Source: Laetmonice hystrix (lineage: Eukaryota). From it: a stretch of DNA of 64,000 nucleotides. Shown here piece by piece: positions 1 through 64,000 of this stretch. The translations under genes and the position numbers were made by a program. The notes beneath the pieces are model-generated. The model searched no databases, was not told the origin of the DNA, and saw only the letters and a program-made list of their open reading frames with translations. The stretch is taken from NCBI GenBank assembly GCA_965235115.1, contig OZ249436.1, forward strand, positions 61,690,001 to 61,754,000. The letters are read 5' to 3'. How positions within the stretch are numbered: the first letter of the stretch is position 1; the number at the start of each line of letters is the position of its first letter.

Positions 1-979
1 ATGAGTGATTCTCCGTTAATGTGGCTATACGATGTGATCGGTTATAGGGGAAGCTGGTGTCATTATTGGTAATGAGTGATTCTCCGTTAATGTGGCTATA
101 CGATGTGATCGGTTATAGGGGAAGCTGGTGTCATTATTGGTAATGAGTGATTCTCCGTTAATGTGGCTATACGATGTGATCGGTTATAGGGGAAGCTGGT
201 GTCATTATTGGTAATGAGTGATTCTCCGTTAATGTGGCTATACGATGTGATCGGTTATAGGGGAAGCTGGTGTCATTATTGGTAATGAGTGATTCTCCGT
301 TAATGTGGCTATACGATGTGATTGGTTATAGGGGAAGCTGGTGTCATTATTGGTAATGAGTGATTCTCCGTTAATGTGGCTATACGATGTGATTGGTTAT
401 AGGGGAAGCTGGTGTCATTATTGGTAATGAGTGATTCTCCGTTAATGTGGCTATACGATGTGATCGGTTATAGGGGAAGCTGGTGTCATTATTGGTAATG
501 AGTGATTCTCCGTTAATGTGGCTATACGATGTGATCGGTTATAGGGGAAGCTGGTGTCATTATTGGTAATGAGTGATTCTCCGTTAATGTGGCTATACGA
601 TGTGATCGGTTATAGGGGAAGCTGGTGTCATTATTGGTAATGAGTGATTCTCCGTTAATGTGGCTATACGATGTGATCGGTTATAGGGGAAGCTGGTGTC
701 ATTATTGGTAATGAGTGATTCTCCGTTAATGTGGCTATACGATGTGATCGGTTATAGGGGAAGCTGGTGTCATTATTGGTAATGAGTGATTCTCCGTTAA
801 TGTGGCTATACGATGTGATTGGTTATAGGGGAAGCTGGTGTCATTATTGGTAATGAGTGATTCTCCGTTAATGTGGCTATACGATGTGATTGGTTATAGG
901 GGAAGCTGGTGTCATTATTGGTAATGAGTGATTCTCCGTTAATGTGGCTATACGATGTGATTGGTTATAGGGGAAGCTG
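1..979. repeat. 71-bp tandem minisatellite, ~13.8 copies, cut by the left window edge (intronic in REEP5)
   Basis: Unit atgagtgattctccgttaatgtggctatacgatgtgatcggttataggggaagctggtgtcattattggta recurs every 71 nt (1, 72, ... 924). The only variant noticed is gatcgg/gattgg. Confidence 0.98.
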
Positions 980-1131
980 CTAACAAGAGTACGACAAGAG
1001 ATTAACAGTGCTATGACGTGGGCAACTTCAATGTTTGTTTGAATAGTGCTAGTTTTTTTTCTTCTTTTTTTTTTGGGGGGGGGGGGACAAAGAGCTTGAA
1101 AGGTTTGATTGGAAAAGACAGACCAATGTGA

Positions 1132-4588
<3,457 letters not shown>

Positions 4589-7500
4589 AGAAAATAAACC
4601 CACCCCCGTCATCCGGAACCTACCCTGCAACAGTTAAACAACACAACAACAACAACAACAACAACCGCCACAGTGGAAAACAAAACAACAAGATCTTACA
4701 CATGTCAACCGTTGACAATTTCCCGGCTGTTTTACAGGGCAGTGCTCACTGCATGTGTGACCGTGTCATAGTCATAGCTGAAGGATTAGGATAATGGTTT
4801 CAAATGTCAAGATGGGTTTGCTTTCCATCCTCAATAGGTCCAATGAAGTGAATTGATGAAATGAACAAGTTGTACTGTTTGATGTTGCGTGGATGTTTTG
4901 TGTTTACATTGCCAGCATGACGTGTTCGTGGCTTATAACAGTGTATTGTGTGACACAAAGTAGCAATGTGTAACATACGATTCCAATGTGTATTGAATTC
5001 ACCATTAATTCTCTTGTTCTCTCTCAGTGTTCACGTAGGTTTAGCAATGCTTTTTGTATGACCACGTCGTCGACTGTAGTGTTGCCGAACTCCGTGTAAC
5101 CAGCTGCTTGGCTTTCACGCTTATAAATGGCCCAATTGGTTGGAGTAGTGATGTGTGAAAAACGGAAGTCTTTCTAATGATTGATATGATACTCTGGTAG
5201 GAAACAATTTATGGACAAAGGTACTAGTAGAGCTACTCAATGTGTGGGTACGGATATATTTTTATCTTCACTTGAATGTAGTCCATTCTGCCTCAGAATA
5301 CCGGACCAGGTGAAGTGGAGAAGTTGGAAGGCCGTTTTTCTAGATTGGGAGATTATTAAAACAAGTGGATGTACAGAGGTGTTCAAAAACTGTAAAGTTT
5401 AATTCTATGAATTGTTTCTCTCAGCAGTTTTTCTCGTGCTCTTCGATGAATTTGGATCAATAATTCTGGTCAGTGCCAAATGACGTACTTGTCCCAGGTG
5501 TGGTGTGACTGGGTACAGTGCAGACGTCAATCAGTACGAGGGCTGCATCATTATTAGTACCAGTGAGGTGATAGATTTAGAAATGCTAGTCGTTTATTTC
5601 ATGACGAATCACAACTCAAGGCGTGTATTTTGGAGTTTTAAGGTTTAAACCAAATCCAACAATTTTTTGGGGACATGTATCCTAGCTAAAGCCTACAGCT
5701 CATATTGAGGTGGGTCCAAGTGTGAGGCAAACATATTCTTGCCAGTCCGGGAGCGCGGTACAGGAGAGCATTGTAAGTTAAGGCTGGGGGGTTGGACATA
5801 CTTCAGGATATCTGTAGGAACGGCTCAGTACGGGGGGGGGGGGAGAAAAAAATAAGTAAATAGAAACTAGTAATTAGAACGTGAAGGCAGACAGCATCCT
5901 TCTATTAAGTGCAGTAACAGTAATCCCAAGTAAACTAGGTCAGAGAAATGAGCTTAACTTACAGGGTGAAGTGACAGCCTTAAGAGGAGAGAGTGAGAGA
6001 AAGATGTTTGAACAAAAAGTCGTTTTGTGATCTCAAGAATGCTGCTGCCAAAACCATAGGTAGATTCGGACAGAATGGCTGGAGTAAGAAGCTGAAAGCC
6101 AGGCCAAACGTAAAAACTGCAGACGTTATGTCAGACACTCGCCTTGTGACCACCAGCCACCGATCGCAAACACCAGCTCTGTCCAGAACGTCGAGAACGC
6201 AGTCCAACAGCTCTGGCTATACTTGGAGATTCATTAGATTTAATCATCTATTGTATGTGGGGGTTTCCTTGTTTCTGGGGTAGTTTTGTCCATCCTAAAG
6301 TTATCTGCAATCATTCCTCCCGTCATTCCGGGTGTTTCTCCCTACTATATTACGCCGACGACCTGTTAGTTGTGTCATTTACTTAAAAATACAAGGCAAA
6401 AAGGTTAAATTAGGAAGCATGCCTGCATGTTCCGATTTTATCCGGTAGATTTAACTCGGTGTACCATGTTTAAGCATGTGTTAAACAGTGTGCAGTTTCA
6501 GACTTTGTCAGTAGTACTAACCGTCACTGTAAATGTTTTCTCTAGTCTCAAAAATAACGCGCAGCAACGTCGTCATGGATTGCCTTATCTATACACATGT
6601 ATAATATATAGGCGGTGTTTGTAGCGGTGGTCGTAAAGCACTTATATTTCATTCAATCTCAAGATAAATTGCTGAAGTTTTTTTTTTTATCGCAGAAGTT
6701 GGTGTGAATTCAATGACCATCCCACGCACTTGCACACACATAAAGGATATTATTAATTTTGAAGAAATACATATATTCCGATTCATTGCAATATTTGTTT
6801 TGGAGAACAAAATTTTCATTCCATCGTCCTTGTCCTTTATATTTTTATTGACACTTTATATTAAGTCCCAGAGAAATACGGTTTAAAAATGGTTAATGGT
6901 AATTTATAAATTGATAAAGTTGTGCCCATTGGTAGTACCCGGTATAATTTCGGTGTGAAGGTATAACAGTAGGCAGGTTTTGGCTCTTTTTCTCCCTGTT
7001 GTAATAAAAGATTATAACAAGGTAAAGATGTAGTTACTTTGTTTTTGTACACAGCAGGTGATTGCCATCAGCAAAGGTCCTGTACCACCTACCACCTTAT
7101 TAATGGTACCAAGGATTATGTGAACACCCATCCGTTTCTATTGGGACGGCAATTAAAATCCAATCACCAACCATTGTGTCAACATGTCCTCAACAAAAAC
7201 TCGATCAATACCCTGCACTATGTTTTATGTATTTTATTCTTTTCATCAACTCTTCTAAAAATTCTAAAAAATAATTAGAAAAGGAGCCAGTTTAAGTTGA
7301 ACGTGGAAGGCCGTATAATAGTCCATAATTACGATGTGACCAAGCGCTTTGTTTTTGACCTCACTTGTCTCGCGTCCAGCAATACTTGTATTGTCTGCTG
7401 TCCTATTGTTTAAACGAATGTGGAAACATGTTTGGAAAAAGGTTAACGTGCGTACGTACCCATGTATGCACGATAGACCCAACAGCCTAATCCATTTTAT

Positions 7501-8540
7501 AGTCGCGGGAGAGACATTTGTGCCCCCCCCCCCCCGCCCCCGTTTCAGAATGGGCCAGCAAACTTATCGATGGGAAGTCTCCATTTGATTTTTTCTGATC
7601 AAATAAAGTCACGTTGGAAGTGAAAAAAACACAAGACACCCCCAGGCGTGTAGCTGCATGCCGTAAGAGTCGAGTGACACGTCCTTAATGCGACCTTTGG
7701 TCTCGTGTTACGACGTACCAATAAATACAAGGTTTTTGATGAGAGAGGTCAGGAGAGTTGACTCGAGGTTTTTTTTATGTCCTTTTGATTAGTTCTGTTC
7801 GTGAACGTGCCAGAATGTGGTAATACTTTCAAACGTACATATCTGACGGTATTTGCGGCCCAGGCGAACAGTGCGACGGAAGTAAACCAGTGACCAGCGT
7901 TAGATCTACGTTGGCCGACAATAGGTCTGTTGATCACATCACCCAGCTTCAGTCAGACCAGGGAGGGGATTTTCGAGATTATCCGTTTTTGTACATCAGT
8001 AAAGATGACCACCTCACCATGACCTGGAATTTGCTAAAACCCCAGTCCCAATAGTAAAAATGGAAATTTACCCAAAACAGAATGATTGTGCTCATATTCT
8101 GTAACTGAAATGTTGATACTAACGGTCACGTACGCGCTCTGAGTATAGAATACATTATTGCCTAGGAGAATCATATAAATTTATGTGTGTGGGTGACATG
8201 TCCACAGTAAAAAAAAAAGACATAAAAATTCATTTTGAAATACATATACGGGACCCTAGTCTCCCCCTTGATAACTACACTCGCACCAGTTTCGGCTTTC
8301 AATTAAGAATAGTCAATTCTTTTAATGGACTATAATAGTAGGCTAATAGTTTTCTATTCAATACTTGCACCATTTCTACAATGTCTCAAAGTTGAACAAT
8401 AAGACCGATGCAGGAGACATCTTGCCCCCCTGTCGTCATATTGTCACGGATGAGTATCGGTACATGCGCAGTTGTCCTCTGCAGCGTCAAAAGTCTTTGC
8501 TCTCCGCTTCTCTCGTGCCGTGCATAGGAAAGGTCCGAAT

Positions 8541-8750
8541 TCAGACACTGCACGCCAGTCAACAATCAGAGCTTCAGACACTGCACGCCAGTCAACAATC
8601 AGAGCTTCAGACACTGCACGCCAGTCAACAATCAGACACTGCACGCCAGTCAACAATCAGAGCTTCAGACACTGCACGCCAGTCAACAATCAGAGCTTCA
8701 GACACTGCACGCCAGTCAACAATCAGAGCTTCAGACACTGCACGCCAGTC
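8541..8750 (+). repeat. 33-bp tandem repeat (~6.4 copies, one 25-bp short unit) ending 30 bp upstream of the chitobiase-1 ATG
   Basis: Unit tcagacactgcacgccagtcaacaatcagagct. It accounts for the repetitive ORFs 8365-8778 and 8472-8864 in the track. Confidence 0.96.
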
Positions 8751-8780
8751 AGCTGCAGAGGGACATGTCATAACATAAAC

Positions 8781-11700
8781 ATGTCGAGGGCCTGGCTTGG
8801 ATTTCTTTTTACAGTGTACCTCTTTGCAGGTAAGAGGATCTCCTTAACATTCTTCACAGTATAGATCTCTAGGCCTAGTCATAGATTCATTCTTGTTTGC
8901 AAGGTAGGTTATAGAGTTCAGTCGTCGACAACATAATAGTGCAGCGGCGGATCCAGCTTGGCGCCGAAGGGGGGGGGGGGGTATGTTTGGTTTGAACCTT
9001 TCAAACAGAAAAAAGAAAAACTACTTTATAAAGGGGGGTTGCAACGCCCGTAACGCCCCCCCCCCCCCGATCCACCACTGTTAGTGTAGTGCTGCTGGGC
9101 TATAGGTTTCCACTAAAAACAGGATAACAACGAAGGAGGCATGACAATGGCGGGCTAGGGCAGCGTATTGCCGGGTAGACATGCAATAGTTGCTTGTAAT
9201 TTTTATCACGTATATTTAATAAACCTTTTTTCTAGATTTCTTTCCATAGTACCAAGAAAAGTAGTATTTCCTCAAAGCTTTCACGCGTACTATTATTGTG
9301 GCCTATGAATTTATTATAGAATTATCTTTTAAAAATTCTCCTTTTTTTGCCAGGTCATACTCTTGCGTTGAATCAAGCTGTGGTTGATTACATTTCACAA
9401 AACCTCCAAGTGAGGTATAACGTTATAGACAACTTAAAAGCAAACGGTAGAACCTATGAGTTTGAGATTATCTTGAGGAATACGGGCAACCGTGCGATAT
9501 CCAAGGATGAATCATGGGCCGTGCACTTCTGTCACATCAAACTGCCGCAACCTGAAGAATTTCTCATCAACAAAGGCACGTACCTGAGGAAAGAAGGCGT
9601 CGATCTGAAGTCCTCCGGACTGCACTTGTCTCATGTGTCGGGTTGTCTTTTTAAGCTCGTTCCGACTTCTACCTTTAAAACTTTGGGGCCCCAAAAGGAG
9701 CTGCGGATTGAGCTCAAGGGAAGGGAGTGGTCTGTGGCCAGGAGTGATGTGATGCAGAACTGGTACGTAACTGGCGACAAGGGCACTGTGGCTCGCACCA
9801 TTGCCAGTACCGCCAAGAAGGACCTCAGTTTTGTGGGTGACTTCCTCCGCAAGGAGCAATGGAAGAGAGTGTCGTGGGACGTCTATGACCCCTACACAGC
9901 CGAGATGAGGTACGCTCTCTACAACGCCAGTGACATGGGCTCAGCACCCGTCCGAATCGTACCTTCGATACTGAGGCACGACCTGGATGATGATAAAAGG
10001 CTGAACCTGATGACGGGGCTCTGGGCCATAACGTACAAAAGCCAGCTCGAGAAAAAATACGCTTATATTCTGGCAGGTCAGTACACTTATCGTATATAGT
10101 TATATAGTTATCGTCTAAGAAGGTCCCTATAGCACATCATGAGATCCTGCACTGTGTACTACATGTAGGCCTAGTGGTCTCAACAGTGGTATCCAGCAAA
10201 AAAGGGGGTGGGGCAACTGGAAACCCACTAAAGTTTAATGTGGCGCCATTTCGAGAGTCATAACTTGCACTGACTTGCTAGAGGTCAACTGATGTTGAGG
10301 CCATGTTTCCGTATACCCAGGGAATGGGGCCTTCTTCGACTGAATGACTTTAGTCCACATATGCTAATACTAGTATTAATGGAGATCACAACCATTTCCC
10401 CTATCATTTCCCTACTCCTGCATCACAACCATTCCCCCTATCATTTTCAGAGAAGCTGGGAATAAGCATTGCGCCAGTAGGTTACTCGCCAAAGCGCCGA
10501 CATATTTCTGTTAAGATTGACAGAACTCTCAAAAACATACCCAGCTGTTTGAAAAATGCTGAGACGTACGTGATAAAGATTGACCCGTCTAGTGAGAAGA
10601 TTGAGATAACGGGTGCCTCGGCTGCTGGGTTGTTCTATGGTGTGCAAACAATGTCCTCGCTGGCATCTCGACGGGGAGGGGCACCTAGCGGTACCATCGA
10701 GGACTGCCCGCGGTTTGCACACAGAGGAATGATGGTGGATGTGGCCAGGAATTTCCATGGAAAGAGTTCCATATTCAAGTTGCTTGACACCATGGCCATG
10801 TACAAAATGAACGTGTTCCATTTCCACTTGACTGACGACGAGGGGTGGAGACTCTACATTCCCGGGATTCCAGAACTGACCAAGGTAAGACGAGTCAATA
10901 TGCCAGGCTTGATTGTGCACATGAAGAGGGGGGTCCTTCTTCATTCTACCGCTCAGAGTAACGAACCAGAGAAAAATCCCCGTCCACTACGTCCACCGTT
11001 TATGATGCCAAGAGAAGAGATTGATATATCTGCATCATGTAATTGATTTCCCCTGTCTTGAAAGGAAGTTACCTGATTTGGAAAGGGACAAAATTGTCAG
11101 TCAGGATGGTAGGTTATTGGCAACCTTCATTATAGTGACATTGTACTACATGTAATTATCATGGGCCCTCAAATTCATCTTCTATGTTTTCTACCAAACA
11201 TCGTTCCCATGAAACATCGTATCCAAAGATGTCCAGCATAGCTAAATTCATATGTATGTATGGACCTTCAGGGTTAGCCTTTAGTACTTACGACCTGGCG
11301 TTTGATTGTTCAGGTCGGAGCCCACCGGTGTCACGACCCGAGCGCTGACCGGTGCATCATGCCCCAGCTGGGGTCTGGGCCAACTACGACTACCTCAGGC
11401 TCGGGCTACTACACGGTACAGGACTACAAGGAAATCCTCAAGTACGCCGCCGACCGCCACATTGAGGTTATCCCGGAGTTCGACATGCCGGGTCACGCAC
11501 ACGCTGCCATCAACGCTATGCTCTCCAGGTACCGGAGGCTCCGAAACACCGACCTGCAGCAAGCCAAGAAGTTTCTACTGACGGACCTGAACGACACCTC
11601 TCAATACGTCTCCGTCCAGATGTTCACTGATAACGCCATTAACCCGTGCCTCGCCTCAACATTTACATTCATAGAACACGTCCTGACAGAGGTCATCAAA

Positions 11701-14238
11701 ATGCACAAAGACATACAACCGTTAAAGACGTTCCATTTCGGCGGTGATGAGGTACCCAAGACGGCATGGGTCAATTCGACGCTCTGCAAGCCGATGATGA
11801 CCGGCGGCGATAAGAAAAACGTCAAAAAGCACTTTGTTATGGAGGTGTCAAAGATTGCAAAAAAACATGGTCTGCGGCTGCAGGCATGGGAGGATGGAAT
11901 GATGCATGATGCAGGCAAAGCGGGTCCATTCAACATAAACGAGCTGGCCACACATGACGTCAGAGTGAACACTTGGAACAATATTTGGCACATCGGGACC
12001 GGTTCCAGAAGCCACATCTTCGCCAACGCTGGTTATAAAGTAAGGGTCTAACATTATCAACGCTGGTTATAATGCAAGGTTCTAACATTATCAACGCTGG
12101 TTATAAAGGAAGGGTCTAACATTATCAACGCTGGTTATAAAGCAATTGGTCTAACATTATTCCTGTTACATTGAATCTTACCTCCATCAGTTTGCAAGTG
12201 ACTTTTAAAATCTAGATTGTAATGTGACATATTATATTGACGGAAGCAATGTGAATATACTGATCTATTGGCGCAAGACAGTCAACAACCTCCACCGAAA
12301 AGAGAGTTCGATAATTAAATAAGATTAAAAAAGATACACCCGAACTCGTTAATTTCTCGAGCCATTCGTTTTCAAATAGGCAATTCTTTCGTTTGCGACC
12401 AATTTGTACTTCGACCACCCGACGGAGCCTGATCCGGAGAGCCCAGGGTTCTACTGGGCGTCCCGCCTGGTAGATCTGGAGCGGGCTTTCCGACTCATGC
12501 CCGACTCCATCTACGAAAATATCGACATCAACCTGATGGGCATGCCAATCACCAAGGCGGAAATTTGTTCAAAGCACTCTTGTCCAAGCCTTCAACGCAA
12601 AGAAAATATCATAGGTAAGTTCCCCAGAAAATGTACTGATGTGATCTACATCTCATCATTATGACAGCGTGGAACTCCGTGACTTGATGGTTTTATAGAG
12701 GCCATCATCAGTATTAAGGCCACCCCTTCTCATGATGAAAAATAAACCTATTATAGGGATACACTAGATATGTATATTTGACATCCGAACGACCAAACAT
12801 GACCATGAATATCGCCTATGACATGGGGCAGGACGCCACATGGTTGACATGGGTTTATCCACATTGATTTAACTATGGCGAACATCCTCTGTCTACTTCA
12901 CTTACCAGGCATTCAAGGGCAGCTCTGGTCTGAAATAATTCGAACTCCTGACCGCTTTCAAGAAATGATGTTCCCGCGCCTCCTGGGCTTGGCAGAGCGC
13001 GCATGGCATAAAGCCCCCTGGGAAAACATCCTTTCAGACAAAAGTAAACGGGACAAAGAACGTCAAAAAGACTGGGAAGAGTTCGTCAATCTCATTGGAT
13101 ACCAGGAACTCGGTAGGCTCGACCATTCGGGTATCAAGTACCAAGTGCGGCCACCGGGAGCAAAGTAAGCCGGCTTTCGTACGAGAGTTTCTTGTTGTTA
13201 TACGGAATGGGTGATCTCTGAAATCATTTTCCGAATGTGGAAAAACAGAAATATACTAAAGTCATGCAGGAGGTGTTGAAAGTGTAGCAAACAAAAGCTC
13301 TGACATCACAATATAATACATTGAGAAACTTTGATCAGAATAAGAAGTCTGAAGCCGTAGTTTCTCTATACAACTTGCATTTTCTATCAAGAATGACGGG
13401 AAACCATCTCGATGTCCGGACGGAGTTTCCTGGTCTTCCGGTTCGCCTGTCCACTGATGGCGGCGCCACCTGGCGTAATTACAAGAACCGTGTTAGCCTG
13501 AAGCCAGGAGAGACGGTGACGCTTGTGGCAAGGTATTTATTTATACAGAGACGCTGATTTCGCGTATCTTTGAGTCAAAGTTAGTATTACAGTTCCAGTA
13601 CGAGGAACTCAGTTAAATTTAGGCCCACTCATCGAGTGCTGGATACAGGGTTTATTAAAATGTTCGCTGAAAATTTGGTTAACACCGCTGGCCCATCCTA
13701 CAGGCTCGATATAGGCTATCTATAGATTATTAAAGGGAGCCGTAAAATTCATTTTTTCGATTTATGGCAGTCTTAGAAACATATGATTCGCATACCTTGG
13801 ACTCCCAGTAACATCATGTGAGACTGTTATGGCCCAGCGACCAGTATTTAGTAAGGAAAATATGCCAAATCTCTCGCAAATACGTAGCTCAGAATTAGCG
13901 AGCGGCCCACAGGATATTTGAGTTGGCCGCGGTCGGGCGATGATGACGCGTGATCACGTGACTTCCGGGTGTGGAAGGGAATCTCCCTCTAGTCTAGCGT
14001 TGACCTAAATTCCGCATTCCGCCATAACAGTCTCACATGATGTTACTGGGAGTCCAAGGTATGCGAATCATAATGTTTCTAAGACTGCCATAAATCGAAA
14101 AAAAATTAATTTTACGGCTCCCTTTAATAGTAACGAAAATATGTCCCACTCTACATCTGCTAAATAATCTGTTTAAATTACAGATCCGTCAACAACTTGA
14201 GAGAAAGCCGAGCGGCGAAGCTGAAGGTCGCAAATTAA
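8781..14238 (+). CDS. Chitobiase-type beta-N-acetylhexosaminidase 1 (GH20; CHB_HEX N-domain + GH20b + GH20 catalytic + C-terminal domain), 872 aa, signal peptide, probably secreted
   Basis: Eight exons: 8781-8829, 9354-10076, 10451-10884, 11314-12039, 12380-12614, 12909-13164, 13392-13532 and 14184-14238, total 2619 nt, in frame. Hydrophobic N-terminus MSRAWLGFLFTVYLFAG. GH20 motifs DCPRFAHRGMMVDVARNF, HFHLTDDEGWR, EVIPEFDMPGH, catalytic HFGGDEV, YFDHP, GFYWASR and QLWSE. The N-domain W.V.RSDVMQNWYVT...QWKR resembles Serratia/Vibrio chitobiase. Confidence 0.95.
8942..9080. mobile_element. Short GGATCC-terminus MITE with G-/C-run arms (relatives at ~24163-24469, ~36883-37512 and 51327-51542)
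   Basis: cagcggcggatcc...G-run...C-run...cgatccaccactg form imperfect inverted termini. No clean TSD resolved. Confidence 0.7.
12024..12160 (+). repeat. 34-bp x4 tandem repeat duplicating the end of chitobiase-1 exon 4 and its donor
   Basis: Unit caacgctggttataaagtaagggtctaacattat at 12024, 12058, 12092 and 12126. Only copy 1 has the GT. Confidence 0.95.
13734..14123. mobile_element. TTAA-TSD MITE (Kolobok-like), 390 bp, in chitobiase-1 intron 7
   Basis: TTAA at 13730-33 and 14124-27. The ~100-bp near-perfect TIR begins agggagccgtaaaattcattttttcgatttatggcagtcttagaaacat. Confidence 0.92.
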
Positions 14239-14901
14239 TTTAGGGCTGTATGCAACAGTTGATGTATAGGCACAAAGGGAAGAGGGCTTCGTTTTGGGGG
14301 TTAAATCCCCGCTTTGGATTTTATTGTGACGGTTTTGAACTTTTCGATTTTAATTTAAGTGTTTAGCACTGAACTGATGTATAGGGCTATAGGCCATTTT
14401 TCAAGGGGCGGCGTAATATTCAAGACGTCCAATAGGGGATCGAACAAGGCACCCGTCAACAGTAGTGTACTGTATACAGTGCAGATCTATAGACTTCTGC
14501 TAGACATCGTTACGAAATCTGTTCCCCGAGTAAAGGTCATGTTTTCGAGTGCCGGTAACGTTTCTTTTGGACTAAATCTTCAGTGCAACGAAGGCTGCTT
14601 CATCGACCCTTGCGGCTGCACACGCCCCTAGTCCCATACCCCCCACTCTTTCTTGGCCCATCCCGTATTACTGACTACGTCATGTCTCGGCTGTACGACG
14701 AAGGTCGCCATGTTGGAGGGGGGTGGGGGTGGGGGTGGCTAGGTGGCTAGGTCGGGATCAGTGGCCCGGATGTAGACAACAGCAAACTGAAGGTCCCACG
14801 GTGCCGTGCCGAAAAAGGAAAACTCCCCACTTATTAGTCTGTGTCGGAGTTATATATGGTCTAGGTCTGGTTTTCTCGCAGGTGAAGAAGAGACTGTTTT
14901 G

Positions 14902-15144
14902 TATGGAATACCGGCGACGACATGCGAGATGCGAGACAGTGTGTTTGGGTTAGGGTAAAGGTTATGCCTAGGGTTAGTGTTAGTTTTCACTTTAGGAAAA
15001 GTTTAGCCCCCAAATTATGCTATTGTTAAATAGGCACGTGGATCGTGATATCGGTGTCAATAAGAAACATTCTATGTGCTAAATTGACACTGTTCGGTCC
15101 CATGTCGCTTCTCGCATCTCGCATGTCGTCGCCGGTATTCCATA
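14902..15144. mobile_element. TA-flanked MITE with 35-bp perfect TIR and a telomere-like (ggttag) interior
   Basis: tatggaataccggcgacgacatgcgagatgcgaga (14902-14936) and its exact reverse complement (15110-15144). The interior includes gggttagggtaaaggttatgcctagggttagtgttag. Confidence 0.88.
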
Positions 15145-18103
15145 GTTTTGCCTCTACGGTAGAAAATTCGAGAAGGATAGGTATGTTGAGAAATTAGATT
15201 AGAACTCTGTGCCTGTGCGTAGGGGGAAATTCGACTATTTATACTGCTCATCTCTACATCCGCGATGCCGCTTTACACGACTTTGCGCAAATCCTGGGGA
15301 AATGGCCGCTTCATACATCCGAGGCCAATCGTAACATCTCGGGCTTTCCGTACGCAAAACACCTTGAATGTATTTGGGACGCTGCCATGTTGAAACTAGG
15401 CTACTTCCAGTCACATGATTCGATGGAGTCATGTGACCGGCGATTTAGTTAAAATGGCGGACGCGTAACACCAGCACTTGTTTTGTTTCTGGACAACGCC
15501 AAACTCTGTGACTGTTTGTTGCTTGAAATTGTTGGGATTTGGTAGGTTAATAACAAAAATAGTTTGTAAACTTCGCAACATGTATGCTTAGCCAGAGCCT
15601 GGAGCTCAGACAAGCCAGACATGCCTAAGTTACAAGACGCATTCAGTATTCCCTCGGGCATATGACGTCATGACCGCAGGATTCCCGATTGGTGTCGATG
15701 CTGCGGGCAACGATGAACATCTTCCGGATTCGCGGATTTCAACTTTTTTGAGACTGAAATATGTGTTAAAATCCCACTTCAATACCACCGGATACACAAA
15801 AATGCATAAATTTGTGTCAGATTCATAAGTTTCTGCGATCTGTTGGAACTACTTAGGCTAGCAGGGCGGTAGAACATGAGTAGTGATGTGACGTCACAGG
15901 CGTTTTACGCCTGTAGTTTTGGGCCTGTCTTACACCCGAGGGTACTTCTCAACCGGAAATGAAATGACCTCGGACGTTCCGATTGATCCGAGGCCTGGTT
16001 TGCTTGTATCGTGAAGAATATCCACGTCTGCATGCCATATCCAGCCCAACTTGTAGCCATTGGGTAATCTGGCTTCTAGGGATATAGACGAAATTTGATC
16101 ATAATCACCCCCCCCCCCCACTCTGTTTGTTATCTATGATTTAGTATCATATAGGTCAACATGTATCAAATGGTTTCATTGACCCACCCTCTTGACCTGT
16201 ACACCTTGTGTTTGTCTAATGAACTGAAGCCGAACGGTCTATGAAAGGTCTTTGTCTCTAATCTAAGATTTAATCTTCTTTGCCCTTGGCACTAAGGACT
16301 CACACGGGAAGAGATTCGCAAAAAGTAATGTAAGAATCGCAGTACGTAATTTTATTGAGTGATAAAAAAGCAAGAATGCAGGCTTCTATTTCTTCATCGA
16401 ATATTATAACATCGCGGTGGTAGGGTATTTTTAAAGGTATGACGAGTGTAAGGGTTTTATAAGGATAACTTTCTTAGCAACAGTTCAGTCGACATTGAGG
16501 GCTTATTGGGCTGAATAATGTAAGGATGGTCAGAATTAGGCCCTACTATATTTTAATTATATATATGCGCATTTTATCTGCCAGTGCCATTCGGGAGGAG
16601 GGTGCCCTATGGTGCTCCCTATGCAATGCGTGTTCCAAACTAACTGATTTTATTATTATATACAAGTTTACTATGGGGCCCTATATGGAAGCACAGAAAC
16701 GTGTTATAAATTAGGCCATCGCAAGGTCTGGAATTTATAAGTCATTCTTTTTTAAATGTTGTTTGTTTTCCTTAAATTATAAATAATCCAAGCACATACA
16801 CTCACTGACGATAAGTATTGAAACACTGAAATGCACATCACAGTCCAGGTTGGAGAATTGTGTTACAATAATGTATTCTCCCCAATTCTTTACACAAATT
16901 AAGACGTCTTGAAAGGGTATGTGTTCTGAAGTCAATGTTCTTTTTGACTGTTGATAATATTGCGTCCCAGGTCATGGCACCACCTGCCTGTCAGAATCCT
17001 GACTGGGGTGAAAGGTAAAAATCAGTCGATCTTTTCTCGGTGTGGCTTTCTTTGGACGACCACTTCTGTTTAAAGGCCTAGGGTGTAGGCCTACTTGAAC
17101 GCCGTGTCGAAGACAGTGTTCTATGATGTGGGGAACACTCCCGGTGCTGCATGGCTAGAGTTGTCCTCTGAAGAGAACAGTTCTAAAGTTCCAAAAGAAC
17201 CAGGTCTTTGCGCAAATCCTGGGGAAATGGCCGCTTCATACATCCGAGGCCTGGTTCGCCTCTGGATATGACCTAGAAACAGTCAATCGGAAGCAGCGTC
17301 GGTGTTCCGAGTGGGAGTTCTCCAGCAACTGGGACTATTATGGGATGTTGTTCGACGCCCCTTTCGTAGAGCGAAGGCAAATTCAAACTTCTGCTAGTAT
17401 CATGTTATAGCTTCGTCCCGAATCCTAGTTAACAAAGATCATCATACTGCAGTACTGTCTTCACATATGTCAATAGGTTGCTATCGGTGACAGGTAAGCG
17501 TTTTATTTTCGAAGTTACGTACGATGTACCTTTAATACTCCCTTGAGGCAGCTTATTGCATGTTGTGTTGATACACCACATGATATGTTAGCCTACTTAA
17601 GTACTCGCACGGTGGCCTGTGTCACCGTGAAATATGCATGTTCTGATAAGCCCTTCCTAACCAAGGAGAAAGATAAAACTGTTATCAGGTTGTCGTAAAG
17701 TACTGTCGCAATTAAGTGAATAAAATTCTACTTTTTCCATGATGTAAAAAAAGCGACTGGATTTTGATTAGAATTTCTGGGACAAGGTCGATAAACAAGT
17801 TCCAAACCTGCCCAAAACCTTTTCTGAAACTCGACGTTCTCATCAATAGTTGGAAGTCGAAGCTGGTTACCTTTATAATCATTTAAGATCAAAGAGAGCG
17901 TTGATGACTTATTGAGAATAGTCTTGGGCCTCAGTAAATCATCTCCGTGAGTTTAACCTCGTCACGTGACAATCAAGGATCGGCTGATGTTTCGACACTT
18001 GGAACGCGACGCATGCGCGACCGAAGTATCACAGAAGCCGACGCAGTAGTCGATCTCCGAGTGAGATCAACCTGAGGATAAAGGAAACAAGCAGGACACG
18101 ACA

Positions 18104-21100
18104 ATGGCTAGGATTGTCCTTGTCGGGATACTTCTCGTCGCTCTTCTACCAGGTACGATGTCCTCTTCCTTTCAGACAATAGTTTTTCTTGATTGCCCAG
18201 GGGGCACGTGCCGACTAGGGTTTCCTCCGAATTAATGCATTTTAAATTAATGAAACAGCTGAGTGACCGTTCAGGGATGTATGAGGGGCGCGGTGACTCG
18301 GTGTCGCCTCGTGCTGGATGTGGGGGGTTGTCAAATACGTGCTTCACGGTCAGGGGCCTCCACCGGTAAAACTGACCGGGCGCTCGACATGTCCCTGGCT
18401 GTGACTGCGGCATTACACCCCTATCGAAAATTCCAAAATAGAGGCACCATACATTATATTCGATTCATATATACAAACTTCAAGGGAACGATCAAATCAA
18501 GGGAAGTTTGATTTTCAGATTCTGTCGTGCCGATCGATCAAGATGCCGTGAACAACATCGCGACCAACTTGGGAATTACCTACGCAGTCGTAAATAACCT
18601 TGGCACAGGTGGTAAGAGTTACCAGATGAAAATTACGCTTACAAACAATGGGAAAACATCTATATCCTATGGCGAATGGGCGTTGCACTTCTGCAACATC
18701 CGTATGCTTGAGCCAAACGATTTACTCATCGGAAACAGCGTCAACCAAAAAGGCACTTTACTTGGAAAATCGGGTCTGCGCCTTTACCACGAAACCGGAT
18801 GTGCTTTTAAGATGGAGTCCACCCCTGAATTCGTGGATCTGAAGCCGAGGCAGCAACTAGAGATTGACATGAACGGTAAAGATTGGCAGGTTGCTAAAAC
18901 AGACGTGATGCCCAATTGGTACGTGACAGGGCAGGACGGAACAGTGCCGCGGACCGTCGACAGTACGGCGGGAGAAGGCCTCGACTTTGTCACAGATTTC
19001 ACCACTAAGGAACAGTGGAAGAGAATGGAAGAGGACAGGTACAACCCCTACACTGCCCAGGATCGATTCTCCCTCTACATGTCGCAAGACCTTGGCGCGG
19101 CACCCCTCCGGATCCTGCCATCAGTTCGTGAGCAGAACCTAAATGAAGATGAGAGTTTGAATGTGAAAACAGGAGATTGGGTCATACATAGCTCCGTCGA
19201 AGAGAAACTCGCAAAGTATCTCTCAGGTATGGGATGACTTTTTTATATTTATGGTATGGTGTGGTATTATATATCAGGGGCTGTCGAAACCCGGTACGAA
19301 CTGTGAAAATCTCGCCTTGCGTTCTTTTCGTACTCCTGCCCGTAAACATTAGAAGTGGTTATCAAGAAAAAAGATTCAACCACATCCACCTACACTGCAG
19401 GAAGAGGTGTAAATTGTACGATAATACAATAAACTTAGGGGGGGCTCCCTCGAGATTAATCAGTTCAAAACATGTAATAATCTGTTAACGCGAATCTTTC
19501 TTCATTCAGACAAACTTGGTCTCCCAGTGGTTACTGAAGATCCTCCAAACCGGTTCATCCAACTGGACATCGACGAGAAGCTCACGAATCGGATTTCGGA
19601 TTGTTCCGGAAATGACGAATACTATCTGTTAGAAACGGACTTGCCCAGTGAGAAGATTGCCATCAGAGGCGCCTCAAGTAAAGGGGTATTTTACGGGATA
19701 CAGACCCTGTTGTCGCTGGCAAGCAGGGAGGGTGGCATCCCCACTGGTACCATTGAAGACTGCCCTCGGTTCGCAGTCAGAGGGATGCACGTCGACGTCT
19801 CCAGAAACTTCATGTCCAAGGAGGCTATCTTGAAACTGCTGGAGGCCATGGCCACTTACAAACTGAATGTGTTTCACTTCCATCTCACCGATGATGAAGG
19901 ATGGAGGCTGGAGATTCCTGGCTTAGATGAACTCACAACGGTCTCATAATATTTTATAACTTGCAGTATGATATAAGGCCTATAACATTCATAAGTTTAT
20001 ACAATGAGGATATTATACCCGTTTCAGTTTTCTGGTCTAGCGAACGGTGTTATGGAAATACATTTCCAAGGTCAAGTTCTGCTTAAAACATATGTATAGC
20101 ACCTCTTTTTAGAAGGGGTACAGACTGCTTCTAAACTACGTCATGCAATTAAAATAATTTGTTTTAACTCAAGACTATGCATATTATGATGTGCGATGTC
20201 TGTAGTTCTACAGCTGTGTTGCCTTCGTCAGGTCGGAGCCCACCGGTGTCACGACCCGAGCGCTGACCGGTGCATCATGCCCCAGCTGGGGTCTGGGCCA
20301 ACTACGACTACCTCAGGCTCGGGCTACTACACGGTACAGGACTACAAGGAAATCCTCAAGTACGCCGCCGACCGCCACATTGAGGTTATCCCGGAGTTCG
20401 ACATGCCGGGTCACGCACACGCTGCCATCAACGCTATGCTCTCCAGGTACCGGAGGCTCCGAAACACCGACCTGCAGCAAGCCAAGAAGTTTCTGTTGAC
20501 GGACCTGAACGACACCTCTCAATACTTCTCCGTCCAGATGTTCACTGACAACGCCATGAACCCTTGTGTTAATTCCACATACACGTTCGTTGAAAAGGTT
20601 ATGGATGAAGTGATCAAGATGCACGAAGGCATCCAGACACTCAAAGTCTTCAACTTCGGCGGGGATGAGGTACCTGAAACTGCATGGAAAAACTCCTCAG
20701 CTTGTCAAGACATGAACATTTCGAGTGACGATATCAAGAAACGCTTTGTACAAGAGGTATCAAAACTTGCAAACAGTAAAGATCTGTCTTTACACGCCTG
20801 GGAGGATGGTGTCATGTACCACGGAAACGAAAACGAACCATTTGATATAAAGGATTTAGAGACTAATGAAGTGTTCGTCAACACCTGGAATAACATCTGG
20901 GAGTGGGGATCAGGTTCAAGGTCATACATACTCGCCAATGCCGGCTATAAGGTTTGTCAACCAACAAGAATAGCTTTATTTGAAATCCAAATAAATTGAT
21001 ATGACCATAATATACGTTTCTAATAACAATAATTATTATAATATCCGTGCCTCGTTCTCTGGTCACAACAGGGCCGCATCTAGAAGGATCAAGAGATCTT

Positions 21101-23009
21101 TTCACTTCTTTCATGACTTTGACCCCAGTTGTATCTTCCTCTCATCATTGTGACCTGTTGTAAGAAGTTTTAACTTTATGACCTCCAAAGTATATTATGA
21201 CTCCTTCCATCGTCCTAGATCCGCCTTTTTACAAATTTTCTGAGGATTTTACATCCTCGAAACTCTTTCCTCCATGAACCCCTGTTTCAATTACTTCGAT
21301 GATGTTTTCCTGTAGGTTATCATCAGCCTTGCCACGAACATCTATTTCGACCACCCAGTGGAGCCTGACCCGGAGGAAAGAGGCTACTACTGGGCGTCCC
21401 GGATCGTCGACCTGAAGAGAACATTCGACCTCATGCCGGACTCCATATACGACAACATCCTCGTGGACCGGATGGGGGCACCATTGGATAAGGATGAGCT
21501 ATGCAAGACCACGGAGTCTTTTTGTCCGGAGCTTAAAAAAACAGAGAACATCCGGGGTGGGTCGCCGTACCATTCATTTCTCTGATAGCTTGGCGTTCTT
21601 ATTAATGATTCATGAAATACCGGTAGGGATACTTTATTAATTGTATTATTGAACATAATAGTAAAAATAATTGAACATATTATAATAGACGGGAAACTGA
21701 TTGCGATGTTACTGATGTAGGAATCCAAGGTGAGTTGTGGAGTGAAACCGTTCGCACGGACACTCAGTTGGAGGAGATGATATTTCCGCGCCTACTGGCG
21801 CTGGCTGAGAGAGCATGGCATAAGGCGGACTGGGAAAATGTGATGGACGTAAACATACGTCAAGAGAAACGCCAGCAAGACTGGGAACCTTTCCTTAATC
21901 TTCTCGGCTATCAGGAACTCCGACGACTTGACAGCATGAACATCCGATACCATGTCCGACCGCCAGGCGCCAAGTAGGTCCTAAGTCATGGCTTTAAGTT
22001 AGACATATAGGAGCGGTTTTGAAGCCCTATATTTTTTCCACCTGTTTCAGGTTGAAGTGGAAACATGACATTTATGTAAGCTCTAGGCACGGAGGCTAGG
22101 CCTGTACATCTCTACCGCTGTAAACCCAATTGAGGCTATCAAAATTATTTGATAGAGTTCCATAATGATGCATACATCGAGTGAGAATTTGCCGCATCAG
22201 TTTGGTTTTATCAACAGGTTGACAGATACTGAGCTGGAGGTGCGGCCCGAGTTTCCGGGCCTTGTCGTCATTGTGTCCTCCGATACTGGCGCCACCTGGT
22301 GCCAGGTGAAGAACACAACAGTGGTCCCGTCGGGCGCCGACCTACTGATTGCTGTCAGGTTGGTATCCTTGAGACACAGGTTGGAGTTAGGGCATGGCTA
22401 ATTAGACCATTTAACCTGTCTGTCTTTTTCTACCTTTTTTCGTCGCCAGACTTTGACGAGTCAAACTATAGGGCATGGCCGGATCCCAAAGAGAACTAAG
22501 TCCACGACCTTAGGGTGATGGGCACCCTCCTTATAGCTCTCTTTGCTATATGAGGCCTACATCACCCGGGTTTTAGGGGAGATTTCAGACTACCACTGGC
22601 TAATCTGTGGTATATTTTGGACGAGAAACAGAGGCTAGTATAGGGCCTACGATTAGATAATGTAGGCCTTCAGACTATGCCTTTGTGTTGACATACTTGA
22701 TAGACCTATTATCTATATATCTTGTTTATAAGCCTATAGTTATACAACATTATTTTCATCTGATTGATGGATTAATGAATGAATAATCTCGTTGTTTCTT
22801 TGTTTGCCTGTATACTGTTTGATTGTACTATTACAAATTGTCACTGCAGGTCGGCAGACTTAAGCAGACAGAGTCGTTTGATATCACTCTCCGTCGATAC
22901 TACGCCCACCTCTGATGGTCCCAACATTTTATCTCCGACCATGAGCGTCCAACTTGGAATCTGCCTTTTTACACTGAAATTTGCTTTTTTTCAATTGAGT
23001 ATTTTGTAA
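18104..23009 (+). CDS. Chitobiase-type beta-N-acetylhexosaminidase 2 (GH20), 900 aa, signal peptide plus C-terminal GPI-like tail
   Basis: Eight exons: 18104-18152, 18519-19226, 19510-19940, 20232-20951, 21316-21556, 21721-21973, 22218-22358 and 22850-23009, total 2703 nt. Intron positions and phases match paralog 1. N-terminus MARIVLVGILLVALLP; motifs DVSRNF, NFGGDEV, YFDHP, GYYWASR and ELWSE. Confidence 0.94.
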
Positions 23010-25483
23010 GAATACACCTTCTTGGGTAAAAGGCAGCCTAGCCAGGCGGTATAAACCATGAAGTTTGGACCCAAACATAGTAATGTAGAACATAACGCCC
23101 CCTTATGGTACATATCTAACTACATGCTTCAGTAATCGACTATCCTATCGTAGTTTATAGGCCTACATTAATGCACTCATTAAATAATTATATGCATGCC
23201 CGCGGTCGACCAGGGCCGTACGTAGCGGGGGGGGGGGGGGCAGAGGGGGCAGTTGTGTGAAAAGGTGCCCTTTTTACGAGCAGGGTGTAAATTCATCCTT
23301 GTGATCAGGATCAGAGTCTACACATGTCTAAGTTTGTCCCCAGCAACCTTAGGCTGCGTATGGCAATGTCGAACACACCGAACTAAAACTATAATAAACT
23401 CTCGCCAATGGGTATTTTTATTAAACAGACCATCCCACAACGACAATAATGCTTTCAGTAAAGTATAGAGTTGCCATTACTAGATATATTACAGCGTTTT
23501 TATCGAGCTAGGCTTACGCTGTTGTGTTTCTGGAGGTAGAAAGCAGTTTGGGCATACATGGCCTAAGCAGAAAGGCCAAGAAATGTTTGAAGTTCGACAT
23601 ACTTCTTTAAGCGCCCCAACCTCTACCAGGCTTCTACTGCAAGGTCGGATCGAGGTCGGCACCGAGGGGAGTGGGTTGGAACTTTGACACGAAAATAAAA
23701 CACACACAAAACTTAACAAATTGGCGGAACATTGCAATAGGCCAAGTTCTTTGGCGTGTGGTTAAGTGTTAGACTCTAAGCTGTTAATTTGTCACGCTCT
23801 TTAATAAAACATCGAATATCATTGCATTAATTTGATTTAAATCATAGATCATATAGGCTACCCAACAGCCATCTCTTTCTTCTCAAAATTGTTAGAACTG
23901 TGAATCGGAAATGTCTTCAGGGAACATGCACCTTCCCGAGAAAAACTCTGCGTGGTAATTGAATGTTATTGCATACAAAGTAGGCCTAACTCAAGATTAG
24001 CCTGCATATTCTTGATGTAGAGCTTGGTCCAAAGGAGATGTCCTATTCAAAAGAGAGAAAGCAAGACGGAAAGAAGAAAAAAATGGGTGTTTTCTCTCAA
24101 AATATTTATGAATGACATTACTTTTTAAACACAATGTTATGAAATTCTTTTGAAAAAGGCCACTGGGTGATCCAAGGGGCCCGGGCCCCCCTTAAATTGT
24201 TCTTTTCCCTCTTTTTTTTTTATAAAGATGCATTATTCGGACCCCTGATACCAGGATTCCAACAAAATTCTTACCGGTACAAAGCCTCCTATATTGTACG
24301 TGATAGTAACATCGGGCCCAAAAGGGCCTTCTCAGTCGTCCAGCAGCAAGATAACTCTGGGCCATGCAGCATTGAAATAGACAAAAAGGGGGCCCGAAAT
24401 GGCCATAATCACAATAATTTTTTTTAGGTGGGCCCCCCCCTTATCAAAATCCTGGATCGATCCCCACTGTAGGTTATTCTACAAATTTCTGGGTTACGAC
24501 CCCAACCCAATATTGTTGGCTTAAAATAACCCAACGTTGGTATAGTGCAGGATTAAACACTTCATTTAGTTACGAGTTGGGTTATTTTTAACTCAACAAT
24601 TCTTTATGTTGCCCATTTTGCCACAAGGCCACACTGAAAGCGCGGTTGCCCAACAACGTGGTGAGTTTGTGAGAACACGGCTGGAAGTATTCGATGTGGT
24701 GTCACCTGAGGTTTTACTCCCAACTCTATAAAGGGAACTTTGAAGCGGGTCCGACGAATGAGGACAACACGCGGAACTTATTGGGACTTTCGGAAGAGTG
24801 CCTGATGCCAGAGATGCGCCAAAGACTCGGTGAAGATTTGAGTTGAGAGTTGAATCGTATTGGCCGGTAAGCTGGTAAGGTGAGAATGACGTACAGTCGT
24901 GCAGTTTGTAGTTGGACTCGGCTTAGTGGTCGCACTTGGTCCATGAACCATGCAGTCAAGCCCCGGCTGGCCATGCACCCGCCCCACGGAAAACTCGAGG
25001 GTGACTGGGCCAGCCTACAACACACGGTGGTCAACTGGTCGTGATCTTGGGGCACTAGGTCCAATCCTTTCCTCAAAATCCCACATTGTAGTCATCGCTT
25101 TATTAAAACGAGGGATGAAAACTTTAAATATGTACATTTAGATATGCACAAGTATAGACGGCGCAGGGCCTACCCCCGCAGACATAGGCGTTGGAGGTGT
25201 GCTGCCAACCCCCCCCCCCCCCAATAATATGTATAGATATAAATATTTTGTTTTTGTTAAATGATTTTATTATGTGAAACCCCCCCCCCCCCCCCCGCCC
25301 CAATTCTTCTACGGCTATTGCAGATTTTTGGGATAGTGCCATTTAAGCCGAGGCGTTTTCCTAGATCATGAAAAAATAGAAAAATAGTTGTGAATTGCGT
25401 TCCCCCAATAACTGAATAGAACAGAGTGGTTTAGTAATAAAATATAGGTTGAATCTAAGCCTTTGACTTTGTATGTCTTCCAG

Positions 25484-28400
25484 GAACAGCAGGTTTTTCA
25501 GTCTTGACAGTATGCCAGACGGGAAGGGGAAAAGGAACATGGATTGTCTTGAAGATATACAACCCCAGCAAGTGATCCAACAGCTCTTTTTGGATTCTGC
25601 CAAAATAATTCCAGGGCTGAATAAATTATTTGGCCTTTTGGTGGCATCTTCAAAAAAGCTTCAGCTATGTGCAATCCACATCAATGAAATGCTGACAGAA
25701 TCAGAAGAAGAATCGTACGTAGACTGGCCAACCAGCCATGTAGGAAAAGAGGGGTGTTTGGGTGAACAAGTGAAGGAGGTCGTGATCAATGTGAGTAAGA
25801 AGATGCTTCAAGGATGCAACCTGACTTCAGTTCATATTGACTGTGCATTAGGTCTTGGTTGGCATGAGAATGAGACCATCTTTGTGCATATAGCTGAGAG
25901 TTTAAACGTACCGGGTCATCAACAATCAACTTGCGATAACAACACTGCCAGCTGTGGCACTGATGAAATTTTGGAAATTTCTAAGAGGTCGCACCATTCA
26001 ATTATACCAAAGCGATCGGTGCTTCTTGGCAGTCCTCCTACTTCCAGTGAAACTGTGAGTGAATTTGTACCTGATCAGTCCAACACTCGGGGTGACATTG
26101 TGGACCATTTAGATGATTCGTACTGTCATCCGCTTACAGAAGCTGCCTGGCCTGAAAATATCACGGCTATAGCAAAGAAAGAATCAAAAGCTTCTTCATT
26201 AGTTGTTATGACTACCACCAAAGATACCTTGAAATCTCCCCCCTTTAAGGCGGTATCCCCTGAAAAATTAACATCAGATGATGATGAGATACAAGAAGAA
26301 AAGGACACCGGTACTTCGAATCCCACAGGGGAAAAAAGAAAAGATTTAAATGTAGGGTCTCCAAATAATAATGTAGATATTAAATTCAGTGAAATTGCAG
26401 GGAACAGTCAGTGTGGCAGTTTATCTGATTGCGTGAGTGAGTCTGCAACAGTTGGAATCACAACACAGAAGGACAAACCAGAAGAGGTAATAGTACTCCA
26501 AAAAAAGGAAGATCATAATAATAAGGCTGATTTGGAGCCGGTGGAAATTCTTATTGATGTCGATGATAGTGAATTCTTTGGGCCAGAACAGGAGGGAAAT
26601 CCAGAAGAAACAGTGAAGGACGTTGAAATTGCCACAAAGGTAAGAAAGACCTTAACTGTTTGGATGCATACAGTTACATTTAGAGCAGAAGTATTGGTTT
26701 TATATGTTTGTGTTTCTGATCTCAGAATCCTTCAGATGAGGATCTGGACGAGGGGCACGTATTCCAGTGTCAACTGTTGGAGGTGAGTGGGCCTTGGTGT
26801 ATAGGCCTATCCCTACCTTAATGATGCTGCCAACATTTATTGGTCAATGTTATTTCTGGGGCAATTGCATACGAGAGAGAAAAAGGGTAGCTCAACTGAT
26901 ACCAGTGGATTTGAAGGTGTATCCCAGCCTTTTTTTCTATGAAACCAATATCCCAGTGTGATCAGGCCCCGGTTTCAGAAAGGCCCTCAGCAGCAAACTT
27001 GAAGCTAAGCAGGACTACGGTGGCCCATGGGGACACAGACACTTTAACTTTCTACCTTGATTTTTCATGGATATTTTCACGGCACGGTAATATCAATGAA
27101 AATCAATCAAACCGCGACCAGGTCTAACAAATATAGATCATACATACTTGTTATGAGGCTTCCAAAGCAGTTTAAGATAGGCCTATAATTAATTGTAGTA
27201 TGTATGACATGCAAAATTAGACCCGTGATTAAATCTAAATACCCCCCCCCCCCCCCCCCATACAGCTAGGTCTGAATCGTGGTGATTTTCATTTCAGACT
27301 CATTTAAAGAAAAAGTGCAGTAAATCTAAGATTGCTATATCTGCTGAGAGTGATGACGAAGAGAAAGATGTCACCGAGGTTGCGTGTCGAGGTAGATTCG
27401 GGTCTGAACGGGTGACGACAGTCGTTAAGGCACCTGTAAGGACACATGAGGATACAGGAGATGACATAACAGTTGGTAAGGTTGATCACTGGAGAGTCCT
27501 AGCTAGCTAGGTTAATGTATAACACAGGGTGTCCCAAAAATTAGACAAAATCTGTGACTGCGACGGGCGACGTCTTTATAGGTGGTACATTTGGGAGACG
27601 GAAGAAACGGGAATCCTGGGAGAAAACCATAGACTATACTCTGCTTGAAGTACTAGTAATGAATATGTTTGGAGATTTGTCAGTGTCACCTGTGGCAAAG
27701 ACGGCATTCTAGGTTTCATCAGATTCCATGTTGCACCTGTTGACAGGGAGCTGTCACGGAGACGTAAGAATGAGATGCTCCTCAGACGGTGGCGATCGGA
27801 GACGGGTGATGTTAAAGGAATCCAGTGCACCAACAGAGCTGGTCTCAGAATGGCAGCAGGACGAACATACTGGGGACATCATCGGCATGCAGCGGTCGAA
27901 AGTCGCAGTGCAGCGGTGCACCCCAAAACATGCTCTAATTAAACCACTCATCGTTCATAACGAGCTAAGCGTCCAAAGAGATGTGAGATGGCCCACGGAT
28001 AACCGAACGTGGCCTTTGCCTCGAGAGGGACTTCTTGGCAATTGTCCTGGAGAAATACGCAATGCACACTGGGAGCTGAACGACAGTGGTTTTCAGTGGC
28101 CAAGACATATTCCGGGACCAAGAACAGTTGCTGGTTGGCCTCGAGAGATGGTGGTGGAGGAAACAGAAAGACAGGATGAATACTTAGCAAGGCCAGGAAT
28201 CCCTCCTTTACTTGAAGTAGAAAATCAGACTGAACATTGGAATAGGCAGAAATTGTGTGAAGAAAACTGTGGAGACATGTATTACAACCAACGGCTTCAA
28301 AACGAACACTTTACACATGATTCATTTGTAGGGAACTCTCAAGTTATAGAAAGGCCACTTGGATCCCAGATCTCTGTAAGACCAGGTCCTGGTGACCAGC

Positions 28401-28879
28401 CGTTTGAACGACCCTGTGAACTCTTCAACTGCGAACAGTCCCTCAGACAACGAACAGCACAGGAACTGTGGACGCCAGAACTACAGCCACAGAGACGACC
28501 TGGAGCGCACGAGCAATGTCCAAACGCCATAGGTTACAAACTCCTGATGGCTCCATGGCAGACATTCCGCAAGAAATATGAGGACGGGCGTGTTGGGATA
28601 CCACCTCAAGCACGTCTTGCCTGCTGGCCGCAGAGGCTGCCGCCCCGGCCACCCGGAAGGCTGGCCCCATATAACTCGTTTGACTACCGTAGAGGCTTTC
28701 TTCACAATCAGCCCCAACCATTCTATTTGAGAGGGCCCCAGCCCAGGGCTATGATGAATCGTTGCCGTGAGAAGATACAGGAAACTGAAAATTTCAGCCA
28801 GATGCCTGATCTACGAAACTGGCTGGAAAATACAGGTCGCCATGGCAATCTAGAAAACCATGCAGAGACGTGGCCTTAG
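25484..28879 (+). CDS. Uncharacterised orphan protein (~845 aa if initiated at ATG 25513): duplicated N-terminal ~45-aa module, acidic linker, Pro/Arg/Gln/Trp-rich C-terminus
   Basis: Exons 25484-26639 (cag|...AAG|gtaaga), 26726-26782 (cag|...GAG|gtgagt), 27298-27475 (cag|...G|gtaagg) and 27723-28879 (TAG). Phases 0/0/1 join without stops. The 5' end (upstream exon vs ATG 25513) is uncertain. No named domain recognised. Confidence 0.72.
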
Positions 28880-30432
28880 GGAAGGATTACTGGGTCCTGT
28901 CATGAAAAGCTAAATGGTGCATTCTGGGGTGCCGAGTATTGTCTGATGCAAAAAGGTGCACTGACTAAGAAAGCTAGAAAACCTAGAGAATCTGCCTTAT
29001 GTTTTTGCCAGCCAGTATTAAATGGTATTTCTATTACGGTACGGACTATAGCAGTTAGATCCACATTTAAATTTTACTATAGGTCTAACATAGTGTTTCA
29101 CGGCACGTGATACCGGTATTAATTATTTGTCGTAGTATACCTACTCTATATTCCTTGTTTGTTTCAGTAAGTTACGCAAAGGTATGCTTCTTTGTCAGAT
29201 CAGTGGCTCATTTCGTGAAAGAAAAATGTGTATGCTTAGTGATGACAGTAAAGACACCACAATGCCTTTATTTGTATTAGTATAAAAAATTAATGAACTT
29301 TAATGATTAGAAAACGGAAGAAATCGCCATATCACAGAAATGAAGTGGGCAGTTGTGCAAGGCTGGCTGGCAATTCGCCTCTGCTGCAAACATCTGTTAA
29401 TGACAGGCTTCTTGGCAGTGTACCTATAGTAGGCATAGGCCTACCCCCCTCCCGACATGTACTCCTATTTATTTTGTAGGCCTATAAAATAACTATTGCA
29501 AAGAATTGGACAACTAGACCAATTTTCGGCCTAAGCATCGGGTATAGAAACCTTAACAAAAACAAGTGCTGAGGTTATAATGTTAATTTGAATGTGAGCG
29601 AGATGAAAGTGATTAGGCCTATTAATTTATCTTCACAATTCATGCCTTCCTCGGATGTGATCTAGTGGCGGGCGATGTAAGTCTTGAGTTTTGGGGGTGG
29701 GGTGTGCTTTCATTGCTTGCAATAATAAAAATTCTAATACATTTAAGAATGAATTTGGTGTTGTAGTCCTGGTGCTGGGGGGGGGGGGTGAGTTGGAAAA
29801 ACATTACATGAAAAATTAGGGGTTTCGAAAATAACAAGATGGTTCACCACGGCCTCAACAGTGAACTTCGCTGGTAGTGTGGGTCATGCACTACAATAGA
29901 GTAGGCTATACTGAACGATGCCACGATTGTCCTTTTCACACACTCTGCCTATGACCACATATATATCCTGCAATAATATTAACATTAACATTCACTTTGG
30001 AGAATATGACCAATTATTATTTAGGGGGGAACTTACTTTTGTTGAGGTGTAATATATGCCAAAACCTTAAGAAAATGTTTGGGTAACACTTCCAGACAAG
30101 TACGTTATCTCTGCAGAGCCCAGGTAAGATTTTGCGTTTATAATTAGTTACAATGGGCTGAAATGATGGTAGCCTATTCGAGTTTCATAGAATAGGGCCT
30201 ACGTCCATATTTGACGCCCATAAATTATTTATTTTGATTTAATTCAATTGGTTGGATATTCTTAACAACTTATTAACAATGAATCGTACTAGTTAATAAG
30301 TTATAGTCAGTATACATCAACAATCAAATGGTAAATCATTTATGGGTGTCAAATAAGGATCCATCCGATCCATGAAACTCGAATATCGTCATTTCAGCCT
30401 ATCACTCTCCCTCTACTCTAGGTCTATGCCTA

Positions 30433-31101
30433 CACGTAGTCGGCGCCGTAATCCCACATAACATGAACGTGGAATTACGGGATGTGAGTACGGGAGGTGA
30501 GGGGGCAATACGTGAGGGTTTTCAACTTTTCAAAATTTCACGCATAGAGTCTACGTGAGGCATTACGTAGCCATTTACGTAGGATTACGTAGCATTACAT
30601 GAGAATACGTGACATTACGTAGTAGGCCTATTACCTGGCAGTGCACCGTAGTCTGACATTTAAGTAGCTCTCACACTTGCACGTAGTCAGCGTGACAGTT
30701 ATTAGGGGTTAGTACGTAGTACTACGTAATCGCATGTAATACTACGTAATCTCACGTAACGCGACGTAGATATCTTGAGATTTGAGGTGAGATATTTTGT
30801 AGCGTGTTTTTTTGTGGGTAATAAAAGATGGAGGGCATGGATCTGGGGGATATGGTAGTGTGTGGGGCCGTAGCGGCTGCTGTGGTCATCAACAGGAGTC
30901 TACGTAATCTCACATAATGCTACGTACTATGGCTACGTAATCCAGAAAATTTTGAACATGTTGAAAACCTCGCGTATTCTCACGTATTGCCCCTCGCCTC
31001 CCCGTACTCTCACGTAATGGTCACGTAATGCTCAAGTACTCACCTCCCGTAATTCCACGTAGCCTATTAATGTTACGTGAGATTACGGTGCCGACTCCGT
31101 G
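30433..31101. mobile_element. ACGT-rich foldback/MITE with long imperfect TIRs
   Basis: The left arm cacgtagtcggcgccgtaatcccacataacat...gtggaattacggga mirrors the right arm tcccgtaattccacgt...atgttacgtgagattacggtgccgactccgtg. Many tacgt/acgta repeats. No TSD seen. Confidence 0.8.
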
Positions 31102-31122
31102 CAAGTGTAGCCTGTATAGGCC

Positions 31123-32031
31123 TACTCTCACGTAAAGTTAGTGCAATATATCTCACGTACCCTCACACACTCTCACGTAAGGTTAGTGCAATCTCACGTA
31201 CCCTCAAATACTCTAACGTAAAGTTAGTGCAATCTCACGTACCCTCAAATACTCTAACGTAAAGTTAGTGCAATCTCACGTACCCTCACATACTCTCACG
31301 TAAAGTTAGTGCAATCTCACGTACCCTCACATACTCACGTAAAGTTAGTGCAATCTCACGTACCCTCACATACTCTCACGTAAAGTTAGTGCAATCTAAA
31401 GTTAGTGCAATATATCTCACGTACCCTCACATACTCTCACGTAAAGTTAGTGCAATATATCTCACGTACCCTCACATACTCTCACGTAAAGTTAGTGCAA
31501 TCTCACGTACCCTCACACACTCTCACGTAAAGTTCGTGCAATCTTACGTACCCTCAAATACTCTCACGTAAAGTTAGTGCAATCTCACGTACCCTCACAT
31601 ACTCTCACGTAAAGTTAGTGCAATATATCTCACGTACCCTCACATACTCTCACGTAAAGTTAGTGCAATCTCACGTACCCTCACATACTCTCACGTAAAG
31701 TTAGTGCAATATATCTCACGTACCCTCACATACTCTCACGTAAAGTTAGTGCAATCTCACGTACCCTCACACACTCTCACGTAAAGTTCGTGCAATCTCA
31801 CGTACCCTCAAATACTCTCACGTAAAGTTAGTGCAATCTCACGTACCCTCACATACTCTCACGTAAAGTTAGTGCAATATATCTCACGTACCCTCACATA
31901 CTCTCACGTAAAGTTCGTGCAATCTCACGTACCCTCAAATACTCTCACGTAAAGTTAGTGCAATCGCACGTACCCTCACATACTCTCACGTAAAGTTAGT
32001 GCAATCTCACGTACCCTCACATACTCTCACG
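31123..32031. repeat. 41/45-bp tandem minisatellite, ~21 copies
   Basis: Unit tactctcacgtaaagttagtgcaat(atat)ctcacgtaccctcaca, with recurring variants (gttcgt, caaata, cacac). Confidence 0.97.
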
Positions 32032-32055
32032 CGAATGAAATAAAATGACGCTATA

Positions 32056-33599
32056 TCGGGTGTGCCAAAAATTTTGGAACACTCTTTTCTTGACTGTAAC
32101 TTCTATAATTTTGTTTACTCCAATGTGAACATGATATCATCTGGTTATTTGGGGTCTGTGGTATAAATTTCAGATAAATGGGCCCAAACGTCTAAAAATA
32201 AGGCCATTTCTAAAAATTCGTGTCAAAAATTGCAATGACGGACCAGGGTTAACGTCCGGTTTTTAGTTAGTCAAGACTGGGATGACTGACTTGTGTTATG
32301 GTCTCTCATTGGCTGACTTCATACCCAGTTTTGTTGGTATGTGTCCCAATTAAGGCAGGGTTGTTGTCACTATCTACAGATGTGTAGTGAGAATGTATGA
32401 AATGCCCCCTGCCAAAACGGCTCAAGTCAGTGAACTGCCCTGACGTCACGCGTAAGAATCCCACGGCCGTATCACTCCCACACCATAGCGTTACGAAAAC
32501 GGAAGTCTTTCCACCGGACTATTCGGCAGCCTACTGACTTGTGCCGCCAAAACTTCTATTGGGATTCCCTCGGCCATATTCGAATGACGTCATAATGCCC
32601 GAGGGAATCCCGAATGTCCTAACTGTCGGCCAATCCCAATTACACCATTTGGGATTCCCTGTCTGAAAATAGATAGGGCCTAGGCCTAAAGGTCGCAAAC
32701 AAAAATTCGGCGAGAATGAACTGAAGGAGAAAATTCGGGAAAGGTGGGAGGGAATTTCAATTAGGGCCTACTCTAGGCCCCTAGGCCTAAAAGAAGTAGG
32801 CCTATAGGCCTACCTACATTCAAAAAGAGACTAAGGGCTGTGTGTGAACAGTGAACACTGAGGATGGGGGTTACATCGATCACCGTTTCCAAAACCCTTC
32901 CTTTTTAACTGAAATAGGCGGGTGACACTTACAGTGTGATGGTTCTCCGCAGTCTCCGGCATTGCATTTTTCGACGTGTGATGTTTGATTTGTTTCCACA
33001 TAGGCCTAAAGAGTTTTTGGCCTATCTGCCTAAAATTTTCACCACAAAATGCTATTAGGCCTATAGGCCTAACCATCTAAGGCCCTAGGCCTAACATAGG
33101 CCTCGGTATGATGTCCTAAATATCAGTGACAAAGTATGAAAATTGTAGAAGCTATAGGCTAGCAGGCTATAGTCAAATAAAGAGTGTTCCAGACACAGCG
33201 GGACCAACTCTGCTGAGGGCGCAATTTTTGACATGCAGTTTTAAAGGTGCTATTCGTCTCGCACAGAATGGCATTTCTCCTATCATACATTGTGCACATA
33301 GTACTAGAAAAAATTCCTACTGATACCATTGACCTGATAAACCTTCTATTAGTTTGTGTGCAGCATTTGAAACCTATCTCGGTGCGCACCGAGATAGAGC
33401 CATTTCCTATGGTGGGGTGTGTCAGGGTCTCCACAGGCCTTCTGAGAGAGCCCCATTTGTGCCGTTATCCATGAAAAATTTTGATTTCCTTTGTTGTGAA
33501 TCTATTTCCATGATAGGTGGGATCACATAAACGTCAACAAAATTAAAAATAAAAATATTGAACTTTTTTTCACGAATAGCACCTTTAAAAATGAACCTA

Positions 33600-33637
<38 letters not shown>

Positions 33638-33792
33638 CATTTTGACATATTTATCTAAAATTTGTACCACATGCCCCAATTAGGCTAACCAGATGATAGG
33701 GATTCTGTTCCAAATATTATGACATTGATTGGGGTAAAAATTATAGAAGTTACAGTCAAGAAAAGAGTGTTCCAAAAAATTTAGGCCCATCC
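32056..33792. mobile_element. Non-autonomous Tc1/mariner-like element, ~1.7 kb, degraded outer termini
   Basis: ggaacactcttttcttgactgtaacttctataatttt (32076-32112) is exactly inverted at 33737-33773, with weaker inverted similarity further in. The left end ta|tcgggtgtgccaaaaa resembles the mariner-type CAGGGTGTCCCAAAA terminus. Confidence 0.75.
33245..33584. mobile_element. TTAA-TSD MITE (Kolobok-like), 340 bp, nested in the element above
   Basis: ttaa|aggtgctattcgt ... acgaatagcacct|ttaa. Confidence 0.85.
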
Positions 33793-35715
33793 TAGGCCTA
33801 CTACCGACGCTACACTAGATCTATGGGGCCCTATAGGCCCTGATCGGGCCCCTAGACGCGTTTAACCCCGTTTTTGCAAGGTCGGCGAGGTTTTTATTGA
33901 AACACTCGCTCTCCCTCCATCCAGACTGCACTAGTCCAAAAGATATCTTTGGCAAAGATATCTTTTGATATTGAAACGCACCCCCTCGCGTGGACCAGCG
34001 CCATAACCACACAAAGGGGGCGCTGTGTAGGATTTTTTTGGCTGGCGCCACCTAGTGTTATGAAAGACAGAGGCGCACATGAGCTATAAAGGTGTGTCAC
34101 GCAAGAAAGGGTCGTTTGAAACGTTTGGGAAAAACATATATTTCTATTTCGCTGCACGTGGCGTTGTTCTTTACTCTACAGAAAATCCGAAGGCATCATC
34201 GGGTTCGTGGGAAAATGCCCTACTCTGGCATATTAAATTTGTAAACATAACCCAGATATTTTATGAAACGGCGATGTTGTGAAGATAAAAAATCGACCAT
34301 AACGTTTGCCGAAACATTACACATGCCCTAAGACACCCACTGCATGTACAAAACTCATATAAATTCCTTCAAAATATTTACAAAAATCAGATGTCAATTT
34401 CAATCAGCTTTCCAATGATATAAATTTGAACAGGATCCGTTGGGAAACAAGGTCAAGAGGCGCCAATTTCCGATTTTCCGAAAATGCGCTTTTTTTAGGT
34501 AAAACGCGGCGAAGAAAACCCTATCCTTGACAATCGTGCATGCGCTGGCGTGTATTCTTACCAAAAACGTCATATTACCTTTCAAGGAAGACAAATCCAT
34601 GTGTAATTTGAGTTTACAAAGATGAAAATCCTTGTCTCAATGTTCTGGAAACTTTAGCATAGACCTTGACCTCTCACCCGACCCAGTTTACTCATCTTCT
34701 TATTGGTTTAGAGATCAAACAATCGGGACGTAGTGTCTATGACGTAGCCATTTTGAAACTTTTCCCGACCAGTAGGCGCGTCATCGAGCTAAAGACTCTG
34801 TGTTTGTTCTGCTGCACAAGAGTCTGCAGAGTCTGATTGCTTGTAACAGTAGGGCACAAAATATCAAGAATGTTTTCAGGGAGGCAAAAATAACTTTCTT
34901 ATCTAATGTCTCCTTTTTAAATCGTCGCAAAACCCTACGGAAGGGACCCCAGTCATCGAGTCGACACAGATCTTTGTCACGCAAGTTGATGAGCCAAATC
35001 ATCATGGCAGCCAGTACATCATGATGGATTCTTCACAGTTTTTCGACGGAAGTTTAGTGTATATATCTAGATATTGACAAACACTCCTGGATGCTCAAAA
35101 TAACAGCAAAATATGATCTCTGCAAAAGTCTGTGTTCGAGGTAGGCCTATTTGGGGAGTTGGAGAAGTAACTATAGCCTAGATATAATCATGCGTGACAT
35201 CGACCACGATCTGAATCTGCCGCCGACATCGCTGAATGCTGATATAAAACTTTCAATTTACTTTGCCGCTTGTGGATTCACCAGCACTGGCGCACCGGTA
35301 CGCTGGTGCATGGCATGGATCCTTAAGTTATAATTAGATTTCATTGACATTCATCATCATACTTTTAAAAGACAAGGCACCATATTGAAAAAAACAAAGC
35401 CCAACCCGTCCGAAATCCAGGGACACCGCCGGGACGATGACCGACTCGCCCGACACCATTCTCACGGGGAGGTGCCAGGGCAGAGGAAGCGCCGGGACTC
35501 TGGGCCGACCAACCCGCCCGCCTGCATGTCATGGATGGCGGTAACGAACTCTGGCTGAAGCGAGGAAGGGGGGGGGGGGGGGGGGTCCTGTAGTAGTATA
35601 ATAGATTCCTAGATTTCTGTTTCTAGAGATCTAATCTAGACTAAGAGAACCGTAGGCCTACTACAAAATTTAGAAATAGACTCTGTAGATCTACTTAGTA
35701 ATAGATCTAGATCTA

Positions 35716-36505
35716 CAGAGTGAGTAAAAAAAAAAACTAGACACTTTTTAAAAGGATCATTGTTTTATTGTGTACCAATATATTTTTGATTGTACTTATG
35801 CAGCAACTCTTCCTGCATCTTTTGGTACCAGTCATGCTTGTTTGGTTTTCATGCGTGACCGCACAGGAGACAATTAAAGGACAAGGGTGAAATCTGACCT
35901 GCACCAACTGATCAGAGCTGGATATGAAATGGATAGCCAAGTAATTTTCTTGACACCCTGGTTTAATCAGTTAATTCAAATAACACACTTGCACATGGGC
36001 CTCATTAGGCCTTCTTGGCACTGCAGCAGTATAATGGTGCGTCCACAATTCACTCACAAAAGAGCCTTCGTTGTGACTGAATATCACCGGACACAAGGTG
36101 TCACAGAGGTGTTTCCAAATGTAAGATGCCCCTGTCGTCAAACAGTGTATGCAAACATTCAGAAGTACCAGTGCCAGGTTGAGGATTAAGCCGCAGTGAC
36201 AGTGACAGCCGCAGTGAAATGGAAATGACATAAATGTTTTAGTCAATGTTATGTTTTACAGAGGATAGGGCAGGGCTATCTGTTGTGATTTTTGTTTATA
36301 TCCAGCTCAGTCAGTTGGCTCAGGTCAGATTCCACCCTTTAATTGTCTCCTGTGCAGTCATGCATGAAAACCAATCAAGCATGACTGGTACCAAAAGATG
36401 CAGGAAGAGTTGCTGCATAAGTATAAGCAAAAATATAGTTATATATTGGTACACAGTAAAACAATGGGCCTTTTAAAAAGTGTCTAGTTTTTTTTACTCA
36501 CTCTG
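35716..36505 (+). mobile_element. Mariner-family internal-deletion derivative, 790 bp, TA TSD, ~195-bp TIRs, with a transposase HTH remnant
   Basis: ta|cagagtgagtaaaaaaa ... ttttttactcactctg|ta. Internal 36034-36171 reads MVRPQFTHKRAFVVTEYHRTQGVTEVFPNVRCPCRQTVYANIQKYQ, resembling the N-terminal HTH (DUF4817-type) of mariner-like transposases. Confidence 0.88.
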
Positions 36506-37241
36506 TAGACTAAATTATAAAAGATCTATATATAGCCTAGGTTTTCCTAAGTCTCTGGTTGTGTTACTACTGTTCTATATTATAAGTTTTAGTATAATGT
36601 ATAGATCCTAGACCTAGTCTACAGATAGCACACTTGGAATAGGGGCCTATAGGGTATGTCACTGACAGTAGATCTATAAATATAATACATAGTGACAGGA
36701 CTGAGACTTTGAGAGTGAGACAGAGAAGTCGACAGGAGGCACCCCCAAAAATATTTCGGGAGCCTCCCCCCGACTAATAACCATTATTAGAGTAATTTCT
36801 ACACATAGCATAGGCATAGCTGAGCCAGAACAGAAATACTTGTATTAATTGTTAATATTACTATTAGTGAGTCTATAATAGTCAGGGGCGGATCCGGGGG
36901 GGGGGGGTTCCAATATGTTTATTGTTATGACCTAATGTCATGACATGAAGTCAGAATAATGTTCATGCGTGGGGGGTGGGGAGAAGATATTTGAAGAAGG
37001 TAAAAAACCTCTGCTATTTCCTAGCATCTGGTCTGAAGACAGCAATTGTGAAGTTTCTCAAAGCAGTCAGGCTTTAAGTTTTAGTCTACCAATAACATGC
37101 GTGGGCCAGGAGGGGGGGTCCTCCCCCGAAAATGTTTGAATTTAGAAGGCAAAGAAACGCAATTTCCCAGCATCTGGAGATATAAATTGTGAAGTTTCTC
37201 AAAGCATTATTAGGCCTAGCCCACCAATAACATGGGCTGGA

Positions 37242-37537
37242 GGGGGGGGGGGTCTGGGGGCGTCCCCCAAAAATTTTTAGAAGCCAAAAAACCCCGCTAT
37301 TTCCTGACCATAAAAAGAGAGGTCCAGACCCCCTGTCCCACCCACCCCGATCTGCCTCTGTTACTGATAGCAATACATCTATCGAATCGGGGGGGGGGGT
37401 CTGGGGGCGTCCCCCAAAAGTTTTTAGAAGCCAAAAAAAACCGCTATTTCCTGACCAAAAAAAAGAGAGGTCCAGACCCCCTGTCCCCCCCCCCCCCGAT
37501 CTGCCTCTGTTACTGATAGCAATACATCTATCGAATC
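37242..37537. repeat. ~147-bp tandem duplication inside a G/C-run MITE
   Basis: The block ggtctgggggcgtcccccaaaa...gatctgcctctgttactgatagcaatacatctatcgaatc occurs at 37242-37388 and 37389-37537. Confidence 0.9.
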
Positions 37538-37626
37538 GAATTATTAATAGATTAAATTGTGACCGGAGACAGTCCTTGAATTTGTCAAAATATGTAGTTA
37601 GGGAAGTCAGTACATTTGTTAGCTGT

Positions 37627-37843
37627 CAGGGCATCCGCCAGAGGGGGGGACGGGGGGGATTTATCCCCCCCATGATTGGGACATGAGGGGGATATCCCCC
37701 CCATAAATCTGCAGAGCAGTGTTTTTTTTAAGCTATTCTCGCTCTGAGAGGCCAGGAAAACGCATCTCTGGAGTTCATGAAAAAAAATTTCTGGGGGAGG
37801 GCCCCCCGTCCCCCCCATAAATTATTTTCTGGCGGAAACCCTG
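37627..37843. mobile_element. CAGGG-terminus MITE with 5-bp TSD (hAT5-like)
   Basis: gctgt|cagggcatccgccaga ... tctggcggaaaccctg|gctgt. Confidence 0.8.
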
Positions 37844-40801
37844 GCTGTCATTGTAATAGTACATGTACTATCTTTGTGTGAGTTTTCAGTCTCATGCTTG
37901 AATATACAGATCAACACGACAACAGTTCAAGTATTATTAATGGTGATGTTTTCCGTACAAGGATGAACCATTCCTTCTTCTTGAATGTGTCGTTGTAAAT
38001 TCCATGATTTCTGTGAGATTTCTCAAGTACGGTATTCCTCCCATTTATTTTACTGTGCAAAAATCCAATACACTCAACTTGTCTACTCTTCCCAGGGTTT
38101 CCTGACCCATTCAAACCCAATTAGCTCAGCGGAAGTTGTGCCAGAGCATAAAAACTGAAAAGGGGATTCACCCTGCCGTATATATAGGCAGGGCGGGGGT
38201 CCAGAAAATCTTTATTCAAGAAATTAACATAAATAACACAGGCACCTTTTTTAAAATTGGCGAAAAGGAACCGTTATGGGGACATGGTGTACATGTCATG
38301 TGGAAAGTCAATTCATGTACATTGGTATGCCATTCATTCAAGAATGTGAAACAAAAAAATTGCTGGAATCTGGCAAATAGGCCATGCCATAGTAACGCTG
38401 CATGACAGAGCTAAGTTATTTGATTATTATTTCAAAAGGGGTTGAAAATTGTAAGTTGTCTAGGAAATATTCTGCTTGGTTTCAGTTTAAAAAGAGATTA
38501 TGCCAACAATACCGCCAAAAGGCAGTGGTAGAAAAAGAATTTTTAAGTCTTTGTGTCAACACCTGAAAAAAAATGCTTACATTCTAAAGATGGATAAGGA
38601 GAAAGCAACACTGTTGCCACTTTGGTTTACACTTTTTTCAAACTGAAAGTATTAATTTTAAAGAGTAAAACTACTTTTTATACTTTTTTCATACATTTTT
38701 CATGTGTTTTTCATTTTTTTTATACTTTTTTCTGGAAAATCGGGTAATTGAACGACATTGATGATGCGACTCTACAGGTGTGGTTTGCTAGTCTCCGAAT
38801 AAGAGTGGTGCGCGTTATGTTGAGTCGGTTTTTTTTGCTGAGCAGCACATAGAATACACATTTTAGGCTCAACTTTTCTCAACAATTGTATACATGACTC
38901 CTGAAAGCTTGGTATTGAGAAGCCTAAAATGAGAACAAATTACAAACCAGGGTTAATTCATGTACATGTATCTTCATTTTACTACTTTTTTCGACAATAA
39001 TTGAATTTTGATACTTTGTTCTTGAAACTGAAAGATTCTATACATTTTTGTTTGTCAAACCCAGAGTGATGGCACTGAAGTCTGGCCCTGGGGTTCATAT
39101 GTACACAAAAGAGTATGAATGACAGTGAAAAAAAAGAAAAAGGTATCAGACAAAAAAAAGTATATTTAAAAAATAAAAATATTTTGGAGCAGTAAACCAC
39201 TTACATATTGGCACAAGAGCTGATTGGCGGATTCTCTCTACATATTCAGGGTTCTTGCTTGAACAAATTCTGGCAACCCATGGACGTACATGATTAAATC
39301 AGAACAGAGCAAATCCTGTCCATGGGAGGGCCTCAAAGAATGTAGGCTATTTAAACATTCATGGAGGGTATTCACTACACAATCCATAATAAATTTGAGT
39401 TCTGTCAAAACGCATATAAGTAGGCCTATTCAACCTAAATGAACATTTCAGCAAAATGCAGGAAAAGGTAATTACCTGTTTAAAATGTACAAACTGACAA
39501 CACAAATAGGATTTTCTATGACCTCTGAATGTCAGGGGAACTATGCATGATTCCTTAGGCTATGCCGAGGTTTCCAAATTCCCCTCACTGGCTTGACTTG
39601 AGGTCTCGTCAGCAGCCCCCAAGCAACCAACGCCCTCTTGTCAGGGCTCACACAGTAATTGGCCTACTAATAGTAGCAATAACCCTGACATTAACAGTGT
39701 AAGGAGAGCAATAAATTCTTTTCTGTGGGCACACGTTTCGTTCTGTAAAGTTCTGTAATTGTAAAGTTCTTGCTAACAGAAAGGTCTTGGCCAAGTCAAG
39801 ACTTGGGTATATTTTTTTAATATTTATTCTGTCAGGAAAACGAAGTGCCTTACTTTCAGGCTTTTTCCTTTCTTCCTTCGTTTTTAACAACTTGATAAGT
39901 TGTGGAATTTTGCTTACACTCCAAAGGGAACTTCAAAGCACAAAGTTATTGTTCTGTGGTTTCCCTGATTGACTACCCTGGTAATGTCCCGCCCTGAGAC
40001 TGAGACTTTGACTGGGCCAGTGGGGGAGTCACAGGCGCACTGCAGTCAACTACAGCTGTAGGCCTACGACGTTGTCCAGGCAGAGGTACGTGTCGCTGTG
40101 CCTGTGACTGTGTGAGGCTGTGTGTGGTGGTTGGGGGGGGGGGGGGGGGGCACTAAAGAAGGAATCAGTACAAAACTGTGCAAACATACACAGGCTTAGA
40201 TTTGCTTTCACTAGGTCTGTCAATTCTGTTTCATTCAGGCCATTTTTATGATCATTCCTCGTTGGAAGCCAGCAGCGCCCTCTTCTGACTCTTGAGTGAC
40301 CTGACTTGAGTCTGTCACTCTGTGTTGACGGTGATGTGCTTTTCACTGTTGACCTATACTATAGGCTTCATTCGCAATACCGCAGGTTAAATCAAATACT
40401 AGGGTAAAAAAACACTACTGTCTGATTATGTTAGACATCATAATGGCTTCATTTATTGCAGACTAGTGTAGGAATAGCTTATTAATAGCCGTTGCTCTAA
40501 GCATCATAGATCCGTCCCTGACAGCGGATGGGCGATAATAGGGGAAACGAGCGCTTCGAAAAGTAAATAAACGTAAAATTCGAGCTAAAATACGCCCACC
40601 AGAGAAAATGACTATATTATCGAGGTCGTTTTAAGTGTTAATATTGGTTCTGATAACTTATTTATAAATTTGAACAATTTTCAGCTTCATAGGGCAAATT
40701 ATTGAAACGACCCTTTCTTGGGTGACACACCTATAAACATGTCATAGGACACCATTCATACCTAGCTTCCGGTATGTGTTAGTGGAGTTTGGACAGAGGA
40801 C

Positions 40802-40957
40802 ATGCGGCGTTTTCTGAGCCGCATTGGCCTGACTAGAGTACAGATTGTGGTGGGCATTGTCGTTGGAGTACTATCGGGTGTTTACATCTGGAAGAAACCA
40901 CTCGAGGAGTATCACAGCGGAGAGCGGAGCCGTGCAGAGAGTGAGCAGACCGGGTGA
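40802..40957 (+). CDS. PIGBOS1: PIGBOS1-like mitochondrial outer-membrane microprotein, 51 aa (below the ORF-track cutoff)
   Basis: MRRFLSRIGLTRVQIVVGIVVGVLSGVYIWKKPLEEYHSGERSRAESEQTG*. Aligns by eye with human PIGBOS1 ([29 protein letters not shown]): LT..Q......G...GVYI...P.E.Y followed by a charged tail. ETS-like cttccgg just upstream; AATAAA at 41133. Confidence 0.85.
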   Translation: MRRFLSRIGLTRVQIVVGIVVGVLSGVYIWKKPLEEYHSGERSRAESEQTG

Positions 40958-42041
40958 GGGCTGGTGGTGGTGGATGACTGCAGCCGGCCACCTATCACAT
41001 CACACACAGTCACAGTCCAGACTCAAGCCGTCAAGGGCAAGGCAGCAAGCCAGCAGGCAACTAAGTAAGACCACGACGTCTTGTAGCATGACCTTGAGTC
41101 GCCCATGTACCTTGAGTCGTTCACCCACCCTAAATAAAAACCATCTGACCTCTGGTGGATAATTCAAGAACCACAAGAAAGAGTAAAAAATGGGCTTTCA
41201 GATGACAACTTGTAATGGGTTGGTCTCAACCAATGCAGTGTTAATGTGGGTGGGCGACTCAAGGTATGTGGGCGGGGCGAATCGTAGCAAAGAACGATGT
41301 TCTTTGACTATAGCGTTGTCCCTAGCGTTTATCTAGCAGTTTAAATTTTAATATAGTTAAAATCTTGTATCTTCATTCGGGTGAGAGACTCCATGTTCCC
41401 CATGGGTGTATATCGAAATTAACCGCGGGTCGAAAACGGCAGCGCGCAAGTAAGGGTTAGTCGCTGGCGGAGCCGCCTGCATGCTGTGCCTGCTGGTCGC
41501 AAGGTAATTACAGGCAGCCGATTTCAATGCGCAGCTTTCGACCATGACCATGTCCCAGTATGTCAGACTGCATGTCCCAAGTGTACATTTCATTCTCCAG
41601 TCGAGAATTCTCCTTATAAATAAAAGTTTTTAGCAATTGATCATTTCATTGGTCGCAGTGTATTGTGACAAATTCCTGTTAATTTAAGTGCCAGAGATTT
41701 TTGCTATGTTTTGCGATCGGGCAAATTGGCATGTCCGTTGACTTGACCACCTGACTCGGGGTGAGTGGGACATGGAGTCTGGGACATGTATGGCACGCAT
41801 GGGACATGGAGTCTGACACTCCTTCACTCAGAGAGATGTTGGCTAAAAAGTAAAAATGCGTTGGGGATGGAATTTCTAAAAATAAAATTGAATGATACAG
41901 CATTACAGGCCAAATGTTATTATTGCATCAATAAAAAAAAATGTTAACTTAATATTGAAATGTGTGTTCTCTTTGACCTTGCAGTAATCTGCCAAACTTC
42001 ATCCCATTGGGAAAAGTCGATTGAGTCAGTGCATCACTGTC

Positions 42042-42242
42042 ATGTCTACAACACGACTTAAACTTGCCTGGAAGCAGGGAGCAGCCATGCTGCTGGCAGG
42101 AATTGGTAGTGTGATGTTGTACTATGGCGCTGTGAGGCCACGTCTCAAGTCTCAACGCAGGCATAGGCTACAGAAGGAAGTCCAAGACCTTTTGGAGAGT
42201 AAAGAACAGAAAATCAAACTACAAGACACAGGACAAAAGTGA
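42042..42242 (+). CDS. Unknown single-pass membrane microprotein, 66 aa
   Basis: MSTTRLKLAWKQGAAMLLAGIGSVMLYYGAVRPRLKSQRRHRLQKEVQDLLESKEQKIKLQDTGQK*. Clean acceptor ttgcag| at 41984, candidate non-coding first exon ending caag|gtaatt near 41503, and AATAAA near 42341. One TM segment followed by a basic then coiled-coil-like tail. Confidence 0.75.
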   Translation: MSTTRLKLAWKQGAAMLLAGIGSVMLYYGAVRPRLKSQRRHRLQKEVQDLLESKEQKIKLQDTGQK

Positions 42243-44371
42243 CAAAAAGGCTATGCTCTATCAGTCTATGACGTCCTGATTCAACTCCTATTTTTAGACT
42301 TTTATATAGGAAGATATTAGTCTAGTTCTTTTTTAAAGGGAATAAATAAATATGTTTGTATCTGGAAATGCAGTTTTCATGGTTTCACTTTCAGGCAATG
42401 AACCCATAAATTTCATTAGCTGTGCAAGTCAATGCCAGGCCAACTATTTTGTCGACAACCAGCCGTAGGACGACTACACATAAGACGACAGCTTCATAGC
42501 AACAACAGGCAACTGAGATGTTGAATTTCATTAGATTTCATGATTTCTGTCTGTATACATTTGTACATTTATTGATTTACGTAGTCTAAGGCCTTATCTA
42601 ACCTAACAGCCCATGTCTCCATTTTGGAGTCATTGAAATAAGGAATAATCGTGAATGGCTTTATCTTTGCATATTTCTACACATTCCATAATTGAAACTG
42701 CAGACACCTTCCATTCTGCAGTTACTGTTAAGACCTTTTATTCAAGATTTCACCAGACTCCTGTCTAATATAGAATTTTTGACAACTTAATTTTATAAGC
42801 TAACATCCTGAACCATACTTGCAGTTTAGGTTCACCAACTAAAGGTTTTTTAGTAAGCAGGGGTGGGGGCCGATTTGATCCTGCACTATGGCCCTCCCAG
42901 AATGAACGAGACTCGACTGTCCAGTATGTACTGAAGAATACAATGTACTTGAAGACTAAAGCCTGCTGGACACTTTCCCGATTTTGCCCAACTCTAGTCG
43001 GTAACCATGGTTCCCGACTCAAAGACTAAACCCCACCTTACACCTTCCTGATTTTGCGCAACTTGAGTCGGTGACCATGTTTCCCGACTGCAGTTGGAGC
43101 AAATCGTAGCCGATTCAAAAACCACGTGGCTCAGCAGCAGTTGACCAAAAATGGGACTTACCGGTACTGTATGCCTGGGGCCCGTCTTACTATGCCGGCG
43201 ACGTCGCCCATCAAAATGTCGCCAACATTAAAGCAATGGGGCACGTCGCCAGAACGGGCGACATATAACCTTATATGGGCCGGTGACGTCCCATTTGGCG
43301 ATATCACCGGCTTAGTAAGACGGGCCCCTGGTTCCCGACTTGCGCTGCATGGATACGGGAACTTGGGAGCTGATAATTCTGTCAGTGTATGGGGGTCAGT
43401 CGGGAGGGTGTACGGGGGTCAGTCGGGAGTTGGGCAAAGTCCTGACAATGTACGTATTCCCTCTAAATATTTATATTAATATATTTGTAAACAGGAACAT
43501 TGCAAAACATACGAAGGCAAGATTATTTTTACCACACAAATTAAACGATTTCAAAATCAAAAGTTTGTATAATGCACAACTTTTATTAATGACATTCATG
43601 AGGCCACAGAAGTATAGATATACACCAGAGGAGTGGAAGCCAACATATTCAGTCCAGATTTGTGATGACAACTTGACTGTAGGTTGATTGTTGTTTGATC
43701 ATCTTCAACCCGATTGCTGGCATTGTATCCTTTGGTACCAGGGCATTGTTTTGGGAACAATGACCAGTAAGACTGATTCCTAATATTGTCACTGTTGATG
43801 ACTGTTGTCTTGGAATCAATCAAAGTTGATGGCATCCACTGCTTCTCATCTCGACTGGGCTGAGTGATGAAGGAAAGGTCAGCTCTAGAGAAGAAAATGT
43901 GGAAATAACATTATGAGAAATTATTTTGGGAGAACTTTAGCAAAAATAATATTCGTAGATGTTTGTCATAAACAAAACATACCACATTAGTAGCAGAAGA
44001 AAGGATTGAGGTAAAGGAGACAAGGTCAAAATAGCAGAAACTAGGTATGGGAGGGGGTGTTCAAGGGAGGAAGCCCCCCCCCCCTCTCTTTGAAGGAAGC
44101 AGGGGAGGTCCGGCAGTGCTTGCAGTGAAAATAATGCAGGTGCGTGGTCAACAGCTCCCTAAGTGAAGTTTAGGAGAGCTGGGGAGGTCCGGACCTGTTT
44201 GGGATGCCACATCTTCAAATGCTAAAGGCCTGAGTTCAGCTATTATAAAAGTCTGGTTATCGGTACATGTACTGATTTTATTGGAAATACACACAATCTA
44301 CTATTACAGTTGCACAAGTCTCACCTTTACTATGACTTACCTGTACATAAGGTATGTGAACTCCTAGTTAG

Positions 44372-46807
44372 CTACTTTGCTGCTTCCGACTCATACTTGG
44401 TGCCATAGTATGGTAGATGTTGAAGGAGCAGCTTCCAGTCACATAACCAGACAAACGTTATGGCTGCTCCACCAGCGAAGAGGCCACCAGTTCCTAACCT
44501 GTATCGTAATGATAAAATTATTACGAGTAAGAATATGTGCAGATGGCAGGTTATTCATTATTATGAAGCCCCGGAGGCTGAAAGTCCCTATTATATCCTA
44601 TTAATCCCTGATATTTCGGATAGTTAGATTGTTTGGAATCTGTTTATAGAAGTGGCAGATAAGGAAGCAGTTTGTAGATTCCCATGCATTTGGGAAATTT
44701 GAATTTCGATGCAGTGCAATTTAAGCCAATCAGATTGCTCCGATTTTGCCCGCTCCGTAATACCACCAAAACCTCCACAGATTTCCATATCCGATCAATG
44801 CACGGTATGCAGCTCCTTGGTTATAGAGCTCGCTTTGCGAGCCGCTTCGCGGCTTGCTGCGCTCGCTATAATAATTATCAAAATGTCCCAATAAATCCTT
44901 CATCACATAGTTCTGCTGGCATCGTCAAAGACCCCTGCTTCAGCTTCACAAGGCACAAGCATGCAGCAAAGTCTAAGGCAAAGCCAGTGGAAGGTAAACC
45001 ATTTAGAATAAACTGGACTAGAGTTTAAAGACAGCAGTAGTGTTATTACTAACAAGAATATTGGGATCCCATTTATATTCTTGCTACTATAGTCCTGCAC
45101 CGTAAGTTGGGGACTAAAAGCTAAGTTTTTCTGACCTTGGGTGCTTCAAAACCTGCTCGCAGTGGTAATAATGAATCAATTCGCATGGAAATTGTTGCAA
45201 AAGAAACTAGAGATATTCGGCTTTTGTCCAGTATGAAAATTTAATAAATAGATTTAAGGGATTCTTTTTGGTATGGCCATTTAAAAACCACGAAAAAAGT
45301 ATAAAAAATCTGAAAACTTGTGACTTTTCTACCTAGCCGGTCTTGCCACGCAAAATCTGTAGCGACGACCTATACAAAAAAGACCCAGAATTATTCCCCA
45401 CCTCGTAAAATCTCAATAGATATCTTTCTTTTAGCGAGATTCCTTATAGTTTTGAATACAGCGAGCTTTGTTTGGAAATTTAAAAGTTCCCAAAACTTTG
45501 ATAATGACGTTAAATATCACAATAGACAGCCAGGCTCCAATCTAAGCTGTGTAGGATCAGAGGCCAACAGTGATGTTTACGGAGGTATTATAATGCTATA
45601 ATTTTCTGAGACTATCTACTGACCTTCGAAGTCTCTGCTTCTGTAGTATTTTAATCCATCTTTTAATAAAACGAGAGCTAGACAGCAAAATAGTGCAGTC
45701 TACGTTAGTCGTCACGACTGTGCCGCACGTCCTCTCTATGACGTCACAGCCACAGTTGACTTAACGAGGCATGCACTGGCTTTTTGTCTGTGAAACATTG
45801 TAATATTATGTATCAAAATACGTAGTTAACTATTCTATGATGTCACAAGTGACAATGAAAGCACAAACAGATCGAACCCAGGCTATAAAATTGTAGCCAA
45901 TGCAAATTATGAGGACGTTTTTGCCGGCCAGTCTCTGGCCCAAGCGATGACAACGAACGTGTTGACGGCTCTACCAGCCCAGGACACCCGGCCAGTACAC
46001 TGGTTTTTGAGCAGCAGCGCTCTAAAATAACACTTTCTAACTATAAAATAATGATTTATTTTTATAACATTTGGGTTTGCATAAATATTAAGACTAACTG
46101 CCCACACTATTATCACCTAGAACGATATAATAACATGTTCTGGGGTTTCAAGTGGGGGTTGAACTGGATGACCTCCCAAGTTCCCAATTTACGGTGCAGG
46201 ACTATAGTACACTACTGTAACAGTACTACTACTACCGTACCGGTACTTCTACTATCCTACCCAGGGTTCTCGCCAGCCATTTTCAGCGTAGTGGACCGCT
46301 ACGCTGTCTATCAGGGAAATTACGCTGTCTATTACAGTATTAGGCCGTTACGTTGTCTCTTGAACAGCGTAGCGGTAAAGCCTTGTCTAAAGTCAACAGA
46401 ACCCACAGGAATACTGGTAAAATGTCGTTCGAACATGTCGAAATCGTACTCATCTGACTGTAGGGCGGCCATATTTACCATTAATATATAGCCTAAATTA
46501 CCAGAACTGGGGGGGGGGGGGGTCGCCCCTCCCGTATACCTAACCAGTGGGCTCTGCTTGGTTTGACCACTACGCTGTCATAAATTTCTGGCGAGAACCC
46601 TGCTACCTACTTAGACTCACCATTTATTTAGTTCACCCAAAATAAAGAAGCCATTCCCATGTCATGATGATGAGTTGATAATAATCGTGTGTGAACCTGT
46701 TTAGACCGGAGAAATAGAGCAAGCACATGCAAATGGGATACCTACCATGCCTGAGCTATCTGTTTATGTTTAGGTCCAAGCAGAAGTGGTCCTACACGTA
46801 GAGGCAT
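44372..46807 (-). CDS. UQCR11: Cytochrome b-c1 complex subunit 10 (6.4 kDa), 62 aa, two coding exons plus a 3' UTR exon; absent from the ORF track
   Basis: Exon 46807-46746 (MPLRVGPLLLGPKHKQIAQA-TG|gtaggt) joins exon 44498-44372 (atacag|G-LGTGGLFAGGAAITFVWLCDWKLLLQHLPYYGTKYESEAAK*). Matches UQCR11 LGPRY.EL..NW and VW.TDWRLIL..VPY, with the intron inside the Trp codon. Further donor at 44340, acceptor at 43885, and AATAAA at 43587-43582. Confidence 0.95.
46262..46602. mobile_element. CAGGG-terminus MITE with 5-bp TSD (hAT5-like) in UQCR11 intron 1
   Basis: ctacc|cagggttctcgccag ... ctggcgagaaccctg|ctacc, plus a subterminal inverted cagcgtagtgg. Confidence 0.85.
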
Positions 46808-46941
46808 GTTTGACATAGGCCTACGAGAAAAATCTTGTCTGTCCTTGCTGTTCGGGTGACCTCGACCAGCTACCGGAAGTCCACTAGCCTTTCGGTGTCG
46901 CGGAAGGATTTCCACCCTCACTATCTTAGGAACCTATTTTA

Positions 46942-48422
46942 CCAGTAGATGGCAGCATGGGTACTCGCGTCCCAGCGCACAGGGTACATACGACCCGCAT
47001 CGGACTCGAAATGTTTTCTTTTATGGCAATCTGTGTAAAGTTCATGTTTAAATATGCATTTGATATGCCCTTGGCCTTGGCCTACATGTTTTCGAGATTT
47101 TCATAATTTCATTGGGCCACACCTTCAATAGATTCCTTATTAGATATTGATTCCATTTATAACTCGGTCTTCGGGCTGGAAAAATAATTAGATAGGCCTA
47201 ATCTATTCATCAGTGTCTAGAGAACCTACCAGTCCCTGTGGAGTTCGGGCTCCGTCTTGTGCTGCCACCTAACGACGCCTGAAATCAATTATGAGACTCT
47301 TTCATTAGCCTAATTTGTGACAGTCATTTTTCTGTGAGCCAAAACAACATTCAGTAATTTCTCTGCAGTCCCTCACTTTGAAACGTCAATAGAAAAAGAC
47401 GCTCGTAACCGGAACTTCTGTGTGATTACCGTACTTCAAAAAATCTCTGGTGGGAAGGGAAACTACCAACGATGATTCTAGTGACTATCGCTAGGTGGCA
47501 GCAGTGAATGGCTGATGCCACGACGGCCCCGTCATTCGCGGCAGGTGACCATTTTCGCGGTTTTAGCAAAAGGCACTTTTTCTAAGCCTGTCTTTACAAA
47601 TCACAATTATTCAGTAACAATGAATGGTAGTCAAGGTGACCTATTTCAACTTGAAGGTTCTTCTTGTGTAGGCCTACTTAGCCTATTAGATAGGCCTATA
47701 TCTATTCTTGGATGAAGCTGGTCAAGACTGACCTTAAATTTTTTTCAAGGGCAAAAATACCAACATGGTGGTTCGCTTAGAATATCTAACCTGATCCTGT
47801 AATATAAACAGAACCGCCTATAGGCTAGGCCTATAATTGTAGACCTATGGCTATGTAGGCCTATAGGCTACTTGTAGAGTCTATAGGCGGTTCGGTTTTT
47901 ATGATGGTGTTGCCAAAAGGCGAAAGGGTCATTTAGGCCTAGATCTAGGCCTAGATCTATATGGAATGCTTAATTAACTTACAAACGTCAATTAGGCCTA
48001 GGCCTATTACGTTTATAAGAGCATGTTAAGAAGTGACCCACTTTGTGGACGGTCTGGGACCATGCCCTATTTTGCTATAGATCTAGGCCTAGGGCCTACA
48101 AGGAATCTAGTTGTTTTGCGAACCGGGCGGTTCGGTTTAGATCTATAGGCCCCCCTATGGCCTATAACCGGATGGTTCGCTATACCAGATTTTAAGCAAA
48201 GCGAACCCCTTGGCCAAAAGAAGCCGCTAACTAGGCGCCCTTTATTGTTGAGGTTTGGGTGTCTGGGTGTTGTTGTGGGTTCTCGGTAGGCCTACTTGAC
48301 CAAGATACTGTAAAGTGGTTCCGTTTACCTCGAACGACCCTAATCTGATTGGTGCTTGCGGTAGGCCTACTGCAAAGCCGCAAGGAGAATTATTAATATT
48401 ATGTCGTAAGCAGATGGCGCTG
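46942..48422. promoter_or_regulatory. Cluster of CTCF-like motifs between the UQCR11 promoter and the DEG/ENaC gene
   Basis: CCAGTAGATGGCAGCA at 46942-57 (+), CGTTAGGTGGCAGCA at 47274-60 (-), TCGCTAGGTGGCAGCA at 47488-503 (+) and AAGCAGATGGCGCTG at 48408-22 (+). Motif match only. Confidence 0.4.
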
Positions 48423-48457
48423 CGATCTTTTCTCCGGTGAAAAAAAGGCTAGCTGAG

Positions 48458-48934
48458 CACTCTCCGGTCAGAGGTCGTTCCCTTCGTTTAATCTCTGCCA
48501 CACATTGGGTAGGCCTACTGCCGTTTGAGTGACCCCTGTGGCTGACCTGACCTAGAAATCTCCGACAGGCCACCCGAACATTGCTCGAATCGTGGCTGCT
48601 CGATTTTGCTGAGGTATAGATCTAGGCCTACTCTTGTATAGGCCTACTTTTAAAGCACACGCAAACATCCAAATCGTCGGAGAAATCATCTGCAGCCGCT
48701 ATGTTGGAACGGAAGTAGGCCTACCTAGAATAGCATTTCGAATCATCCCGAAATTGGCTAACCGACTTGCGACCAGCTGATTTACCTCCGCAAATGTATT
48801 TTCTACCATACAGGACGGCCGACTTGGCAAAAAACGGGGTTAGATCTAAACGCGTATGGGCCCGATTTTGCCCGTAAAACGTCATGTGTAGGCCTATACT
48901 AGAGGAGCGAGCCCCTCTGCATTATGGGAGATTG
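48458..48934 (-). mobile_element. Dispersed repeat, copy A (homologous to 62507-62829 on +, and partly to 33845-33888)
   Basis: Blocks aatctcccataatgcagaggggct, ttttacgggcaaaatcg, gtcggccgtcctgtatg and gatttctaggtcaggt...ggggtcactcaaac...gtgtggcagagatt are shared in opposite orientation. Confidence 0.85.
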
Positions 48935-50438
48935 TGTACAGTCGAATTTTAATATTTTTTGTGCCTCCGATTTGCTGCGACAGCCAGACCCAGAGCAAAT
49001 AATTCATGCCGCTCGAGGGCCGAGAGTAGGCCCCTATTATTATGATTATGATTATGATTATGATGATTTTTTTTAAGAGTGTGTTCATATAGATGTTCCT
49101 TCAACCCCTTCCAACGATATGCAGCATTTCGACATGGAGATCTTGAAGAGAGTCAACCCGCAATATTTGCTTTCACTCATGAGAACTCTGGTTGATCAAT
49201 TGGATGGGCGTTTCTTGTCAATAGCGCAAGGGGCACTACCTTTAACAGTCTAAAAATATTTTCTGTTTTCCGACTAGGCTAGTGCCTGTCCCAACTGGGG
49301 CGCTTGGCAAATACCCGGGTGGTGAATATGAATACAAATGCTATAAGCTTGTTTCAATCGTCATGAATGGGTCATTTTCCGCAGAGCATGCAAGACTCAA
49401 GTCTCGACAAACACAGTATGACAGTTATGATTTCGCGATAATTTCTCCCTACAAAATAAATTGATCTCATAGAACATAACAGATGTAGGAACTAGATTGT
49501 AAGGATAAACTCATTCAATAGGCCTATGCGCCATATAATATATAGGCTTATATGCAAGGAAATTGAAAACGACTTTTTTCGGTTACTTTTGTAAATTTAT
49601 GCAGAAATGAATTTACTCAGTACTTCATTCTCACCTCGCGCCTTTTAAAAATTCTTCTTTCATTATTCATGACCAGTTTCAGAAACACATAACTTTCCCC
49701 TACAGCCGGCATGGACGCTTGAATAGGTTCCTATATTGAGTTCAGCAAACCAATAGTGCCATTCGCATGCTCCGTCAATGCCATCGATTCCGGGAACCTA
49801 GTGTTTGCGAACGCAGTATAACGGGATGGTGCCAACTGACAGCTGCTCGCCCGTCCTCACACTCTCAAGGCGTCCTCTTCAGCCCGGGTTGCTAATGCCA
49901 TCCGATTCTTTACCAAGTATTTGCTTCGCTTGAAATAATCGAAAATTCAGAAGTTAAAACAAGCACAGTGGTTGACTTGAATTATTCTGAGGATCGCGTT
50001 GATCCTATGAATGTCAAAAAGCATTTCTCGATCGATGTTATCTTCCTGGCGATGGTTGGGCGTCCAGAGCTTGCAAGCACAGGTTTGACAGTTGTTGGAA
50101 AAACTTCACGCGGTCTACTGAATGTGGGAAGAGAAAATCGTTTGACATATTTCCAAGATGACTAATTATCTTTACATGGCAGTGTGAGATTATAGATCGA
50201 GGAGACTTGAAGGTCGTCACTGTGCTCGGCGGGAAGACGGGTGCACTGAGAGCTGACGTGTGCTACTGAAGACGTCAAGGACTTTACCGTAATAAGGCCT
50301 TTTGTAAAGTTTCGCAAATATAGGGCTTACTTCGTGTTTAATTTGAACTTGACCAGCAAGAATTAGAATTATCTAGATCTATAGTCGGCTATAAGTGTAT
50401 CATTAGACTTCCTGTCGGGAACTGTGAGTTTTGCTGAT

Positions 50439-53400
50439 ATGGTAGGCGCTACAACAAAATTCGAGTCATGGCGACAGGCTGTGAAGACATTTTCCGAATC
50501 CACCACAGCTCATGGAGTTTCCCGCATCTACCATTCGGCGCGCATCCGTAGAGTTGCATGGGCCTGTCTGTTCGCCTTCAGTGTGGGATTTGTACTGTAT
50601 CAAATCGTCATTCTACTGAGGAAGTACTTCAGTTTTGAAAGCGAGACGGAGCTGCGCGTGTCGTACAATCGGAATATGACGTTTCCAGCCGTCACGCTGT
50701 GTAATCTGAACCCAATGCGTCTGTCCAAAATCATCGACCCGCACTACATGCCGGCCGATGTCCTCACCTCCATTCCGGGCATCATAGGAATGATTGCCAA
50801 CACGTTCCGGAGGAGGCCTTGGTTGTTCAACGTCACCGGCATAAAGTCTGATATCGTCAACGACACCATTCTGGAGGAACTAAAGGAAATGGTAGATCAT
50901 CCCAACACAACCTTCTCCATGGCAACACTTTTCAGGAGTCCCAAGGACAATATGGAAAAAATTAAGACAGCTGGTAACAGCACAAGTAAGTCGTTAATAA
51001 CAAAGTCTATCAAGGATCTGTATAATTGCAAAAATCGGGATCAGCAAGCGGAGCGAAGAGGAATAGGGGTTTGGGTATTTGACCCCAAACAATTTTCAAT
51101 TATAGCCTATAGAGGCGTTAATAGGCCTACTCTCTGCGGAGCGTGCTGTGTGGAATTAACACTTTCAAAATAACGGTAAAATTCGGTAACTATAGTTCCA
51201 ACTTCTTACGACAGTTGTACCTTTTTACGACGGCTGTACCTTACTACCTCTGCATGCATCTCTCCAAAAGGTTCTGATGCTTTTTAAAGAACGAATTGCT
51301 TGCATAAGCCTATCGGTCATTTTGTCCAGTGGCGGATCCAACGGGGGAGGGGCATTGGGCATTGGCACGTGCCCCCCAGAGAAAAAAAGGGAGAACCCCC
51401 TTCATATTCCTGTGGAAATTAGGCCTCCGGCGCTCTCCCAGACCCGGTGCCCCCCCCCCCCGGCAACACCCCCCCTCCTGGCAACACCCGGTGCCCCCCC
51501 CCCCCTCCGGCCACGACAACGACCCCTCTGGATCCGCCCCGGAATGTCCAATCTTAGCCGTTCATGATCCTTAGTCCTTTGGGTCTGCCATATAATATTA
51601 TGCACTCTACATGTTCAATGATGGAGGGTGTAGTCCTCTGTCGACTTAAAAAAATAGATCACGGTCCTCGGTCGACTTAATTGTTGTAAATGTTTACTGT
51701 AGGTGAAGATATGGTGCCCACGGAGCCGCCAGAACCCAGTACGGGACAGAACGTCACAATTAGTAGGGTGGAGGAGATCTTGACGGCACTCGGCATTGAT
51801 ATGGACGACATCGATGACGTACGTGCATGCCAGTCAATAAATCATGTTATGGGCGGCAAAATACAGAGCAGCTGCAGTCTATCCAAATGTTAAACAAAAT
51901 GTCCGGAAACGTGTAGGCCTTAAAGCCCATGTCAACACTAACACTACCTGGAGACCAAAAACCTCTATTGGGAGCCTCTCAAGACATTCCGGGTGTTCTA
52001 AGTCCTCCCTGACCCTCCCCCGCGTGGCAATTAGCTTATCTGTAACCCGAGATCCAGTCAAGTCCCCTCACGCTCCCGCCAAAGCCGTGACGTCATTTGT
52101 AGAACACACTGGTAGCACTGAGTGCTGTAGTCTATGCAGAGCTATACCAACACCATCATAGACGTATGCCAATACTCTCAAAATGGTTCGTTATTGTGTA
52201 GCAAAGTTTTGTCAAAACTCCGACCTGACAGGCCACAGTATACACACGTTTCCGCGTGATCCTGCCATGCAGTAGGTAGCTTTTGAGAAACACAGTGTCG
52301 TGTACTACTGTAGTCAGGGTGACCCGAGCACAGCGTGCGGGGAGGGGAGGCCATGCAGGTCGGGGTGGTGGGCAGCGGGCCGGGCAGGGAGCCGAGAAGT
52401 GAGGGTGGTCCACCCTGGCAACATCTCACCCTATTTCCTCAGATGCTACTTTGTTTGGGTCGGCACTTTCTGCCTGTCAAGTTTCAGAAACCCTCCAACT
52501 TAGATGTTTCTGAAATTGTGTATGACAATAGCGATGTTTGATGTTAAGGGTGGGGTGACGCGGAAAAGGTTAAATCTGCTTCGATGATATAAGTACAAAT
52601 GTATTGTGGGTACATTTCTGATAGGTCTACATGGCTTTCTCACTGTCGAATGAAGTCCCCGGGCCCCGCCTTTAGTTCAGTCCATAAGCTGGTTTTTGTA
52701 CATAAGAATACTCAGAAAAGTATCCGACTGCTTTGATACTTAGGTCTACTCATGAGGAGGAATCTGTGGATTATCATATTCTTGCTTGTATGCAGAGGAG
52801 GCAACCCCAAGCCCATATAGGCATATTATAGGCCTAGGCCTACCTATATCAAGGCACGCTGCACGACTTGAACAGCTGATGGTAACTCTCGGTCCTGAAC
52901 ACTGTCTGTGTCTGCATCAGCAGCAGCAGCAGCAGCAGCAGACCCGTCACTGTATAACCCTACAACTGCCCCCTTCTTCACGCTCTGCTACAGGCTCATA
53001 CAATGTAGGCCTGTGGTCTTTGGTAGGCAGAACAGCATTCACCACCTTCCACATCATCATCTGCCCCCTCAGACATAGATCACTGACCATTATATCCAAA
53101 ACTTTGGTCGGATTCATCATGACAATCAGTTGAAGAACACACAGGGGATGCTATGCTGGCCGAGCGGGGTGCAGAACTGAGTTCTAAAAATGACGTCGCG
53201 CAGCCGGGTGACACAGATTCCAAGCGCGGTCGGGGCAGGGGGCAAATTGGTACTTTCTGATACCTGTCACACATCGTGAGATAAGCTCTGGGGTTCGAGA
53301 CTTGGTTACTTGGTCACTCTGTGGTTGACTTCAAATGGGAAACAGAGTATTTCCCAAAGATTGTTACTGTTGACATGGACTTTAAGGACGAAAACGTTTG

Positions 53401-55894
53401 AAGAATCCCTAACGTTAGGGGCCTAGTACTGTACTGGTGTATGATTATGCCTTAGGCGTACATATCCCGATCTGCATTACGTTCAATCAATTATATTTGA
53501 GTAGCACATCACGCTAAATCTATAGGCCTACACGAATTCAGTAGGTGACCAGACGCGTGGTATGATGCGTTAAATACTGTAGCAAAGATATGTGGTAAAC
53601 CCTCTCACAGAACGCGATGTTCGTCCTTGCTATGGTCTGGCCTACTTCTATTCACGGTCATAATGTCTTACATATTAGATTGAGGGCACATGATGTTTAC
53701 ACATCAATTGATCTCAAAAATATCTCGTAATCTTCAGCTTGACCCTGGATATGTCAAACAACTCTTGTATGCCGTTCTCTTCTCCTTCATCAATGAAGAG
53801 ACGATGGAAGTGGTTGGTCATCAGCCCCAGGACTTCATCCGGTCCTGCGCATTTAATGGCATCCGGTGCAACTACACGTGTGTATTATGTTGATAATATG
53901 AACAATTCACCGAATTATCAGCGTTTGATTTACAATAAGCTGTTAGGCGTGCAATGTTTTACAGCGGAAACAATGTAAACTGAGCAGGTTATTAAATAAT
54001 TAGGTTTATCGAAGTTATAGAAGATTTATTGAGCTGTGCGTGGAAGATGTATTAATTGCAAATATAGTCCATCCAATTAAAGTAATGGGCTTCGAATAAT
54101 CATGTTGAACACAGGACAGTATCTCAAACGCAAGTTGTTCATTTGTACCTTAAATATTGGAATCGATGACGCAGACTTATTGATGATAGAGCATGGTTAA
54201 AAACTGGAAACAAAATGAATTCTACTTTTAGGAAGAAAGCATACTCGCTGGAACTGAAGGTATTAGTGATTATTTGTGTTTTTTAACATGTCTAATTAAA
54301 AAGCTGCCGTACCATGTCTCATGTTTTGTTGGAACAAAATGAGAGCAAGATATAGTTATCGGCTTTGGCAGCTCTCAGTGTAAACTTATTCACTTTACAT
54401 TCAGTTATTTCGTGGAGTTCCAGACAGATTCGTTCGGTAACTGTTTCACGTTCAATGACGGATCAGACGGACGTCCAATACGTCACAGCAACCAGTCTGG
54501 TCCGAAACATTGTAAGTAGAATCACTTCAACCTGCATGTAGATCGCTTCGTGCGTCATAGAAACCCCCCACAAAAAATCGTAGCACTGTGGATGGATCGT
54601 CTGCATGGAAACGGTTTCAAGAAAAAATATCACTGACAGAAAAAAAGCGCACAGATAAATCTCCATTCAGCTTCGCCATCACCAACTTTACCCGAGTGTT
54701 ATTTGTATTAGCGGAGGGAGAGGCCGGTGATATGTTGAGAGGTATCGGCCTGAGTTGACAGTCAGACCAGCAGTCTCTCGAGTGCCCGTCGACTGCGCTA
54801 GCAGACCAAGCTATAGGTGCCATAAAACTGCCGCCATGTCCCGGATGACTATTTCTCAGTTTAAATCATTCCGTCTGTTCCTAACCTCGGGCGTGTTTAT
54901 CTAATCTAACCTAAAGGGTAACGTTTCCAATGAAACAATGTTATTTTCAATCTTGGAAAGAATCATTTTCTATTCAGGCACATGGAAATTGCAGCATCGA
55001 AACACAACACGAGCAGTTGTTTGTAAGAAAGTTCAAATTCCGATTGATGAGCTTCCGCCATGTTCTTGTAACGGTAGCCTATCCTGAGAACAAATCGACA
55101 TCGATCAATGCTCAAGTGTTTAACCGTATCGTGTGTAGTTACATCTCGCTGTCTCTGTCTCTCTATGATCTCGGTCGACCCAGCATTGTCATTGGAGCTG
55201 AACGTCGAGCAGTATGAGTACGTCACGGAGGTGTTCAGTACGGCAGGTGTACGGCTCATAGTACACGACCAGGGCATCAGGCCATTCCCACAGGAGGAAG
55301 GAGTTAATGTTGCCCCTGGTTACCACACGTACATCGGGGTCAGCAGGGTACGTCTTATATAACAGGCATCGCGACCGGCGCCAAGTGTCATATTTTTGGG
55401 GAGATCTAGGCCCTACCGCTATTCAGAAAGTGACTAACTTCTTGATGAAGTCTAGGCCTATAATAGATAAATCGGGGTTTCATGGGGGGGGGGGGGGGAC
55501 TTTGATGTAGCCAAATTTATGTCCACCCAGAACTCTAATATCCTGACACATTTTCTATCTTATTCCTAATTACAATAGCTATGATTATGTATCCTCTAAA
55601 ATAAACGGAGAAAGAAGGGGGAGAACCCCGCCGCCCCCCCCCCCCCCCCCAGCCGCATTGCATATTGTGTTGTTACGTATGGAATGGTTTAATAATAAGT
55701 AACTGTTATTGTCCCTATAGAGTGGAATTCATCGCTTGTCTGAACCTTACGGAAACTGCACTGACGGATCTCTCTCACAGAATCTGCCGGGCTATAAGTA
55801 TTCAGTAATGGTTGGTATCCGGGCATCATCTGTAGGCCTAATATCTTAACTTCTGACGATCGGAACGAAATCTATACGCGCACATTGCTCTCTG

Positions 55895-55963
<69 letters not shown>

Positions 55964-58923
55964 CTCTCTCTCTATATGTCTCTCACGCTGTGTCTCTCAC
56001 TGTCTGTCATTCTCTGTCTATCTGTCTCTCTGTCTCTCTCTCACTCTCTGTATCTCTCACTCACTCACTCACTCACTCTCTCTCATTCTCTGACTCTCTC
56101 ATTGTAGCACTCACTCATGATGAAATTAGACGAAGATAATTGTTATAAAGCGACCTAAAGCGGCCGGGAAAATGCTGCTGTAACCTAGGTGTATATGAAA
56201 ATGGCACTTATTTTCAGGCTAAACTCGTTTTTAAAAATTGTAGGCCCACGCACTAGAAATGAATAATTTCAGAAGTAAGGTGGAAGTTAAAACTCTTTGG
56301 CTTCCATATAACTAACAAATCATTGAGTGGCAATTCCATTTGCTTTTTGTCCCTGCCACAGGCCTGCTTAAAATTGTGCCTTCAGTCGAAAGTGGAATCC
56401 CGCTGTCACTGTACAGTACCGCTGCTGCCATCTAGTGGCAATGTCAAGAATGTCTGTAGCTACAAAAATAGGCGCGAGGGCTGTGAGTATTAGATCCTAA
56501 TTTTACAGTTTTTTTTTCTTCTTTTCCTTAAGAAAATCTAACCAGTCAGGCATAAATAAAGTTTTTTTTGCATGCAGCGGATTTTTCTCTGATGATTCAG
56601 TTTGGCCTACCTGGCGTTGTGGCATAAAGTGGCAAATTAGGCATGAAAAATACACTCTATTGAAGAGAAATTTAAGAGCTACTAATAATTTGGAATGGAT
56701 TCTGCCGTACGTAACATACATGTGGTGACACCCAAACCTTTTGCACGCGACTGCGTATTTTGCGTAATAAGCGGTTCACTCTTGACCGTCTGTCGGTACT
56801 TGTAGATCTGTGTATGCTGAGAGCTGGTGCAGCCTTTCTCGCCAATGCCAGCCCCTGCGACTGTCCAGAAGCCTGCAAGTATGTGGTATAGCGGTTTTAT
56901 TATGGCTTTAAAAGACCCATGCATATATTATTCACATGGTTCAGATTATAGAAGTCGAAGGGAAGATATTTAAGGACAAGACCTAGGCAAGGCATAAAAT
57001 AAAGTTAATTGTATTGAAATCCTGACATTGAAATGATTCCAGCGAGGTCAGTTTCAACATGCTGTTGTCGTTTGCTGATTGGCCGAACGTCATGACAGAC
57101 AAGGTTTGTTAAATTCATGTCACTTGAATGATATTTCTGGGAGAGTAAAAAGGTTATTAGGACTACTTAAAGGGATATATTAACGATCCCCAAAAAACAA
57201 CATGTGTCTTAATCGTTGCCATAACAAGTGTAAAAACCTTGGCATATATATTTGGTCTGACAAAAAAGGCAAACAAAAATTAATGTGAGCTAAGGGGAAT
57301 CTAAATTTCGCAACACAAACAAGCAGGCGCGTGGAGCAGTATAGTTTGCATAGAAATTTACCCATTCCTAAGTTTGGAACCACTGCGAGAAAAAATATTA
57401 TACTAACGTCTGTGTCAACGGCTTGGATTGAAATGATAATTACATTGTTGAGTTGATAAAACATGGGAAGTTTTTTTGTTTGTTTTTTTGTTTTGTTTTT
57501 AAATATAATTTACAGAATATTTTCAATCCCATTTTCTCCATTGTACACAAAGCATATTAAACAAGATATTGATTACTGACACCAAAAGACATTCTCCTCA
57601 TTTCATCTTCAATTATGTGTCATCTAGTTCTGATGGCAGGTCTCATCATTTAGAAAGGACAAACATGCCTCTTTAAGTCTCTGAGGAGTCTATCCCTTCC
57701 TGTTGGAGTAACGGAAATCCTCCATGTCAAAGGTGCCTTCTCGGTCATGATGATAGGCCTATAGTTTTAAAACAAGATATGCGATCCCCTGTGAAGACGC
57801 AGGTAAATGGGATTGATAAGGAGGTATGATTTCTATCCGGTCTGAGGATCATCTCAACATGACAAGCCGGCCAAGCTGGCGGGATCAAACACTGCTACAC
57901 TGACGACAGCTTTATGTTGTGGTAACAGAAACACCTGTCGTCACTAGTCGATGGATCAGACGTACTCAGGGCCATGCCAGCCGACCATCCTTTGACGGAT
58001 ATCAGGTAGGCCTATACATAAAAGCTTTGCTTGTCTTATATTCGATCAAAGATTGCAGGCTACCTTTAATCTGCTATCAAAGCGAGGCACCCAAAGCAAG
58101 CGAAATGTGTGTGGGTGTATGTTGGTGTACATGTATGTGTGTTTGGGCGGTGTAGGACCACCCATGGGTGTATGGCGTGCACGTACATGTCTATCGTATA
58201 TGTAAAATGACATAATTCCAAAAGAATACACAACTGTTACAAAAATAAATTTAAACCTTAAATTAATTTATATGTTTTAGAAAGGAAAATCGATGGGGAT
58301 GCAATTACGTTGACGTAGTCATTTGATGCTTAGACATAAGTGGGTTATAGCCTACCGTTGCCACAATAATACTGTGGTGACCTATCGATTACTTTGATTC
58401 TAAACTCTTTCATTTCATTTTATGCTCGTCGAGGAAAAACATTTGATCCGTGCATGTTTTCACTTGTCGCAGTCCTTACAGGAACAATCTCCTAAAATTG
58501 GACATCTATTACCAGGAACTGAATGATATTGAAATAATACAAAAGGCAAACTATGGGGTAAGTGTCAATTAAAATCAAGAACTCGTATATTTATGCACTT
58601 TTATTATGATGATCCTGAGTAAAATTAAATCTAGTTCTTCGTGATCATTAATCAATCCTCGAGGGTAAGGCAATATACACAGTCAAGAAAACCGGGGTAT
58701 GATTACATTTTTAACGCCTGCTTCTTTGCAGTTGGCGACTTTTCTCAGTGATATTGGCGGACAGTGCGGACTCTGGGTTGGAATGTCTGTCCTTACTATG
58801 TGTGAAGGACTCGAGCTTCTCATGGATATACTCATGGTTTTTTGCAACTGCTCGCAGCGTAAACGCGACGAAACACAAAATGTCACCCCTAAGGTCGACA
58901 CCAAGCCTTCTGTATTTGAATGA
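50439..58923 (+). CDS. DEG/ENaC (amiloride-sensitive sodium channel) family subunit, 587 aa
   Basis: Twelve exons: 50439-50985, 51703-51818, 53738-53877, 54405-54511, 55184-55347, 55721-55810, 56362-56482, 56806-56878, 57043-57103, 57929-58005, 58482-58557 and 58732-58923, total 1764 nt, in frame. Motifs STTAHG, TM1, FPAVTLCNLN, GNCFTFN, GVRLIVHDQ, Cys-rich thumb, CDCPEAC, SFADWP, LDIYYQEL and SDIGGQCGLWVGMSVLTMCE. Confidence 0.95.
51924..53381 (+). mobile_element. Kolobok-like non-autonomous element (1458 bp, TTAA TSD, 20-bp TIR) in DEG/ENaC intron 2
   Basis: ttaa|agcccatgtcaacactaaca ... tgttactgttgacatggact|ttaa (18/20 match). Contains a THAP remnant and a (CAG)n run near 52917. Confidence 0.85.
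52183..52484 (+). pseudogene. Decayed THAP zinc-finger coding remnant inside the Kolobok-like element
   Basis: MVRYCVAKFCQNSDLTGHSIHTFPRDPAMQ* gives the C-x4-C and HxFPxD parts of the THAP motif. It resumes in another frame as LLCLGRHFLPVKF (the LCSxHF part). Confidence 0.75.
55901..55960. repeat. (TC)30 microsatellite followed by degenerate CT-rich sequence to ~56100
   Basis: Read directly from the sequence. Confidence 0.98.
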
Positions 58924-59952
58924 GATGATCGGAAAGCAGAATCAGTCTCAATAACTTATGTCAAGAAAGCGCGCTTACGCAAAATATTGTAAATACTGGG
59001 TCGCAATTCAGTTGTAGGAGAGGATTTTAGGCGAGCCGGCCGAGTGACGCATAAGTTGAACAGAGATGGCAAATTTGACGTAGGACGAGTTGTCATAATG
59101 GTCAAACCGTACGTTAGACACATAGGCCTATCTGTGTGAAATACAAGTGACCCTGTGAAACGAAATGTGCCCAGTGTACTCATAGAAATGCGTCAGTTCT
59201 AAGAACTCTACATTTGTCATTGTATAATCTGTAACTACAAAAATGTGTTAAGGCTTAAACTGGTGAAGCATGGTCGAGCTATATGAAATCCAGCCTTCAA
59301 GTCATATACTTACCGTCCGCTTTGATCTACCGTATATACCAGTAGACGTTACTGTCATGCTCGTTTCCATGGAAACGTTAGATCCTTCAGACTCGCAAGC
59401 CAGTATCCATATTATATATTTTTACGTAGTCCATACCTTGATTGATAAGCTACATGTACAGTCGTGTGAATGAATTGCTAGTTTTTACGGTCGGAGATAT
59501 CAAGGACAGGTTTTATTTTCATGACTATAGAAATATGATGTACACTTATATAACAACTTGAGGAAAGTAAACACCCCGGGTTCATCATCCGAGAGGAAGA
59601 ACACAACCCCTAAAACACTGATTTACGACCACATGCATGTATAATGGGGTGAGCCCAAATGTATAGAATATCTCAATAATATAGTCAATAACTATATGAT
59701 CCTAATAGGGTATCTGTTCCATCAACTGTTTATCAATCCTTGTGATGCCAGTTAAAATAATCTGGCCGAATAATTATCGTCATTTTTCTTGACGCGGATT
59801 CATCCAACGATATGCACAAATTAAGTAGTTTATTGCTTAGAGTACATGATATACAATGATTGGTTATGTACACCAATCACCATTCATGGTTGTCCGTTAA
59901 CATCACTGATCGGGCAGTAGTCATGTTGCTTGACGACGTGAGCTGTCCAGAA

Positions 59953-62900
59953 CTAAATGTAGTCCGCCCGGTGGAGACAATCACAACAAAAGAAGATATT
60001 TCGTTGCTGACTGTTTTGTTTGAGGAGTTTCCCGGTGCCGTTAGATGTCGTCGAAGTCTGGACGTCACTATCCCCTTCTTCACCTAAGGCAAAGAACAAA
60101 TGGTATGTACACATGAGTACAGATGTCTAGAAACACTAACGCTGAGCGAATCCGCACAGATACTTTCAAATAAATTCGACTTACCGTCTGTTCTTGCTGT
60201 AAGGCGGTTGAGCATGAGACCTAATAGTTCTAATACCTCCGTTCGTTCTCTGAAAATTGATGACATTGAGGGTATAGTTATAAATGACGGGATCTGGATT
60301 CTAATTAAAATTAAAAACATCCGTCGATATTCCACTGTACATTTTTTTGGACATAGTAGAAAGCTTTAAAAGGCCATACTGAAAGTGTAAAACGTACGTA
60401 TCTAATACTGTCATGGCTAAGTCATCTGTCTTGCTCTCGCCTGTTTTGGACGGATGGACACGTTGGCCTTTCCCCTTTCCTTTCTTCTTGGAACCTCGAC
60501 AAAAAAAACAGGATTATTAAAACTAGGTAAATATAGTATGTATGAGAGCAAAGCTCTGTGGCAACGAAAACTGCCTCAACTGCGAAAAATGTCACAATCA
60601 CAGAGTTTGAGACAATTTTCGTATGTATGATACGAAAAATGTCTCAAAATCTCTCGGTGGGACATTTTCCTATGTACTGCCTGCGAAAAATGTCACAATT
60701 TCCTTAGCGAGACATTTTTCGTCATTGAACCCCTTGAACCCCAACCCACAACTTAGGAATGCTACCTATTGGCAATAACCGTGGGTTGTACAGTGCAGTA
60801 TAGCCTACGTAACAACCCTTCTTACTTCTCGTAAAGTGATGGCATCGTATCAGGTTCAGGTGGTTTTCTTATCTTCTTATTTCACCCAGATCATCTTCAC
60901 CACCAGTACTAAACAGGTTAATGGCAATGCTAACTCTCAACTATATCTTCATTAGAAGTTATGTCCATGTATCTTTATGTTCACTCTTCCTATCTTTTAT
61001 TTATTTACCTATTTGTATAGACATGAGTAGGGAATGGCCGTGCATGTTAGCCAGGATGTTTAACTCCTTGGCGTACATCTCGAGGCAGTCGGTGAGTGAG
61101 GACACGTACTTGCTAGCCTCGCCGTGCAGCGCCTGTCTGTAGCAGAGTATTATAAGTTACACTGGCATTTATAACTGAAACAATGTTGAGAAGAAGTGCA
61201 AACTTTCTGGAACAGTTCGGATGGGATTGAAAAATCAATGAGGGAATTGACCACCCCGATCCTCTGCCCAGATCCGACGCCCCCTGCTCTGCTGTGGTCA
61301 TGGTTGAATAGAGAAGTTAAAGCTCATTACCTTGTCATCTTCGGGAGAAGATTGTCTCTGATGTGCCAGCAACATTCCATGCAGGTTCGCCGACTTGTGT
61401 TGAGCTCATCGTACAGTTTACGAGCGTTCTTGTCGGGCACGCCCACAAACATGAGGAGCTGATGTAGGCGGGCAAGGCGGCGGTTGAACTGGCCGAACAT
61501 CTGGCAACAAAAATTGTCGGCGCCGTTAAAATTATCATGACCTTCTCATATTTTTACGCCTGTCAGTATAACTGGTCAAAGGTCAAAGTTAAAAGGAAGA
61601 AAAGTCCGATATTGACTTTGTTCTCGTTAACAGTATGCAGGACCCGTACATACAGGTTTGCAGAGGTATAGACCCACTGATGTAATCCAACCATGCCTGC
61701 ATTTAGAAACTCAATTCACGCACCGGTTGCATGTTTATCTCAGTAGCTCAAACCAGTTCCTACACAAAAGATTCTTCCTTAAAAAAAGGTTCCTTTTGTG
61801 ACCAAAACGTAAACATGGATAAAAGAAAAAAGAACTTCTGGAACTATTATATATATAACGTCGTTTCAGTGATGCTGCTGAATAGGTTCAAGGCTATAAT
61901 TCAGAAAGAGTTTAGGTAATGGAATCTATTTTCAGAGTCAAGCGCATGTATTTCCACCTTTGAACGGCAAGAAATTAATGGCGGGAAGATTGCGAAGGGA
62001 ATGCCCCCAGTGCACGAGTAGGAAGGGCCCTGTGTAATGAGTGTATGCGATATACCACTTCTTTTACTCGAGCGTCCAAATACCATATAACGATCGTGAA
62101 TCTTGTTTGTGTCATCTCTGTGAATTGATCGTGTCCCCTGGAAGCCCGTCACGCATACACGAGACGTGAGAGAGGACAGAGGGTGCTGATTGAGTACACA
62201 GACCTGCAGGGATGTCGCCCTCACAGTGATCCAATCACAAAGGGACCGTGTTATTGATCCGTCTTCGATACTCACATCACTTTGACACAGACACTCGGAG
62301 ATTAGGGACTATCGCATGACATACAATTAATTTAAATCAATGAGTAGGCACAATCTGGAAGAACACAAATTGAAACATATAACCATAGACTATACTGGGG
62401 GAGCGGAGGGGAAAATAGGGATAAGAGACACTCTAAAGACCCCTCCTTGAGCTATCGGGTCGATACTAAGCGTACAAAGCGAGGCAGATTTGGTAACATT
62501 ACCAGTCAATCTCCCATAATGCAGAGGGGCTTGCTCCACTATACCCCTCTGCCACACCTGACCTTTTACGGGCAAAATCGAGCCCCTACGCATTCAACCC
62601 TGTTTTTGCAAAGTCGGCCGTCCTGTATGGTATCTGTAAAATTTAACGTACCTCTAAATCCCCAAACCGAGATTATACCAAGTGACATTCATCGTACAAA
62701 AGAAATATCTGATGAATCGGCAATGTTCGGCTGTCTCGGTCCGGGATTTCTAGGTCAGGTTAGGGGTCACTCAAACAGCAGAACCCAGGGTGTGGCAGAG
62801 ATTGAATGAAGTGAACTCTGCCCAGAGTGATTACCAGTAGGCCTATACACAACGTACGGGATTGTATTCTGGAGCGACTCAAACAGAACAGATCGATAAA

Positions 62901-63950
62901 CACGCTTCTTCTTTATGCCGAGGATTATAGTGCATGTATCTAATACAGACTGTTGGCCTATAGCACTTGTTTTTGACCTATCTGGTTCCCAAAGTACACT
63001 TGGTCGCCCAAGAATAGTATTCTATTAGAAAGAAAAAGATTTATGTAGGCAGTTCTCTATATGATTACAACCGGAATAGTTATAAATAAATAGATGGCAT
63101 GAAGGAACATGACCAAACACATTTGTGGTATTTGAACATATACGATATCTAAGGATGCGCAAGATGCGACCGTAATCATCATGAAAACGGACCCCTAAAT
63201 GCTATAGATCTAAGCCTAATAGGTCGTAATGGACGGTGGGTAACATCATGCACTGGCCTACCTGATGACAAGCCATTGCGAACTCCACCGACTCGTCGAT
63301 GGTATGGATGGCTCGGCGGCGTCTCCATACTGCGAATCCAAACGTCGGTCCGGCATTGGCAATGAGGGTGGTGGTGGCGGTCCTCAGGGTGGTGGTGGCG
63401 GTCCTCGAGGTGGTGGTCACCGCTGATTCTGTCACGATCTCACGTTCTGGTCTGAACTTGTGGCCGGTCTCCTCCCCGGCTGAATCAGGATCCGGCGTGC
63501 CGGCCGCCAACCGCAGTCCGCCGGCGATGGAGCCCAGGGCGTCGCTGACCGTGTACCGTGTTCCTGCCTGGACTCGCCGAACACCCAGCTTGCTGGCCGC
63601 TGATCTCACCAAGTCCAGCAAACGGGATCTGATTACGGCCCCTATTGTAACATCAGTGCCCGCGCTTTAAGCCTCTTGGCGATGTGTCCATCCCAACATT
63701 ATAGGTGCTCATTTTGAGGGGCGAACCACATCTTTGGATTCAACTCTGATAAAGGCAGGACTCCCTATAGCCATTCCTGGATGCAGGATCATGCACCAGC
63801 TACGTGAATCCTGAAATACGCTACGGCACGACCTATCCAAGCAATATCTAATTAATGTAATGATTATTCACCAAAATATTCCGAGTTTGTTCTTCGCTCC
63901 GTGTGACATAACATCCGCCGCTTTGTCCACGGCAGCAACCGCCTCGCCAT
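59953..63950 (-). CDS. RGS7BP: R7BP/RGS7BP-like membrane anchor for R7-family RGS proteins, ~349 aa
   Basis: Exons 63950-63872 (least certain), 63641-63262, 61500-61331, 61136-61009, 60494-60398, 60249-60185 and 60083-59953, total 1050 nt, in frame. ACHQMFGQFNRRLARLHQLLMFVG resembles R7BP [36 protein letters not shown] resembles LQCCLEMYTTEM. C-terminus QRNIFFCCDCLHRADYI* carries a di-cysteine like the R7BP palmitoylation motif. Confidence 0.8.
62507..62829 (+). mobile_element. Dispersed repeat, copy B (see 48458-48934), in R7BP-like intron
   Basis: Shared blocks as listed for copy A. Confidence 0.85.
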
Positions 63951-64000
63951 TTGCGAGGCCTAATTAACCTGGAGTTAAGTCGCAAAAACTTTAAGTATTC

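What the first reader, a model, noticed from the sequence alone, without database searches (positions are those of the whole stretch)
40802..46807. Compact cluster of three single-TM microprotein genes, two with known mitochondrial homologues
Seen: PIGBOS1-like (51 aa, +), an unknown 66-aa protein (+) and UQCR11 (62 aa, -) lie within 6 kb, with no large gene between them. Each has its own poly(A) signal. Established: PIGBOS1 is an outer-membrane microprotein linked to ER-stress signalling, and UQCR11 is a complex III subunit. ORF-length filters miss two of the three. Inference: a co-regulated mitochondrial microprotein neighbourhood, giving guilt-by-association for the unknown gene.
Basis: partly seen in the sequence, partly recalled or inferred. 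Interest (0 to 1): 0.7.

Follow-up and report, generated by a model that had tools for sequence, protein, structure and literature searches.

The report
Two small mitochondrial genes, not three
This stretch of an invertebrate genome holds two ordinary small genes for mitochondrial membrane proteins (a PIGBOS1 relative and complex III subunit UQCR11); the "unknown third gene" is a second open reading frame on the PIGBOS1-like messenger RNA, and whether it makes a protein is unproven.

Summary
All three ORFs exist at the stated coordinates and lengths (51, 66 and 62 aa). Two are real family members. The 51-aa ORF scores above Pfam's PIGBOS1 cut-off. The two-coding-exon minus-strand gene scores above the UQCR11 cut-off, aligns to solved complex III subunit 10, and is the only good copy in the 627-Mb genome.

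The picture of three separate genes fails. One public run (X4) behaves like RNA. It contains a contig joining 40806-41064 to 41985-42179 across a GT..AG intron. So the PIGBOS1-like ORF (exon 1) and the 66-aa ORF (exon 2) share one spliced transcript. UQCR11 also has a 3'UTR intron, so the AATAAA nearest each known gene's stop codon is intronic.

The 66-aa ORF has no detectable homologue in any search, and the RNA contig stops 20 codons before its stop. In its favour, it sits in the last exon, it has a transmembrane-plus-basic-tail architecture, and only one AUG lies in the 317 nt of mature RNA upstream of its own AUG (5.7 expected).

I read this as two convergent, independently promoted genes. 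I put about 0.35 on a true dicistronic microprotein mRNA. Nothing supports a co-regulated cluster beyond a generic ETS-type motif at both promoters. The scan's index shows only first-stage notes of 21 Nov 2026 on this same stretch.

The parts
40766..40774 (+). ETS-class motif CTTCCGGTA (reverse complement TACCGGAAG), 28-36 nt upstream of the PIGBOS1-like ATG; presumed core promoter
   Evidence: It is one of only two exact copies in the 64-kb window. The other is at the UQCR11 promoter. Promoter function is inferred.
40802..40957 (+). PIGBOS1-family ORF, 51 aa plus stop, complete within exon 1
   Evidence: Pfam PF23670 scores 35.8 bits against a cut-off of 27. The top atlas hits are PIGBOS1 clusters, and 9 of the 10 best hits share that family. 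It is single-copy in the genome. The one allelic difference inside it (40834 T>C) is synonymous (codon read).
40806..41064 (+). RNA-supported part of exon 1 of the plus-strand gene; donor CTAA|GTAAGA at 41064/41065
   Evidence: X4 contig record 25 (489 nt) and the joint 41064->41985 with GT..AG ends, which is absent from the three DNA runs. Sequence.
41065..41984 (+).
   Evidence: X4 depth is about 0-2 across 41200-41984.
41985..42179 (+). RNA-supported part of exon 2 (acceptor TTGCAG|TAATC); the exon probably runs on to about 42365
   Evidence: X4 contig record 25. Continuation beyond 42179 is not shown: X4 depth is 0 in 42200-42399.
42042..42242 (+). 66-aa downstream ORF (one hydrophobic segment, then a basic and then a Lys/Glu-rich tail); coding status unproven
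   Evidence: ORF. No homologue was found. Its first 46 codons lie in the RNA contig. The mature RNA upstream of it is AUG-poor.
42341..42346 (+). AATAAA 99 nt after the 66-aa ORF stop; probable poly(A) signal of the plus-strand gene
   Evidence: Its use is not shown by RNA.
43565..43884 (-). UQCR11 exon 3 (3'UTR only), acceptor TCTCTAG|AGCT; AATAAA at 43587-43582; the lower end is approximate
   Evidence: X4 joint 44341|43884 (CT..AC on the plus strand, which is GT..AG on the minus strand) and X4 contigs at 43648-43845. Sequence; poly(A) signal.
44341..44498 (-). UQCR11 exon 2: codons for residues 21(W, split)-62 and stop at 44374-44372; donor TACAG|GTAAGT at 44341/44340
   Evidence: Pfam PF08997 scores 37.2 bits against a cut-off of 24.5. 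It aligns to residues 20-54 of solved complex III subunit 10 chains, E = 6.5e-5. X4 RNA-like contig. Sequence.
44499..46745 (-). UQCR11 intron 1 (2247 nt), mostly high-copy repeats
   Evidence: Donor GCATG|GTAGGT and acceptor GATACAG|G keep the reading frame. X4 depth there is low and DNA depth is in the thousands. The joint itself was not listed.
46746..46816 (-). UQCR11 exon 1 coding part; in-frame ATGs at 46816 (65 aa) and 46807 (62 aa, better context, A at -3)
   Evidence: Sequence. X4 depth is about 3300 in 46600-46799. The allelic difference at 46754 is synonymous. Exon 1 alone gives no Pfam or PDB hit.
46871..46879 (-). Second exact CTTCCGGTA, 55-63 nt upstream of the UQCR11 ATG at 46816; presumed core promoter

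Best explanation
The 6-kb stretch contains two convergent, independently promoted nuclear genes for small single-pass mitochondrial membrane proteins, not three genes.

Gene 1 (plus strand) has two exons. Exon 1 holds the complete 51-codon PIGBOS1-family ORF. A 920-nt GT..AG intron follows. Exon 2 holds the 66-codon ORF.

Gene 2 (minus strand) is the genome's only good UQCR11 (complex III subunit 10) gene. It has three exons, and the last is pure 3'UTR.

Shown here: the family membership of both known proteins, the two RNA joints, and the absence of any detectable relative of the 66-aa ORF.

Inferred: each gene is driven by its own ETS/NRF-2-type promoter, and their adjacency is coincidental. 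The 66-aa ORF is, more likely than not (about 0.55-0.6), an untranslated or non-functional ORF in the 3' exon of the PIGBOS1-like mRNA, not a conserved protein gene. The stated confidence of 0.55 is for this whole reading, including the non-coding status of the 66-aa ORF. The two-gene structure alone I hold at about 0.85.
For: PIGBOS1-like ORF:
- PF23670 scores 35.8 bits against a cut-off of 27.
- The atlas hits agree.
- It is single-copy.

UQCR11:
- PF08997 scores 37.2 bits against a cut-off of 24.5.
- It aligns to solved subunit 10 chains.
- It is the only copy over the cut-off in the genome.

One transcript for two ORFs:
- The X4 contig 40806-41064|41985-42179 has GT..AG ends.
- That joint is absent from DNA runs X1-X3 of the same sample.

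UQCR11 3'UTR intron:
- X4 joint 44341|43884.
- Consensus splice sites.

The 66-aa ORF looks unconserved:
- The word-index search was blank.
- A full phmmer search of 1.84 billion representatives gave only repeat-protein artefacts.
- Pfam, NCBIfam and PDB gave nothing credible.
- The atlas recognition value is 2214, below the 2300 mark, and the top score is only 0.85.
- The RNA contig ends at 42179, and there is no X4 depth over the last 20 codons.

An ORF of at least 66 codons arises by chance in 3.4% of exon-2-like random sequences.
Against: Several features are unusual for a plain 3'UTR:
- The PIGBOS1-like stop lies 107 nt upstream of the exon junction, so the 66-aa ORF is the one that ends in the last exon.
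- Only 1 ATG lies in the 317 nt of mature RNA between the first AUG and the 66-aa AUG. Shuffles expect 5.7, with P(<=1) = 0.003; window tiles give P = 0.026. UQCR11's 3'UTR exon has 8 ATGs in 320 nt.
- Adding a transmembrane-like segment lowers the chance ORF rate to about 0.4-0.8%.

The negative homology searches are weak evidence, because the lineage is poorly sampled. Even UQCR11 and the PIGBOS1-like ORF found no word-sharing relatives. The tool itself warns that a hole in contig coverage proves nothing.
Confidence: 0.55

Rival explanations
1. This is a true dicistronic microprotein mRNA. The PIGBOS1-like ORF and the 66-aa ORF are both translated from one spliced transcript. The downstream ORF would be reached by leaky scanning past a cap-proximal first AUG, or by reinitiation after the 51-codon ORF. 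The 66-aa product would be a lineage-restricted, signal-anchored mitochondrial membrane protein that acts with, or is produced in step with, the PIGBOS1-like protein. This would be analogous to Drosophila sloth1/sloth2.
For: - Both ORFs lie on one RNA-like contig.
- The leader is AUG-depleted: 1 ATG against 5.7 expected, while ATG density is normal downstream of 42042.
- The single intervening ATG (40974) has a weak context, with T at -3.
- The ETS motif lies only 28-36 nt before the first AUG, which suggests a very short 5' leader (inference).
- The 66-aa ORF is the one that ends in the last exon, with an AATAAA 99 nt after its stop.
- Its architecture is a hydrophobic segment followed by RPRLKSQRRHR and a Lys/Glu-rich tail.
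- Precedent: sloth1/sloth2 are translated from one transcript by leaky scanning, and both act on complex III (PMC9681215).
Against: - No homologue was found in any search.
- The two ORFs show no similarity to each other.
- The first AUG has an adequate context, with G at -3.
- The ORF starting at 40974 overlaps the 66-aa start.
- The RNA contig does not cover the last 20 codons.
- The atlas recognition value is below the usual mark.
- The codon-usage score does not discriminate; even UQCR11 scores at the 68th percentile of null ORFs.
Confidence: 0.35
2. This is the first reader's model: three independent microprotein genes, each with its own promoter and poly(A) site, forming a co-regulated mitochondrial neighbourhood.
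For: All three ORFs lie within 6 kb with no large gene between them. The same 9-mer, CTTCCGGTA, sits upstream of the PIGBOS1-like and UQCR11 ORFs. All three regions are present in the same RNA-like run.
Against: - The spliced contig joins the PIGBOS1-like and 66-aa ORFs.
- The intron between them has essentially no RNA depth, so there is no sign of a separate promoter for the 66-aa ORF.
- No ETS motif lies upstream of the 66-aa ORF.
- UQCR11 is convergent on the other strand.
- The poly(A) signals nearest the two known stop codons are intronic.
- By rough estimate, two mitochondrial genes being neighbours is expected by chance at a rate of several percent per gene.
Confidence: 0.05
3. Exon 2 and its intron serve regulation, not coding. 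A stop codon 107 nt upstream of an exon junction could make the spliced isoform a target of nonsense-mediated decay. A minor unspliced isoform ending at the AATAAA at 41133 would then be the productive PIGBOS1-like mRNA. This is a sub-case of the non-coding reading, not an addition to it.
For: The stop-to-junction distance is 107 nt. An AATAAA lies 69 nt into the intron. There is some extra X4 depth in 41000-41199 beyond what the spliced contig explains.
Against: The spliced contig has high depth (about 520) and runs through the junction without a break, so the spliced form looks dominant. The extra depth coincides with a repeat that has high DNA depth. Junction-dependent decay is weak or absent in several invertebrates (my own knowledge).
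Confidence: 0.1

Closest known systems
PIGBOS1 (human 54-aa mitochondrial outer-membrane microprotein; Pfam PF23670)
   Same: It scores above the family cut-off. The size is similar (51 against 54 aa). A single N-proximal hydrophobic segment is followed by a charged tail, as described for human PIGBOS, whose transmembrane region spans residues 7-29 (PMC6814811). A gene of the family of its human partner CLCC1 (PF05934) exists elsewhere in this genome.
   Different: It is not opposite a PIGB gene; all GT22-family hits are on other contigs. In human the whole ORF lies in the second and last exon (PMC6814811). Here it lies in the first exon and is followed by an intron and a further ORF-bearing exon. 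Localisation and function are untested.
UQCR11 / cytochrome b-c1 complex subunit 10 (6.4-kDa protein; Pfam PF08997)
   Same: It scores above the family cut-off and aligns to residues 20-54 of solved chains such as 1sqp_K and 7o37_K. It is the single good copy in the genome. RNA-like depth over it is high.
   Different: The N-terminus is slightly longer (62 or 65 aa against 56). Exon 1 is too short and divergent to score alone. It has a 3'UTR intron.
sloth1/sloth2 (SMIM4/UQCC5 and C12orf73/UQCC6) dicistronic smORF transcript of Drosophila
   Same: Two small single-transmembrane ORFs lie on one transcript, with the upstream one a mitochondrial microprotein. Leaky scanning is the proposed route to the second ORF (PMC9681215). 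Here the RNA upstream of the second ORF is AUG-poor.
   Different: The sloth ORFs are paralogues, conserved across eukaryotes, and shown to be translated. Here the second ORF has no relative and no similarity to the first. It is separated from the first ORF by 164 nt of mature RNA and an intron, and it has no translation evidence. No sequence membership in either sloth family was detected.
Downstream ORFs (dORFs) in 3'UTRs
   Same: It is an ATG ORF lying 3' of an annotated-type coding ORF on the same mRNA.
   Different: It is longer than the upstream ORF and has the membrane-protein architecture of a microprotein. Whether it is translated is unknown.

Membership tests
PIGBOS1 family (PF23670) | Profile score above Pfam's gathering cut-off | tested here: met
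   35.8 bits against a cut-off of 27; residues 10-49 match profile positions 5-44 of 54. The genome scan gives 34.2 bits.
PIGBOS1 family (PF23670) | About 50-60 aa with one N-proximal transmembrane segment and a charged C-terminal tail | tested here: met
   51 aa; the most hydrophobic 19-mer (Kyte-Doolittle 1.85) starts at residue 8; the tail is KKPLEEYHSGERSRAESEQTG. Compare the human layout in PMC6814811.
PIGBOS1 family (PF23670) | Mitochondrial outer-membrane location and CLCC1 binding | not testable with these tools
   Only the presence of a CLCC1-family (PF05934) gene on contig C2 was shown.
PIGBOS1 family (PF23670) | Head-to-head arrangement with PIGB (the feature behind the gene's name, not a protein-family feature) | tested here: not met
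   All 17 GT22-family (PF03901) exon hits lie on contigs C2, C10, C13 and C18, and none on C1.
UQCR11 (PF08997) | Profile score above the gathering cut-off, and alignment to solved complex III subunit 10 | tested here: met
   37.2 bits against a cut-off of 24.5. 1sqp_K gives E = 6.5e-5 over chain residues 20-54.
UQCR11 (PF08997) | Complete N-terminal part joined in frame | tested here: inconclusive
   The donor and acceptor keep the frame and give 62 aa, and RNA-like depth covers exon 1. However, the joint was not listed, and exon 1 alone gives no hit.
Dicistronic smORF mRNA (sloth1/2-like) | Both ORFs on one mature transcript | tested here: inconclusive
   One contig covers ORF 1 from its fifth base and the first 46 of the 66 codons of ORF 2. 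The last 20 codons and the stop are not covered.
Dicistronic smORF mRNA (sloth1/2-like) | Both ORFs conserved in other species | tested here: not met
   ORF 1 belongs to a widespread family. ORF 2 has no relative. Sampling of the lineage is poor.
Dicistronic smORF mRNA (sloth1/2-like) | Sequence features that let ribosomes reach the second AUG | tested here: met
   There is 1 ATG in 317 nt against 5.7 expected, P = 0.003 by shuffles and 0.026 by window tiles. The intervening ATG has T at -3. The first AUG's own context is adequate, which argues the other way.
Dicistronic smORF mRNA (sloth1/2-like) | Translation of the second ORF | not testable with these tools
   No ribosome profiling or proteomics is available. 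Only one RNA-like run was found.
Co-regulated gene cluster | A shared transcription unit or shared/bidirectional promoter for all members | tested here: not met
   UQCR11 is convergent to the plus-strand gene, and their 3' ends lie about 1.2 kb apart. The two promoters share only an ETS-type 9-mer.

The most novel reading that the evidence does not exclude
In this invertebrate the ancient PIGBOS1 microprotein is the first cistron of a spliced dicistronic mRNA. The second cistron would encode a previously unseen 66-aa single-pass membrane protein. It would be reached by leaky scanning through an AUG-depleted leader and would act with PIGBOS1 at the mitochondrial membrane.
Probability: 0.35. Interest if true: 0.6.

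Novelty: new member of a known kind. Interest (0 to 1): 0.35.

Why it matters
As it stands, the locus yields two routine annotations that length filters would miss: a PIGBOS1-family gene and UQCR11, both with corrected exon structures. It also shows that poly(A) hexamers read from raw sequence can lie in introns.

If the downstream ORF proves to be translated, it would be a second animal example of two membrane microproteins made from one mRNA. It would also give a concrete partner candidate for PIGBOS1, whose molecular role is still thinly understood. A single ribosome-profiling or proteomics experiment would settle this.

Tried and rejected
- **Homology for the 66-aa ORF.** The word-index search was blank. 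The full phmmer search gave four hits, all long tandem-repeat proteins with 5-9 stretches, and I rejected them. Pfam gave only sub-threshold noise: E2_bind, PEX14-like and NS4B. NCBIfam gave noise. The PDB hits were a 14-residue word in designed TIM barrels, which I rejected. The atlas lead to DUF4748, COX6C, MITRAC7 and UQCC3-type microproteins scored only 0.79-0.85 with low shared features, and Pfam did not reproduce it, so it stays an unverified lead.
- **Other look-ups.** Exact-sequence look-ups of both plus-strand ORFs found nothing on record. Scans of JGI metagenome contigs with both ORFs found no relatives. Word-index searches with the PIGBOS1-like ORF and with UQCR11 exon 2 were both blank, so synteny in relatives could not be tested.
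- **Paralogy of the two plus-strand ORFs.** BLASTP found no alignment.
- **Complex prediction of the two plus-strand products.** No verdict (score 0.02). This is not evidence either way.
- **Codon-usage score trained on the window's long exons.** Uninformative: the 66-aa ORF is at the 89th percentile, the PIGBOS1-like ORF at the 85th and UQCR11 at the 68th percentile of null ORFs.
- **Allelic variation.** There are no differences across 41791-42438, but also none in the adjacent intron piece 41237-41600, so this is not a sign of constraint on the ORF.
- **The 30 loose letters at the 5' end of the RNA contig.** I tested them as an upstream or trans-spliced exon. They match once, on another chromosome (C21), with no GT donor after them and no AG before 40806. 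I treat them as an assembly or library chimera.
- **A splice donor at 42180 as the reason the contig ends there.** The sequence GAA|GTCCAA is a poor donor, so I rejected this.
- **Rfam families and internal repeats in 39.5-48 kb.** None found.
Full report
**What is in the sequence.** The window is a piece of a 627-Mb, 35-contig animal assembly (C1:61690001-61754000). Another note of this scan mentions an innexin in the same genome, which suggests an invertebrate.

- A 51-aa ORF at 40802-40957 on the plus strand.
- A 66-aa ATG ORF at 42042-42242 on the plus strand.
- A minus-strand UQCR11 reading of 62 aa. It starts at the ATG at 46807, and an in-frame ATG at 46816 would give 65 aa. Its donor is GCATG|GTAGGT at 46746/46745 and its acceptor is GATACAG|G at 44499/44498. 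The W codon is split across the junction, and the stop is at 44374-44372.

**The two known families hold up.**
- The 51-aa ORF scores 35.8 bits on Pfam PF23670 (PIGBOS1-like; cut-off 27).
- The protein-atlas search independently puts PIGBOS1 clusters first. It shares 182-183 features, and 9 of the 10 best hits belong to the same family.
- It is the only PIGBOS1-family match in the genome.
- UQCR11 exon 2 scores 37.2 bits on PF08997 (cut-off 24.5). It aligns to residues 20-54 of solved complex III subunit 10 chains, with 1sqp_K at E = 6.5e-5.
- The genome has no other copy over the cut-off. A 21.9-bit hit on C7 carries an internal TGA.
- Exon 1 of UQCR11 is too short to score alone. It rests on frame-preserving consensus splice sites and on RNA-like coverage.

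**RNA evidence changes the gene count.** The run search found four runs from one sample and one study.
- Three runs (X1-X3) cover the stretch evenly at about 30-60x in unique DNA and are DNA.
- The fourth (X4, 59 million letters) covers only exon-like pieces and carries GT..AG joints that the DNA runs lack. It therefore behaves as RNA, although its kind is not on record.
- Its 489-nt contig lies on 40806-41064 and then on 41985-42179, skipping 920 nt with GT..AG ends. The donor is CTAA|GTAAGA and the acceptor is TTGCAG|TAATC. X4 depth across the skipped part is about 0-2.
- So the PIGBOS1-like ORF (complete in exon 1, stop at 40955-40957) and the 66-aa ORF (in exon 2) belong to one spliced transcript. 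The AATAAA at 41133 is intronic.
- A second X4 joint, 44341|43884 (CT..AC on the plus strand), shows that UQCR11 has a 456-nt intron beginning 31 nt after its stop. The donor is TACAG|GTAAGT and the acceptor is TCTCTAG|A.
- A 3'UTR exon runs down to about 43565, with an AATAAA at 43587. The AATAAA at 44282 is therefore intronic as well.
- The locus is thus two convergent transcription units, with 3' ends about 1.2 kb apart.

**Limits of that RNA evidence.**
- The contig stops at 42179, which is codon 46 of the 66-aa ORF, with no loose letters. X4 shows zero depth in 42200-42399.
- The tool warns that a hole proves nothing. I could not explain the stop: GAA|GTCCAA is a poor splice donor, and no poly(A) signal precedes it.
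- At the other end, the contig carries 30 letters that do not match the genome before 40806, so the ATG at 40802 itself is not in the matched part.
- Those 30 letters occur exactly once in the genome, on contig C21. No GT follows them there, and no AG precedes 40806.
- Thirty letters is k-1 for a 31-mer assembly graph. I read this as a chimeric tip that replaced a very short true 5' end. That fits a transcription start only a few tens of bases upstream (inference).

**The 66-aa ORF.** No relative was found anywhere:
- The word-index search was blank.
- A full phmmer scan of 1.84 billion representatives gave four hits, all long tandem-repeat proteins matched in 5-9 stretches.
- Pfam, NCBIfam and PDB gave only noise.
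- JGI metagenome contigs gave nothing, and the exact look-up gave nothing.
- The atlas gave only leads at 0.79-0.85 to various small mitochondrial membrane proteins. Its recognition value was 2214, below the 2300 mark.

These negatives are weakened by poor sampling of the lineage. The bona fide PIGBOS1-like and UQCR11 sequences also found no word-sharing relatives.

Codon usage does not discriminate. Allelic variation is uninformative, because the neighbouring intron is equally invariant.

**What speaks for translation of the 66-aa ORF.**
- It is on the sense strand of a mature RNA and is the ORF that ends in the last exon. The PIGBOS1-like stop lies 107 nt before the exon junction.
- An ORF of at least 66 codons arises in 3.4% of exon-2-like random sequences, and in 0.36% with a comparably hydrophobic 19-mer. 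The real window, however, has 23 such hydrophobic ORFs among 98 ORFs of at least 60 aa.
- The mature RNA between the first AUG and the 66-aa AUG holds a single ATG in 317 nt, at 40974, with T at -3. Shuffles expect 5.7, with P(<=1) = 0.003; window tiles give P = 0.026.
- Downstream of 42042 the ATG density is normal, and UQCR11's 3'UTR exon has 8 ATGs in 320 nt.
- AUG depletion of this kind is what a leaky-scanning leader would show, as proposed for Drosophila sloth1/sloth2 (PMC9681215).
- This check was made after the fact, and part of the depleted region is the PIGBOS1-like coding sequence itself.
- Weighing all of this, I put about 0.35 on a real second cistron.

**The co-regulated neighbourhood idea.**
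- The only shared feature is the 9-mer CTTCCGGTA (reverse complement TACCGGAAG, an ETS-class site).
- Its only two exact copies in the window sit 28-36 nt before the PIGBOS1-like ATG and 55-63 nt before the UQCR11 ATG, each on the coding strand. The 7-mer core is not enriched in the window.
- From established knowledge, ETS/GABP (NRF-2) sites are among the commonest core-promoter motifs of housekeeping and OXPHOS genes. They mark each gene's own promoter and do not point to a cluster-level mechanism.
- No such site lies upstream of the 66-aa ORF.
- PIGB is not nearby, so the vertebrate head-to-head arrangement is not kept.
- In human the PIGBOS ORF lies in the last of two exons (PMC6814811), unlike here.
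- Conserved linkage with UQCR11 could not be tested. From my own knowledge, the human orthologues are on different chromosomes.
- The flanks are gene-poor: no ORF of at least 70 aa with an obvious family lies in 29-40.8 kb, and an ENaC/ASIC-like exon starts at 50.4 kb.
- No Rfam family and no internal repeat occurs in 39.5-48 kb.

**Verdict.** The ORFs and the two family assignments are right. The "three genes with their own poly(A) signals" is wrong. The locus is two ordinary small mitochondrial genes plus a candidate second cistron that needs translation or conservation evidence. A complex prediction for the two plus-strand products returned no verdict and is not used.

Noticed in passing
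window 40806 (5' end of X4 contig); L003:1501-1530 = G000:C21:1818929-1818958: The RNA-like contig carries 30 letters before 40806 that match exactly once in the genome, on another chromosome. There is no GT donor after them there. This is probably a chimeric assembly tip, but a real chimeric RNA is not excluded.
   Followed up: partly
window 42179-42399: The RNA-like contig ends abruptly at 42179, inside the 66-aa ORF. It has no poly(A) letters and no good splice donor, and X4 depth is zero up to 42399, although the DNA runs cover this part in one clean contig. This is unexplained.
   Followed up: partly
window 42400-43400 and 44600-46600: High-copy repeats fill the space between the two genes and most of UQCR11 intron 1. 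DNA word depth is in the thousands to about 40,000, against about 30-60 for unique DNA. Some copies are present in the RNA-like run with flanks from elsewhere.
   Followed up: no
window 40974-41064 + 41985-42062: A 55-codon ATG ORF with a weak context spans the exon junction of the spliced RNA. It ends 20 nt after the 66-aa ORF's start, and it is the only ATG between the two ORFs.
   Followed up: partly
G000:C7:8187063-8187149 (-): A second, sub-threshold UQCR11-like match (21.9 bits) has an internal TGA. It may be a decayed copy.
   Followed up: no
G000:C2:24139586-24141084 (+): Two exon-sized matches to the CLCC1 family (PF05934) score just above its cut-off. The family of PIGBOS's human partner is therefore present in this genome.
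   Followed up: no
window 46509-46522 (-): A run of about 14 C on the minus strand lies inside UQCR11 intron 1. DNA contigs of all three runs break next to it.
   Followed up: no
window 40965-40991: A cluster of allelic differences (two substitutions and three small insertions) sits just after the PIGBOS1-like stop. The single difference inside each known coding sequence (40834 and 46754) is synonymous.
   Followed up: partly

Follow-up and report, generated by a model that had tools for sequence, protein, structure and literature searches.

A single palindromic octamer, TAGGCCTA, is crowded into the 64,000-nucleotide stretch of the Laetmonice hystrix genome analysed here (the window), and the question is what could have written it there so often. 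We counted 55 copies in the window (43% G+C, zero N), compared with 0.69 ± 0.91 expected, and none of 100 dinucleotide shuffles reached 55. The word ranks third among the 8-mers of the window, after the homopolymers G8 and C8. The initial annotation had reported dozens of copies in 64 kb where one or two would be expected, in line with this count, and had suggested a k-mer enrichment check, in which three further words also exceeded the shuffle expectation by 6–14 times: TAGATCTA (14 copies, ∼1 expected), TACATGTA (8 copies, 1.3 expected) and TACCGGTA (7 copies, 0.6 expected). Globally, in the 627 Mb of the genome (35 contigs), TAGGCCTA occurs 168,757 times compared with 3,469 for a control word with the same letters in reverse order. 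The corresponding numbers are 79,253 and 28,579 for TACATGTA, and 37,955 and 9,864 for TAGATCTA. The density of TAGGCCTA was 223 per Mb in ∼296 kb fetched elsewhere in the genome, and the 860 per Mb of the window amount to ∼3 times the genome average. A literature search for the TAGGCCTA word returned primers and unrelated uses only.

Among the 55 copies in the window, the 20-bp flanks are mutually unrelated, indicating that the motif was not spread by a single repeat family. Short-read unitigs from three public runs were identical, with zero differences, to the palindrome-rich segment at 47906–48083, so the richness in TAGGCCTA is not an assembly artefact. A small share of the genome-wide count does not represent independent events, since one copy was amplified together with a satellite: on contig 1, between 19.5 and 90.4 kb, TAGGCCTA recurs every ∼865 bp across 70 kb, once per unit of the array.

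The palindromes and their derived forms, referred to below as scars, concentrate in intergenic stretches of 0.4–2 kb, where they chain via common TAs. Two hot spots that had been singled out by eye proved real on counting, with eight TAGGCCTA copies in 32670–33110 and 17 in 47660–49530. The hot spots and two further chains are as follows.

47660–48300, no strand: hot spot with 10 perfect TAGGCCTA, 4 TAGATCTA and numerous decayed variants (TAGGGCCTA, TAGGCTA, TAGCCTA, TAGACCTA), some of them chained
32670–33110, no strand: hot spot of 440 bp with 8 perfect TAGGCCTA and additional decayed forms
10160–10173, no strand: TACATGTAGGCCTA, a CA-type and a GG-type scar with one TA in common
35702–35715, no strand: TAGATCTAGATCTA chain ending in a TA that serves as target duplication for a Tc1-type MITE (35714–36507)

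The hot spot at 47660–48300 sits between a cluster of small genes, which ends at ∼46.8 kb, and a sodium-channel exon at 50.4 kb (Pfam ASC match). Nine pairs of palindromes in the window have a TA in common, and chains include TAGATCTAGGCCTA at 48617 and 48078 and TAGGCCTAGGCCTA at 47993 and 52829. The concatenation at 48617 had been noticed from the start, as had a palindrome adjoining the TA of the MITE at 35714. We found both as described, the latter as TAGATCTAGATCTA next to a 794-bp element whose ends read TA/CAGAGTGAG (here and below, a slash marks the boundary of an element).

The polarity of the palindromes can be read from an old dispersed repeat of ∼560 bp (894 first-look candidates in the genome), the copies of which have their own flanking duplications. 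We aligned the window copy with 29 others, 30 copies in all, and built a consensus. Five TAGGCCTA lie inside the window copy, at 48510, 48623, 48639, 48716 and 48889.

48458–48934, + strand: old repeat copy (copy A), ∼75% identical to other copies of the dispersed ∼560-bp repeat, which has hundreds of copies
62480–62860, − strand: second, shorter copy of the ∼560-bp repeat, with homologous sites that lack palindromes
48510–48517, no strand: TAGGCCTA gain at a GTAC site; the consensus is gggTActg, the window copy has gggTAGGCCTActg, and 27 of 29 other aligned copies have plain TA
48617–48630, no strand: TAGATCTAGGCCTA, in which a GA-type scar is chained to a GG-type one through a common TA, with a further TA before it, replacing CA of the consensus (gctgaggCActcttg)
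48639–48646, no strand: TAGGCCTA after an extra TA, with ∼5 adjoining consensus bases lost (consensus cttgTTGTTTActttt)
48716–48723, no strand: TAGGCCTA gain at a GTAC site (consensus ggaagTAcctag), with plain TA in 22 of 24 other copies
48841–48848, no strand: TAGATCTA gain at a TTAA site (consensus ggggtTAaacgc); the insertion is absent in 21 of 22 copies aligned, most of which read ggggtTAaacgc
48889–48896, no strand: TAGGCCTA with neighbouring consensus bases deleted, compared with consensus catgtgtGGCAGAGGGGtagtgg

A genome-wide pattern search anchored on both sides of the 48510 site recovered 205 copies with TA and 13 with 3–33 letters. The 13 modified copies carry TAGGCCTA and TACCTA three times each, TAA twice, and TAGGCCTG, TAGGCCTATA, TAGGGTA, TACAGTAAA and an irregular 11-mer once each. 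They are mostly GG-type scars, and TAGGCCTA or a near form of it is found in five genomic copies. Given a consensus with plain TA and 205 TA copies versus 13 modified ones, the palindrome is derived and not ancestral, judging from the aligned copies. This multi-copy polarisation bears out the suggestion of the initial annotation that some process turns TA into TA-NNNN-TA. It had been conceded there that the palindrome might be ancestral, or that one repeat family's consensus might explain the enrichment. The second explanation fails as well, since the consensus of the ∼560-bp repeat lacks the palindrome and the 55 flanks are unrelated. The two pairwise differences on which the suggestion had been built were also reproduced: gggTAGGCCTActg of copy A corresponds to gggTTctg in the copy at 62.8 kb, and its ggggtTAGATCTAaacgcg to ggggtTAaacgcg (other strand) in the fragment at 33.86 kb.

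Other copies of the repeat have been modified in their own right. At the 48716 site, TAGGCCTA is present in copies L017 and L022 and TATA in L009 and L028, and the gain at 48841 is also present, independently, in L021. Throughout the alignment, independent gains comprise TAGGCCTA in L014, L017 and L022, TATAGGCCTA in L028, TACAATGTA and TAGATCTA in L021, TACCTA in L025, and TATA in L004, L009 and L028. The scars at 48617, 48639 and 48889 are not clean TA gains: they come with an extra TA, or a few consensus bases have been lost or replaced. Overall, the GG type accounts for ∼9 of ∼27 private insertions of at least 4 bp in the 30-copy alignment, that is, about one third of such insertions in one old repeat family.

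We tabulated words of the form TA-G(n)-C(m)-TA by their numbers of G and C. The combination (2,2) was found 109 times, compared with 3.2 expected, and (2,1) and (1,2) together 54 times, compared with 25 expected; (3,2) and (2,3) contributed 12 and (4,2) and (2,4) seven, and (1,1), (1,0), (0,1) and (3,0) were at expectation. The targets show a clear preference, GTAC being used at 3.2 times its share of TA sites and GTAT/ATAC at ∼2 times, with TTAA at 0.2 times and TTAC at zero, compared with 6.3 expected. TACCTA, TAGGTA, TAGGGTA, TATA, TAGGCTA and TAGCCTA were found as minor forms, either among the derived alleles or as over-represented words. The gains lie at TA, with TA kept on both sides and the 2-bp target duplication retained, and they are accompanied by a spectrum of minor products: one-sided forms, a bare TA duplication, forms one base short and flanking deletions (as in the scars at 48639 and 48889). 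The letters between the TAs correspond to the first two letters of the ends of resident elements, namely CA/TG and, in one copy read, GG/CC.

The fixed two letters per side, the kept TA, the one-sided forms and the two-fold symmetric target together point to an excision footprint of the Tc1 type. In our view, TAGGCCTA was probably left behind by the excision of TA-targeting cut-and-paste transposons of the Tc1/mariner/pogo kind, as were the rarer TAGATCTA, TACATGTA and TACCGGTA. Transposon excision was among the mechanisms put forward in the initial annotation, and it fits the TA duplication, the two letters per side, the one-sided forms, the symmetric targets and the CA and GG ends. Its other two proposals fare worse. 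Hairpin repair would leave P-nucleotides that mirror a variable flank, but the core is a constant GGCC irrespective of the flank; for the same reason, we rejected a hairpin footprint of the hAT/Transib type, which predicts flank-dependent letters. Templated insertion does not fit, as a nearby template is absent.

According to the excision model, an element would insert at a TA, which would be duplicated. On exit, the transposase would cut the 5′ ends two bases inside the element, leaving each flank with TA and a two-base 3′ overhang that consists of the element's first two letters. Because two GG overhangs are unable to pair, they would be filled and joined by end joining, giving rise to TA-GG-CC-TA, and elements with CA ends would yield TA-CA-TG-TA.

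Excision of Tc1 and Tc3 in Caenorhabditis elegans leaves the footprint TA-CA-TG-TA and shorter forms. The scars described here resemble these in having TA on both sides, two letters per element end, a palindromic 8-mer and one-sided or shortened minor products, and the identical scar, TACATGTA, occurs here as well, matching the resident elements with TA/CAGT ends. In contrast to C. elegans, the dominant scar is GG/CC, pointing to a pogo-type element. Furthermore, excision footprints such as those of Tc1/Tc3 are usually known as rare revertant alleles, whereas the scars described here have been fixed ∼170,000 times and rank among the commonest 8-mers. Sleeping Beauty and mariner elements leave footprints of the form TA-C(A/T)G-TA, which result from three-base overhangs. 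Likewise, TACAGTA and TACTGTA are mildly enriched in our data, and TACAGTA-like alleles are present at the 48510 site. Their three-base overhangs pair and produce 7-mers, however, whereas the GG scar is of the 2+2 form with non-pairing overhangs. A hyper-abundant palindromic octamer is also known from cyanobacteria, namely HIP1 (GCGATCGC). Like HIP1, TAGGCCTA is a dispersed 8-bp palindrome that is over-represented tens of times; unlike HIP1, it resides in a eukaryote, and the origin of each copy is readable as a 6-bp gain at TA.

A plausible GG-ended source, by its sequence, is an L077-type pogo element in the same genome. The locus L077 on contig 13 holds, at 917–5884, a 4,968-bp pogo-type element with the ends TA/GG...CC/TA (one copy read). 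Its left end reads TA/GGTAAGCGTGCC and its right end, reverse-complemented, TA/GGTAACTGTGCC; the terminal inverted repeat agrees at 22 of 26 positions, starts with TA/GGTAAG and has TA on both sides. Beyond the two TAs, the adjoining bases are not the same on both sides, so that the duplication comprises TA rather than TNA. A 912-aa ORF matches DDE_1 (PF03184) with 85.9 bits at residues 61–198 (cut-off 22 bits), and an upstream 161-aa ORF gives a weak HTH_Tnp_Tc5 match of 18.9 bits, below the cut-off of 22.2 bits. Four loci with long ORFs give one and the same partial DDE_1 score, L077 being the copy that we read. The homologues are of the pogo/Tigger type, named tigger-derived proteins, and contain PF03184, many of them together with PF05225 or PF03221. 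The L077 element resembles pogo/Tigger elements in its DDE_1 domain and, in the copy read, in its short terminal inverted repeats next to a duplicated TA; given the weak match, a Tc5-type HTH is a candidate further feature. Unlike the five other pogo families read in this genome, it begins with GG and not with CAG, and its ORF is long (912 aa).

Two homologues on Logan contigs from other samples are 50–57% identical in the catalytic core and have homologous terminal repeats, one ending in TA/GGGGAACATGGGG on both sides (TA/GGGGAAC) and the other in TA/AGGTAAG. The GG pair is invariant across the six aligned ends of the L077 element and these two relatives. From the form of the scar, the transposase of this type probably cuts with a two-base stagger. 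In ∼360 kb of the genome, the repeat of the L077 element was matched nowhere else, and MITE derivatives did not turn up. The sequence read contains many examples of the empty and of the scarred state, and a filled allele in none of it. Among the elements read, we did not find one with GA...TC ends that could be the source of TAGATCTA. The L077 element itself contains three TAGGCCTA copies (at 5404, 5420 and 5540), located subterminally, with the HTH ORF on one side and the right repeat on the other.

We also considered other resident elements. All five ordinary pogo families that we read end in TA/CAGT, and the Tc1 (DDE_3) families in TA/CAGT or TA/TACTCTG; the TA/CAGT ends explain TACATGTA, and the lack of GG excludes both groups as sources of TAGGCCTA. 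Two weak DDE_3 families were rejected because their ends lack TA or read CTATAG, and mariner (PF01359) because it yielded 7 degenerate hits only. A scan of the window for TA-flanked inverted repeats beginning with GG or GA found none. The palindromes at L006 and L017, which we examined as mini-elements, turned out to be merely long hairpins or local repeats. In a 2.3-kb Tc1-like family (L042–L045, L051), the ends are TA/TACTCTGTCC and the outer flanks are palindromic (CTAG, TTAA); its predicted 2+2 scar, TATATATA, is itself ∼5 times enriched.

The PHIS transposons (PIF/Harbinger, ISL2EU and others) usually have GG ends, and their target duplications are TWA, AT (as for ISL2EU), ANT, CWG or TNA, with no PHIS group using TA (PMC4482050). 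Harbinger-type sequences are very abundant in this genome, with 720 first-look DDE_Tnp_4 candidates. A GG-ended Harbinger-type MITE at L021:547–879 has ∼60 copies, with ends that read TAGG or AAGG, as TWA predicts. PHIS elements thus share their GG termini with the scar but differ in their duplications (PMC4482050), and we rejected them as the source, given that the scars occur at plain TA (GTAC/RTAY) and that TTAA is depleted. A 10-kb DDE_Tnp_4 repeat was set aside since it has no terminal inverted repeat, and in two single Harbinger/PHIS copies clear ends were lacking. In the L021 MITE (ends GGCTGAGGCC), the middle base of TWA often differs between the two sides (left TTA, right TAA), which is unlike a simple 3-bp duplication.

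To date the activity, we compared paralogous copies that are 0.5–3% apart (∼57 kb in total). Among these recent events, TA had become TAGGCCTA in one copy of a 10-kb repeat, TACATGTA in a single Tc1 copy out of five, and TAGGTA in one copy of a pogo element. Across ∼360 kb of the genome, we found 121 perfect TAGGCCTA copies (3.9 expected) along with an excess of ∼47 one-substitution variants, that is, ∼47 one-letter variants per 117 excess perfect copies, which implies that ∼70% of the scars are intact. Together with the one or two GG-type gains in the ∼57 kb of paralogs, this suggests a roughly steady formation of scars over the last 5–10% of neutral divergence, until recently, albeit from small numbers.

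The number of GG scars calls for an explanation of its own. The excess over the control is ∼165,000 for GG scars and ∼50,000 for CA scars, even though CA-ended families are far commoner among the elements read. Either one GG family has been extraordinarily active, or other GG-ended elements have gone unseen. The 8-mer count understates CA-type excision, because many CAG-ended elements leave 7-mer scars through their three-base pairing overhangs. Scars may also vastly outnumber elements, since a low-copy element that moves without a net gain in copies leaves one scar per jump. The L077 element family or its non-autonomous derivatives appear to have written most of the ∼170,000 GG scars, steadily and until recently. 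By simple arithmetic with assumed rates, ∼170,000 fixed scars over ∼10^7 generations would need about one germline excision per hundred gametes. A more specific version, which we regard as rather unlikely, is that the GG scars are more than the passive residue of an ordinary family: they would come from a low-copy pogo-type transposase of exceptional activity, which might be domesticated in part, and which would have entered and left sites at a rate of about one per hundred gametes over millions of generations, with a preference for intergenic or promoter hot spots as well as its own old scars. The frequency of chains is roughly as expected from repeated hits on few TA sites at the local density; a liking of the transposase for its own old scars is possible. 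If the version with an exceptionally active transposase were true, clusters of TAGGCCTA would map, as fossils, the chromatin that was accessible in the germline, and a part of these clusters may have been co-opted as palindromic regulatory sites.

Could the palindromes have been written without a transposon? A nuclease might make two-base staggered breaks at TA, with fill-in duplicating the TA and a G-preferring terminal transferase or polymerase adding G to both 3′ ends ahead of joining, resulting in TA-G(n)-C(m)-TA. Graded forms such as TAGGGCCTA, TAGGGGCCTA and TAGGGTA would suit such a writer, as would a genome in which long G and C runs are unusually abundant and in which GG scars far exceed the GG-ended elements seen. 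Untemplated addition of G would, however, populate the neighbouring cells of the table, and the table speaks against it, with its peak at exactly two G and two C and no excess at (1,1), (1,0) or (3,0). The cores GATC, CATG and CCGG would need other rules, CATG corresponding to the ends of resident elements, and a GG-ended TA element does exist in the genome, which is why we find a writer of this kind decidedly improbable. The scarcity of visible elements relative to scars, and the very uniform form of the latter, could also be explained if germline-limited, TA-bounded GG...CC elements were cut out during development, like the internal eliminated sequences of ciliates, so that a somatic assembly shows scars and few elements. 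This is barely credible, given that intact Tc1, pogo and GG-ended elements are found in the same assembly, that the scars accumulate substitutions as ordinary germline DNA does (∼47 excess one-letter variants per 117 excess perfect copies) and that they are inherited within duplicates, as in the case of three TACCTA copies on one chromosome.

The clustering of scars in intergenic hot spots might instead suggest that TAGGCCTA is a binding site, for example in promoters, which was multiplied by selection and for which the gains at TA are incidental. Selection is unable to create a fixed 6-bp insertion at TA, though, and the same gains are found inside decaying repeat copies and transposons. Clustering is equally expected from insertion into open chromatin combined with the loss of scars from exons, and we judge selection for function to be very unlikely as the origin of the palindromes. 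Lastly, some copies do lie in satellites, such as the ∼865-bp array at the start of contig 1, as would be the case if the palindrome were part of one abundant repeat's consensus or an artefact of assembly or library preparation. With the unrelated flanks of the 55 copies, a ∼560-bp repeat consensus devoid of the palindrome, its presence in independent short-read unitigs and the existence of mutated versions, we give this explanation practically no weight.

We return to excision footprints as the preferred reading. The mechanism is already known for TA transposons, and it is the scale that is unusual: a single transposon chemistry would be a major source of indels, and of a dominant 8-mer, in an animal genome. 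The scars would provide a countable record of cut-and-paste activity that is invisible in copy numbers. For annotation, this calls for caution, in that clusters of TAGGCCTA should be treated as scars and not as binding sites until shown otherwise. The candidate GG-ended pogo-type transposase may be highly active and could be of interest as a tool.

Several further features of the window and of the genome were recorded along the way. The two commonest 8-mers of the window, GGGGGGGG and CCCCCCCC, reflect long G/C runs. Runs of at least 9 nt number 119 in ∼330 kb, have unrelated flanks and vary in length between copies that are 1–3% apart (examples are 1075–1086, 5832–5843, 23227–23240, 27242–27259, 35568–35585, 40133–40150 and 55634–55650 in the window, and others at L063–L066 and L076). 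We rejected them as ends of elements, as TA does not precede the runs. A satellite at 1–979, truncated by the start of the window, consists of 13.8 units of 71 bp with 99% identity, and a 41-bp array with a 127/168-bp higher order occupies 31123–32031, with a TAGGCCTA at 31117 adjoining its start. Two intronless ORFs on the + strand, 25473–26786 (437 aa) and 27728–28879 (383 aa), are located among TAGGCCTA copies and C runs. Searches for Pfam, PDB-sequence or Atlas relatives returned zero matches for either, and in the lack of recognisable relatives we rejected them as transposases; they could be orphan genes or pieces of an unclassified mobile element.

Beyond the window, a ∼9.9-kb unit (L063–L066; contig 2, ∼40.533–40.546 Mb, and contig 6, ∼19.726–19.738 Mb) is 97–99% identical across two chromosomes. 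It contains a DDE_Tnp_4 ORF and a subterminal inverted motif ∼30–40 bp from each end, with a terminal inverted repeat being absent. On contig 12 (∼27.56–27.93 Mb), intact DDE_Tnp_4 ORFs of 363–399 aa recur every ∼13 kb, more than 25 times, and on contig 1 (∼26.03–26.10 Mb), DDE_Tnp_4 ORFs recur every ∼7 kb. Both series are tandem arrays of a transposase-bearing unit and not dispersed copies.
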